Assembly: GCA_040954595.2 (NCBI GenBank)
Contig: CM082596.2
Span: 10,312,461-10,376,460, forward strand
Source: Balanoglossus misakiensis
Lineage: Eukaryota > Animalia > Hemichordata
DNA length: 64,000 nucleotides
Direction: 5' to 3'
The notes under the pieces are model-generated. The model made no database searches. It worked only from the letters and a program-made list of their open reading frames with translations, and had not been told where the DNA came from. Made by a program: the position numbers and the translations under genes. Shown here piece after piece: positions 1 to 64,000 of this stretch; within the stretch, counting starts at the first letter, position 1; every line of letters starts with the position of its first letter.

Positions 1-3000
1 AACCTAAATATTTTGATAATTATGGCAATGACCCTTGAACTACTTGGATATGTCTATTGATAAAAAGCCCAACAGTCATTATTTTGTTCACATGAGTTTT
101 ATTGCTGCCATGACATAACCCTAATATTTTGATAATTTTGGCAATGACCCTTGAACTACTTGGATATGTCTCTTGTTAAAAAGCACAACAGTCATTATTT
201 TGTTCACATGAGTTTTATTGCTGCCAGGACATAACCAAAATATTTTGATAATTTTGGCAATGACCCTTGATCTACTTGGATATGTCTCTTGTTAAAAAGC
301 ACAACAGTCATGATTTTGTTTACGTGACTACTATTGCTGCCAGGACATAACCCAAATATTTTGATAATTATGGCAATGACCCTTGAACTACTTGGATATG
401 TCTATTGATAAAAAGCCCAACAGTCATTATTTTGTTCACATGAGTTTTATTGCTGCCATGACATAACCCTAATATTTTGATAATTTTGGCAATGACCCTT
501 GAACTACTTGGATATGTCTCTTGTTAAAAAGCACAACAGTCATTATTTTGTTCACATGAGTTTTATTGCTGCCAGGACATAACCAAAATATTTTGATAAT
601 TTTGGCAATGACCCTTGATCTACTTGGATATGTCTCTTGTTAAAAAGCACAACAGTCATGATTTTGTTTACGTGACTACTATTGCTGCCAGGACATAACC
701 CAAATATTTTGATAATTTTGGCAATGACCCTTGATCTACTTGGATATGTCTCTTGATAAAAAGCACAACAGTCATGATTGTGTTCACATGAGTTTTATTG
801 CTGCCAGGAAATAACCCAAATATTTTGATAATTTTGGTAATGACCCTTGATCTTCTTGGATATGTCTCTTGATAAAAAGCCCAACAGTCATTATTTTGTT
901 CACATGAGTTTTATTGCTGCCATGACATAACCCTAATATTTTGATAATTTTGGCAATGACCCTTGAACTACTTGGATATGTCTCTTGTTAAAAAGCACAA
1001 CAGTCATTATTTTGTTCACATGAGTTTTATTGCTGCCAGGACATAACCAAAATATTTTGATAATTTTGGCAATGACCCTTGATCTACTTGGATATGTCTC
1101 TTGTTAAAAAGCACAACAGTCATGATTTTGTTTACGTGACTACTATTGCTGCCAGGACATAACCCAAATATTTTGATAATTTTGGCAATGACCCTTGATC
1201 TACTTGGATATGTCTCTTGTTAAAAAGCACAACAGTCATGATTGTGTTCACACGAGTTTTATTGCTGCCAGGACATAACCCAAATATTTTGATAATTTTG
1301 GCAATGACCCTTGATCTACTTGGATATGTCTCTTGATAAAAAGCACAACAGTCATGATTGTGTTCACATGAGTTTTATTGCTGCCAGGACATAACCCAAA
1401 TATTTTGATAATTTTGGTAATGACCCTTGATCTTCTTGGATATGTCTCTTGTTAAAAAGCACAACAGTCATGATTGTGTTCACACGAGTTTGATTGCTGC
1501 CAGGACATAACCCAAATATTTTGATAATTTTGGCAATGACCCTTGATCTACTTGGATATGTCTCTTGTTAAAAAGCACATCAGTCATGATTTTGTTAACA
1601 TGAATTTTATTGCTGCCAGGACATATACCAAATATTTTGATAATTTTGGCAATGACTCTTGATCTACATGAGTTTTATTGCTGACATGCCATAACCCAAA
1701 TATTTTGATAATTTTGGCAATGACCCTTGATCTACTTGGATATGTCTCTTGTTAAAAAGCACAACAGTCATGATTGTGTTCACACAAGTTTTATTGCTGC
1801 CAGGACATAACCCAAATATTTTTTATAATTTTGGCCATGACCCTTGATCTACTTGGATATGTCTCTTGTTAAAAAGCACAACAGTCATGATTTTGTTTAC
1901 GTGACTACTATTGCTGCCAGGACTTAACCCAAATATTTTGATAATCTTGGCAATGACCCTTGATCTACTTGGATATGTCTCTTGATAAAAAGCACAACAG
2001 TCATGATTGTGTTCACACGAGTTTTATTGCTGCCAGGACATAACCCAAATATTTTGATAATTTTGGCCATGACCCTTGATCTACTTGGATATGTCTCTTG
2101 TTAAAAAGCACAACAGTCATGATTTTGTTTACGTGACTACTATTGCTGCCAGGACATAACCCAAATATTTTGATAATTTTGGCAATGACCCTTGATCTAC
2201 TTGGATATGTCTCTTGTTAAAAAGCACATCAGTCATGATTTTGTTAACATGAATTTTATTGCTGCCAGGACATATACCAAATATTTTGATAATTTTGGCA
2301 ATGACTCTTGATCTACATGAGTTTTATTGCTGACATGACATAACCCAAATATTTTGATAATTTTGGAAATGACCCTTGATCTACTTGGATATGTCTCTTG
2401 TTAAAAAGCACAACAGTCATGATTGTGTTCACATGAGTTTTATTGCTGCCAGGACATAACCCAAATATTTTGATAATTTTGGTAATGACCCTTGATCTTC
2501 TTGGATATGTCTCTTGTTAAAAAGCACAACAGTCATGATTGTGTTCACACGAGTTTTATTGCTGCCAGGACATAACCCAAATATTTTGATAATTTTGGCA
2601 ATGACCCTTGATCTACTTGGATATGTCTCTTGTTAAAAAGCACATCAGTCATGATTTTGTTAACATGAATTTTATTGCTGCCAGGACATATACCAAATAT
2701 TTTGATAATTTTGGCAATGACTCTTGATCTACATGAGTTTTATTGCTGACATGACATAACCCAAATATTTTGATAATTTTGGAAATGACCCTTGATCTAC
2801 TTGGATATGTCTCTTGTTAAAAAGCACAACAGTCATGATTGTGTTCACACAAGTTTTATTGCTGCCAGGACATAACCCAAATATTTTTTATAATTTTGGC
2901 CATGACCCTTGATCTACTTGGATATGTCTCTTGTTAAAAAGCACAACAGTCATGATTTTGTTTACGTGACTACTATTGCTGCCAGGACTTAACCCAAATA

Positions 3001-5420
3001 TTTTGATAATCTTGGCAATGACCCTTGATCTACTTGGATATGTCTCTTGATAAAAAGCACAACAGTCATGATTGTGTTCACATGAGTTTTATTGCTGCCA
3101 GGACATAACCCAAATATTTTGATAATTTTGGTAATGACCCTTGATCTTCTTGGATATGTCTCTTGTTAAAAAGCACAACAGTCATGATTGTGTTCACACG
3201 ACTTTTATTGCTGCCAGGACATAACCCAAATATTTTGATAATTTTGGCAATGACCCTTGATCTACTTGGATATGTCTCTTGTTAAAAAGCACATCAGTCA
3301 TGATTTTGTTAACATGAATTTTATTGCTGCCAGGACATATACCAAATATTTTGATAATTTTGGCAATGACTCTTGATCTACATGAGTTTTATTGCTGACA
3401 TGACATAACCCAAATATTTTGATAATTTTGGAAATGACCCTTGATCTACTTGGATATGTCTCTTGTTAAAAAGCACAACAGTCATGATTGTGTTCACACA
3501 AGTTTTATTGCTGCCAGGACATAACCCAAATATTTTTTATAATTTTGGCCATGACCCTTGATCTACTTGGATATGTCTCTTGTTAAAAAGCACAACAGTC
3601 ATGATTGTGTTCACACGAGTTTTATTGCTGCCAGGACATAACCCAAATATTTAGATAATTTTGGCCATGACCCTTGATCTACTTGGATATGTCTCTTGTT
3701 AAAAAGCACAACAGTCATGATTTTGTTTACGTGACTACTATTGCTGCCAGGACTTAACCCAAATATTTTGATAATTTTGGCAATGACCCTTGATCTACTT
3801 GGATATGTCTCTTGATAAAAAGCACAACAGTCATGATTGTGCTCACATGAGTTTTATTGCTGCCAGGACATATACCAAATATTTTGATAATTTTGGCAAT
3901 GACTCTTGATCTACTTGGATATGTCTCTTGTTAAAAAGCACAACAGTCATTATTTTGTTCACATGAGTTTTATTGCTGCCAGGACATAACCCAAATATTT
4001 TGATAATTTTGGCAATGACCCTTGATCTTCTTTGATATGTCTCTTGTTAAAGAGCACAACAGTCATGATTGTGTTCACACGAATTTTATTGCTGTCAGGA
4101 CATAACCCAAATATTTTGATAATTTTGGCAATGACCCTTGATCTACTTGGATATGTCTCTTGTTAAAAAGCACATCAGTCATGATTTTGTTAACATGAGT
4201 TTTATTGCTGCCAGGACATACACCAAATATTTTGATAATTTTGGCAATGACTCTTGATCTACTTGGATATGTCTCTTGTTAAAAAGCACAACAGTCATTA
4301 TTTTGTTCACATGAGTTTTATTGCTGCCAGGACATAACCTAAATATTTTGATAATTATGGCAATGACCCTTGAACTACTTGGATATGTCTCTTGATAAAA
4401 AGCCCAACAGTCATTATTTTGTTCACATGAGTTTTATTGCTGCCATGACATAACCCAAATATTTTGATAATTTTGGCAATGACCCTTGAACTACTTGGAT
4501 ATGTCTCTTGTTAAAAAGCACAACAGTCATTATTTTGTTCACATGAGTTTTATTGCTGCCAGGACATAACACAAATATTTTGATAATTTTGGCAATGACC
4601 CTTGATCTACTTGGATATGTCTCTTGTTATAAAGCACAACAGTCATTATTGTGTTCACATGAGTTTTATTGCTGCCAGGACATAACCAAAATATTTTGAT
4701 AATTTTGGCAATGACCCTTGATCTACTTGGAGATGTCTCTTTTTAAAAAGCACAACAGTCATGATTTTGTTTACGTGACTACTATTGCTGCCAGGACATA
4801 ACCGAAATATTTTGATAATTTTGGCAATGACCCTTGATCTACTTGGAGATGTCTCTTTTTAAAAAGCACAACAGTCATGATTTTGTTTACGTGACTACTA
4901 TTGCTGCCAGGACATAACCGAAATATTTTGATAATTTTGGCAATGACCCTTGATCTACTTGGATATGTCTCTTGTTAAAAAGCACAACAGTCATGATTGT
5001 GTTTAAATGAGTTTTATTGCTGCCAGGACATAACCCAAATATTTTGATAATTTTGGCAATGACTCTTGATCTACTTGGATATGTCTCTTGTTAAAAAGCA
5101 CAACAGTCATGATTGTGTTCACATGAATTCTATTGCTGTCAGGACATAACCCAAATATTTTGATAATTTTGGCAATGACCCTTGATCTACTTGGATATGT
5201 CTCTTGTTAAAAGCACAACAGTCGTGATTTGTTCACACAAGTACTACTGCTGCCAGGGCATAACCCAAATATTTTGATAATTTTTGCAATGACCCTTGAT
5301 CTACTTGGGTATGTCTCTTGTCAAAAAGCACAGCAGTCATGATTTTGTTCACATGAGTTTTATTGCTGCCAGGACATAACCCAAATATTTTGATAATTTT
5401 GGCAATGACCCTTGATCTAC
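1..5420. repeat. Tandem satellite, 116-bp monomer (continues beyond the left edge of the window)
   Basis: The unit AACCCAAATATTTTGATAATTTTGGCAATGACCCTTGATCTACTTGGATATGTCTCTTGTTAAAAAGCACAACAGTCATG... recurs at 1, 117, 233 and onward. Variant trimers and a recurrent deletion monomer (GATCTACATGAGTTTTATTGCTGACATG) appear near 1661, 2310, 2726 and 3375. Confidence 0.97.
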
Positions 5421-7390
5421 ATTTCCAAAACTTGGTATGCACAGCAGATACAGCTTTTAAATTTAGAGGACCGGAACACCTAATGAAATACATGTATTAA
5501 CCTTAACACAATAATTATGTATATAAGCTATTTAAAGTTAACCAATAAAGCGTAGAAGTCTGCTTGTTGTTGGACACTGATCAGTTTGGTATCAAATTTT
5601 GTTGGCACATTTTGCATCACCTCTGGCGTACTTTACCATTTCTAGGCATCCACAACAGATACAGCCTTCACTTTCTGTTGGAACCATGCTAACCACTTTG
5701 GCCACTCCAATGCTGCTTGTAGCTCTAATTGTCTTCTTAATGGCAGCCATATTGGATTTTCTAATAACTTTTAAAAGTTGACATTTTCATAATCTACAGG
5801 GCCAATCAAATTGTAGTTTACTGTAGGGTTGAAAGTTTGACAAAAATATCATTAGTGGTCATGTGACTTTGGGTGCCTTATTAGATTTTTTAAAAATCTC
5901 ATTAAAAAATTACAAAAAATCTTTTTCTAATCAAGTTTTCAAGTGAATTGTGATTGGTGTAACCTTATCAGAGCTAAATTGGATTTTCTGAACCCCGATT
6001 AAAAACTAAAATTCCCTATTTCTAGCCTACTCATTGAAAGCACACAATTTCCTTATATGGATACGAGTCACCATATGATTAGAATACGTTACATATTTTG
6101 GCAACTTTCACATGTTCTTTGATCCATACTGTGCAGTTAAAAGTTTGACAATAATATCGTTAGCAGCCATGTGACTTTGAATGCCTTATTGGAATTTTGA
6201 AAAAACTCATAAAAAATTCAAACAGACGTTTTCTAATCAAGTTTTCAAGTGAAATGTGATTGGTGTCACCTTATTGGAGCCAAATTGGATTTCTCTGAAC
6301 ACTGATAAAAACTAAGATTTCCTATTTCTAGCCTACTCATTGAAAACAAACAAATTAATTTTTGCCAGCAATTTGTTGGCAACTCTCGCATGTCCTTTGA
6401 CCCAGTAATTCCAGAACTTAATTTTATGTGGATATGGCTCTTGTTAAAAAGCATAACAGTCTTGATTGTGGTCACATGAGTTTTATTGCTGCCAGGACTT
6501 AACCCAAATATTTTGATAATTTTGGCAATGACCCTTGATCTACTTGGATATGTCTCTTGTTAAAAGCACAACAGTCATGATTTGTTCACACAAGTACTAC
6601 TGCTGCCAGGGCATAACCCAAATATTTTGATAATTTTGGCAATGACCCTTAATCTACTTGGGTATGTCTCTTTTTAAAAAGCACAACAGTCATGATTTTG
6701 TTCACATGAGTTTTATTGCTGCCAGGACATAACCCAAATATTTTGATAATTTTGGCAATGACCCTTGATCTACATTTCCAAAACTTGGTATGCACAGCAT
6801 ATACAGCTGTTAAATTTAGAGGACCGGAACACCTAATGAAGTACATGTATTAACCTTAACACAATAAGTATGTATATAAGCTATTTAAAGTTAACCAATA
6901 AAGCGTAGAAGTCTGCTTTTTGTTGGACACTGATCAGTTTGGTATCAAATTTTGTTGGCACATTTTGCATCACCTCTAGCTTACTTTACCATTTCTAGGC
7001 ATCCACAACAGATACAGCCTTTGCTTTCTGTTGGAACCATGCTAACCGCTTTGGCCACTCCAATGCTACTTTTAGTTTTAATTGTCTTCTTCATGGCGGC
7101 CATATTGGCTTTTCTAATAAGCTTTAAAAGTTGAAATTTTCATAATCTACAGGGCCAATCAAGTTCTAATTTACTGTGCGATTGAAAGTTTGACAAAAAA
7201 ATCATTAGTGGTCATGTGACTTTTGTTGCCTTATGGATTTTTTAAAAATCTCATTAAAAAACTTCAAAAATCTTTTTCTAATCTAGTTTTCAAGTGAATT
7301 GTGTTTGGCTAAACCTTATTGGAGTCAAATTGGATTTTCTGAACAACGATTTAAAACTAAGATTTCCTATTTCTGGCCTACTCATTAATT
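5200..7390. repeat. 1353-bp-period tandem duplication of the satellite end plus degenerate HINE sequence
   Basis: ATTTCCAAAACTTGGTATGC occurs at 5421 and 6774. The near-identical short ORFs at 5599 and 6952 have the same offset. Each copy has a decayed HINE 3' end (AATGCTGCTTGTAGCTCTAATT near 5710, more degraded near 7063). Confidence 0.88.
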
Positions 7391-7673
7391 ATTCGTGGAT
7401 ATGCCTCTTGTTGAAAAGCACAATGGTGATGATTTTTTTCACACGAATAGTACTGCTGCCAGGACATAACCCAAATTTTTTGATAACATTGGCATTGAAC
7501 TTTGAAGTTTGGCACCTGTATTCTTTTCTGAATATCTTATGGCGCCTAGACTAATAGCACTAGAGGTTTGGTTTTTGATGTATATGGACAAGTATGGGAC
7601 TTAGCTTTTTTTAGGGGCACAAGCCTATCGGGCTTGTGCCCCTATTGGTATTGTTGGAATTTTTCTTATTATT

Positions 7674-9153
7674 ATTAGGGCCCAAGCGCATACCAGCGCT
7701 TGGGCCCTATTGGTTTCGTTGGGGTTTTTCTTTCTTTCTTTATTCTTCTGTCATTTCTTTGTCGCTCTAGATCTCAGACACTACTGCAGGTACAGTTCTC
7801 AAAGTTGCTACAGTGGTCAAGGTCAATGAGTAGTCGTGCATTGAACCCATGAATTTTTAATTAGTCACATGACCTGACGGCCATCTTGGATTTTCTGAAA
7901 AAATGCAAATCTCAGATCTCAGAAACTACAAGTCAGATCCACTTCAAATTTGGCGTGCAGGTAGACTACCTTCTGTCAAACATTTTTGTAATTGGAAATT
8001 ATGCTGTCAATGTTGCAGTTTTTTTGCTACAATTTTTTTTCTGAAATCTGGCTTAAATTTCAAAAATCTTCTTCTCCAGAACCGGTGATAACCGAGACAC
8101 GGGGTTTGGGGTATGTAGTCACCTAACTGATGTCTATAAAGTTTGCGAAGATCATTGTGATTGGTCGAAGATTATGGCGGCCATATTGGATTTTCGAAAA
8201 ACCATAGTAAAATTTCAAAAATCTTCTTCTCGAGAACCGGCGATAACCGAGTCACAAGATTTTGTGTGTGTGGTCATTCAACAGATGTCTATCAAGTTTG
8301 CGAAGAGGAATGTGATTGGTCGAAGATTATGGCGGCCATATTGGATTTTGTGAAAAACGATTAAAAAGTAAAAATTCCCTTTCTAGCCTAAAAATTGATA
8401 GCACAGAAATTCTTTTCATGGATATGAATCATCATATAACAAGAATAAGCTATAAATATTTTGGTAATTTTGGCAATGACCTTTGACCTACTTTTGACGC
8501 ATCAATTTTCTGCATATCTAATTCCAGGCTAACCAATAGGGCTATAAGTTTGGTTTTTGATGTATGTGGATTTGTATGTGATCAAAAAATTTTGCTACTT
8601 TTCATGACCCCTTTGACCTCTGCTGACCTCATTAAATATGCGCATACCTAATTACAGATGAACCAATAGACCTAGAGGTTTGGTCTTTTTTGGACATTGA
8701 TCAGTATGGGGTCAAAATAATTTGCCCAAATTTTGGGTGACCTCAGGTGACCTTTGACCTACTTTCGCATTTCTCGGTATCCAAAGCAGATACAGCCTTG
8801 GCGTTTTGAGGTTTGGGGCCATAATGAAAAGCCAAATTTTTGGGTCACCAGTGACACCTGCTGACCTCATTAAATATGCACATACCTAATTACACGTAAA
8901 CCAATAGAGCTAGAGTTTTGGTTTTTGTTGGACATGGACCACTATGGGTCAAAATTTTCTGCCCAAATTGTGGGTGACCTCTGGGTGACCTTTGACCTGC
9001 TTAACACTATATCAACACCAAACATAGATATAACCTTGATATTTAATGGGATAAAACACAGCATTATGTTTCTACTCATTAATTATGTGCATATCTAATA
9101 ATCAGATCAGATAATAGAGCTTGGGCCCGGACAATGCTGCTTGCAGCTTTAAT
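7674..9153 (+). mobile_element. Non-autonomous Helentron-type element (HINE), nested copy 1
   Basis: The 5' end is ATTAGGGCCCAAGCG-cataccag-CGCTTGGGCCCTATT. The 3' end is GCTTGGGCCC...GCTGCTTGCAGCTTTAATT. It is inserted in the ATT microsatellite of the outer element. Confidence 0.85.
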
Positions 9154-9154
9154 T

Positions 9155-10632
9155 ATTAGGGCCCAAGCGCACGCAAGCGCTTGGGCCCTATTGGTTTCGT
9201 TGGGGTTTTTCTTTCTTTCTTTTTTCTTGTGTCAATTTCTTCGGCCAACGAGATCTCTGAAACTACTGCAGGTACACTTCTCAAACTTGATACAGTGGTC
9301 AAGGTCAATGAGTAGATGTGCAGTGACTTGTGAATAATTAATTAGTCACGTGACCTGGCGGCCATATTGGATTTTCTGAAAAAATTCAAATCTCAGATCT
9401 CAGAAACTACAAGTCAGATCGACTTCAAATTTGGCATGCAGGTAGACTACCTTCTACCCATCATTTTTGTAATTGGAAATTTTGCTGTCAATGTTGCAGT
9501 TTTTTTGCTACAATTTTTTTTCTGAAATCTGGCTTAAATTTCAAAAATCTTCTTCTCCAGAACCAGTGATAACCGAGACACGGGGTTTGGGGTATGTGGT
9601 CACCTAACTGATGTCTATCAAGTTTGCGAAGATCATTGTGATTGGTCGAAGATTATGGCGGCCATATTGGATTTTAGAAAAACCATTGTTAAACTCCAAA
9701 AATCTTCCTCTCCAGAACGGGCGATGACTGAGTCGCAAGATTCGGGGAGTATGGTCACTACACTGATGTCTATCAAGTTTGCAAAGAGCATTGTGATTGG
9801 TCGAAGATTATGGCGGCCATATTGGATTTTGTAAAAAGCAGTGAAAAATTGAAATTCCTTTTTCTAGTCTAAAAATTGATAGCATACAAATTCTTTTTAT
9901 GGATATCAATCGTCATGTGACTAAAATATGTCACAATTTTTTGGCGATTTTTCACATGACCTTTGACCTACTTATCACGCGTTATTATTTCTGCATATCT
10001 AATTCCAGGCTAACCTATAGGGCTAGACGTTTGGTTTTTGATGAATGTGGATTAGTGTGTGATCAAAATATTTTGCTACTTTTCATGACCCCTTTGACCT
10101 CTGCTGACCTCATTAATTATGTGCATAGCTAATTACAGGCGAACCAATAGAGCTAGAGGTTTGGTTTTTGTTGGACACAGACCAGTATGGGATCAAACTT
10201 TTTTGCCCAAATGTTGCGTGACCTCTGGTGACCTTTGACCTACTTTCGCATATCTCAGCATCCAGAGCAGATACAGCCATGGCATTTGGTAGGATGGGAC
10301 CAAAATGTAAAGCCACATTTTTGGGTCACTTGTGACACCTGCTGACCTCATTAAATATGCACATACCTAATTACAGGCGAACCAATAGAGCTAGAGTTTT
10401 GGTTTTTGTTGGACATGGACCAGTATGGGTCAAAAAAAATTGCCCAAATGTTGGGTGACCTCAGGTGACCTTTGACCTACTTCACCCTATTTAAGCAGCA
10501 AAAATACACACGTCCTTGTTATGTCATGAGATAATACATCCGATAGAAAATTCTGTTTCTTCTCATTCATACTGTGCATATATAATTCAAGATCAGCGCT
10601 TGGGCCCGACAATGCTGCTCGCAGCTTTAATT
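9155..10632 (+). mobile_element. Non-autonomous Helentron-type element (HINE), nested copy 2, head-to-tail with copy 1
   Basis: It has the same 5' hairpin (AGGGCCCAAGCG-cacgcaag-CGCTTGGGCCCT) and the 3' end GCTTGGGCCCGACAATGCTGCTCGCAGCTTTAATT. The interior is collinear with copy 1 but diverged. Confidence 0.85.
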
Positions 10633-12289
10633 ATTATTATTATTCTTCCGAGAAATATGTCATTGTAGATCTGGAAAACCGCAGCACCTAGGGGGCCGAA
10701 ACTTGGTAGGGTGGTAGGGGCCAATGAGTAGATGTGCAGTGGCTCGTGAATATTTAATTAGTCACGTGACCTGGCGGCCATATTGGATTTCCTGAAAATC
10801 GTTAAACGAGTCCTTCTCAAAAACCACTGGGCTGATCGAGTTCAAATTTGGTGTGCAGGTAGCCTACCTTATGTCCATCATTTTACCCTATTAAAATCAT
10901 GACGTCATGCATAAAGTTTTTTTGCTACAATTGTTTTTCTGAAAAACAACTTAAAACTTTAAAAATCTTCTTCTCCAGAACCAGCGATTGCCGAGTCACG
11001 GGATTCGGGGTATGTGGTCACCTAACCTATGTCTATCAAGTTTGCGAAGCGCACTGTGATTGGTCGATCATTATGGCGGCCATGTTGGATTTTCGGAAAA
11101 CCATTGAAAAATGAAAATTCCGTTTTGTAGCCAAAATGTTGACAGCACGGAAATTCTTTTTTTGGATATGAGTCATCATATGACCGGAAGTTGTCACAAT
11201 TTTTCGGGGCAATTTTCACATGACCTTTGACCCAGTTTTAAAACAACTAATTATATATGCATATTCCCCATACCTCCTCTTGTCAAAGCACCACAGTCAT
11301 GAATTTTGTGGACATGGGTACCAATGCTGCCAGGACATGACACAAATATTTTGGTAATTTTGGCAATGACCCTTGACCTATTTCTGAAACATCATTTTTC
11401 TGCATATCTAATTCCATGCTACCCAATAGGGCTAGAGGTCTGGTATTGGTTGGACATGGCCCACTCTGGGTTCAAAATTTTATGCCCAAATTGTGGGTGA
11501 CCTTGGATGACCTTTGATCTACTTTCCCATATCTCAGCATCCAGAGCAGTTAGAGCCCTGGCTTTTATGGGGATTGAGCACATAATGGAGTCTTACACAA
11601 GACTTCATTAATTATGTGCATACCTAATTGCAGGCGAACCAATAGGGCTAGGGGTCTGGTTTTTTGTTGGATCTAGACTAGTATGGGGTCCAATTTTTTT
11701 GCCCAAATTTGGGGTGACCTCAGGTGACCTTTGACCTACTTTCCCATATCTTGGTATCCCCAGCAGATACAGCCGTGGCATTTGCTGGTCACCATGGGAA
11801 CCGCTTGTGCCCTGCCAACGCTGCTTGCAGCTTTAATGTTACATTTGGAATCCACTGGACCAATGTTGAGCTTATTAAATATGTGAATAACTAATGCTGA
11901 GCTTACCTATATTGTTACAGGTTGAATTTTTTATTAACATGCTCTACTATTGGACTTAATCTGAATTTCTTGACCAATGATAACCTTCAAATTTTGAGGG
12001 CTGGAACACCTAATTACCAGGTTAACCAATAGAGCCAGAAGTCGTGTTTTCATTTTATGCTGATTATTTTGGAAGAAAAAATTGTTGACAATTTTGGGTG
12101 AGCTCTTGGTGACCTTTGATCAGCTTTCCTATTTACATAGCAGATACAGCATTGGCACTCTCTGGTATCCATAGGAACTGCTTTGACCTAGCCAATGTTG
12201 GTTGCACCTTAATTGCACCGCAGTATGTTGGTTTGGGCGAGCTTGCCACATTAATCCTATCATTATCATTGATTTTATTGATTTCATGT

Positions 12290-12900
12290 TTTTAATTCTT
12301 TCATTCTTTTTTTTTTCTGTAGGTCCCACCGGTACTCTTCTTCTTCTCTCTCTCTCTTTCTTTTTTTCTTTTTCCTCTTCTTTCTTTTCTCTTTTTTTTC
12401 CTTTTTTTTTCTTTAGGCCCCAATGGTAACACCATAATCAACCTACTAACGTAAAATTTGATGGATGGAGAGAGCGGAGTGTCAACCATAGTCAACCTAC
12501 TAATATAAACTTTGATGGAGGATGGATGGAGCGTCAACCATAGTCAACCTACTAATATAAACTTTGATGGATGGATGGATGGAGCGGAGCGTCAACCATA
12601 GTCAACCTACTAAAATATAAACTTTGATGGATGGATGGTGCCGTGGAGCGTCAACTTAAATGATGGAGAAGTGGAAGGATGGAGAAGTGGAGTTTTTTTC
12701 TCTGTTTTTTCCTCTTTTTTTCCTGTAGGGCTCACTGGTAACACCATAATCAACCTACTAACGTAAAATTTGATGGATGGATGAAGCGGCGTGTCAACCA
12801 TAGTCAACCTACTAATATAAACTTTGATGGATGGATGGATGGAGCATCAACCTAAAGGATGGAGAAGTGGAAGAATGGAGAAGTGGAGTTTCAACATAAT
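12290..12900. repeat. Pyrimidine-rich low-complexity tract followed by a ~55-60 bp minisatellite with (GGAT)n
   Basis: A T/CT run spans 12300-12415. The unit CAACCATAGTCAACCTACTAATATAAACTTTGATGGATGG repeats in two blocks (~12420-12700 and ~12725-12890). Confidence 0.85.
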
Positions 12901-13019
12901 ATCCTATTGACCGAAATTATTAGTTAGAGTAATATAGACATACAAAACGAGGTGATCGTAATATAAAACTTAATAGTCCAATAAATCGGGTTAATAATTG
13001 GTAGTGATTACTTGTTTTA

Positions 13020-13850
13020 AAATTAGGTTAACAGCAATGGCTTTGTGCAGGGTATGATAATAGGTTCTGAAATGTGTATGGTATAATAACGGTGAACAAA
13101 TTTGAATTTGGTTTAATAAAAGGGTTAAAAATGTGATGATGGTTTTATGGTAAAATTGGAGTGTACACAGGTTATAAAGGGGTAACAGTGGTTGCTTGTA
13201 TGAAGGTAATGATAATAGGGTAACAAATGTGACTGGTATAAAAAATGTATAATAACGGGTTCATAATATGATGATGGCTTGTGTACACAGGTTATAATGG
13301 GTATATGAATGAGAAGGGTATAATAATGGTAATAGGGTAACAAATGTGACTGGTATAAAAAGGTATAATAACGGGTTCATAATATGATGATGGCTTGTGT
13401 ACACAGGTTATAATGGGTATATGAATGAGAGGGGTATAATAATGGTAATAACTGTGTCAGGTTTAATAAGGGTAGCAATTGTGCAAGGGTATAATAACGA
13501 TTAATAATTGTGGTGATGGCTTATGGTGATATTAAGTATAAAAGGGTGTTTAATATTGATGGTGATGATAAAGGTATAATAATGATAAATCGTTAAATAA
13601 GTGTCCAGGGTCTAATAATCATGTTGGTTCATTCATTGGTTAATGTGAATATTTTATGAATAACATGCTATTATTTCTCAGATAGATAATACTCGTCAGC
13701 ATCGTTATTCGGTGGAATTTCTCGCAACGGTACCCGTGATTGTATTCGCGCATCGACACATTGTACGCGACAGACATGCAGAAAATGTTAGCACAATGTT
13801 AGGTTAGCTTAACCTCCCCACCCCATCCAAATTCCAAATTTAGCTTAGAT
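13020..13850 (+). repeat. Dispersed repeat, homologous to ~33480-34110, with an internal ~116-120 bp tandem duplication
   Basis: Both copies share GGTTCATTCATTGGTTAATGTG, CATTGTACGCGACAGACATGCAGAAAAT and ACCTCCCCACCCCATC..AAATTCCAAATTTAGCTT. GTGTACACAGGTTATAA occurs at 13161, 13281 and 13397. Confidence 0.75.
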
Positions 13851-14584
13851 CATGGGGTGAGAGGAGGAGAGGACAGTTTTTTTCCCTCTTTTGTAATTGG
13901 TATGAGGTTTTTTAACTGCCCTTTAGGCGCGTAAATTAAATATGTTATCATACATGTAGTTATCTTGCTTTATTTTAAAACAATTGTGAATGAGCTCTGC
14001 GAGATTATGTACACGATAGTGTGTTATATAATGCTAAGGTAAAAGTAAATTTAACCCACTAACCCATCACACTATTGTGTGCATAATTAGCAGATGCTAT
14101 TTTGACTAGCCCATTGTTCAACCAAATGACACCTTGTTTCAAAAAGAGCTGAAACTATATTGGTTAATTTCTTTCAGTTTAACCACATGACACATTGCTT
14201 CAAATTGGCCTGCAAGATATGCTACTTGAACTCCCCCCCCCCCAAAAAAAAAAAAAAAAATTAGGGATTAATCACTCGCTATATTATGAACATTCACATG
14301 AAAATTATGCAACCAAATTAAAGGTATTCTGGAGGCGTCTTCTGATGTCAGGTGGTTCAAATCCACCGATACCTAAGCTGGAAACATAACTTTTCATTGG
14401 TGTTCATGTATGGCGAATAAAACATGCATATTCGTATTATCATATTTCAGAAATGAACGAATTGAATAAGATTCTTTTCGATATGTCACTATAAACTTTA
14501 ATCCCATTTCACCCACTTTACTTAAAATGTAATGTTTAAATAGCAAAGAAGTAATCACTAAACTTTGACACCGGGGTTTAAAAT

Positions 14585-17500
14585 GCATACAGGGATACTA
14601 AAAGTTGACTGAAAATCCCTGGGTTAATACGTGTCCAAAAGCAATTTTATTTGACATTGCTAATGCAGCGATGACATTGAATCTGATTCTTTGCATCAGG
14701 GTAAATTGTGATGCAAGCTTGATGATGCAGCCCGGTAGATAGTGATGCAAACACTTCACTTTGACATGGGTATTTAATGCATGTGCATGGGTATTTAATG
14801 TTGACTGTAAATCCCCAGGTTAATTCTTGGCCAAAAGCACTGTAATTTGACATTGCTAATGCTACCGTGACACTAAATCTGATTCTTTGCATCAGGGTAA
14901 ATTGTGAAGCAAGCTTGATGATGCATCATGATAGATGGTGTTTCAAGCCCTTCACATTGACATTGGAATATAACGCATATGGGGATTGAAAGTTGATTGT
15001 GAATCCCCAGGTTAATACTTGGCCAAAAGCACTGTAATTTAAAATTGCTAATGCAATGGTGATATTCAATGTGATTCTTTGCATTAGGGGAAATGGTGTA
15101 GGAAGCCTAATGGTGCATCAGAGTAGATGGTGATGCAAGCTCTGCACTTTGACATAGGTATTTAATGCATATGCATGGGTATTTAATGTTGACTGTAAAT
15201 CCCCAGGTTAATACGTGGCCAAAAGCACTGTAATTTGACATTGCTAATGCTACCGTGACACTAAATCTGATTCTTTGCATCAGGGTAAATTGTGAAGCAA
15301 GCTTGATGATGCATCATGATAGATGGTGTTTCAAGCCCTTCACATTGACATTGGAATATAACGCATATGGGGATTGAAAGTTGATTGTGAATCCCCAGGT
15401 TAATACTTGGCCAAAAGCACAGTAATTTAAAATTGCTAATGCAATGGTGACATTGAATTTGATTCTTTGCATTGGGGGAAATGGTGTAGGAAGCCTAATG
15501 GTGCATCAGAGTAGATGGTGATGCAAGCTCTGCACTTTGACATAGGTATTTAATGCATATGCATGGGTATTTAATGTTGACTGTAAATCATCAGGTTAAT
15601 ACGTGGCCAAAAGCACTGTAATTTGACATTGCTAATGCTACCGTGACACTAAATCTGATTCTTTGCATCAGGTAAATTGTGAAGCAAGCTTGATGATGCA
15701 TCATGATAGATGGTGTTTCAAGCCCTTCACATTGACATTGGAATATAATGCATATGGGGATTGAAAGTTGATTGTGAATCCCCAGGTTAATACTTGGCCA
15801 AAAGCACTGTAATTTAAAATTGCTAATGCAATGGTGACATTGAATTTGATTCTTTGCATTAGGGGAAATGGTGTAGGAAGCCTAATGGTGCATCAGAGTA
15901 GATGGTGATGCAAGCTCTGCACTTTGACATAGGTATTTAATGCATATGCATGTGTATTTAATGTTGACTGTAAATCATCAGGTTAATACGTGGCCATAAG
16001 CACTGTAATTTGACATTGCTAATGCAACAATGATATTGAATCTGATTCTTTGCATCAGGGTTAATGGCATTGCAGGCTTGATGATGCATCCCGGTAGATA
16101 GTGAGGCAAACACTTCACTTTGACATGGGTATTTAATGCATGCACATTGATATCTAAAGTTGACTCTAAATCCCGAGGTTAATACATGGCCAAAAGCACT
16201 GTAATTTTAAATTACTAATGCAAGGGTGACATTGAATATGGGTAAATGGTGAAGCAAACGTGATGATGCATCAGGATAGATGGTGTTTCAAGTCCTTCAC
16301 ATTGACTTTTGAATATAATGCATATGGGGATTTAAAGATGATTATAAATCCCTAGGTTAAGACATGGCCAAAAGAACTTTTATTTGACATTGCTAATGCA
16401 ACAGTGACATTGAATCTGATTCTATGCATCAGGGTAAATGGCGAAGCAAGCTTAATGATGCATCAGGACAGATGGTGTTTCAAGCCCTTCACATTCACAT
16501 TGGAATATAACGCATATGGGGATTTGAAGTTGACTGTAAATCCTCAGGTTAATACGTGGCCAAAAGCAATTTTATTTGACATTGCTAATGCAATGGTGAC
16601 ATTGAATCTGATCCTATGCATCAGGGTAAATGGCGATGCAGGCTTGATGATGCATCACGGTAGATAGTGATGCAAACAGTTCACTTTGACATGGGTTTAA
16701 ATGGATATGGGGATTTCAAGTTGATTACAAATCCCTGGGTTAATACGTGTCCAAAAGCAATGTAATTTGACATTGCTAATGAAATGGTGACATTGAATGT
16801 AATTCTTTGCATTAGGGGAAATGGCTAAGCAAGCTTAATGATGCATTGGACTAGATGGTGATGCAAGCTATGCATTTTGACATACATATTTAATGCATAT
16901 GCATGTGTATTTAATGTTGACTATAAATCCTCAGGTGAATACATGGCCATAAGCACTATAATTTGACATTGCTAATGAGATGGTGACACTGAATCTGATT
17001 CTTTGCATCAGGGCAAATGGCGAAGCAAGCTTAATGATGCATCGGAGTAGACGGTGATGCAAGCTCTGCATTTTGACATAGGTATTAAATGTATATACAT
17101 GGATATTTAAAGTTGTCTGTAAAACCCCAGTTTAATACATGGCCATAAGCACTATAATTTGATATTGCTAATGAAATGGTGACACTGAATCTGATTCTTT
17201 GCATCAGGGCATATTGTGAAGCATGCTTGATGATGCATTAGGATCAATAGTGATGGAAACACTGCACTATGACATGGGCATTTAATGCATACGCATTGAT
17301 ATTTACAGTTGACTCTAAATCCCGAGGTTAATACATGGCTAAAAGCGCTGTTATTTAAAATTACTAATGCAAGGGTGACATTGACTATGGGTAAATGGTG
17401 AAGCAAACGTGATGATGCATCAGGATAGATGGTGTTTTAAGCCCTTCACATTGACTTTTGAATATAATGCATATGGGGATTTAAAGTTGATTGTAAATCC

Positions 17501-20500
17501 CTAGGTTAATACATGGCCAAAAGCAATTTTATTTGACATTGCTAATTGAACGATGACATTGAATCCGATTCTTTGCATCAGGGTAAATGGCGATGCAAGC
17601 TTGATGATGCATCACGGTAGATAGTGATGCAAACACTTTACTTTGACATGGGTATTAAATGCATATGGGGATTTCAAGTTGATTACAAATCCCTGGGTTA
17701 ATACGCGTCCAAAAGCACTGTAATTTAACATTGCTAATGCGATGTTGACATTGAATGTAATTCTCCGCATTAGGGCAAATGGCAAAGCAAGCTTAATGAT
17801 GCAATGGAGTAGACGGTGATGCAAGCTATGCATTTTGACATAGGTATTTAATGCATGTGCATGGGTATTTAATGTTGAATGTAAATTCTCAGGTTAATAC
17901 ATCTCCAAAAGCACTGTAATTTAAAATTGCTAATGTAAGGGTGACATTGAATCTGATTCTTTGCATTAGGGGAAATGGCGTAGCAAGCCTAATGATCCAT
18001 CTGAGTAGATGGTGATGCAAGCTAAGCATTTTGACATAGGTACTAAATGTATATACATGGGTATTTAAAGTTGTCTGTAAATCCCCAGGTTAATACATGG
18101 CCATAAGCACTATAATTTGACATTGCTAATGAAATGGTGACACTGAATCTGATTCTTTGCATCAGGGCATATTGTGAAGCATGCTTGATGATGCATTAGG
18201 GTCAATAGTGATGGAAACACTGCACTATGACATGGGTATTTAATGCATACGCATTGATATTTACAGTTGACTCTAAATCCCGAGGTTAATACATGGCTAA
18301 AAGCGCTGTAATTTAAAATTACTAATGCAAAGGTTACATTGAATATGGGTAAATGGTGAAACAAGCTTGAAGATGCATCAGGGTAGCTGGTGTTTCAAGC
18401 CCTTCACATTGACATTGGAATATAATTCATATGGGGATTTAAAATTGATTGTAAATCCCTAGGTTAATACATGGCCAAAAGCACTGTAATTTAAAATTGC
18501 TAATGCAATGGTGACATTGAATGTGATTCTTTGCATCAGGGCATATTGTGAAGCATGCTTGATGATGCATTAGGGTCAATAGTGATGGAAACACTGCACT
18601 ATGACATGGGTATTTAATGCATACGCATTGATATTTACAGTTGACTCTTAATCCCGAGGTTAATACATGGCTAAAAGCACTGTAATTTAAAATTACTAAT
18701 GCAAAGGTTACATTGAATATGGGTAAATGGTGAAGCAAGCTTGAAGATGCATCAGGGTAGATGGTGTTTCAAGCCCTTCACATTGACATTGGAATATAAT
18801 GCATATGGGGATTTAAAATTGATTGTAAATCCCTAAGTTAATACGTGGCCAAAAGCAATTTTATTTGACATTGCTAATGCAATGATGACATTGAATCCGA
18901 TTCTTTGTATCAGGGTAAATGGCGATGCAAGCTTGATGATGCATCACGGCAGATAGTGATGCAAACACTTCACTTTGACATGGGCATTAAATGCATATGG
19001 GGATTTCAAGTTGATTACAAATCCCTGGGTTAATACGCGTCCAAAAGCACTGTAATTTGAAATTGCTAATGCGATGTTGACATTGAATGTAATTCTCCGC
19101 ATTAGGGCAAATGGCAAAGCAAGCTTAATGATGCAATGGAGTAGACGGTGGTGCATGCTATGCATGTTGACATAGGTATTTAATGCATGTGCATGGGTAT
19201 TTAATGTTGAATGTAAATTCCCAGGTTAATACATCTCCAAAAGCACTGTAATTTAAAATTGCTAATGTAAGGGTGATATTGAATCTGATTCTTTGCATTA
19301 TGGGAAATGGCGTAGCAAGCCTAATGATCCATCTGAGTAGATGGTGATGCAAGCTAAGCATTTTGATATAGGTACTAAATGTATATACATGGGTATTTAA
19401 AGTTGTCTGTAAATCCCCAGGTTAATACTTGGCAAAAAGCAATTTTATTTGACATTGCTAATGAAATGGTGACACTGAATCTGATTCTTTGCATCAGGGT
19501 AAATGGCGATGCAAGCTTGATGATGCATCCCGGTAGATAGTGATGCAAACACTTCACTGTGACATGGGTATTAAATGCATATGGGGATTAAAAGTTGACT
19601 GAAAATCCCTGGGTTAATACAAGTCCAAAAGCACTGAAATTTGACATAGCTAATACAATGGTGACATTGAATGTGATTCTTTGCATTAGGGGAAATGGCG
19701 TAGCAAGCCTAATGATGCATCAGTGTAGATGGTGATCCAAGCTATGCTTTTTGACATAGGTATTTAATGCATGTGCATGGGTATTTAATGTTGACTGTAA
19801 ATCCCTGGGTTAATACAAATCCAAAAGCACTGTAATTTGACATTGCTAATACAACGGTGTCATTTAATCTGATTCTTTGCATCAGGGCAAATTGCGAAGC
19901 AAGCTTAATGATGCATCGGAGTATATGGTGATGCAAGCTATGCACTTTGACATACGTATTTAATGCATATGCATTGGTATTTAATGTTGACTGTAAATCC
20001 CCAGGTTAATACGTGGCCAAAAGCACTGTAATTTGACATTGCTAATGCTACCGTGACACTAAATCTGATTCTTTGCATTAGGGTAAATTGTGAAGCAAGC
20101 TTGATGATGCATCAGGATAGATGGTGTTTTAAGCCCCTCACATTGACATTGGAATATAACGCATATGGGGATTTAAAGTTAATTGTAAATACCCAGGTTA
20201 ATACATGGCCAAAAGCACTGTAATTTAAAATTGCTAATGCAATGGTGACATTGAATGTGATTCTTTGCAGTAGGGGAACTGGCGTAGCAATCCTAATAGT
20301 GCATCAGAGTAGATGGTGATGCAAGCTCTGCACTTTGACATAGGTATTTGATGCATATGCATGTGTATTTAATGTTGACTATAAATCCTCAGGTGAATAC
20401 ATGGCCATAAAGACTATAATTTGACATTGCTAATGAAATGGTGACACTGAATCTGATTCTTTGCATCAGGGCATATTGTGAAGCATGCTTGATGATGCAT

Positions 20501-23500
20501 TAGGGTCAATAGTGATGGAAACACTGCACTATGACATGGGTATTTAATGCATACGCATTGATATTTACAGTTGACTCTAAATCCCGAGGTTTATACATGG
20601 CTAAAAGCGCTGTAATTTAAAATTACTAATGCAAAGGTTACATTGAATATGGGTAAATGGTGAAGCAAGCTTGAAGATGCATCAGGGTAGCTGGTGTTTC
20701 AAGCCCTTCACATTGACATTGGAATATAATGCATATGGGGATTTAAAGTTGATTGTAAATCCCTAGGTTAATACATGGCCAAAAGCAATTTTATTTGACA
20801 TTGCTAATTGAACGATGACATTGAATCCGATTCTTTGCATCAGGGTAAATGGCGATGCAAGCTTGATGATGCATCACGGTAGATAGTGATGCAAACACTT
20901 TACTTTGACATGGGTATTAAATGCATATGGGGATTTCAAGTTGATTACAAATCCCTGGGTTAATACGCGTCCAAAAGCACTGTAATTTGACATTGCTAAT
21001 GCGATGTTGACATTGAATGTAATTCTCCGCATTAGGGCAAATGGCAAAGCAAGCTTAATGATGCAATGGAGTAGACCGTGATGCAAGCTATGCATTTTGA
21101 CATAGGTATTTAATGCATGTGCATGGGTATTAAATGTTGAATGTAAATTCTCAGGTTAATACATCTCCAAAAGCACTGTAATTTAAAATTGCTAATGTAA
21201 GGGTGACATTGAATCTGATTCTTTGCATTAGGGGAAATGGCGTAGCAAGCCTAATGATCCATCTGAGTAGATGGTGATGCAAGCTAAGCATTTTGACATA
21301 GGTACTAAATGTATATACATGGGTATTTAAAGTTGTCTGTAAATCCCCAGGTTAATACATGGCCATAAGCATTATAATTTGACATTGCTAATGAAATGGT
21401 GACACTGAATCTGATTCTTTGCATCAGGGCATATTGTGAAGCATGCTTGATGATGTATTAGGGTCAATAGTGATGGAAACACTGCACTATTACATGGGTA
21501 TTTAATGCATACGCATTGATATTTACAGTTGACTCTAAATCCCGAGGTTAATACATGGCTAAAAGCGCTGTAATTTAAAATTACTAATGCAAAGGTTACA
21601 TTGAATATGGGTAAATGGTGAAGCAAGCTTGAAGATGCATCAGGGTAGCTGGTGTTTCAAGCCCTTCACATTGACATTGGAATATAATGCATATGGGGAT
21701 TTAAAATTGATTGTAAATCCCTAGGTTAATACATGGCCAAAAGCACTGTAATTTAAAATTGCTAGTGCAATGGTGACATTGAATGTGATTCTTTGCATCA
21801 GGGGAAATGGCGTAGCAAGCCTAATGATGCATCAGTGTAGATGGTGATCCAAGCTATGCTTTTTGACATAGGTATTTAATGCATGTGCATGGGTATTTAA
21901 TGTTGACTGTAAATCCCTGGGTTAATACAAATCCAAAAGCACTGTAATTTGACATTGCTAATACAACGGTGTCATTTAATCTGATTCTTTGCATCAGGGC
22001 AAATTGCGAAGCAAGCTTAATGATGCATCGGAGTATATGGTGATGCAAGCTATGCACTTTGACATACGTATTTAATGCATATGCATTGGTATTTAATGTT
22101 GACTGTAAATCCCCAGGTTAATACGTGGCCAAAAGCACTGTAATTTGACATTGCTAATGCTACCGTGACACTAAATCTGATTCTTTGCATTAGGGTAAAT
22201 TGTGAAGCAAGCTTGATGATGCATCAGGATAGATGGTGTTTTAAGCCCCTCACATTGACATTGGAATATAACGCATATGGGGATTTAAAGTTAATTGTAA
22301 ATACCCAGGTTAATACATGGCCAAAAGCACTGTAATTTAAAATTGCTAATGCAATGGTGACATTGAATGTGATTCTTTGCATCAGGGCATATTGTGAAGC
22401 ATGCTTGATGATGCATTAGGGTCAATAGTGATGGAAACACTGCACTATGACATGGGTATTTAATGCATACGCATTGATATTTACAGTTGACTCTTAATCC
22501 TGAGGTTAATACATGGCTAAAAGCACTGTAATTTAAAATTACTAATGCAAAGGTTACATTGAATATGGGTAAATGGTGAAGCAAGCTTGAAGATGCATCA
22601 GGGTAGATGGTGTTTCAAGCCCTTCACATTGACATTGGAATATAATGCATATGGGGATTTAAAATTGATTGTAAATCCCTAGGTTAATACGTGGCCAAAA
22701 GCAATTTTATTTGACATTGCTAATGCAACGATGACATTGAATCCGATTCTTTGTATCAGGGTAAATGGCGATGCAAGCTTGATGATGCATCACGGTAGAT
22801 AGTGATGCAAACACTTCACTTTGACATGGGCATTAAATGCATATGGGGATTTCAAGTTGATTACAAATCCCTGGGTTAATACGCGTCCAAAAGCACTGTA
22901 ATTTGACATTGCTAATGCGATGTTGACATTGAATGTAATTCTCCGCATTAGGGCAAATGGCAAAGCAAGCTTAATGATGCAATGGAGTAGACAGTGATGC
23001 AAGCTATGCATTTTGACATAGGTATTTAATGCATGTGCATGGGTATTTAATGTTGAATGTAAATTCCCAGGTTAATACATCTCCAAAAGCACTGTAATTT
23101 AAAATTGCTAATGTAAGGGTGACATTGAATCTGATTCTTTGCATTATGGGAAATTGCGTAGCAAGCCTAATGATGCATCTGAGTAGATGGTGATGCAAGC
23201 TAAGCATTTTGATATAGGTACTAAATGTATATACATGGGTATTTAAAGTTGTCTGTAAATCCCCAGGTTAATACTTGGCAAAAAGCAATTTTATTTGACA
23301 TTGCTAATGAAATGGTGACACTGAATCTGATTCTTTGCATCAGGGCATATTGTGAAGCATGCTTGATGATGTATTAGGGTCAATAGTGATGGAAACACTG
23401 CACTATTACATGGGTATTTAATGCATACGCATTGATATTTACAGTTGACTCTAAATCCCGAGGTTAATACATGGCTAAAAGCGCTGTAATTTAAAATTAC

Positions 23501-26500
23501 TAATGCAAAGGTTACATTGAATATGGGTAAATGGTGAAGCAAGCTTGAAGATGCATCAGGGTAGCTGGTGTTTCAAGCCCTTCACATTGACATTGGAATA
23601 TAATGCATATGGGGATTTAAAATTGATTGTAAATCCCTAGGTTAATACATGGCCAAAAGCACTGTAATTTAAAATTGCTAGTGCAATGGTGACATTGAAT
23701 GTGATTCTTTGCATCAGGGGAAATGGCGTAGCAAGCCTAATGATGCATCAGTGTAGATGGTGATCCAAGCTATGCTTTTTGACATAGGTATTTAATGCAT
23801 GTGCATGGGTATTTAATGTTGACTGTAAATCCCTGGGTTAATACAAATCCAAAAGCACTGTAATTTGACATTGCTAATACAACGGTGTCATTTAATCTGA
23901 TTCTTTGCATCAGGGCAAATTGCGAAGCAAGCTTAATGATGCATCGGAGTATATGGTGATGCAAGCTATGCACTTTGACATACGTATTTAATGCATATGC
24001 ATTGGTATTTAATGTTGACTGTAAATCCCCAGGTTAATACGTGGCCAAAAGCACTGTAATTTGACATTGCTAATGCTACCGTGACACTAAATCTGATTCT
24101 TTGCATTAGGGTAAATTGTGAAGCAAGCTTGATGATGCATCAGGATAGATGGTGTTTTAAGCCCCTCACATTGACATTGGAATATAACGCATATGGGGAT
24201 TTAAAGTTAATTGTAAATACCCAGGTTAATTCATGGCCAAAAGCACTGTAATTTAAAATTGCTAATGCAATGGTGACATTGAATGTGATTCTTTGCATCA
24301 GGGCATATTGTGAAGCATGCTTGATGATGCATTAGGGTCAATAGTGATGGAAACACTGCACTATGACATGGGTATTTAATGCATACGCATTGATATTTAC
24401 AGTTGACTCTTAATCCTGAGGTTAATACATGGCTAAAAGCACTGTAATTTAAAATTACTAATGCAAAGGTTACATTGAATATGGGTAAATGGTGAAGCAA
24501 GCTTGAAGATGCATCAGGGTAGATGGTGTTTCAAGCCCTTCACATTGACATTGGAATATAATGCATATGGGGATTTAAAATTGATTGTAAATCCCTAGGT
24601 TAATACGTGGCCAAAAGCAATTTTATTTGACATTGCTAATGCAACGATGACATTGAATCCGATTCTTTGTATCAGGGTAAATGGCGATGCAAGCTTGATG
24701 ATGCATCACGGTAGATAGTGATGCAAACACTTCACTTTGACATGGGCATTAAATGCATATGGGGATTTCAAGTTGATTACAAATCCCTGGGTTAATACGC
24801 GTCCAAAAGCACTGTAATTTGACATTGCTAATGCGATGTTGACATTGAATGTAATTCTCCGCATTAGGGCAAATGGCAAAGCAAGCTTAATGATGCAATG
24901 GAGTAGACAGTGATGCAAGCTATGCATTTTGACATAGGTATTTAATGCATGTGCATGGGTATTTAATGTTGAATGTAAATTCCCAGGTTAATACATCTCC
25001 AAAAGCACTGTAATTTAAAATTGCTAATGTAAGGGTGACATTGAATCTGATTCTTTGCATTATGGGAAATTGCGTAGCAAGCCTAATGATGCATCTGAGT
25101 AGATGGTGATGCAAGCTAAGCATTTTGATATAGGTACTAAATGTATATACATGGGTATTTAAAGTTGTCTGTAAATCCCCAGGTTAATACTTGGCAAAAA
25201 GCAATTTTATTTGACATTGCTAATGAAATGGTGACACTGAATCTGATTCTTTGCATCAGGGTAAATGGCGATGCAAGCTTGATGATGCATCCCGGTAGAT
25301 AGTGATGCAAACACTTCACTGTGACATGGGTATTAAATGCATATGGGGATTAAAAGTTGACTGAAAATCCCTGGGTTAATACAAGTCCAAAAGCACTGAA
25401 ATTTGACATAGCTAATACAATGGTGACATTGAATGTGATTCTTTGCATTAGGGGAAATGGCGTAGCAAGCCTAATGATGCATCAGTGTAGATGGTGATCC
25501 AAGCTATGCTTTTTGACATAGGTATTTAATGCATGTGCATGGGTATTTAATGTTGACAGTAAATCCCTGGGTTAATACAAATCCAAAAGCACTGTAATTT
25601 GACATTGCTAATACAACGGTGTCATTTAATCTGATTCTTTGCATCAGGGCAAATTGCGAAGCAAGCTTAATGATGCATCGGAGTATATGGTGATGCAAGC
25701 TATGCACTTTGACATACGTATTTAATGCATATGCATTGGTATTTAATGTTGACTGTAAATCCCCAGGTTAATACATGGCCAAAAGCACTGTAATTTGACA
25801 TTGCTAATGCTACCGTGACACTAAATCTGATTCTTTGCATTAGGGTAAATTGTGAAGCAAGCTTGATGATGCATCAGGATAGATGGTGTTTTAAGCCCCT
25901 CACATTGACATTGGAATATAACGCATATGGGGATTTAAAGTTAATTGTAAATACCCAGGTTAATACATGGCCAAAAGCACTGTAATTTAAAATTGCTAAT
26001 GCAATGGTGACATTGAATGTGATTCTTTGCATTAGGGGAACTGGCGTAGCAATCCTAATAGTGCATCAGAGTAGATGGTGATGCAAGCTCTGCACTTTGA
26101 CATAGGTATTTAATGCATATGCATGTGTATTTAATGTTGACTATAAATCCTCAGGTGAATACATGGCCATAAACACTATAATTTGACATTGCTAATGAAA
26201 TGGTGACACTGAATCTGATTCTTTGCATCAGGGCATATTGTGAAGCATGCTTGATGATGCATTAGGGTCAATAGTGATGGAAACACTGCACTATGACATG
26301 GGTATTTAATGCATACGCATTGATATTTACAGTTGACTCTAAATCCCGAGGTTTATACATGGCTAAAAGCGCTGTAATATAAAATTACTAATGCAAAGGT
26401 TACATTGAATATGGGTAAATGGTGAAGCAAGCTTGAAGATGCATCAGGGTAGCTGGTGTTTCAAGCCCTTCACATTGACATTGGAATATAATGCATATGG

Positions 26501-29500
26501 GGATTTAAAGTTGATTGTAAATCCCTAGGTTAATACATGGCCAAAAGCAATTTTATTTGACATTGCTAATTGAACGATGACATTGAATCCGATTCTTTGC
26601 ATCAGGGTAAATGGCGATGCAAGCTTGATGATGCATCACGGTAGATAGTGATGCAAACACTTTACTTTGACATGGGTATTAAATGCATATGGGGATTTCA
26701 AGTTGATTACAAATCCCTGGGTTAATACGCGTCCAAAAGCACTGTAATTTGACATTGCTAATGCGATGTTGACATTGAATGTAATTCTCCGCATTAGGGC
26801 AAATGGCAAAGCAAGCTTAATGATGCAATGGAGTAGACCGTGATGCAAGCTATGCATTTTGACATAGGTATTTAATGCATGTGCATGGGTATTAAATGTT
26901 GAATGTAAATTCTCAGGTTAATACATCTCCAAAAGCACTGTAATTTAAAATTGCTAATGTAAGGGTGACATTGAATCTGATTCTTTGCATTAGGGGAAAT
27001 GGCGTAGCAAGCCTAATGATCCATCTGAGTAGATGGTGATGCAAGCTAAGCATTTTGACATAGGTACTAAATGTATATACATGGGTATTTAAAGTTGTCT
27101 GTAAATCCCCAGGTTAATACATGGCCATAAGCATTATAATTTGACATTGCTAATGAAATGGTGACACTGAATCTGATTCTTTGCATCAGGGCATATTGTG
27201 AAGCATGCTTGATGATGTATTAGGGTCAATAGTGATGGAAACACTGCACTATGACATGGGTATTTAATGCATACGCATTGATATTTACAGTTGACTCTAA
27301 ATCCCGAGGTTAATACATGGCTAAAAGCGCTGTAATTTAAAATTACTAATGCAAAGGTTACATTGAATATGGGTAAATGGTGACGCAAGCTTGAAGATGC
27401 ATCAGGGTAGCTGGTGTTTCAAGCCCTTCACATTGACATTGGAATATAATGCATATGGGGATTTAAAATTGATTGTAAATCCCTAGGTTAATACATGGCC
27501 AAAAGCACTGTAATTTAAAATTGCTAGTGCAATGGTGACATTGAATGTGATTCTTTGCATCAGGGCATATTGTGAAGCATGCTTGATGATGCATTAGGGT
27601 CAATAGTGATGGAAACACTGCACTATGACATGGGTATTTAATGCATACGCATTGATATTTACAGTTGACTCTTAATCCCGAGGTTAATACATGGCTAAAA
27701 GCGCTGTAATTTAAAATTACTAATGCAAAGGTTACATTGAATATGGGTAAATGGTGACGCAAGCTTGAAGATGTATCAGGGTAGCTGGTGTTTCAAGCCC
27801 TTCACATTGACATTGGAATATAATGCATATGGGGATTTAAAATTGATTGTAAATCCCTAGGTTAATACATGGCCAAAAGCACTGTAATTTAAAATTGCTA
27901 GTGCAATGGTGACATTGAATGTGATTCTTTGCATCAGGGCATATTGTGAAGCATGCTTGATGATGCATTAGGGTCAATAGTGATGGAAACACTGCACTAT
28001 GACATGGGTATTTAATGCATACGCATTGATATTTACAGTTGACTCTTAATCCCGAGGTTAATACATGGCTAAAAGCACTGTAATTTAAAATTACTAATGC
28101 AAAGGTTACATTGAATATGGGTAAATGGTGAAGCAAGCTTGAAGATGCATCAGGGTAGATGGTGTTTCAAGCCCTTCACATTGACATTGGAATATAATGC
28201 ATATGGGGATTTAAAATTGATTGTAAATCCCTAGGTTAATACGTGGCCAAAAGCAATTTTATTTGACATTGCTAATGCAACGATGACATTGAATCCGATT
28301 CTTTGTATCAGGGTAAATGGCGATGCAAGCTTGATGATGCATCACGGTAGATAGTGATGCAAACACTTCACTTTGACATGGGCATTAAATGCATATGGGG
28401 ATTTCAAGTTGATTACAAATCCCTGGGTTAATATGCGTCCAAAAGCACTGTAATTTGACATTGCTAATGCGATGTTGACATTGAATGTAATTCTCCGCAT
28501 TAGGGCAAATGGCAAAGCAAGCTTAATGATGCAATGGAGTAGACAGTGATGCAAGCTATGCATTTTGACATAGGTATTTAATGCATGTGCATGGGTATTT
28601 AATGTTGAATGTAAATTCCCAGGTTAATACATCTCCAAAAGCACTGTAATTTAAAATTGCTAATGTAAGGGTGACATTGAATCTGATTCTTTGCATTATG
28701 GGAAATTGCGTAGCAAGCCTAATGATGCATCTGAGTAGATGGTGATGCAAGCTAAGCATTTTGATATAGGTACTAAATGTATATACATGGGTATTTAAAG
28801 TTGTCTGTAAATCCCCAGGTTAATACTTGGCAAAAAGCAATTTTATTTGACATTGCTAATGAAATGGTGACACTGAATCTGATTCTTTGCATCAGGGTAA
28901 ATGGCGATGCAAGCTTGATGATGCATCCCGGTAGATAGTGATGCAAACACTTCACTGTGACATGGGTATTAAATGCATATGGGGATTAAAAGTTGACTGA
29001 AAATCCCTGGGTTAATACAAGTCCAAAAGCACTGAAATTTGACATAGCTAATACAATGGTGACATTGAATGTGATTCTTTGCATTAGGGGAAATGGCGTA
29101 GCAAGCCTAATGATGCATCAGTGTAGATGGTGATCCAAGCTATGCTTTTTGACATAGGTATTTAATGCATGTGCATGGGTATTTAATGTTGACTGTAAAT
29201 CCCTGGGTTAATACAAATCCAAAAGCACTGTAATTTGACATTGCTAATACAACGGTGTCATTTAATCTGATTCTTTGCATCAGGGCAAATTGCGAAGCAA
29301 GCTTAATGATGCATCGGAGTATATGGTGATGCAAGCTATGCACTTTGACATACGTATTTAATGCATATGCATTGGTATTTAATGTTGACTGTAAATCCCC
29401 AGGTTAATACGTGGCCAAAAGCACTGTAATTTGACATTGCTAATGCTACCGTGACACTAAATCTGATTCTTTGCATTAGAGTAAATTGTGAAGCAAGCTT

Positions 29501-32500
29501 GATGATGCATCAGGATAGATGGTGTTTTAAGCCCCTCACATTGACATTGGAATATAACGCATATGGGGATTTAAAGTTAATTGTAAATACCCAGGTTAAT
29601 ACATGGCCAAAAGCACTGTAATTTAAAATTGCTAATGCAATGGTGACATTGAATGTGATTCTTTGCATTAGGGGAACTGGCGTAGCAATCCTAATAGTGC
29701 ATCAGAGTAGATGGTGATGCAAGCTCTGCACTTTGACATAGGTATTTAATGCATATGCATGTGTATTTAATGTTGACTATAAATCCTCAGGTGAATACAT
29801 GGCCATAAACACTATAATTTGACATTGCTAATGAAATGGTGACACTGAATCTGATTCTTTGCATCAGGGCATATTGTGAAGCATGCTTGATGATGCATTA
29901 GGGTCAATAGTGATGGAAACACTGCACTATGACATGGGTATTTAATGCATACGCATTGATATTTACAGTTGACTCTAAATCCCGAGGTTTATACATGGCT
30001 AAAAGCGCTGTAATTTAAAATTACTAATGCAAAGGTTACATTGAATATGGGTAAATGGTGAAGCAAGCTTGAAGATGCATCAGGGTAGCTGGTGTTTCAA
30101 GCCCTTCACATTGACATTGGAATATAATGCATATGGGGATTTAAAATTGATTGTAAATCCCTAGGTTAATACATGGCCAAAAGCACTGTAATTTAAAATT
30201 GCTAATGCAATGGTGACATTGAATGTGATTCTTTGCATCAGGGCATATTGTGAAGCATGCTTGATGATGCATTAGGGTCAATAGTGATGGAAACACTGCA
30301 CTATGACATGGGTATTTAATGCATACGCATTGATATTTACAGTTGACTCTTAATCCCGAGGTTAATACATGGCTAAAAGCACTGTAATTTAAAATTACTA
30401 ATGCAAAGGTTACATTGAATATGGGTAAATGGTGAAGCAAGCTTGAAGATGCATCAGGGTAGATGGTGTTTCAAGCCCTTCACATTGACATTGGAATATA
30501 ATGCATATGGGGATTTAAAATTGATTGTAAATCCCTAGGTTAATACGTGGCCAAAAGCAATTTTATTTGACATTGCTAATGCAACGATGACATTGAATCC
30601 GATTCTTTGTATCAGGGTAAATGGCGATGCAAGCTTGATGATGCATCACGGTAGATAGTGATGCAAACACTTCACTTTGACATGGGCATTAAATGCATAT
30701 GGGGATTTCAAGTTGTTTACAAATCCCTGGGTTAATACGCATCCAAAAGTACTGTAATTTGACATTGCTAATGCGATGTTAACATTGAATGTAATTCTCC
30801 GCATTAGGGCAAATGGCAAAGCAAGCTTAATGATGCAATGGAGTAGACGGTGATGCAAGCTATGCATTTTGACATAGGTATTTAATGCATGTGCATGGGT
30901 ATTTAATGTTGAATGTAAATTCCCAGGTTAATACATCTCCAAAAGCACTGTAATTTAAAATTGCTAATGTAAGGGTGACATTGAATCTGATTCTTTGCAT
31001 TATGGGAAATGGCCTAACAAGCCTAATGATCCATCTGAGTAGATGGTGATGCAAGCTAAGCATTTTGACATAGGTACTAAATGTATATACATGGGTATTT
31101 AAAGTTGTCTGTAAATCCCCAGGTTAATACATGGCCATAAGCTCTATAATTTGACATTGCTAATGAAATGGTGACACTGAATCTGATTCTTTGCATCAGG
31201 GCATATTGTGAAGCATGCTTGATGATGTATTAGTGTCAACAGTGATGGAAACACTGCACTATGACATGGGTATTTAATGCATATGCATTGATATTTACAG
31301 TTGACTCTAAATCCCGAGGTTAATACATGGCTAAAAGCGCTGTAATTTAAAATTACTAATGCAAAGGTTACATTAAATATGGGTAAATGGTGAAGCAAGC
31401 TTGAAGATGCATCAGGGTAGATGGTGTTTCAAGCCCTTCACATTGACTTGGAATATAATGCATATGGGGATTTAAAATTGATTGTAAATCCCTAGGTTAA
31501 TACGTGGCCAAAAGCAATTTTATTTGACATTGCTAATGCAACGATGACATTGAATCCGATTCTTTGCATCAGGGTAAATGGCGATGCAAGCTTGATGATG
31601 CATCATGGTAGATAGTGATGCAAACACTTCACTTTGACATGGGCATTAAATGCATATGGGGATTTCAAGTTGATTACAAATCCCTGGATTAATACGCGTC
31701 CAAAAGCACTGTAATTTGACATTGCTAATGCGATGTTGACATTGAATGTAATTCTCCGCATTAGGGCAAATGGCAAAGCAAGCTTAATGATGCAATGGAG
31801 TAGACGGTGATGCAAGCTATGCATTTTGACATAGGTATTTAATGCATGTGCTTGGGTATTTAATGTTGAATGTAAATTCCCAGGTTAATACATCTCCAAA
31901 AGCACTGTAATTTAAAATTGCTAATGTAAGGGTGACATTGAATCTGATTCTTTGCATTATGGGAAATGGCATAGCAAGCCTAATGATCCATCTGAGTAGA
32001 TGGTGATGCAAGCTAAGCATTTTGATATAGGTACTAAATGTATATACATGGGTATTTAAAGTTGTCTGTAAATCCCCAGGTTAATTCTTGGCAAAAAGCA
32101 ATTTTATTTTACATTGCTAATGAAATGGTGACACTGAATCTGATTCTTTGCATCAGGGTAAATGGCGATGCAAGCTTGATGATGCATCCCGGTAGATAGT
32201 GATGCAAACACTTCACTTTGACATGGGTATTAAATGCATATGGGGATTAAAAGTTGACTGAAAATCCCTGGGTTAATACAAGTCCAAAAGCACTGAAATT
32301 TGACATAGCTAATACAATGGTGACATTGAATGTGATTCTTTGCATTAGGGGAAATGGCGTAGCAAGCCTAATGATGCATCAGTGTAGATGGTGATCCAAG
32401 CTCTGCGCTTTGGCATACGTATTTAATGCATGTGCATGGGTATTTAATGTTGAATGTAAATTCCCAGGTTAATATATGCATGGGTATCTAATGTTGACTG

Positions 32501-32670
32501 TAAATCCCTAGGTTAATACATGGCCATAAGTACTGTAAGGGGTAGATGGTGATGCAAGCTCTGCACTTTGACATGGGGATTAAATGCATGCTGAGGGGGA
32601 TTTTAAGTTGTCTGTAAATCCCCAGGTTGATATGTGGCCAAAAGCACTGTAATTTGACATTGCTAATGAT
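14585..32670. repeat. Satellite array, ~190-196 bp monomers (plus a shorter deletion variant) with higher-order repeats
   Basis: CCCCAGGTTAAT...GGCCAAAAGCAC recurs at 14813, 15005, 15201 and 15393 (192/196 spacing). Identical spurious ORFs recur at offsets 374, 1332, 1916, 3636 and 5762 bp. Confidence 0.97.
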
Positions 32671-33092
32671 GGTGAGCTGTACTCCCCAGGGAGTTGAATG
32701 GAATGTTTAGGTCCAACGACCTAGGTCAAATGACCATGGGACAACTTTAAAGCATGTTGAGATTTAATGTGCTACATAAGTTATAAATATTATATTAATA
32801 TTATTACATAAACAACACTCTTACCTAGCTAAGGAAGTGGTCAGGTGAAAAATATTTGCAGAGCTGACCAATTATTTAAGGAATATTAAAGTTGGGTAAT
32901 TTGGACGTATTCATACGGGTGTTGGTCAATGGAAAGTCCTTTGTTCATTTTCAAAATGGCAACCAAAAATGCGAACAAAACACACTGAATTATGTACGGG
33001 ATATTGGTGTTGCCTAATTTGCGTGTTTCCACATTTACTTAAACTCTCACAGGGAGACAAATGTCACAGCAAACGGAAAAATGACTATGCTA
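32571..33092 (+). repeat. Composite repeat (last satellite monomer + SINE 3' tail + flank), duplicated at 36668-37185
   Basis: The segment from ACATGGGGATTAAATGCA through CAGCAAACGGAAAAATGA(C/T)TATGCTA is collinear in both copies. Confidence 0.85.
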
Positions 33093-34629
33093 CACACAAC
33101 ACTTTTATTGATCATGGAAAATGTTCATGAGAATTGTGTTATGGTACTTTTCGGGGCTCACGACCTGTGTTATAGGAAATCTGACAAGGAATCCAAACTG
33201 TACCACATACACAACACTTTAATTAAGCATGGGAAATGGTCCTGAGAACAATATTCTCAGAGTTGACAAACTGTGTTATCTGCGTTATATTGATGTTGTC
33301 TAATTTACACGCCTGTACATTTATTTATACTCTGACTTTGAGCTTAATAAGGCAGCGCCTGCTAAGGTCAATTTGCCACGTACACTTTTAATTAGCATAG
33401 ATAATGATCATGATAACTTCATTTTCAGAGCTGACAAACTGTGTTATGTGAAATTCATGTTGCCTATTTCATGATAATGGCTTGTGGTACACAATGGTTA
33501 ACAGCAATCAGCAATTGCTTGTATGATAGGTATAATGATCGATTTACAAATTTCAATGGTATAATAATGGGCAACACATGTGGAAGTGTTTAATAAACAG
33601 TTAACTGATGTGGTGATGGTTTGTGGTAAAATTGAGGGTACACAGATTATAATGGGCAAAACAATGAATATAATAGAGGTTGATGATGGTGAATGGTTTC
33701 ATATGAATGGTGTAATAAAGGTTAACAAATGTGGTGATAGCTTTGGTGTACAGGGCTGTTCATATCTTTAGTAATGACAAAGGTATAATAGTGATAAAAG
33801 CTTAAATAAGTGTTAGGGCACAATCTTCATGATGGTTCATTCATTGGTTAATGTGTATATTTTATTAATATCATGCTATTGTTTATCAGTTAGATCATAA
33901 TCAGGGTTTTTCCATGCACATAGTCATCATGAATCAGCGGAATTCTTCTGAATAGTACCTGTGATCATTTTTGCGCACCGACGCATTGTACGCGACAGAC
34001 ATGCAGAAAATATTAACATGTAACTCACAGGCATAGTGTTAAATCTAAACGACTATATGTTAGATAAGCTTTACCTCCCCACCCCATCAAAATTCCAAAT
34101 TTAGCTTGATGTGACGTTTTCGGGTAGTACCAATTCGGAAACTTTCATGGTTCATTCATTGAACCAAATATTGGATTTGACACACTGTGTCTTGGGTGGG
34201 TAAAGCATGGTGAAATGTTGGCAGTAAACTTTAACCAGACAGGTCACATGAAAGGAAGATTTTATCATTTGAGTTCGATGGCATACATGATAAGATATGT
34301 CAGTTCTGACACCTTTTTTGCAGACGTAGATGCTGATGTATTTTTTCCATTGGACACAATACTCAAAGTCCAGTCTGTGTTTAAAATGATACCCTGGTCA
34401 CACACAGTGAGAAATGTCAGCCTTTGACTTAATTATCTAATTTATGCATTGTTAACAATGCACTGTGACATTTACTGCATGTATTTTTCCCCCTGTGGAA
34501 ACTTACTATGCTTTGAATACATGTTCCCTAATGGGGTGTTAAAGGATACAGTAGGATCTGTTTCGGTAGCAAATATGACACTGTTTTCAACATATTTGAC
34601 TGGTGGCAATATGTGGTTTTACGTTGGTA

Positions 34630-35122
34630 TCCATCATGTAACTCAGATCACCTATATGAAGCTCCATAGTAAATTTCACAGAAGTCGGCTGATCAATTCC
34701 AGAAAAGTAGATTTTTTACCAAAAATGTGGAAAAAGACAAAAAAATGCATAACAAGTAGAAAATTCACACTATTAGCTTAAAACATACAGAAATGTGTGA
34801 GGCTAATATAAGGTACTATCATACCATTTTTTCAAATCAATATGACCAGGACTTGTCGAGTTTCTGAGTTTTGACCAAATTAAGGTTTTCCCAGCTAATT
34901 TGTATATATTTTTGGCAATGACAACTTCGTTTGAACAAACTCCCATCTACAGCCTAGCATGCATCTACACACCAAATATTGAGGTTATTGGCGCAACGGT
35001 TTTCAAGTTTTTGATGTGTACGGACATACATCCATCTATCCGTCCATATGTCCATACATACATACAGACGCAACCAAATCCATAAGGTCCCACTGTATAT
35101 ACCTATACAAATGGGACCAAAT
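34630..35122 (-). mobile_element. Probable HINE/DINE-1-like non-autonomous element fragment (5' end on the minus strand)
   Basis: The terminal hairpin GGTCCCA...TGGGACC (35086-35118) is next to an A run and preceded by a (CATA/CATC/CGTC)n microsatellite. The other end was not located. Confidence 0.55.
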
Positions 35123-35895
35123 AAAACACACAAAAAATAACACTTAACATCTTACAGTGCAGGGCCTTGCTAGTTGATGTGGTACAATTCTATCATATCA
35201 CTTCACAGCTGGTAGCCAAGGGCAGTGTTTGCACAGAGGAGCCTCCTGAATGTCTTCGCTCGTTCACACCTCTTCAGTGATAATGTCTGGATTACATTGA
35301 CATGAAACTGTTTGTTCAGTAGTGTTTCAACTGCCAGCTACCTGGGTTCATTTTACACCCAAACACTGAAAATATTGCAGCAGTCAATAATATAACCTAC
35401 ACACTGTGTGAAATTCACCATGTTCTAAAGTAATGTTGATGTCTAATGTGCATTGTGACTTACAGGGCATGCACGGCTAAAGCTTGTCGAAAGTTGACAA
35501 AGCAAAAGACCAGACCAGTTGCCTGTTTTAAAATGTGCTTCATTCCAAGGACCTTGGCGATGAGTCATGAATTGGGAAACGTTCATGAGACCCATTTTTT
35601 TTCACTGGACCAGCACATTTAATGATATGACCATGAAATTGAACTGTTCCCAGGAGCTACTGAGAGTTGCCTTGTTTCACCCCCAAGTTACTACCTGGGG
35701 TTTTTACAATGACGACAGTAGTTCCAAAAAAAAACGTTGTACTTTTATGAATAATCGATTAGGGTAGATTTATTCATGGTAGTAAAACTGTTTGGCCTGC
35801 AGTTGCCAAACAAAGACAATTACAAGTAAGGGACTGGACGTAAACTACCAGGGGGAGCGCAGGGGAATTGACGAAAGCGATGGCCTCAAATTAAT

Positions 35896-36250
35896 GTCAT
35901 AGTCCAGTGGTTAGAGCATCAGACCCATAATCAAAGAATCAAGAGTTTGATCCCTGGCATGGTTGTGGTGTTGTGTCCTCTGGCAAGGCAATTTACATCT
36001 CCTTGCCTCTCCCTGCCTATAAGAAAAGGGTAATTTGGTGGATCGGATATTGTAATGTGTATGTATAGGTCTGCTTTGCTGATATAAAAGCTGCACATGT
36101 GAGCTGTTGTTTGCTCCCCATGGAGTGGAATGGAATATTTTAGGTCCAACGACCTAGGTCAAATTACCATGGGAAACACTTCAAAGCAGCACATTGAGAT
36201 TTATTGCATAATGTGCTATATAAGTAATAAATATTATATTGATATTATTA
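35896..36250 (+). mobile_element. tRNA-derived SINE (SINE2), decayed
   Basis: It has an A-box-like TAGTCCAGTGGTTAGAGC and a B-box-like GAGTTTGATCCC. A conserved central motif GTTGTGTCCTCTGGCAAGGCAATTTAC is followed by a LINE-like tail GTGCTATATAAGT and an AT-rich end. Confidence 0.75.
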
Positions 36251-36323
36251 CATAAACAACACTCTTACTTAGCAAAGGAAGTGGTCAGGTGAACTATATT
36301 CGCAGAGCTGACCAATTGTTTAA

Positions 36324-36666
36324 AGGGGCAAAGTCTCTCATCGCTGCCTTTTTTCAATTAATTATGTATGATACAAGACGCCATTGATGTTATTCTACAT
36401 GTGGATATATGGTGAATCAACATTCGACCACACACAACTTCCGTCTCGTTTGTACGATATGAGAGTAAAAACTCGCCCAAAATGAATAAATGGTAAAGAA
36501 CGATTATTCATTTTGGCGAGTTTTTCACTCTCCTGTCTATAAGAGGGATGGAAGTTGTGTGTGGTTGAACGTTCATTCGCTATATATCCACATGTAGAAT
36601 AACAAACGGTGTCTCTTATCAAATATAATATGGGAAAAAGGGCAGCGAGAGAGAGACTTTGTCCCT
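36324..36666. mobile_element. MITE with AGGG...CCCT ends at a TTAA site (Kolobok-like); same family as 61689-62036
   Basis: The left TIR is AGGGGCAAAGTCTCTCATCGCTGCC and the right TIR is GGCAGCGAGAGAGAGACTTTGTCCCT. TTAA is present on the left only. Confidence 0.8.
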
Positions 36667-36667
36667 C

Positions 36668-37185
36668 ACATGGGGATTAAATGCACATGCGTGTGTATTT
36701 AAAGTTAACTGTAAATCCCCAGGTTAATACGTGGCCAAAAGCACTGTAATTTGGCATTTCTAATGATGGTGAGATGTTGTTTGCTCCCCAGGGAGTTGAA
36801 TGGAATATTTAGGTCCAACATCCTAGGTCAAATGACCATGGGACAACTTAAAGCACGTTGAGATTTAATGTGCTACATAAGTTATAAATATTATAAAAAT
36901 ATTATTACATAAACAACACTCTTCCTTAGCAAAGGAAGTGGTCAGGTGAAATATATTCGCAGAGCTGACCAATTCTTTAAGGAAAATTAAAGTTGGGTAA
37001 TTTGGATGTATTCATACGAGTGTTGGTCAATGATAGGAAAGTCCTTTGTTCATTTTCAAAATGAAAACCAAAACACACTGAATTACGTATGGGATATTGA
37101 TGTTGCCTAATTTGCGTGACTCTACATTTACTTAAACTCTCACAGGGAGACAAATGTCACAGCAAACGGAAAAATGATTATGCTA
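36668..37185 (+). repeat. Second copy of the composite satellite-end/SINE-tail repeat
   Basis: Collinear with 32571-33092. Confidence 0.85.
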
Positions 37186-37187
37186 AG

Positions 37188-39155
37188 CAATACGCCAACC
37201 TTTAAAATATTACTTTAGAAAGTTTGTATTCATACTTTCTTCAAGTTGTCATAACGCTATCCCGAAATGTGTTTAAGTATTGCCTTTGTATTAATGGGCT
37301 AGATTCATGGCGTTATATGTCATAAATTAAAAAGCCAACCCTTATTGATTTTGATAATATTTATGTCGGAGAATCCACAATGAAAAATATGTATTTCAAT
37401 TTCATAACTCAAAATGATTTTCAAATCCATGACCTTATTTTCAACTCCAGTGATCGTACATCCTGAACCTTGTGCCAGTAAATGATTGGCCATTACAGGG
37501 TTAATGGGCACTCTCCCGTTCTCTTCCTCCGCAGTTTCATTCATGTTCTTGTTTGACGGAAATGGGTGTGACCAGACGCTTGAATGTTTTCATGTGGGTG
37601 TCGTTGTTCATCGGGATCGGTCTCCTGGTGTGTCTGTACAGGTACGCAAGGAGAAACTGCCCACAAGAAGCTGCGAGTGAAACTATTTAAGGTAGTATGT
37701 GCCTCGCGGTCCGAGATTCAGACAAATGATAGTCCTCAAAACTTTTTCAAGTCTTTGATTTACTAAAGTGTATGGTGAGTCTCTTTGAAAACAACAAAAA
37801 CATTACTCACCATATTGTTATTTTTTTGAAAGTTTAAAATGAAGTTGACAATGTACCAAACAGATTCTATTTATTTCTTCATGACCATGTTCACCCCAAG
37901 GTCATATGGACCTGCAAGTATATGCCAGAGCCAGAGTCGACATTACCGAAGCCAGAGTTCAAAGCTTGCAGGTCACCCCTTGCCAGCTCATGTCTAGCTA
38001 AACTGCCATGGATGCCAAGAGATATAGGACTACAGTAACCTGTAGATGGTTTCAGTATGTTTGAAGAAAGTGGTGGCGCACTTTTGGCTACATTTGAAAT
38101 GGCTATGGTACCAGTGGTTGAATTTGCAAAGGTGACCTTTGACCTGGTATCATTAAAGATATTAAAGAACGATTGAACATTCCTTGTTGTCGTAAAATGA
38201 CATCTGTAATAACTTATATTTTATCTGTTCATCTTGAAGTACTATATATTTAAACGCCAATTTTCCATTGCCAATCAATTTTTACAAATAAATTGTAATA
38301 TGCATGTTGATTTTACAAAAACTCCTTACTTCAAAGTGAATTCTGTTACACATCACGTAAATATTTTCCCCACGAATTCTTCAGTTGCTGACTCGGAAAT
38401 TTCATATATTGGGCAGAAATTGGATACATTACCGAGCCATTAAAATTACAGTTTTCTATTTTAATTGATCTTCCATAACTTCAAGTACTTTGATTTGACA
38501 TAAATTAAAAACATCATGGTGAATAAATAAAAAATCTTTGATTATCTAATTGTGCATGTTTACATGGTTTTATTTTAGTATGCTGGGTACTTAATGTCTA
38601 ATTGCTCGCTGATTTTATACTGTTCAAGATGACAATCTAATTTTAGTTTTCAGCTGATAATGGAAATTACTGATTAAAAAAATTGAATTTTGTCATGAAT
38701 AAACTTGTTGTTCATGGCAGTTGCTGTATTTTGTTTCATGTGTATTCAATTTTTGCAAGAATACCATTGAGCACAGTTTGATTTGATTAAACACGTTTAT
38801 CGGAAAATTTTGTCATTTGAAATATCTGTTTTTGCGCCCTCTACCATTTGACCAAATGATTCTCTTATTTTGGTGGCCTTTGTCTGTGTATATGAGAATA
38901 CTATAGTACTCTCGCATCGATGATAGTAGAAGTTGAAAACGTCTCTTGCCACGTGGCCTAGAAGAAAGGTGATCTTTAGAGTAAAATAAAACAAACTATC
39001 CAGATAGGAAGCTAGAAAAGAAGTTGAATCGTTGAAATTTTATTTATTTTTATATTGTTAATATCGTTGGTGATGTTGACTGGCCGACAATCTTTGTCAC
39101 ACCAGTATTTGCAGGTAGATTAAAACATTGCCTATTCCAGCAATAATCACAACAG
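37188..39155 (+). repeat. ~1.97-kb direct repeat, copy 1 (copy 2 at 53931-55898)
   Basis: The two copies are near-identical from CAATACGCCAACCTTTAAAATATTAC to CCAGCAATAATCACAACAG. Confidence 0.95.
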
Positions 39156-39367
39156 TCTTACTTTCTATCTTTGTAAGCGTTAATCTTTATTGACCTCGCT
39201 TGTTGTTTTGTGTTTTTGTGTTGGTTTTGTTTTTGTTTTGTTTTTTTAGTAGTTTCATAATTTTATTTGTATTTTTAAAATGTTTTCCTGTTTTTTGTTT
39301 ACTTTTTTATTTTTTTTACTATTTGTTGATTGTAATGCTGTATGGGTCTCGACTGTCGGTCCCAACT

Positions 39368-40664
39368 TGTCATATAATTAGGTAGTACTGGAGTCAGTGG
39401 AAACCCAGGTGCCCGCATAATTTCAGGTGTAGTGACACCGTGTATTGTCATGTTAATGAATAGGGCTTCGTTAGCTAAGTTTCGTGTAGTAAGAGAGCAC
39501 ACTTCAATTTAGGTCTTGAAGGGAGCAACAAGTCGGGTCTCCCTGCTCAGTGAGTAGAAATACTAGGGGAAATATTGCACCATACCTTGCTGTGTCCATG
39601 TAATGCTGTAGCGCGCATTAGTGCTCTCAGGACCACTGTTTCTGCAATTCGAGTGGAAGTAAATTCAGTACTTCTAGAAAGCAGAATTGTGCTTATTCAG
39701 TGCAAACCGGTGTGGTCGGGCGATTGGCGTGGCTGGCATGGTCGTATGTGGTGTGGCTGGAAATTGCTCCAAGCAGAGTTCTGTGGAACCATCCTATAGA
39801 TCCGGTATTGCTGAGCATGAAGTGTGGTGAAGAATTCTCGTGTAAGTAATGTATTTGTTTATTTATTTACTATAACTTAAATTTATATTTTATGGATATT
39901 TATGTCAAATTCGACAATTTGTAAGTAATAGGACGGTCATAGTTAAAGCATAATTTTCCATGATATCACATGTAATCATGACGCTTTAACTAGTCCAAAT
40001 TTCTGATAATTATTATTGAGAAACATCAGTATTCATTTGTGAACAGTTGCTAAGGTGGACATTTCAGTCAATGTTTGTTGATTTTTCATTCAGCCATTTA
40101 ACCCAAGACTTGCATCTAACAAGTCAGTCTTCAGTGTGTTTACTTGACTACTGGAGGACTACAAGTGGTAGAAAACATGGTGTATCACAGATTGTATGTG
40201 TAATGTGGATCGTCGCTACATCGTTCATCTATACAGGACTCCATCCCATATTGTGGTTGAATCATGATTGTTTACTATGAATGTTATATACAGCTAAGTG
40301 ACACTTACCATTGTTTAGACAATATGCAATAGACAATAAACTATAGTGATATTGTGAATATATTCATTTATGTAATATATTAAGTAACCCATTGTATTGT
40401 ATGACCAATTGTATCAGCATACCTGTACCTGCTAAATTGGTTAGGACAGAGACATTTGATATTGTGCATATTGTGCACAAAAATTATATTCCTAGTATTA
40501 TCTTTATATTATTTAATTGATTTAAATTAAATCAACTGTATTATTGTATCCGCACTGGTTTGTGTAGTTTCTCCCCATACCTTATCCACGGATGTTTACT
40601 CCTTGGCACTGAGAGCTGCTCAATATTTATCCTGGAATCAGAGGGGTGCCCTCCACCTCTGACA
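39368..40664 (+). repeat. 5' LTR (~1297 bp)
   Basis: It starts TGTCA and ends TGACA, 2 nt upstream of the PBS. AATAAA is at 40335. The left boundary matches the break in homology with the paralogous site at 56209-56232. Confidence 0.78.
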
Positions 40665-40666
40665 TT

Positions 40667-40683
40667 TGGGGGCTCGTCCGGGA
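40667..40683 (+). promoter_or_regulatory. Primer binding site complementary to the tRNA-Pro 3' end
   Basis: TGGGGGCTCGTCCGGGA directly follows the LTR end. Confidence 0.9.
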
Positions 40684-40964
40684 GTTTTATCGTTTTGTTG
40701 TGCATTTGTTTGTATACTATCATAAATTGTTGCCATATAGTGGAGACCATGGTTTTGATAGGTAGAGATTCTGCAAATTGTGAAGACGGTGCTGGGTCTG
40801 TAGGCTGGTACTGTTACTGTATGTGTGCTTGTGGTTTCCTGCTATATAATATGGGCCGTGTTGGTTTGCGTCGTGCGTTTGGCTGTGTTGACTTGTGCTG
40901 AATGCCCTGTACTGCTAGGGGTTGTCAAACTGGGGGTTGTAAATCGCGATACAGCAAAGCATAT

Positions 40965-42775
40965 ATGCAGAAAGAATATCTAAGATAGGGAGAAAATTTG
41001 GGTTGGAAGGGACTGCTTTAAAAGATTATGTTAGAGAGGAACAAATTAGACAGAGGGATCTTAGGGCTACTGAGAGAGAGGAGCAGAGAGAAGATAATAG
41101 GCGGCGCGAGGAACATGAGAGAGAGATACTGAAAATGCAAATTCACTTACAAGAATTAAAATTGAAAGGGGAAAATACAGAACAGCAGGTTACTGAAAAT
41201 AATTTGGCCAAAGCGCGTGCTCCGAGACTACAGGGTTTACGTGAGGATGTTGATGATATGGATGCGTACCTTCAACGTTTTCAGCGCTACGCCACTGCTC
41301 AGAAGTGGGAAAAAGATGACTGGGGGTGAATCTCAGTGCATATTGTTACAAGGTAAGGATGTATCCACATACAACCAAATGCCTGCAGCGTCTGCAAATA
41401 ATTATGATGAATTGAAACCAGAGTTATTGAGGGCTTACCAGTTAAGTGAGGAGAGTTTTCATGACAAGTTCCGTTCGTGTATGCCACATTATGATGAAAG
41501 TGCTCAAAAGTTTATGGACCGTATTGGTGACTATTTGGGCAGATGGGTAGAACTGGCTGGTACTCCAAAGACGTACAATGGGCTTACAGATCTGTTACTT
41601 CGAGAGCAGTTTATTGGAGTATGTTCCAGAGACATGGCAATGTTCATTAGAGAGCGACGGCCAGAGAATGTCCAAGAGATGGTATCTACTGCCTCAAAAT
41701 ACTTAGATGCCCGAGGGTGGTGGAAACTGCCAAGTAATGCCAAGAATAATCCAAGGAGCCAGCCGACAGCAAATACCAAGCCTGCTGTATATCCAAATCA
41801 AGTAAATAAGTTTAATAACAAAACCAATGGTTCCCATGTTTTTAAAGGTACGTGCTTCGTATGTGGTAAAGGTGGTCATATGGCCAAAGATTGTAGAAGT
41901 AAGCCAAAGATGCATAAGACGGCGGTATTGTTAACTGAAGAAGATAGAAACTATCCACCTAAACAAGAATGTACACATTGGGGCAACCGTCAACAGCCCA
42001 GGGGACTAGACACTGGTTATGCATGTATGGTGGTAGCAATGGAAATAGATAAAACAGATGCAACACTGAATAAGGAGTTCGTGTTACCATGTGGTCATAA
42101 GCTCCCAGTGATGAGTGCTGCTTGTAGTGCCCATGGAGTGAAGAAGATGCCGGTAATGAAGGGATTGGTCGATGGTAAGCTGGTTAGCGTTTTGCGTGAT
42201 AGTGGGTGTAGTAGCGTGGTAGTTCGAAGAAGTCTGGTGTCAAGTAATCAGCTGACTGGTGAGTACAGGACGTGTGTTCTGATAGATGGGACTATTAGAA
42301 GAGTACCTGTAGCCTCTATAAAAGTTGATACCCCTTACTTTGTTGGTGATGTTACTGCACTGTGCATGATGAACCCTGTGTATGATTTAATACTGGGCAA
42401 CATTGATGGTGTATCTGACCCTTCGAATCCTGATACTACATGGCAGGAACCATTGCCGACATGTAGACTGTGTACAACTGTTGGACAGGTACCAGGTTTA
42501 GCAAATGCTGTGGAGACCAGAGCCCAGAAGATAGCCAACCAAAAACCAATCAGAGAGCTTAAAGTACCTAAAGCTGTTGGTGAAGTGGTGATGCCAGGGA
42601 AGCTTCAACAAGCTCAAGAAGAAGACTCCACTCTTGACAAACTACGTGAGAAGGCAATTTTGGGTGACGAGAAAGTGACTAGGAATGGAGGTAGGTTGAA
42701 GTTCTTCATGAAAGATGGGATCCTGTACAGAGAGTTCAATTCGCCAATGGTCCAATTTGGTGAAAAGCTGTTACA
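40965..42775 (+). pseudogene. gag: Gag (coiled-coil N-terminus, SCAN-like capsid region, CCHC knuckle) plus aspartic protease, frameshifted near 41325
   Basis: Motifs include DDMDAYLQRFQRYA, LLREQF...IRERRP (SCAN-like), CFVCGKGGHMAKDC and the protease motif LRDSGCSSVVV. The sequence is split over ORFs 41003-41329 and 41217-42878. Confidence 0.88.
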
Positions 42776-42859
42776 CACTGCGGGAAATACTAGAGCTATG
42801 TTGGGCAGTATTCCGCGAAGCGCGAGCTCCCATGTTCACCATAGCAACGCATTGCCAAG

Positions 42860-43510
42860 ATGGCGGCGCCCGTGTTGATCGATGCCGAGAAAGTTATAAA
42901 ACGCAAATTGCGAGAGGCAAAATCTGTGCTTAAACGTAAAAAATGCGTGTCGGACAATCTGTATATACACCCACTCTTTGATGAACTTGAGGATGTGACA
43001 ACAAGGGCCATATTTCGAAACGACAAGCTGTCAAAGGACAAGATTCGTTGGCGTGACGTCGCCGTATTTCCCATGTTTCAGCGTGATATGACCTACTGGC
43101 AGAAGACCTTCTACGCTCGGCTGTCAACATCCCCGTCGTTAAGGTCACCATGGCAAAGCAGCTTTACACAACAAATGCCGAGGGAAGTATTTGATGTTTT
43201 TCATCAGTTTGCTACTCGGACCGGTTTTGGTATCGACGAGAAGACCTCCAGGGCTATCATAACCTTGACCTTCACAAGTTCCTCGAAGCTATTGTATGTG
43301 ATACGGAAAGGTTATTGCTACGAGGGCGCTATCGGTCAGCATACAGAGAATATCCTAGAGAAGAAAGTCCGTGGAAAGAGGGTAGCTGTTATATGCACAC
43401 CTGAGAAGCCCTGTGTTGTGAAATATTTTATCAACAGGGAGACTGTTGCTGTTAGATTCAGCTTTGGTGCCTGGAACAAACATGGAATTCCATTACATCC
43501 AGAGAACTGA
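42860..43510 (+). CDS. 216-aa basic protein of unknown function, transposon accessory ORF, convergent with the transposase
   Basis: The ORF is uninterrupted and has a strong start context (CCAAGATGGCGGCG) 84 bp inside the element end. AATAAA is at 43639. No domain is recognised. Confidence 0.75.
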   Translation: MAAPVLIDAEKVIKRKLREAKSVLKRKKCVSDNLYIHPLFDELEDVTTRAIFRNDKLSKDKIRWRDVAVFPMFQRDMTYWQKTFYARLSTSPSLRSPWQSSFTQQMPREVFDVFHQFATRTGFGIDEKTSRAIITLTFTSSSKLLYVIRKGYCYEGAIGQHTENILEKKVRGKRVAVICTPEKPCVVKYFINRETVAVRFSFGAWNKHGIPLHPEN

Positions 43511-44362
43511 ACCCTATTGATTTTTCACACTGATTCAACCCATCTGACGAACATTTTTTTCCTGATCTGTGGCACATGTTGTTCAGTGTAGATGTATCAG
43601 TCTGTCAAGACAGTCCTCTCACAATTGACATATATTCAAATAAAAAAAGGAAAATTAGAAGACTCAAAAATTCATCACTTGTCTTTATTTATCTACATTC
43701 AATACAAATGAACAGATAACGTTTACAAAATTTCCTAAACTGTAAAATTCTTTTTTTCCATCATTATTGTAACATAGATTTTTCATTAGTTTCAGAAAAA
43801 AATGTATGTTACCTACAATCAACATTGATAAGTCAATCAAAACTGCTCATCTAACAGTTAACCAGGATTTCTGGTCTAAATTTAATTAATATTTACATTT
43901 AATTCCATGACAAAATTTATAAATATCAAGAATTTGATGAGACTTAATTCTTTATTTTTTCACAAATTCATTAAAATTTCGTGCAGGTGCAGAATAAACA
44001 ACTCCTCAAGAAAAATGTAAAACTTTTCTATCAAGCTTATGTATGTCATACATTTTAATTTTGCAAAGCACTGCAATCACTATACGATTAAGGGTTTATT
44101 CACAATACTTAATAGTGGTAAGATAAGTTTCAATTTCCCTGTCCCCATACATGCACACATATACAAAATCCCATAAGAAACATATCATCTCCAGTTCAAA
44201 AAGTGTGAATTCATGTGATTTGTGATCTCCATTTTTATTAAATGCAGCTCTCAACTACAGATGAGTCTTTATAATTCTGTAATGTAATTAATACCATAGT
44301 TATCCTTTAATTCTAAAGTAGCACACAGTGACACAATCCACTGTTTCAAATTCAATCATTGT

Positions 44363-46603
44363 TCACAGCATAAGTTTCTTGAGTTTATTTGATATTTTAC
44401 CAGTGACAGCTGCTTTTTTTATGTCATCCATAATTGGGTCAACACATATTTCACAGGCAGTCATTGTTTCATTTTTCAAATTGCCACACATACAGTAGCC
44501 TGCATTCTCATAATATCGACTGGGAATGTATTTTTCTTTTTCTTTAAGCTCAAATTGACCTACATTTGCCCTTCTATAGTTGTCAGCTTTTGGACTTTTG
44601 TTCCTCAGCCAAAAAAGCATCACATATTCGTGTCGAAATATGAGGGCCCACCTATTTTGAGGTGTAGAATTTTCACTGAATTCTAGCAGGCGTAGATGCT
44701 TTGCCTCTCTGCCTTCCATTGTGTTTAGGCCTAATCCCAGACTGAATTGCTTATAGATACTAGTGGTGTGTTTTGGGACTACATAACCAATGTGCCACAC
44801 AGTATTATTGACATTCAGAAACAGGGAATGTAGATTAAAGTACCACCGACACTTATGCCTAAGTACAAGCAAATCTCCCTCATTTATGTTGAATCGTGAG
44901 AATAACAAAGTGATATCTCTAAGCAAGATACCAGTATATGTGTAGAGAGCTAATTGAGCCCGACGCTTTGGACTGTCTGTATCGCTTCTCAATGCTAATA
45001 CCAATCCCATGAAATGCCAAGCAAGTTTGCGAGACTCCTCACCAGTGAAGCGATAAACCACATTAATGTTGGCATTTGACTTGACACTATTTTCATTGAA
45101 GTATTTTACAATCTTATTATACAACTTTCCAGCTTTTACTTGATATTTTAGGGCAGACAGGAATTTGTACAGATATGACTCGTTAGGTAGATTCTCAATT
45201 TTAACTCCATTTTCACGACCCTTTTCCGAAGTGTGGGCAACTGCGTCAATCAGTAATCGTTGGAAGTAGTATTGCCATGCATTGTTCTTTAAATGCAATG
45301 GCTCAGCCTTGGCACAATCAATAAATCTACCCAACGGTGGTACAAATTCCTGTCTTGACCTCAGACTGGCTATAAATTGTGTGATTTTGGGTCGCACTGT
45401 TTTGGGCTTTCCAGTTTTAATTTTCTTAGTTGACTTCAACTTTTCAACAGCTTCTGCATCTTTAATTCTTTTCTGATATTTCCATTCATCCCACTTCTGA
45501 CCTGGGCCAATTTCTGCTCCAATACAATCAATATCATTTTTGGAAACGTTAGCAAATGAGCTGAAATACTTTGCTGCATTGCTTAGTTCTCCAGACACAC
45601 TGGCCAATCCCTTCTGATCAAAGGGTAAAAGTGACACCTGAAAAGTTACATCAAGACTGCCAACTTTATATTTACGTTTCTCAATACACTCAAGGTCTTT
45701 TGACAATGCAATTGCAAATTCAATCATTATGGGGTCATCCTCTTTTATGTTTGCCCCTAATAGGAGAAAATTGTGGTCTGGGCTAGCAACACGGTGGGTC
45801 ACATTCAAGAAACTAACTAGCCATGCAGTGGCCTGTCCATGTTTGCCAAACGGAGCCCCGTCAGCACCTATACTGATTTGAAATGAGCCCTCCTGTTTAC
45901 CGAACCAGTTAAGAATATCAGGCTGTGTTTCCCCCATATTTAAATATAAACTGGCAATCTTAATAAGCAACTCCTCAGGGTTTCTTTTTAAGCCGACTTG
46001 TTTGCCTTCAGATGATATAATTGGCTCAAGATTTCCAATGTCAAGGTTACTTACATACTGTACAACTTTTGTGTATGGGAGCAGTCTTGGTATTCTACAG
46101 CCAGAATGAATTTCTAATGCTTTCCTAGGATGTTTCAAGTTGGAGAACATCTGAAGTTCACTCTGCCTCAGACAGTTATATTTTCGTTTGGATAGTACTC
46201 CGCCCTCATACATAGTTCTGACACTCCTCACCAAATTGTTCTCACTTTTCTCAAATTTACTGATGTATTTATCAAATACTGATGGCATTACTTTTTTACT
46301 GATTTGGGGAGAGGTTCTGAAGTTTGTTTTCATTTGGTCAGGAGTGGCAGAATTAACAAGAGTATACCACAAACCATCAAGTGCTGCTTTTGGTGGATGT
46401 AGTACATTCGGTTTATTTATACCTTTGGCTGGGCTTACATCTGTAGTTGCTACATGAATATTTATGGCTGCTGATAAGGTTTCACACCTACGTTCATACT
46501 GTTGACGTCGCGACAGCTTCAAAGATTCACTATTATCTGCACATACTTCAGTGTTCTTGTGGACCCATTTAGAGCGTTTCACATTAACATCATCAACAGG
46601 AAT
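44363..46603 (-). CDS. DDE transposase, main coding exon (RAG1/Transib/Chapaev/EnSpm-like core)
   Basis: The ORF is open for 746 codons from a phase-0 acceptor (CTTTCAG|ATT). Candidate catalytic motifs are IGADGAPFGK, PFDQK, EPLHLKNN and GLNTMEGREAKH. A C-terminal CMC...CEIC motif is present. Confidence 0.85.
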   Translation of the reverse strand: MPVDDVNVKRSKWVHKNTEVCADNSESLKLSRRQQYERRCETLSAAINIHVATTDVSPAKGINKPNVLHPPKAALDGLWYTLVNSATPDQMKTNFRTSPQISKKVMPSVFDKYISKFEKSENNLVRSVRTMYEGGVLSKRKYNCLRQSELQMFSNLKHPRKALEIHSGCRIPRLLPYTKVVQYVSNLDIGNLEPIISSEGKQVGLKRNPEELLIKIASLYLNMGETQPDILNWFGKQEGSFQISIGADGAPFGKHGQATAWLVSFLNVTHRVASPDHNFLLLGANIKEDDPIMIEFAIALSKDLECIEKRKYKVGSLDVTFQVSLLPFDQKGLASVSGELSNAAKYFSSFANVSKNDIDCIGAEIGPGQKWDEWKYQKRIKDAEAVEKLKSTKKIKTGKPKTVRPKITQFIASLRSRQEFVPPLGRFIDCAKAEPLHLKNNAWQYYFQRLLIDAVAHTSEKGRENGVKIENLPNESYLYKFLSALKYQVKAGKLYNKIVKYFNENSVKSNANINVVYRFTGEESRKLAWHFMGLVLALRSDTDSPKRRAQLALYTYTGILLRDITLLFSRFNINEGDLLVLRHKCRWYFNLHSLFLNVNNTVWHIGYVVPKHTTSIYKQFSLGLGLNTMEGREAKHLRLLEFSENSTPQNRWALIFRHEYVMLFWLRNKSPKADNYRRANVGQFELKEKEKYIPSRYYENAGYCMCGNLKNETMTACEICVDPIMDDIKKAAVTGKISNKLKKLML

Positions 46604-46956
46604 CTGAAAGATTAAGTGTGTGATAAATATATACTAATTAGAATATAATCATAATATATAAAATAAAATCTTCTTACAAGTTAATCATTAATTTAAATGT
46701 CCTTGATAAGAAATACACACGTGTAGCCTGTATTTTTCTGACAACTTCTGCAATAAAAATCCTAAAAAATATATATAGTTTGTTGGAAAACCTAGATGTT
46801 TTGCATCAAAGCTGAACCCATTTTGTTCTCATTGTTTACACAGGATCATGTGACATGAAGTTCAAAAAGCGAATTTGGGCTAAAATTTGAAGAGGATTTA
46901 TACAAATCTGAGATTTTTAAAATTATGACTAAGTCTATTTATCTGATCTAGCTTAC

Positions 46957-47400
46957 CTTTCTCTTATTATTCTTTGTAGCTAAGATCTCACAAATCTTAC
47001 TGTTCTTCTTCTCTAGTCTAGCTAGCTGGGTTGAGGATCTTTTTACTAGTCTCATAGCTGCACTCAACTTATTCAACTTATCCTGAATTATGCTTTCTTC
47101 CTCATCTCTCTTTCTCTTTCTCTGTCTACACCACTCTCCTAAGTTAAACCTGTGTTTAGTCTGTCCTCTCTTTGTTCTAACTACCAATAGGTTGTTGGCC
47201 ACGCTCCCAGACAAAGATCTAGTCTTCAATTTCTCCTGATATAGTTGTTGCAAACACTTCTCTTCAGCTACCTGTCTCGCTATCTTTTGGTCCTTTGTCC
47301 ACTGGCCTATGTTGAAGTAACTTTTCCCTTTTCTATTCGGCATAACAATAGACAAACTTTTAAGAAGTGCGCTACTCCTGTTGAATAGTTTGCCCCACAT
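46957..47400 (-). CDS. Transposase N-terminal coding exon (predicted), basic and coiled-coil-like
   Basis: The start is GCCATGTGG at 47400. The phase-0 donor AAG|GTAAGC at 46957/46956 matches the phase-0 acceptor at 46604 (353-bp intron), giving a joined product of ~894 aa. An upstream acceptor at 47417 and donor at 47552 suggest a 5' UTR exon. Confidence 0.7.
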
Positions 47401-48252
47401 GGCTCTAAATCTATACCTGAAAAGGGTGATCAAGAGAAATATCTTTACAATAATTATCTATCCGAGGGAAGCAAAAACAAAACACCTGCTCATTATACTT
47501 CCTCCAGAAATTGAGGTCAAAGGTGACATAGAAAGAATGTGGGTAACCTTACCATAACAATCTCGCCCGTTCATTTTTTTCTTATTTCGTTTTCACCCTC
47601 GAATTTCCAGCGAATTATATCAAGAATATATTTTAGCACAAACTATTGGTTTCTGATTTTTCAGTTACGGTCTTATTTTCTGTCAATTCTATGAACAATA
47701 TCACCATGTCGCTGAAAATTCGAAGCGCCGCCATTACAATCAATGTAACCCGTGCTGCTGCCAAGGAACACACAGGGTCGTATATTTTCGCTTGGTATGA
47801 TTTCGTCATATTGCTTGTAGCAGCATTTTAAACATGGAATCCTATGTTTACGTATAAAAGACTAAATTCGTATGGTTTTCAAATTGAAAAAAACAATTCT
47901 GTGAAGCTGAATCGTTGTAATTTTTAGTGTTTGTTTATGGTTGCTTAGGACGGCTTCTGCTATAGCAACGGCCAGGGACTGTCAGCGGGTGATCAAAATG
48001 TTCAAGTTATTTGGCTGATACACATAAATAACACAGCAGAATCGCAACTTTATTTCATATTGTCTCTGACATCTTGCTAATTTTACTAAACAAAACTTGG
48101 AATAAAGCAATATTACTCACCGAATTATGCTGTGCATCGACAGCTGTGTTCGATCGCGAACGCCATTACTGTGTCTAATTAAATATTCATGAGCTTCATA
48201 GGCTGCCACGGAAATACTGCCCATAGGTGGCGTCGTTCAAGCTGTAGTGACA

Positions 48253-50200
48253 GGTGGTGGTTCCCAGAGTGTATCGTAACCAGGTGATGAGACTAGCCCA
48301 TGAATCAGTGCTGGGTGGTCACCACGGAACTCACAAGACCACAGACAAGATCCTCAGCAACTTCGTTTGGCCTGGGCTAACATCAGATGTTTCCCGTTAC
48401 TGTCAGTCCTGTGATTCATGTCAACGGACACAACCAAAGGGACGGGTGACCAAGGTACCACTTGGAAGTATGCCACTAATAGATATCCCTTTCCTACGTA
48501 TTGCAGTAGACCTGGTTGGCCCTATTCATCCATGCACTGAACGCAAGAATAGGTACATACTTACTGTTGTTGATTATGCAACACGCTATCCGGAGGCTGT
48601 TGCATTGACTAACATTGATACCAAGACTGTTGCAGAGGCGCTCCTGGACATCTACTCAAGAGTGGGGTGTCCACGTGAAATTCTGACAGATCAAGGAACT
48701 CAATTTACATCAGATGTGATGCGTGAGGTCAGCCGGCTTTTGTCTATAAAGCAGAAGACTACCACCCCATACCACCCAGCATTCAATGGTCTAGTGGAAC
48801 GGTTCAATGGTACATTGAAACTCATGCTCAGGAAGATGTGTGAGGAACGTCCAACATATTGGGATCGTTATCTGAATGCTTTACTATTTGCCTACAGAGA
48901 AACGCCTCAATCGAGCACAGGATTCTCTCCGTTTGAGTTACTTTATGGGAGGAGTGTGCGTGGTCCAATGGCTATCTTGAAAGAACTATGGACTGGAGAG
49001 ATCAGTGAACCAGAAACCAAAACGACTTATCAATACATCCTTGATCTTCAAAAGAAATTAAAGAAGGCATGCGATTTAGCAAGACAAGAACTGAAGATAT
49101 CACAAGGCAAATACAAGTCCTACTACAATAGAAAGGCCAAATGGAGGAAGTTCAACAAAGGTGACGAGGTGTTATTGCTACTACCTACTGACCATAATAA
49201 ACTACTTATGCACTGGAAGGGTCCTTTTCCAGTGGTGGAGAAAGCGAGCAATATGGATTACAAGATTGACTTTGGTCATAGGGTGAAAACATTCCATGCC
49301 AACCTGTTGAAGAGGTACTATCGAAGAACTGATCAGCTAGATGAAGTATCAGCTGGACTTCTTGAGATTGTGTGTGTATCTGTGATAGATGAGCAGAGTT
49401 ATGAATCTTCAGAAGTACAAGAGAACACAGGGGTTAAAGTAAACGATGACTTACTGCGGGTTCCTGCATTCAAGCAGAAAGAATTTGCTGCAGATGTGAA
49501 TGTATGTGACAACTTGTCAGACATACAGGAGCAAGTGGTGAGGAGGTTGCTGATCAATTACAAAGATATGTTAACTGATATTCGTGGTAACACCAACCTG
49601 GGTTTCCATGACATCAAGTTGATGGATCCAACACCAGTATGCAGTAGGCCATACCCCATCCCTCATGCACTCCGTGAAGCAGTGAAAGTCAAAACGATGA
49701 TTAAGATGGGAGTAGCTGAACCTTCAGGGAGTCCATATGCTGTTCCACTGGTAATGGTGAAGAAATCTGATGGGTCCAATCGTTGTTGTGTTGACATGAG
49801 AAAGCTCAATCGCATAACAGTGTTTGATGCAGAGCCTACACCAGACCTGAGTGATCTCAGCAAAGAATATTGGCAAGTCCCGTTGACTGATAATTCTAAA
49901 CAATTGACGGCATTTATCACGCATGATGGGCTATACCAATTTATCAAAATGCCTTTCGGACTTGTAAATAGTGCTGCGACTTTTAGCAGAATTATGAGAA
50001 GATTGTTAAGAGATATGAAGAACGTAGACAACTATATCGATCACATACTGATCCACACTGCATCATGGGAAGAACATATCAAGACAATTACAGATTTGAT
50101 GAGCAGACTACGAAAGGCAAAGTTAACAGCGAGACCAACTAAGTGTTATGTGGGTTATGAGCAGATCGATTTCCTGGGTCATGTGGTTGGTCATGGTGAA
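48253..50200 (+). pseudogene. pol: Pol remainder: integrase (HHCC, DDE core, GPY/F) followed by a defective reverse transcriptase
   Basis: Integrase motifs are AHESVLGGHHG...CDSCQ, IAVDLVGP, ILTDQGTQF, GLVERFNGTLK and WKGPF. RT motifs are KKSDGSNRCCVDMRKLN and MPFGLVNSAATF. YIDD is mutated to YIDH, there is an apparent deletion before DLSKEYWQ, and homology ends after FLGHVVG. Confidence 0.92.
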
Positions 50201-50229
50201 CTAGTCCTGTTTCAAAATGACCTACATTA

Positions 50230-50580
50230 CAGGTCCTATGCACACGTATTACATGTTCTGATTGGTTTATCCACTTCTCTAAGGTCCACTTGCGGCTCGC
50301 TGATTGGAGGGACCTTATGTGTTAGGTCTTATTACTATGTATTATTCACCAGACCTTGTAGGTTAGGTCTTATTACAATGCATTATTCACTTTACAGCTC
50401 CCTGATTGGTTAATGTGTAGGTCTGGTCCTCCAGTGTTCACTGCCTCATTATGCAGGACCTTGTAGGTTAGGTCTTATTAATATGTATTTATTCACCATA
50501 CAGCTCCCTGATTGGTTAACGTGTCAGTCTGGTCCCCCCCCCCCAGTGTTCACTGCCTCATTGTGAAATGTCCCATGTGC
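50230..50580. repeat. Short degenerate tandem repeats replacing the 3' part of pol
   Basis: GACCTTGTAGGTTAGGTCTTATTA and CAGCTCCCTGATTGGTTAA each recur two to three times. Confidence 0.6.
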
Positions 50581-51553
50581 TTCCTGGCTAGCGTTGTGGT
50601 AACATATTATTCGGGGTGTCCGCAGATCGTTCATTGATTTTCTGAGAAATAGCCTAACTGATACTATCTCCAACATAAACCGCACCCTGGAAAGATTAAA
50701 TGATCTTTTAGGTGGACTTTGAAAATCTGATTAACTCATCTAAGCATTTTAGCTAAGTTGTATATTTTTTAATTATAATCATACAAAATACTTAAAAAAT
50801 AAAAACAATGTTCAGTTTTAATACCCACTGATGAGGGGAAACATCAGTTTCAAATTCTTTTCATGGGAGCGCTTGAGCAGAGTTATGAGTTTTGCTCTGT
50901 GAAAGAAAATGGGGGGATTTCAAAATTTTGGCAGTTCGGAAGGGGGATTTCAAAATATTTCGGGTTGTGAAAGGGGGGGGGGGGCATGTGAAAATTAGCG
51001 GTAAAAGATGAATCCCCCCCCCCCCTCCAGAGGTGTTTGTGAATGCAGCCTAAGAAAGAAAAAATGTGAAATGGGTCAAATATGGGCCGGACGTGCCCAT
51101 TCAACTCAATTTACTTTTGTTTGCTTTAAGTAGGAATTGATCACAGCTATATTTATTTTGGACACCTGAGCGACAAGAAAACAATCTGATTCTACATTTT
51201 AAAAAGCGTCATTGGAAAAGCACTGCAATTTTGTTTCTTGCTTTAAAAAAGTTTGGGGTGGCATGTAATAATTAAGGTGTGTCTAAATTACTAATTTGGT
51301 GCACCTCAAAGCCCTTAGCCAATGTAAATTATATCCTGCATTGTATTCATGAAGGATATCCTCCCGCGAGGTCAATGCCATTCAATGTCAAACAGTCTCA
51401 ACAAAGACCATTGGACACTCATAGCCGTTTTGTATGAAAGTGACTGGAGTACGAGATGAGTTTCATGACAACAACAAATCATGCTCAGTCTCGCTGCAGG
51501 GTCTATAATTTCAATAACGGCTAGACGCTGGACACTATCTTAGGTAACACTTT

Positions 51554-51609
51554 AGGGTCATAGTGCTGGAACGACATGTTTAAACAGGTCGTTCCGGCAC
51601 TCTGACCCT
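51554..51609. repeat. 56-bp near-perfect palindrome
   Basis: AGGGTCATAGTGCTGGAACGACATGTTT|AAACAGGTCGTTCCGGCACTCTGACCCT, with three mismatched pairs. Confidence 0.8.
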
Positions 51610-52103
51610 TTCGGCCCCAGTCGTTTCAGCCCCCATTTTCCACGACCCAAGTCGTTACAGCCCGGACAGTAACACCCCAAACATTTCAACACTTATCAGG
51701 GAAGACCTTAGCCCAACTATTAAAACTTGGCTTGAACCTACTTAAGTTCTCCGCATGAAATATGAGCGAGCGTTGTCAGAGGACGACAGCTACGCACACT
51801 TTGGGCGTGACCGAATCAAACAGAATTGAATATTCTATATTCGGAAAAAACACCTTATCTCCGTTTTGCCGTTGACAAACCGATTTCTGTCATGACAGTT
51901 ACTCCCGGGGACTGTGACAGACCATATACAGACAGTAGAGGCCGCGCGCTGGGGGTCTACACAAGTCACTACAGCTGATGTAAGCAAGTACAACATGCTT
52001 TGCTTGCAGGAATGTTCCATTTTCAATAGAGGGGTGTGTATATTCAGAGGGAATGTCAGTCGAGGCCCTGGCTGGCAACATGCGGCGTATATATTGACAA
52101 TCT

Positions 52104-53031
52104 TAGCCGGGAGACCAGGGCGTCGATCTAAAATACAACGCTCGGGGACAGTCGAGCAAGTCCTGCTGAGCTGAAAGATAGTAGTCTTGGCAACGATCGA
52201 GGTCGCTTAGTAACAAATGGATAACGAGTGATCTATCAAATGTTGACGGGCGCCAGTGGTTGGATGATATAATTAAAGGCACGTAAGCTGTAACTGGATA
52301 AAAAATTAAAGTTTTAAATAATCTCATATATGCTTTTAATTATGTCTATTAAATGCTATTTCATGATAATATATCAAGCTCAACACTTATTTATGACAAA
52401 ATGGCCAAAAATTAAAGAAAAACGAAAATTCCTGCAATTTAAAAAAAAGCGCAATATTGCAATGAAAAATGAAAATCTGATGTCTCAGTGGTGTACATTT
52501 ACTTCCATGAGCTCAAGTGGATGAGATCATGTTTTGTTTATGAAGTTTCACAACCGGAAATGCAACATTTTCATTGTTTCTTGCATTTTCCCACGGTGGC
52601 GGCCATAATCGCTTGCGGCAAAGCTTTATTATTTATCTGGTTAAAACTTGCATATGCACTCATACTTAGGGTTTATAATGCTTGTGTATTGTTCACTACC
52701 TTCATCTGTATGGACTAATGGTAGTGCAGTTTGAAACAAAAATTATGAAAATTATCCCAAAAGTTACACCTTACGTGCCTTTAACAAAGCTTGGTTATGA
52801 ATATTCATACACCTTCAAAACCACTCCCACATCCCATCGCGGGAATTTCACACATGACTCCACCTCTATTTCCTTATTTAGAAGGCGACGATGTCATGTG
52901 GTTAACATTGAGTGACCAATTAGCTTACACGCAAGATTTACCACACGTGTCGTTCTACGAACAGAATTCTGTTCGTAAATAGAGACTGTCCCCGGGCGTT
53001 TCTTTTCCCCGACGCCCTGGTCTCCAGGCTA
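52104..53031. mobile_element. Non-autonomous DNA transposon with TAG...CTA ends and a 9-bp TSD (AcademH-like or MULE-like)
   Basis: The TIRs are TAGCCGGGAGACCAGGGCGTCG and CGACGCCCTGGTCTCCAGGCTA. TGACAATCT flanks both sides (52095-52103 and 53032-53040). Confidence 0.88.
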
Positions 53032-53343
53032 TGACAATCTCGCTGATAGGCGCAGCTGGAATTTATGTTTCTGTGGTATGATTATTGTATTTTATCAATG
53101 CACAATCACGATGGGCGAGTTTCAAGCAAGCAATTGGATTCGCTTCAATCCCTCACTAAAATCTAGACTGCACCACTGTATAATAACACAATACAGTCTT
53201 CTAGCCTCATGGTATAAACAGGAACTCTTGTCTGCTGGACATCCGGGTACTTTGGTCTACTGAGTGAACGCGTTACGTATAGAGGTAGCGCAAAGTGAAA
53301 ACCTATTTAAGGCAGCCACAACAATCAGTGTTGACGTACATAC

Positions 53344-53447
53344 AATCTGACTAAAATCGCAGTTGGTATGACGACAGCATACTAATAATACTGTACCACA
53401 TAAGTAAAAGACGTCGTCGTACCATACATCTGATTTTATTCAGATTA
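53344..53447. repeat. ~105-bp foldback mini-element, related to 53708-53817
   Basis: AATCTGACTAAAATC...GGTATGACGAC pairs with GTCGTCGTACC...GATTTTATTCAGATT. Confidence 0.65.
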
Positions 53448-53464
53448 CTGCATATTTGCATATA

Positions 53465-53671
53465 CTGTGAAACAAGTTATTTTCGCGAGCAATACATTTT
53501 CGCGAGATACGTGAGAGCCAAAATGGTATGAAAATAAGAGGTCGCATAATTATTTTTGAAGATAACGATGCAGTGAATGAAATAAGAGAACGCGAAAATT
53601 AATACTCGCGAAACAGTAGCCTCTCTCGATATCGTGAAAATTTCAACTCGCTAAAATAAAGTGTTTTACAG
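53465..53671. mobile_element. TA-flanked MITE
   Basis: TA|CTGTGAAACAAGTTATTTTCGCGAG ... CTCGCTAAAATAAAGTGTTTTACAG|TA, with internal CGCGAAAAT repeats. Confidence 0.75.
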
Positions 53672-53707
53672 TAGTTTATGTATGTAAATTGTTCCTGATG
53701 TTAACAC

Positions 53708-53817
53708 AATCTGATTAAAATCAGATGTAGGCCTAGGGAATGGCGACGTAGTTTTTTGATGCTGCGACAGCATAAAAAACACGTCGCCGTTCCCTACATC
53801 TGATTTTAATCAGATTA
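53708..53817. repeat. ~110-bp foldback mini-element
   Basis: AATCTGATTAAAATCAGATGTAGG ... CCTACATCTGATTTTAATCAGATT forms a perfect terminal stem. Confidence 0.75.
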
Positions 53818-53930
53818 GCGTTAACATAACTTTATCAGAATAAGTTAACGCCATAACTTTGACAGAATAAGAGTTGCCTCAAACGGCTCTAACCGATTTT
53901 CCATTAATAGCAGAACAAACAAGCTGTAAT

Positions 53931-55898
53931 CAATACGCCAACCTTTAAAATATTACTTTAGAAAGTTTGTATTCATACTTTCTTCAAGTTGTCATAACGC
54001 TAACCCGAAATGTGTTTTAGTATTGCCTTTGTATTAATGGGCTAGATTCATGGCGTTATATGTCATAAATTAAAAAGACAACCCTTATTGTTTTTGATAA
54101 TATTTATGTCGGAGAATCCACAATGAAAAATATGTATTTTCAATTTCATAACTCAAAATAATTTCCAAATCCATGACCTTATTTTCAACTCCAGTGATCG
54201 TACATCCTGAACCTTGTGCCAGTAAATGATTGGTCATTACAGGGTTAATGGGCACTCTCCCGTTCTCTTCCTCCGCAGTTTCATTCATGTTCTTGTTTGA
54301 CGGAAATGGGTGTGACCAGACGCTTGAATGTTTTCATGTGGGTTGAGTTGTTCATCGGGAACGGCCTCCTGGTGTGTCTGTACAGGTACGCAAGGAGAAA
54401 CTGCCCACAAGAAGCTGCGAGTGAAACTATTTAAGGTAGTATGTGCCTCGCGGTCCGAGATTCAGACAAATGATAGTCCTCAAAACTTTTTCAAGTAATT
54501 GATTTACTAAAGTGTGTGGTGAGTCTCTTTGAAAACAACAACAATATTACTCATCATATTGTAATTTTTTGAAACTATAAAATGAAGTTGACAATGCACC
54601 AAACAGATTCTATTTATTTCTTCATGACCATGTTCACCCCAAGGTCATATGGACCTGCAAGTATATGCCAGAGCCAGAGACGACATTACCGAAGCCAGAG
54701 TTTAAAGCTTACAGGTCACCCCTTGCCAGCTCATGACTAGCTAAACTGCCATGGATGCCAAGAGATATATGACTACGGTAACCTGTAGATGGTTTCAGTA
54801 TGTTTGAAGAAAGTGGTGGCGCACTTTTGGCTACATTTGAAATGGCTATGGTACCAGTGGTTGAATTTGCAAAGGTGACCTTTGACCTGGCATCTTTAAA
54901 GATATTAAAGAACGATTTACCATTCCTTGTTGTCGTAAAATGACATCTGTAATAACTTATATTTTATCTGTTCATCTTGAAGTACTATATATTTAAACGC
55001 CAATTTTCCATTGCCAATCAAGTTTTTACAAATAAATTGTAATATGCATGTTGATTTTACAAAAACTCCTTACTTCCAAGTGAATTCTGTTACACATCAC
55101 GTAACTATTTTCCCCACGAATTCTTCAGTTGCTAACTCGGAAATTTCATATATTGGGCAGAAATTGGATACATTACCCAGCCATTAAAATTACAGTTTTC
55201 TATTTTAATTGATCGTCCATAACTTCAAGTACTTTGACTTGACATACATTAAAAACATCATGGTGAATAAATAAAAATTATTTGATTATCTAATTGTGCA
55301 TGTTTACATGGTTTTATTTTAGTATGCTGGGTACTTAATGTCTAATGGCTCGCTGATTTTATACTGTTCAAGATGACAATCTAATTTTAGTTTTCAGCTG
55401 ATAATTGAAATCAATGATTCAAAAAAATTGAATTTTGACATGAATAAACTTCTTGTTCATGGCAGTTGCTGTGTTTTGTTTCATTTGTATTCAATTTTTG
55501 CAAGCATACCATTGAGCACAGTTTGATTTGATTAAACACGTTTATCGGAAAATTTTGTCATTTGAAATATCTGTTTTTGCGCCCTCTACCATTTGACCAA
55601 ATGATTCTCTTATTTTGGTGGCCTTTGTCTGTGTATATGAGAATACTATAGTACTCTCGCATCGATCATAGTAGAAGTTGAAAACGTCTCTTGCCACGTG
55701 GCCTGGAAGAAAGGCGATCTTTAGAGTAAAAAAAACAAACTATCCAGATAGGAAGCTAGAAAAGAAGTTGAATCGTTGAAATTTTATTTATTTTATATTG
55801 TTAATATCGTTGGTGATGTTGACTGGCCGACAATCTTTGTCACACGAGTCTTTTCAGGCAGATTAAAACATTGCCTATTCCAGCAATAATCACAACAG
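53931..55898 (+). repeat. ~1.97-kb direct repeat, copy 2
   Basis: Near-identical to 37188-39155. Confidence 0.95.
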
Positions 55899-56883
55899 GA
55901 GTGTGTCACACAGGAGACAGTTGGGATTATAGTCATAATCTACCTTAGTTTGTTGTCAACAACCAGATGTGGTCGCATTCCGTGCATCCGTGCATATTTT
56001 GGAACAACGACTCTATCGAACAGACGTATTTCAAACACCTTGGAGAAAAACATCGATGACCAGTGGAATTGACTGTCGCTTGAAATCCGATAGGAATACA
56101 CCTGTTTACGGTGGACGATACCGACACTCCTCTGCTAACTTAATCTGCTCTGCTAACTATACCTGCTTTGATTAAGTTGCGTCTAAAACTTTCCTTACAA
56201 TACAATGTGGGTCTCGACTGTCGGTCCCAACTATAGCGACGACAGCCTCGGTATGTTTCGCCGATAGCAATCCGGAGATGAAATTTGCATACAGCAATAT
56301 CTTTCAAGATAAATAATTTATGTCCTAAAGGTATTACTTTTAGTGGTCTGACGGAGACGTTTTCTGCTGTAACATGCAAAACCTGCGGCGGACCTGAGGT
56401 CATGTTGCGAACACTGTAGTTTTGTTACGCCCGCCATCCTTCGGACGTTTACCTCATCGGGGCTTCTTTGGGGAATCAGCCACGTCCGAAGGGTGAGAGT
56501 GTAAATTCTCTCCCTCTCCTTCTCCACCCAACATATTCATAGAGTCAGAGAGAGGTACCCGGCATATCGTAAACTTAACGAGAGGCATAACGAGACTTTC
56601 AACAAGTTTTCCGAGTAACACAAATAGTTCTGGTTTATTACTGGTCACACGTAAGAATTACACGACTCTATCCATGCTCGTTGACTCCCGTCACGGATCT
56701 CCGGTGATAATAATGTGATATCAAATTTCATCACCTCTTATTAATACGTTAGTCAAGTATTATGTCATAAAAGGAACACGTCATCTTAATATTTCTTAAA
56801 CATGAACTTAGCGCGTGATATCTCTATCTCGTTCTGACATGTATCAATTACACAATCTTGTTTACTCTGAGTGAAGTACCTAT

Positions 56884-59800
56884 TTTTTTTGATGATTTTC
56901 ACCGGTTTTTTTTTCAAAAATCGACGAACCCATGATTTTTTTCAAAATCGACGAAATTTTGAGATTTTGCAGTCGAAAATTTGTCATTTTGTTGATTTTC
57001 ACCCATGTTTTTTTTAAACAATCGACGAACCCATGATTTTTTTGTCATTTTTTGATGATTTTCACCCATGATTTTTCTCAAAAATCGACGAAATTTTGAG
57101 ATTTTGCAGTCGAAAATTTGTCATTTTTCGATGATTTTCATCCATGTTTTTTTTCAAAAATCGACGAAATTTTGAGATTTTGCAAAGTCGAAAATTTGTC
57201 ATTTTTTGATGATTTTCACCCATGATTTTTCTCAAAAATCGACGAAATTTTGAGATTTTGCAAAGTCGAAAATTTGTCATTTTTTGATGATTTTCACCCA
57301 TGATTTTTTTTTTCAAAAATCGACAAAATTCCCATTTTTTGAAGATTTTCTCCCATGTTTTTTTTTCAAAAATCGACGAACCCATGATTTTTTTCAAAAT
57401 CGACGAAATTTTGAGATTTTGAAAAAAATCATGGGTTCGTTGAATTTTGAAAAAAAAACATGGATGAAAATCATCAAAAAATGACAAATTTTCGACTTTG
57501 CAAAATCTCAAAATTTCGTCGATTTTGAAAAAAAATCATGGGTTCGTCGATTTTTGAAAAAAAAAATGGGTGAAAATCATCAAAATGACCAATGTTCGAC
57601 TTTGCAAATCTCAAAATTTCGTCGATTTTTGAAAAAAAAAAATCATGGGCTATACCTCATGAAAATCATCAACAAATGTCAAATTTTCAACTTTGCGAAA
57701 TCTCAAAAAATCGTCGATTTTTGAAAAAAAAACATGGGTTCGTCGATTTTTGAAAAAAAAATCATGGGCTATAGCTCATGAAAATCATCAACAAATGTCA
57801 AATTTTCAACTTTGCGAAATCTCAAAATTTCGTCGATTTTGAAAAAAATTATGGGTTCGTCGATTTTTGAAAAAAATCATGGGTGAAAATCATCAAAAAA
57901 TGACAAATTTTCGACTTTGCAAAATCTCAAAATTTCGTCGAATTTGAAAAAAATCATGGGTTCGTCGATTTTTGAAAAAAAAACATGGGTGAAAATCATC
58001 AAAAAATTACAAATTTTCGACTGCAAAATCTCAAAATTTGGTCGATTTTTGAAAAAAATCATGGTGAAAATCATCAAAAAATGACAAATTTTTGATTTTG
58101 CAAAATCTCAAAATTTCGTCGATTTTGAAAAAAATTATGGGTTCGTCGATTTTTGAAAAAAAACATGGTTGAATTTTCGACTTTGCAAAATCTCAAAATT
58201 TCGTCGATTTTGAAAAAAATCATGGGTTCGTTGATTTTTTAAAAAAACATGGGTGAAAATCATCAAAAATTTACAAATTTTCGACTGCAAAATTTCAAAA
58301 TTTCGTCGATTTTGAAAAAAAATCATGGGTTCGTTGATTTTTGTAAAAAAATCATGGGTGAAAATCATCAAAAAATGACAAATTTTCGATTTTCCAAATC
58401 TCAAAAGTTCGTCGATTTTGAAAAAAAATCATGGGTTCGTCGATTGTTTAAAAAAAACATTTTTGAAAAAAATCATGGTTGAAAATCATCAAAAAATGAC
58501 AAATTTTCGACTGCAAAATCTCAAAATTTTGTCGATTTTGAAAAAAGTATGGGTTCGTCGATTTTTAAAAAAAATCATGGGTGAAAATCATCAAAAAATG
58601 ACAAATTTTCGACTTTGCAAGAACTTCGAGATTTTCGTCGATTTTTGAAAAAAAAAATCGTGGGGGGGGGGGGAAATCATAAAAAAATGACAAATTTTCG
58701 ACTTTGCAAAATCTCAAAATATCGTCGATTTTGGAAAAAAAAAACATGGGTTCGTCGAAAAAAAAACATGGGTGAAAATCATCAAAAAATGACAAATTTT
58801 CGACTTTGCAAAATCTCAAAAGTCCGTCGATTTTGAAAAAAAATATGGGTGAAAATCTTCAAAAAATGACAAAGTTTCGACTTTGCAAAATCTCAAAATT
58901 TCATCGATTTCTGAAAAAAATCATAGGGGAAAATCATCAAAAAATGACAAATTTTCGACTGCACAATCTTAAAATTTCGTCAATTTTTGAAAAAAAATCA
59001 TGGGTAAAAATCATCAATAAATGAAAAATTTTCGACTTTGCAAAATCTCAAAATTTCGTCGATTTTTGAAAAAAATCATGGGTGAAAATCATCAAAAAAT
59101 GACAAATTTTCGACTTTGCAAAATTTTCAAAAATTCGTTGATTTTTGAAAAAAAAAATGGGTTATAGCTTATGAAAATCATCAACGAATGACAAATTTTC
59201 GACTTTGCAAAATCTCAAAATTTCGTCGATTTTGAAAAAAATCATGGTTTCGTCGATTTTTGAAAAAAAACATGGGTGAAAATCTTCAAAAAATGACAAA
59301 TTTTCGACTTTGCAAAAACTGAAAATTTCGTCGATTTTTGAAAAAAATAATGGGTGAAAATCATCAAAAAAGACAAAGTTTCGACTTTGCAAAATCTCAA
59401 AATTTCGTCGATTTCTGAAAAAAATCATGGGTAAAATCGTCAAAAAAATGACAGATTTTCGACAGCAAAATCTTAAAATTTCGTCAATTTTTAAAAAAAA
59501 AATCATGGTAAAAATCATCAAAAAATGACAAATTTTCGACTTTGCAAAATCTCAAAATTTCGTCAATTTTTGAAAAAAAAATCGTGGGGGGGGGGGAAAT
59601 CATCAAAAAAATGACAAATTTTCGACTTTGCAAAATTTTGAAAAATTCGTCGATTTTAAAAAAAAAACATGGGTTCGTCCATTTTTGAAAAAAAAAACAT
59701 GGGTGAAAATCATCAACAAATGACAAATGTTCAACTTTGCAAAATCTCAAAATTTCGTCGATTTTTGAAAATAAAATCGTGGGGGGAGGGAAATCATCAA

Positions 59801-60035
59801 AAAAATGACAAATTTTCGACTTTGCAAAATTTTCAAAAATTCGTCGATTTTTGAAAAAAAAAACATGGGTTCGTCCATTTTTGAAAAAAAAAACATGGGT
59901 GAAAATCGTCAACAAATGACAAATGTTCAACTTTGCAAAATCTCAAAATATTGTCGATTTTTGAAAAAAAACATGGGTTCGTCGATTTTTGAAAAAAAAA
60001 AAACATGGGTGAAAATCGTCAAAAAATGACACATT
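56884..60035. repeat. A/T-tract minisatellite (~70-100 bp variable units) with a polarity switch at ~57420
   Basis: Units such as AAAATCGACGAAATTTTGAGATTTTGCAAAGTCGAAAATTTGTCATTTTTTGATGATTTTCACCCATG run to ~57420, then appear as the reverse complement. Confidence 0.93.
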
Positions 60036-60738
60036 TTTATCGTGGCCCCTACACGTCAATTTTAATTTATTATTTTGAAAGTTAAACTTTAATTTTAGAT
60101 AGACAATATCTTTTCCCAAGAAGTAAACTTTAATTTTGGTGGCGGCAACTAATTTTGATGGACAAAACTTTTTGATTTTGACAATAAAACTTTAATTTTA
60201 ATTATCACAAATTTTATTTTAGAGAACCAAATTTTATTTTTCGAAAGCAAATTTTATTTTTTCCAAGAATAATATTTTAATAAGGATTTATTTTGTCCAA
60301 AATAAACAGTAACAACTTGAGATAAACTTATTCATACTACGTGGATTTTTTTTTCAAAAAGGTATGTTTTAATTTTTAAAGAAAAAGTTCATTTTGTAAA
60401 ATAACAAATTATTTTTCCCAGGTGAAAATATTTTACGGAGTTAAATTTTAATTTACATTTAAATAACCTTTAAACACTCGAGATAAAATTATATGTACTC
60501 GATGGAATTATTTAACTTTTTAAAACAAAATGTTTTTATTGCTTAAGAAAAAACAAATATTTACTAATGTTACAAATTATTTTTCCCGGGTGAAAAGTTT
60601 ATTTTACAGGGATCAATTTAATTTATAACACACCATGCAGCGAACCCTCGATCGTGATTCGTCAATACGACGTCACGTGACCTTAGTCATTTCGAACTGT
60701 TGCCTTGGGCATCAGTTCGATAGGTTTGGTGTGTTATA

Positions 60739-60929
60739 AAACACATGATGGCTGACATATTCGGGCAACAGTGTATTTTTAATGACCTCGGGACTGCCAG
60801 TCACACCAAAACAGTCTGTTTTCCCTCGGGCTATGCCCTCGGGAAAACAAGACTGTTTTAGTTGTGACTAGCAGCACCCTCGGTCATCAAAATACACTGT
60901 TGCCCTCATTGTCAGTCATCATGTGTATA
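60739..60929. mobile_element. Palindromic MITE inserted in the left arm of the foldback
   Basis: ACACATGATGGCTGACA...GGGCAACAGTGTATTTT pairs with AAAATACACTGTTGCCC...TGTCAGTCATCATGTGT. It is self-complementary throughout and absent from the right arm. Confidence 0.8.
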
Positions 60930-61688
60930 CTGATTTCTAGTAACACAACTTATGGGGGCGCTCTTTCTAATGCTACTGACAAACTTTTGTTATGAGGGCG
61001 CAATTCAGGTTTCGGCGTGCGAATTTCTTTTACATGCATGACAAAATATATTTTCAGAAAGCGAAATATTTTTTTCTTCGCGGCGGAAATGAAGCTATCC
61101 CACAATTCCCGTAAATGAGGACGTTACAGGAGTGCATAAATCCAACAAACACATGAGATGGCTATCTATCCACAGTGCAATGTTTACAGATTGTATCTAC
61201 TATACTACGACCCGGGCAGACAAATCCGGACAATCTCGCCGACGTATCGTAGACCTTTGAATGACGCTGTCGATCAAATTGAATACAAGATCTAGGGGAG
61301 TCGGTCCGTGGGAGAAATCGGCCAGGTGCGAACTTGGCTCGTAGGATCGTTTAAATTAAAGTCCTTTAAATTATGTTTCGTGTATGCTTCACATTTTACG
61401 TGTACAGTAAACCACAGTGCTGCTCTGTCCCTGTCCCTAGGCAGTTTGTGGAGTGACCGTGGTACAGTCGCCGCCGTTTAATCAGGACACCATGAGTTAT
61501 ATATAGCCGCTCTAGAAAACATGACCTCAGACAGGTCCCTCAGGACCGTGCCTCCAATTCAACGATCACGTAGATGGACGCGCTGCCGCTTATGAGGTCA
61601 CCGGGGAGCTTTCCAAAGTGGTCGCGTGGAGCTGCTTCAGTCCGTCCTCGACGTGAAACACCCGAAATTGGAAGGGATAGCCGGTTAA

Positions 61689-62036
61689 AGGGACAAAGTC
61701 TCTCTCTCGCTGGCCTTTTTCCATTAATTATGTTTGATACAAGACGCCGTTTATGTTATTCTACATGTGGATATATGGTGAATCAACATTCGACCACACA
61801 CAACTTCCATCTCGTTTGTAGGATATAAGAGTAAAACCTCGCCCAAAATGAATAAATTGTAAAAAACAAATATTCATTATGGCGAGTTTTTTTCACTCTC
61901 CTGTCTATAAGAGGTATGGAAGTTGTGTGTGGTTGAATGTTCATTCACTATGTATCCACATGTAGAATAACAAACGTTGTCTTTTATCAAATATAATTAA
62001 TGGCAAAAAGGGCAGCGAGAGAGAGACTTTGTCCCT
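61689..62036. mobile_element. Kolobok-like MITE with TTAA TSD (348 bp)
   Basis: TTAA|AGGGACAAAGTCTCTCTCTCGCTG ... CAGCGAGAGAGAGACTTTGTCCCT|TTAA, with long internal inverted repeats. Confidence 0.88.
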
Positions 62037-62888
62037 TTAATCGAATTTAAAGGACTTTAATTTAAACGATCCTACGAGCCAAGTTCGCACCTGGCCGATT
62101 TCTCCCACGGACCGACTCCCCTGGATCTTGTATTCGATTCGATCGACAGCGTCATTTAAAGGTCTACGATGGCGGCGAGATTGTCCGGATTTGTCTGCCC
62201 GGGTCGTAGTAGATACAATCTGTAAACATTGCACTGTGGATAGATAGCCATCTCATCTGTTTGTTGGATTTATGTACTCCTGTATCGTCCTCATGTACGG
62301 GAATTGTGGGATAGCTTCATTTCCGCCGCGAAGAATAAAATATTTTGCTTTCTGAAAATATATTTTGTCATGCATGTAAAAGAAATTCGCCCGCCGAAAC
62401 CTGAATTGCGCCCTCATGAAAAAGTTTATTAGTAGCAATAGAAAGAGCGCCCCCATAAGTTGTGTAACTAGAAATTAGATAAAAATATATTTACATCTGT
62501 AAAATAAAATTTTCACCCGCGAAAAGTAATGTTACTTAAAAAGTTTTACAAAATTAAATATTTCTTTCCGGAAATAAAATAATTCTATGTAGTATAGATA
62601 ATTTTATCTCAAGTCTTAGAAGTTTATTTTGGAAAAAAGTCTTAAAATTTTAGTCTCGGGAAAAAATAAAATTGGCTTTCGGAAATTAAACTTTTGTTCT
62701 CTAAAATAGGAGTTGTGTAAAGTAAAATTATAGTTTTACTGTCAAAATTAAAAAGTTTACTCCACTGAAATTGAAATTGTGTGCGTCAAAATTATAGTTG
62801 CCTTCACGAAAACTTTATTTTACTTTTGGGAGGAGATATTGTCTATAATTTTGAAAGTTTAACTTTCAAAATAATATTTTAGGCCTGA

Positions 62889-64000
62889 CATGATTTTCAC
62901 CCATGATTGTTTTCAAAAATCGACGAAATTTTGAGATTTTGCAAAGTCGAAAATTTGTCATTTTTTGATGATTTTCACCCATGATTTTTTTCTTTTCAAA
63001 AATCGACAAATTTTGAGATTTTGCAAAGTCGAAAATTTGTAATTTTTTGATGATTTTCATCCATGTTTTTTTTCACAATTCAACGAACCCATGATTGTTT
63101 TCAAAATCGACGAAATTTTGAGATTTTGCAAGAACCCATGATTTTTTTCAAATTCGACGAAATTTTGAGATTTTGCAAAGTCGAAAATTTGTCATTTTTT
63201 GATGATTTTCACCCATGATTTTTTGCAAAAATCGACGAACCCATGATTTTTTTTCAAAATCGACGAAATTTTGAGATTTTGCAAAGTCGAAAATTTGTCA
63301 TTTTTTGATGATTTTCATCCATGTTTTTTTTTTCAAAATTCAACGAACCCATGATTTTTTTCAAAGTCGACGAAATTTTGAGATTTTGCAAGAACCCATG
63401 ATTTTTTTCAAAATCTCAAAATTTCGTCGATTTTGAAAAAAATCATGGGTTCGTCGATTTTTGAAAAAAAACATGGGAGAAAATCTTCAAAAAATGGGAA
63501 TTTTGTCGATTTTTGAAAAAAAAAAATCATGGGTGAAAATCATCAAAAAATGACAAATTTTCGACTTTGCAAAATCTCAAAATTTCGTCGATTTTTGAGA
63601 AAAATCATGGATGAAAATCATCAAAAAATGACAAGTTTTCGACTTTGCAAAATCTCAAAATTTCATCGATTTCTGAAAAAAATCATAGGGGAAAATCATC
63701 AAAAAATGACAAATTTTCGACTGCAAAATCTTAAAATTTCGTCAATTTTTGAAAAAAATCATGGGTAAAAATCATTAATAAATGAAAAATTTTCGACTTT
63801 GCAAAATCTCAAAATTTCGTCGATTTTTGAAAAAAATCATGGGTGAAAATCATCCAAAAATGACAAATTTTCGACTTTGCAAAATTTTCAAAAATTCGTC
63901 GATTTTTGAAAAAAAAATGGGTTATAGCTTATGAAAGTCATCAACAAATGACAAATTTTCGACTGCAAAATCTTAAAATTTCGTCGATTTTTGAAAAAAA
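62889..64000. repeat. Same A/T-tract minisatellite in the right arm, with a polarity switch at ~63410
   Basis: It mirrors 56884-60035. The junction GAACCCATGATTTTTTTCAAAATCTCAA is the reverse complement of the junction at 57411-57438. Confidence 0.93.

Follow-up and report, generated by a model that had tools for sequence, protein, structure and literature searches.

Introduction

Definitions of the known families were taken from PMC9435367 and, in part, from PMC4411706, PMC4079192, PMC7204232, PMC10629977, PMC1131882, PMC8245031 and 10.1101/2021.09.26.461848. RAGL/ProtoRAG elements have CAC ends built of two blocks, two genes lying convergently inside these ends and a cysteine-rich C-terminal tail (PMC9435367; PMC7204232 and PMC10629977, in part); the tail motif is CX2CX3GHX4C, the partner is a six-bladed kelch propeller and the target-site duplication measures 5 bp. 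Transib has CAC ends, a single gene and a C(2)C zinc pair, and its core shares 26% mean identity with that of RAG1L (PMC9435367). Duplication length is labile within Transib, some elements of which (Nozomi-related) make 3-bp duplications (10.64898/2026.08.26.747230, in part).

Chapaev3 elements, from animal hosts, have 5'-CAC/GTG-3' ends, a 3-bp duplication (TWA), an LH motif and an N-terminal Chapa zinc-finger domain (PMC4079192 and PMC4411706, in part). The CMCT lineages (EnSpm/CACTA, Mirage, Plavaka, ESTA and Lanisha among them) have CA..TG ends, duplications of 2–5 bp and a DDE core of RAG1-like structure (PMC12730594 and PMC8245031, in part); C(2)C is given for all seven of them and for RAG1 (PMC12730594, 2025, in part). 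In EnSpm, 3-bp duplications and a second protein are known, and ESTA duplicates TA (same sources, in part).

The element described here was located in a window (the whole analysed stretch) of 64,000 nt from Balanoglossus misakiensis. It belongs to a real, conserved two-gene transposon lineage, the enzyme of which lacks the canonical zinc cysteines, is predicted to have the RAG1 fold and is accompanied by a co-evolving non-RAG2 partner.

Results and Discussion

Insert and host site

The insert (5,474 bp; ends CAC…GTG) runs from 42776 (CACTG) to 48249 (TAGTG) and interrupts an LTR retroelement:

37184–55898, plus strand: host LTR retroelement around the insert, not part of the transposon
42773–42775, plus strand: left copy of the target-site duplication, ACA (read from the sequence)
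48250–48252, plus strand: right copy of the target-site duplication, ACA (read from the sequence)

Duplication lengths of 2–9 were tried at the borders and 3 bp (ACA) alone fits, which bears out the length, ends and duplication given in an earlier note on this DNA. The LTRs of the host (37184–39155 and 53927–55898) are 96.8% identical, and its domain order is SCAN, CCHC, protease, integrase, RT. The retroelement flanks on both sides of the insert are in phase with each other, and the match to the Pfam integrase zinc-binding profile starts just past the insertion, at residue 4 of the right flank; this agrees with the proposed restoration of the host pol frame on removal of the insert. No Rfam family was found in the element.

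Transposase gene

Two genes lie tail to tail inside the insert:

42860–43510, plus strand: partner gene, 216 aa, single exon, basic (pI 9.9)
43511–44362, no strand assigned: AT-rich stretch between both stop codons, with polyadenylation-like hexamers on both strands (putative function)
44363–46603, minus strand: transposase main exon, open frame of 746 aa, DDE core of predicted RAG1 fold
46604–46956, minus strand: predicted GT-AG intron of the transposase gene (sequence-based prediction)
46957–47416, minus strand: predicted upstream coding exon, basic and helical, with two F-N-(I/L)-G-x-W repeats and without CxxC

The predicted splice is in frame and the upstream exon has no internal stop; the product would count 894 aa from the ATG at 47400 or 875 aa from that at 47343. 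The upstream exon contains 3 Cys, none of them in a CxxC; related elements carry a short basic upstream exon weakly similar to it. An HA-domain match in this exon (E 2e-4, 21.9 bits) was discarded as lying under the family cut-off (28.4).

Of 7,995 candidates scored, 243 were homologues of the transposase at E≤0.001. The closest of the 120 matches listed was from Ptychodera flava (74%); the other 119 stood at 34–45%, with anthozoans as the named hosts. All 120 listed proteins are unnamed or "uncharacterized" and have no precomputed Pfam domain (120/120). Pfam searches with the window transposase alone or with 45 aligned members gave no family, and EnSpm transposase domains were absent from the 45 members at E≤0.05; at E≤10, PDB searches (phmmer; 45-sequence profile) retrieved chains of neither RAG1 nor Transib. 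No relatives were found in viral contigs. One relative from prokaryote genomes (low GC, satellite-like array, 37% identity like the animal copies) is, on these properties, likely misbinned animal DNA.

Residues D248, D329 and E633 (main-exon numbering) are invariant in 121/121 aligned sequences and, from motif order and predicted fold, probably correspond to the RAG1 triad. With the open exon and the in-frame predicted intron, these residues uphold the earlier assignment of a minus-strand, putatively spliced DDE transposase. The C(2)C zinc pair was found in 0/121 sequences within residues 329–376, its expected place, and in 3/121 over the whole stretch from D329 to E633, where its position is not conserved. 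The H(3-4)H motif is present in 65/121 and its second His in 117/121; the window sequence has Tyr at the first place. A C-terminal CxC-x(9-13)-CxxC motif is kept in at least 114/121 (C704, C706, C717 and C720 in the window).

Transposase fold

The AlphaFold model of the transposase (pLDDT 87.5) gave as best Foldseek matches RAG1 (E 2e-12), HzTransib (1e-6), BbRAG1L (2e-6) and the P element (5e-3). VIA Z values were 22.8 for RAG1 (rmsd 4.1, 471 aligned), 20.2 for HzTransib (6PQX; rmsd 4.1, 422 aligned), 20.0 for amphioxus BbRAG1L (rmsd 4.2, 460 aligned) and 11.1 for the P element (rmsd 5.7, 365 aligned). The predicted core thus finds its best structural match in RAGL/ProtoRAG and RAG1–RAG2 (5ZDZ, 6B40; Z 20–23), "closest to RAG1" meaning closest among solved structures, since no EnSpm or Chapaev structure came up for comparison. 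The earlier description of the transposase as a RAG1/EnSpm intermediate therefore goes beyond what these comparisons support. Identity over the structural alignments is 9–13% to RAG1/Transib and 8–13% over all four structures. A RAG1/Transib fold is accordingly predicted for the transposase. Its chemistry might differ now that the zinc cysteines are gone, a point counted against the explanation preferred below.

Partner protein

The model of the partner (pLDDT 91.7) consists of three long N-terminal helices followed by a small alpha/beta domain; RL..PW and (Y/F)G.WN..G.P.H are its conserved motifs. A word-index search with the partner alone gave no match; 75 representatives, mostly of 200–245 aa, were recovered at E≤0.001 by full HMMER searching. 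Among full-length partners, 54/62 have a pI above 8.5. Sixteen homologues bear a newer Pfam number, PF26709. The convergent plus-strand frame claimed earlier is confirmed, and the non-kelch nature of its product is borne out by this model and by the lack of any kelch Pfam match in 78 members. No chromatin-reader or enzyme domain was detected (Pfam on 78 members, PADLOC, PDB profile), the partner-alignment profile was blank against PADLOC and PDB, and the partner and transposase profiles are unrelated.

Fold searches against PDB and BFVD gave no match at E≤0.001. The best structural Z (7.7) is confined to the N-terminal helical hairpin, and the alpha/beta domain reaches Z≤5.0 (RnlA, archaeal virus proteins); for the modelled partner these searches establish neither a known nor a new fold. 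An Argonaute N-terminal identity, proposed by language-model clusters (0.93), had a low recognition score and was not reproduced with a homologue; it was dropped, no Argonaute Pfam family being present in the 78 members and the fold searches giving it no support. In a nemertean, one domain homologous to the partner closes a Tau/MAP gene model.

Termini

The two ends are organised as follows:

42776–42812, plus strand: partner-side terminus; CACTGC block, spacer of about 20 nt, second block TGGGCAGTATT at 42802–42812
48213–48249, minus strand: transposase-side terminus; CACTAC block, spacer, second block TGGGCAGTATT at 48223–48213, at equal offset

Over their outermost 10 nt the two ends agree at 6/10 positions, as expected from the very short imperfect inverted repeats described earlier; that description overlooked the bipartite ends, the block TGGGCAGTATT being identical (11/11) at nt 27–37 from each end (chance about 2e-5). 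The same two-block pattern was seen in 9 related elements. Over these and the window element, end-to-end identity is 0.94 at nt 1–10, 0.34 at nt 17–21, 0.70 at nt 28–33 and 0.26 at nt 41–50; this high-low-high profile identifies the ends as two-block with equal spacing on both sides. The ends of the relatives begin CACGC(C/T)GGG or a close variant, from which the window termini deviate by decay or by a subfamily difference.

Pairing of the two genes in relatives

Metagenome contigs were scanned and the best 80 of 225 transposase loci were used; from the named homologues, these loci are likely cnidarian host DNA. With the window partner as query, a downstream homologue on the opposite strand was found in 31/80; with the partner family (a query set including 16 proteins from these same loci), a convergent homologue was found in 35/80. 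Counted by the downstream length available, the convergent partner was present in 35/45 (at least 1 kb), 32/35 (at least 1.5 kb) and 19/20 (at least 2.5 kb). Loci with no detected partner mostly reached the contig edge; three (L028, L040, L073; 3/35) have none despite at least 1.5 kb downstream, and in L020 the terminus lies 120 nt past the transposase, with no partner. Homologues of the transposase thus generally carry the small frame, contrary to what a one-off capture, named earlier as the refuting case, would give; the CAC ends and 3-bp duplications recur with it.

Clustering at 90% transposase identity puts the 80 loci into 53 families, and the partner was seen in 18 of these. For 17 families plus the window, partner and transposase trees have 10/15 splits in common and the distances correlate (Mantel rho 0.65, p 0.0001): the two genes co-evolve and are inherited together. 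The partner diverges faster (mean identity 24% vs 42%). In the one family pair measurable for dN/dS (L003–L022; more distant pairs are saturated), the partner value is 0.27 and the transposase value 0.17, and partner frames are intact at about 24% identity. The partner is under purifying selection, dN/dS being from that one pair, and is held as part of the element. The partner ATG lies 84 nt inside the terminus in the window and 70–131 nt inside the end in 14 relatives; in 5/10 relatives, a segment of the partner gene has recently been copied, in inverted orientation, close to the opposite end. As to other cargo (e.g. a chromodomain), 63 of the 96 ORFs listed from partner-less or long loci were scanned, and none had a Pfam match.

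Mobility and state of the window copy

Exact 3-bp duplications (TAG, AGC, ATT, GAT, AAT) flank 5/11 complete relatives, against 2% by chance (P about 1e-6), and no 4- or 5-bp duplications were found among the 11. Six have no 3-bp duplication; in the pairs L012/L013 and L018/L019 the left flank is common and the right flank different, and the missing duplication is attributed to collapsed multi-copy assembly, a cause assumed for the remaining ones too. In several families the same ends are found at different flanks, which attests to past mobility in the relatives.

Contigs of one sample span both insert junctions unbroken and contain the same insertion. They differ from the window by 28 substitutions in 8 kb and by two 1-bp indels in the main exon (44471 and 45544), which represent a second, frameshifted allele or error; both genes are uninterrupted, as had been stated, in the window sequence, but the main exon is not so in these contigs. 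No empty-site joint was seen in the sample contigs examined (the one loose end, at 42774, has just 8 nt, too few to be of use). Since the copy looks single in this host, with no sign of several young copies, and the second allele would be frameshifted, present activity of the window copy is unsupported.

Comparison with described families

The locus shares with RAGL/ProtoRAG the CAC ends, the convergent layout, the two-block ends and a cysteine-rich tail, along with the predicted core structure. It differs in identity (9–13%, with no HMM match), in its partner (a 216-aa alpha/beta protein in place of the kelch propeller), in the 3-bp duplication, in the tail motif (CxC...CxxC), in having no ZnC2 cysteines, N-terminal zinc fingers or RING, unlike RAGL/RAG1, and in the equal block spacing at both ends. 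The earlier likening to ProtoRAG therefore holds for layout and predicted fold, whereas kelch partner, 5-bp duplication and tail motif are all absent. With Transib the locus has in common the predicted fold and the CAC ends; it departs from it by its two genes, the absence of C(2)C and a core identity of 12–13%, well below the Transib–RAG1L figure.

The ends, the duplication length, the LH motif and the animal hosts resemble those of Chapaev3. None of the six duplications is TWA (0/6, the ACA of the window included), unlike Chapaev3 as defined in part of PMC4079192 and PMC4411706; the Chapa domain is absent from the N terminus of the predicted gene model, there is no C(2)C, and a conserved second gene is present. 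The end type, duplication range and DDE core also agree with those of the CMCT lineages, from which the absence of C(2)C sets the locus apart; for Lanisha, the distinction is drawn from the C(2)C given for the lineages as a whole, not from its sequence. ESTA is distinguished by its TA duplication, the one here being of 3 bp and not TA. EnSpm/CACTA differs by its Pfam EnSpm domain and subterminal repeat arrays, both absent here, and by its second gene, which is here separate and convergent. In plant CACTA, TnpA and TnpD are co-oriented.

The statement that the element fits no recognised family is sustained so far as the element fails the RAGL, Transib and Chapaev3 tests; the 3-bp duplication on which it partly leaned is weak evidence of novelty, because some Transib elements make one. 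No published description of the lineage was found in the literature covered, which lay outside Repbase Reports and most subscription journals. As judged against the literature and not against Repbase or Dfam entries, the element probably represents a two-gene lineage within the CMCT clade that has not been described before, and is no ProtoRAG.

Proposed mechanism and alternatives

The predicted fold, the triad and the duplications point to cut-and-paste transposition in which a DDE enzyme of RAG1 fold cuts with a stagger of 3 bp. The transposase would excise the element at its CAC ends and insert it with a 3-bp duplication; cleavage would be by nick and hairpin, as in RAG, RAGL and Transib (PMC10629977, in part). 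By the predicted fold, the catalytic core may read the terminal CAC block, and the C-terminal CxC...CxxC may bind zinc and grip the end DNA, the role of the RAG1L tail. Charge, conservation and analogy suggest that the basic partner might bind the second end block and/or the transposase, building the paired-end complex; it would then fill, with an unrelated fold, the role of RAG2L in ProtoRAG, and perhaps it also makes up for the zinc site missing from the core. A two-gene transposon in which a transposase of predicted RAG1/Transib fold works with a convergent partner, likely a cofactor of transposition, is the reading we favour, at somewhat better than even chances. Co-inheritance of the partner fits any benefit to the element, not just the cofactor role.

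One such benefit would be regulation: the partner could act outside the cutting complex, against piRNA or chromatin silencing or by tuning transposase expression. MuDR, Harbinger and En/Spm have conserved second genes that are described as regulatory (PMC1131882, in part), the partner is basic and evolves faster than the transposase, its ATG lies so near the end that the terminus could drive expression, and the inverted partial copy could yield regulatory RNA; the Argonaute lead would also suit this role, but it came from one language-model search and fell with the checks given above. Neither a chromatin-reader nor an enzyme domain was detected in the partner, and its strict retention in one orientation in divergent families suits regulator and cofactor alike. 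A regulator is on balance considered unlikely. Passive cargo, captured by a one-gene Transib-like element, is a far weaker proposition: the few loci with no partner and the partner-like domain at the end of the nemertean gene model would agree with it, but 18 families with the same partner place and orientation, congruent trees, a dN/dS of about 0.27 and intact frames at the identity found largely refute it.

A different doubt concerns novelty, since the lineage may already be catalogued (Repbase, Dfam, RepeatMasker) as EnSpm, Chapaev3 or Transib or under a Repbase Reports name, with the anatomy alone being new. Its families are abundant in the well-studied Nematostella, Acropora, Porites and Pocillopora, CAC..GTG ends with 3-bp duplications suffice for filing as EnSpm (PMC12730594, in part), PF26709 is already assigned to partner homologues, and Lanisha is described in Repbase Reports only. 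Against this stand the absence of any Pfam transposase family from the 45 aligned members and of precomputed ones from all 120 listed homologues, the lack of the C(2)C of all seven CMCT lineages and RAG1 (PMC12730594, in part), duplications unlike those of Chapaev3, and a literature (Repbase Reports outside its scope) with no description of the lineage. Prior cataloguing is therefore a real possibility, though a doubtful one, and the lineage is probably undescribed, again as judged against the literature.

Conclusion

The two-gene transposon with a likely cofactor appears to be a second, undescribed two-gene design in the RAG1 family. More tentatively, and with the balance of belief still against it, it may form a separate superfamily-level RAG1-fold lineage (anthozoans, hemichordates, nemerteans) in which the core zinc site was lost and an obligate partner of new fold was independently recruited. 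Were that so, there would be a second machine built of a RAG1-type enzyme and a partner, laid out as in ProtoRAG and recognising two-block ends; acquisition of a second subunit would be a repeatable step and RAG2 not a one-off. Already the lineage shows that a family of predicted RAG1 fold can lack the zinc cysteines ascribed to every member of the clade, and it accounts for hundreds of coral and anemone proteins now labelled "uncharacterized" as transposon genes.

RAG1 is the enzyme that assembles antibody genes, and the origin of V(D)J recombination poses the unsolved question of how a one-gene Transib-like enzyme came to need RAG2. An unrelated, co-evolving partner, joined to an enzyme of the same predicted fold in the same layout, is a natural comparison for RAG2, and intact copies make it open to experiment.

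Host LTR retroelement and other repeats of the window
37184-55898 (+): host LTR retroelement that received the transposon; SCAN-like gag domain, integrase 5' of reverse transcriptase
1-5420: 116-bp tandem array, at the left edge of the window
56885-64000: complex region of direct and inverted repeats, to the end of the window

The LTRs of the host element are 1.97 kb long and 96.8% identical to each other, and the element is broken at further points besides the transposon site. The placing of integrase before reverse transcriptase, together with the SCAN-like gag, is the order of Gmr1-type elements. A second copy of CACTACAGC, the 9 nt with which the transposon begins on its transposase side (read inward from 48249), lies at 51967-51975; no similarity beyond these 9 nt was found there, and the match is probably due to chance.

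Inverted partner-gene copies in relatives
Among ten related transposase loci examined, five carry an inverted copy of part of their own partner gene (100-340 nt, 88-96% identity) 5' of the transposase gene (coordinates within each locus):
L012: 1401-1507
L017: 569-746
L019: 806-903
L056: 3705-3857
L081: 4861-5199

Such copies are present in more than one family. They may have been left behind by gap repair, or may serve to produce regulatory RNA; the window transposon has no copy of this kind.

At L081 the complete pair of transposase and partner genes is embedded in a tandem array, the unit of which includes the terminus-like CACGCCTGGG:
L081:1-4000 and 12950-14043: tandem array, 294-bp unit

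The L081 contig was binned into an Anaerolineae genome; it is likely animal host DNA. At another relative, L020, a terminus is found about 120 nt past the transposase stop and the partner gene is absent (L020:3044-3164); this locus is probably an internal deletion derivative.

Partner-family domain in Tubulanus polymorphus
In P0184, a gene model of Tubulanus polymorphus, Tau/MAP repeats are fused to a C-terminal partner-family domain (residues 459-609); the fusion is either an exonised transposon or an annotation artefact. P0184 widens the range of the partner family to nemerteans.
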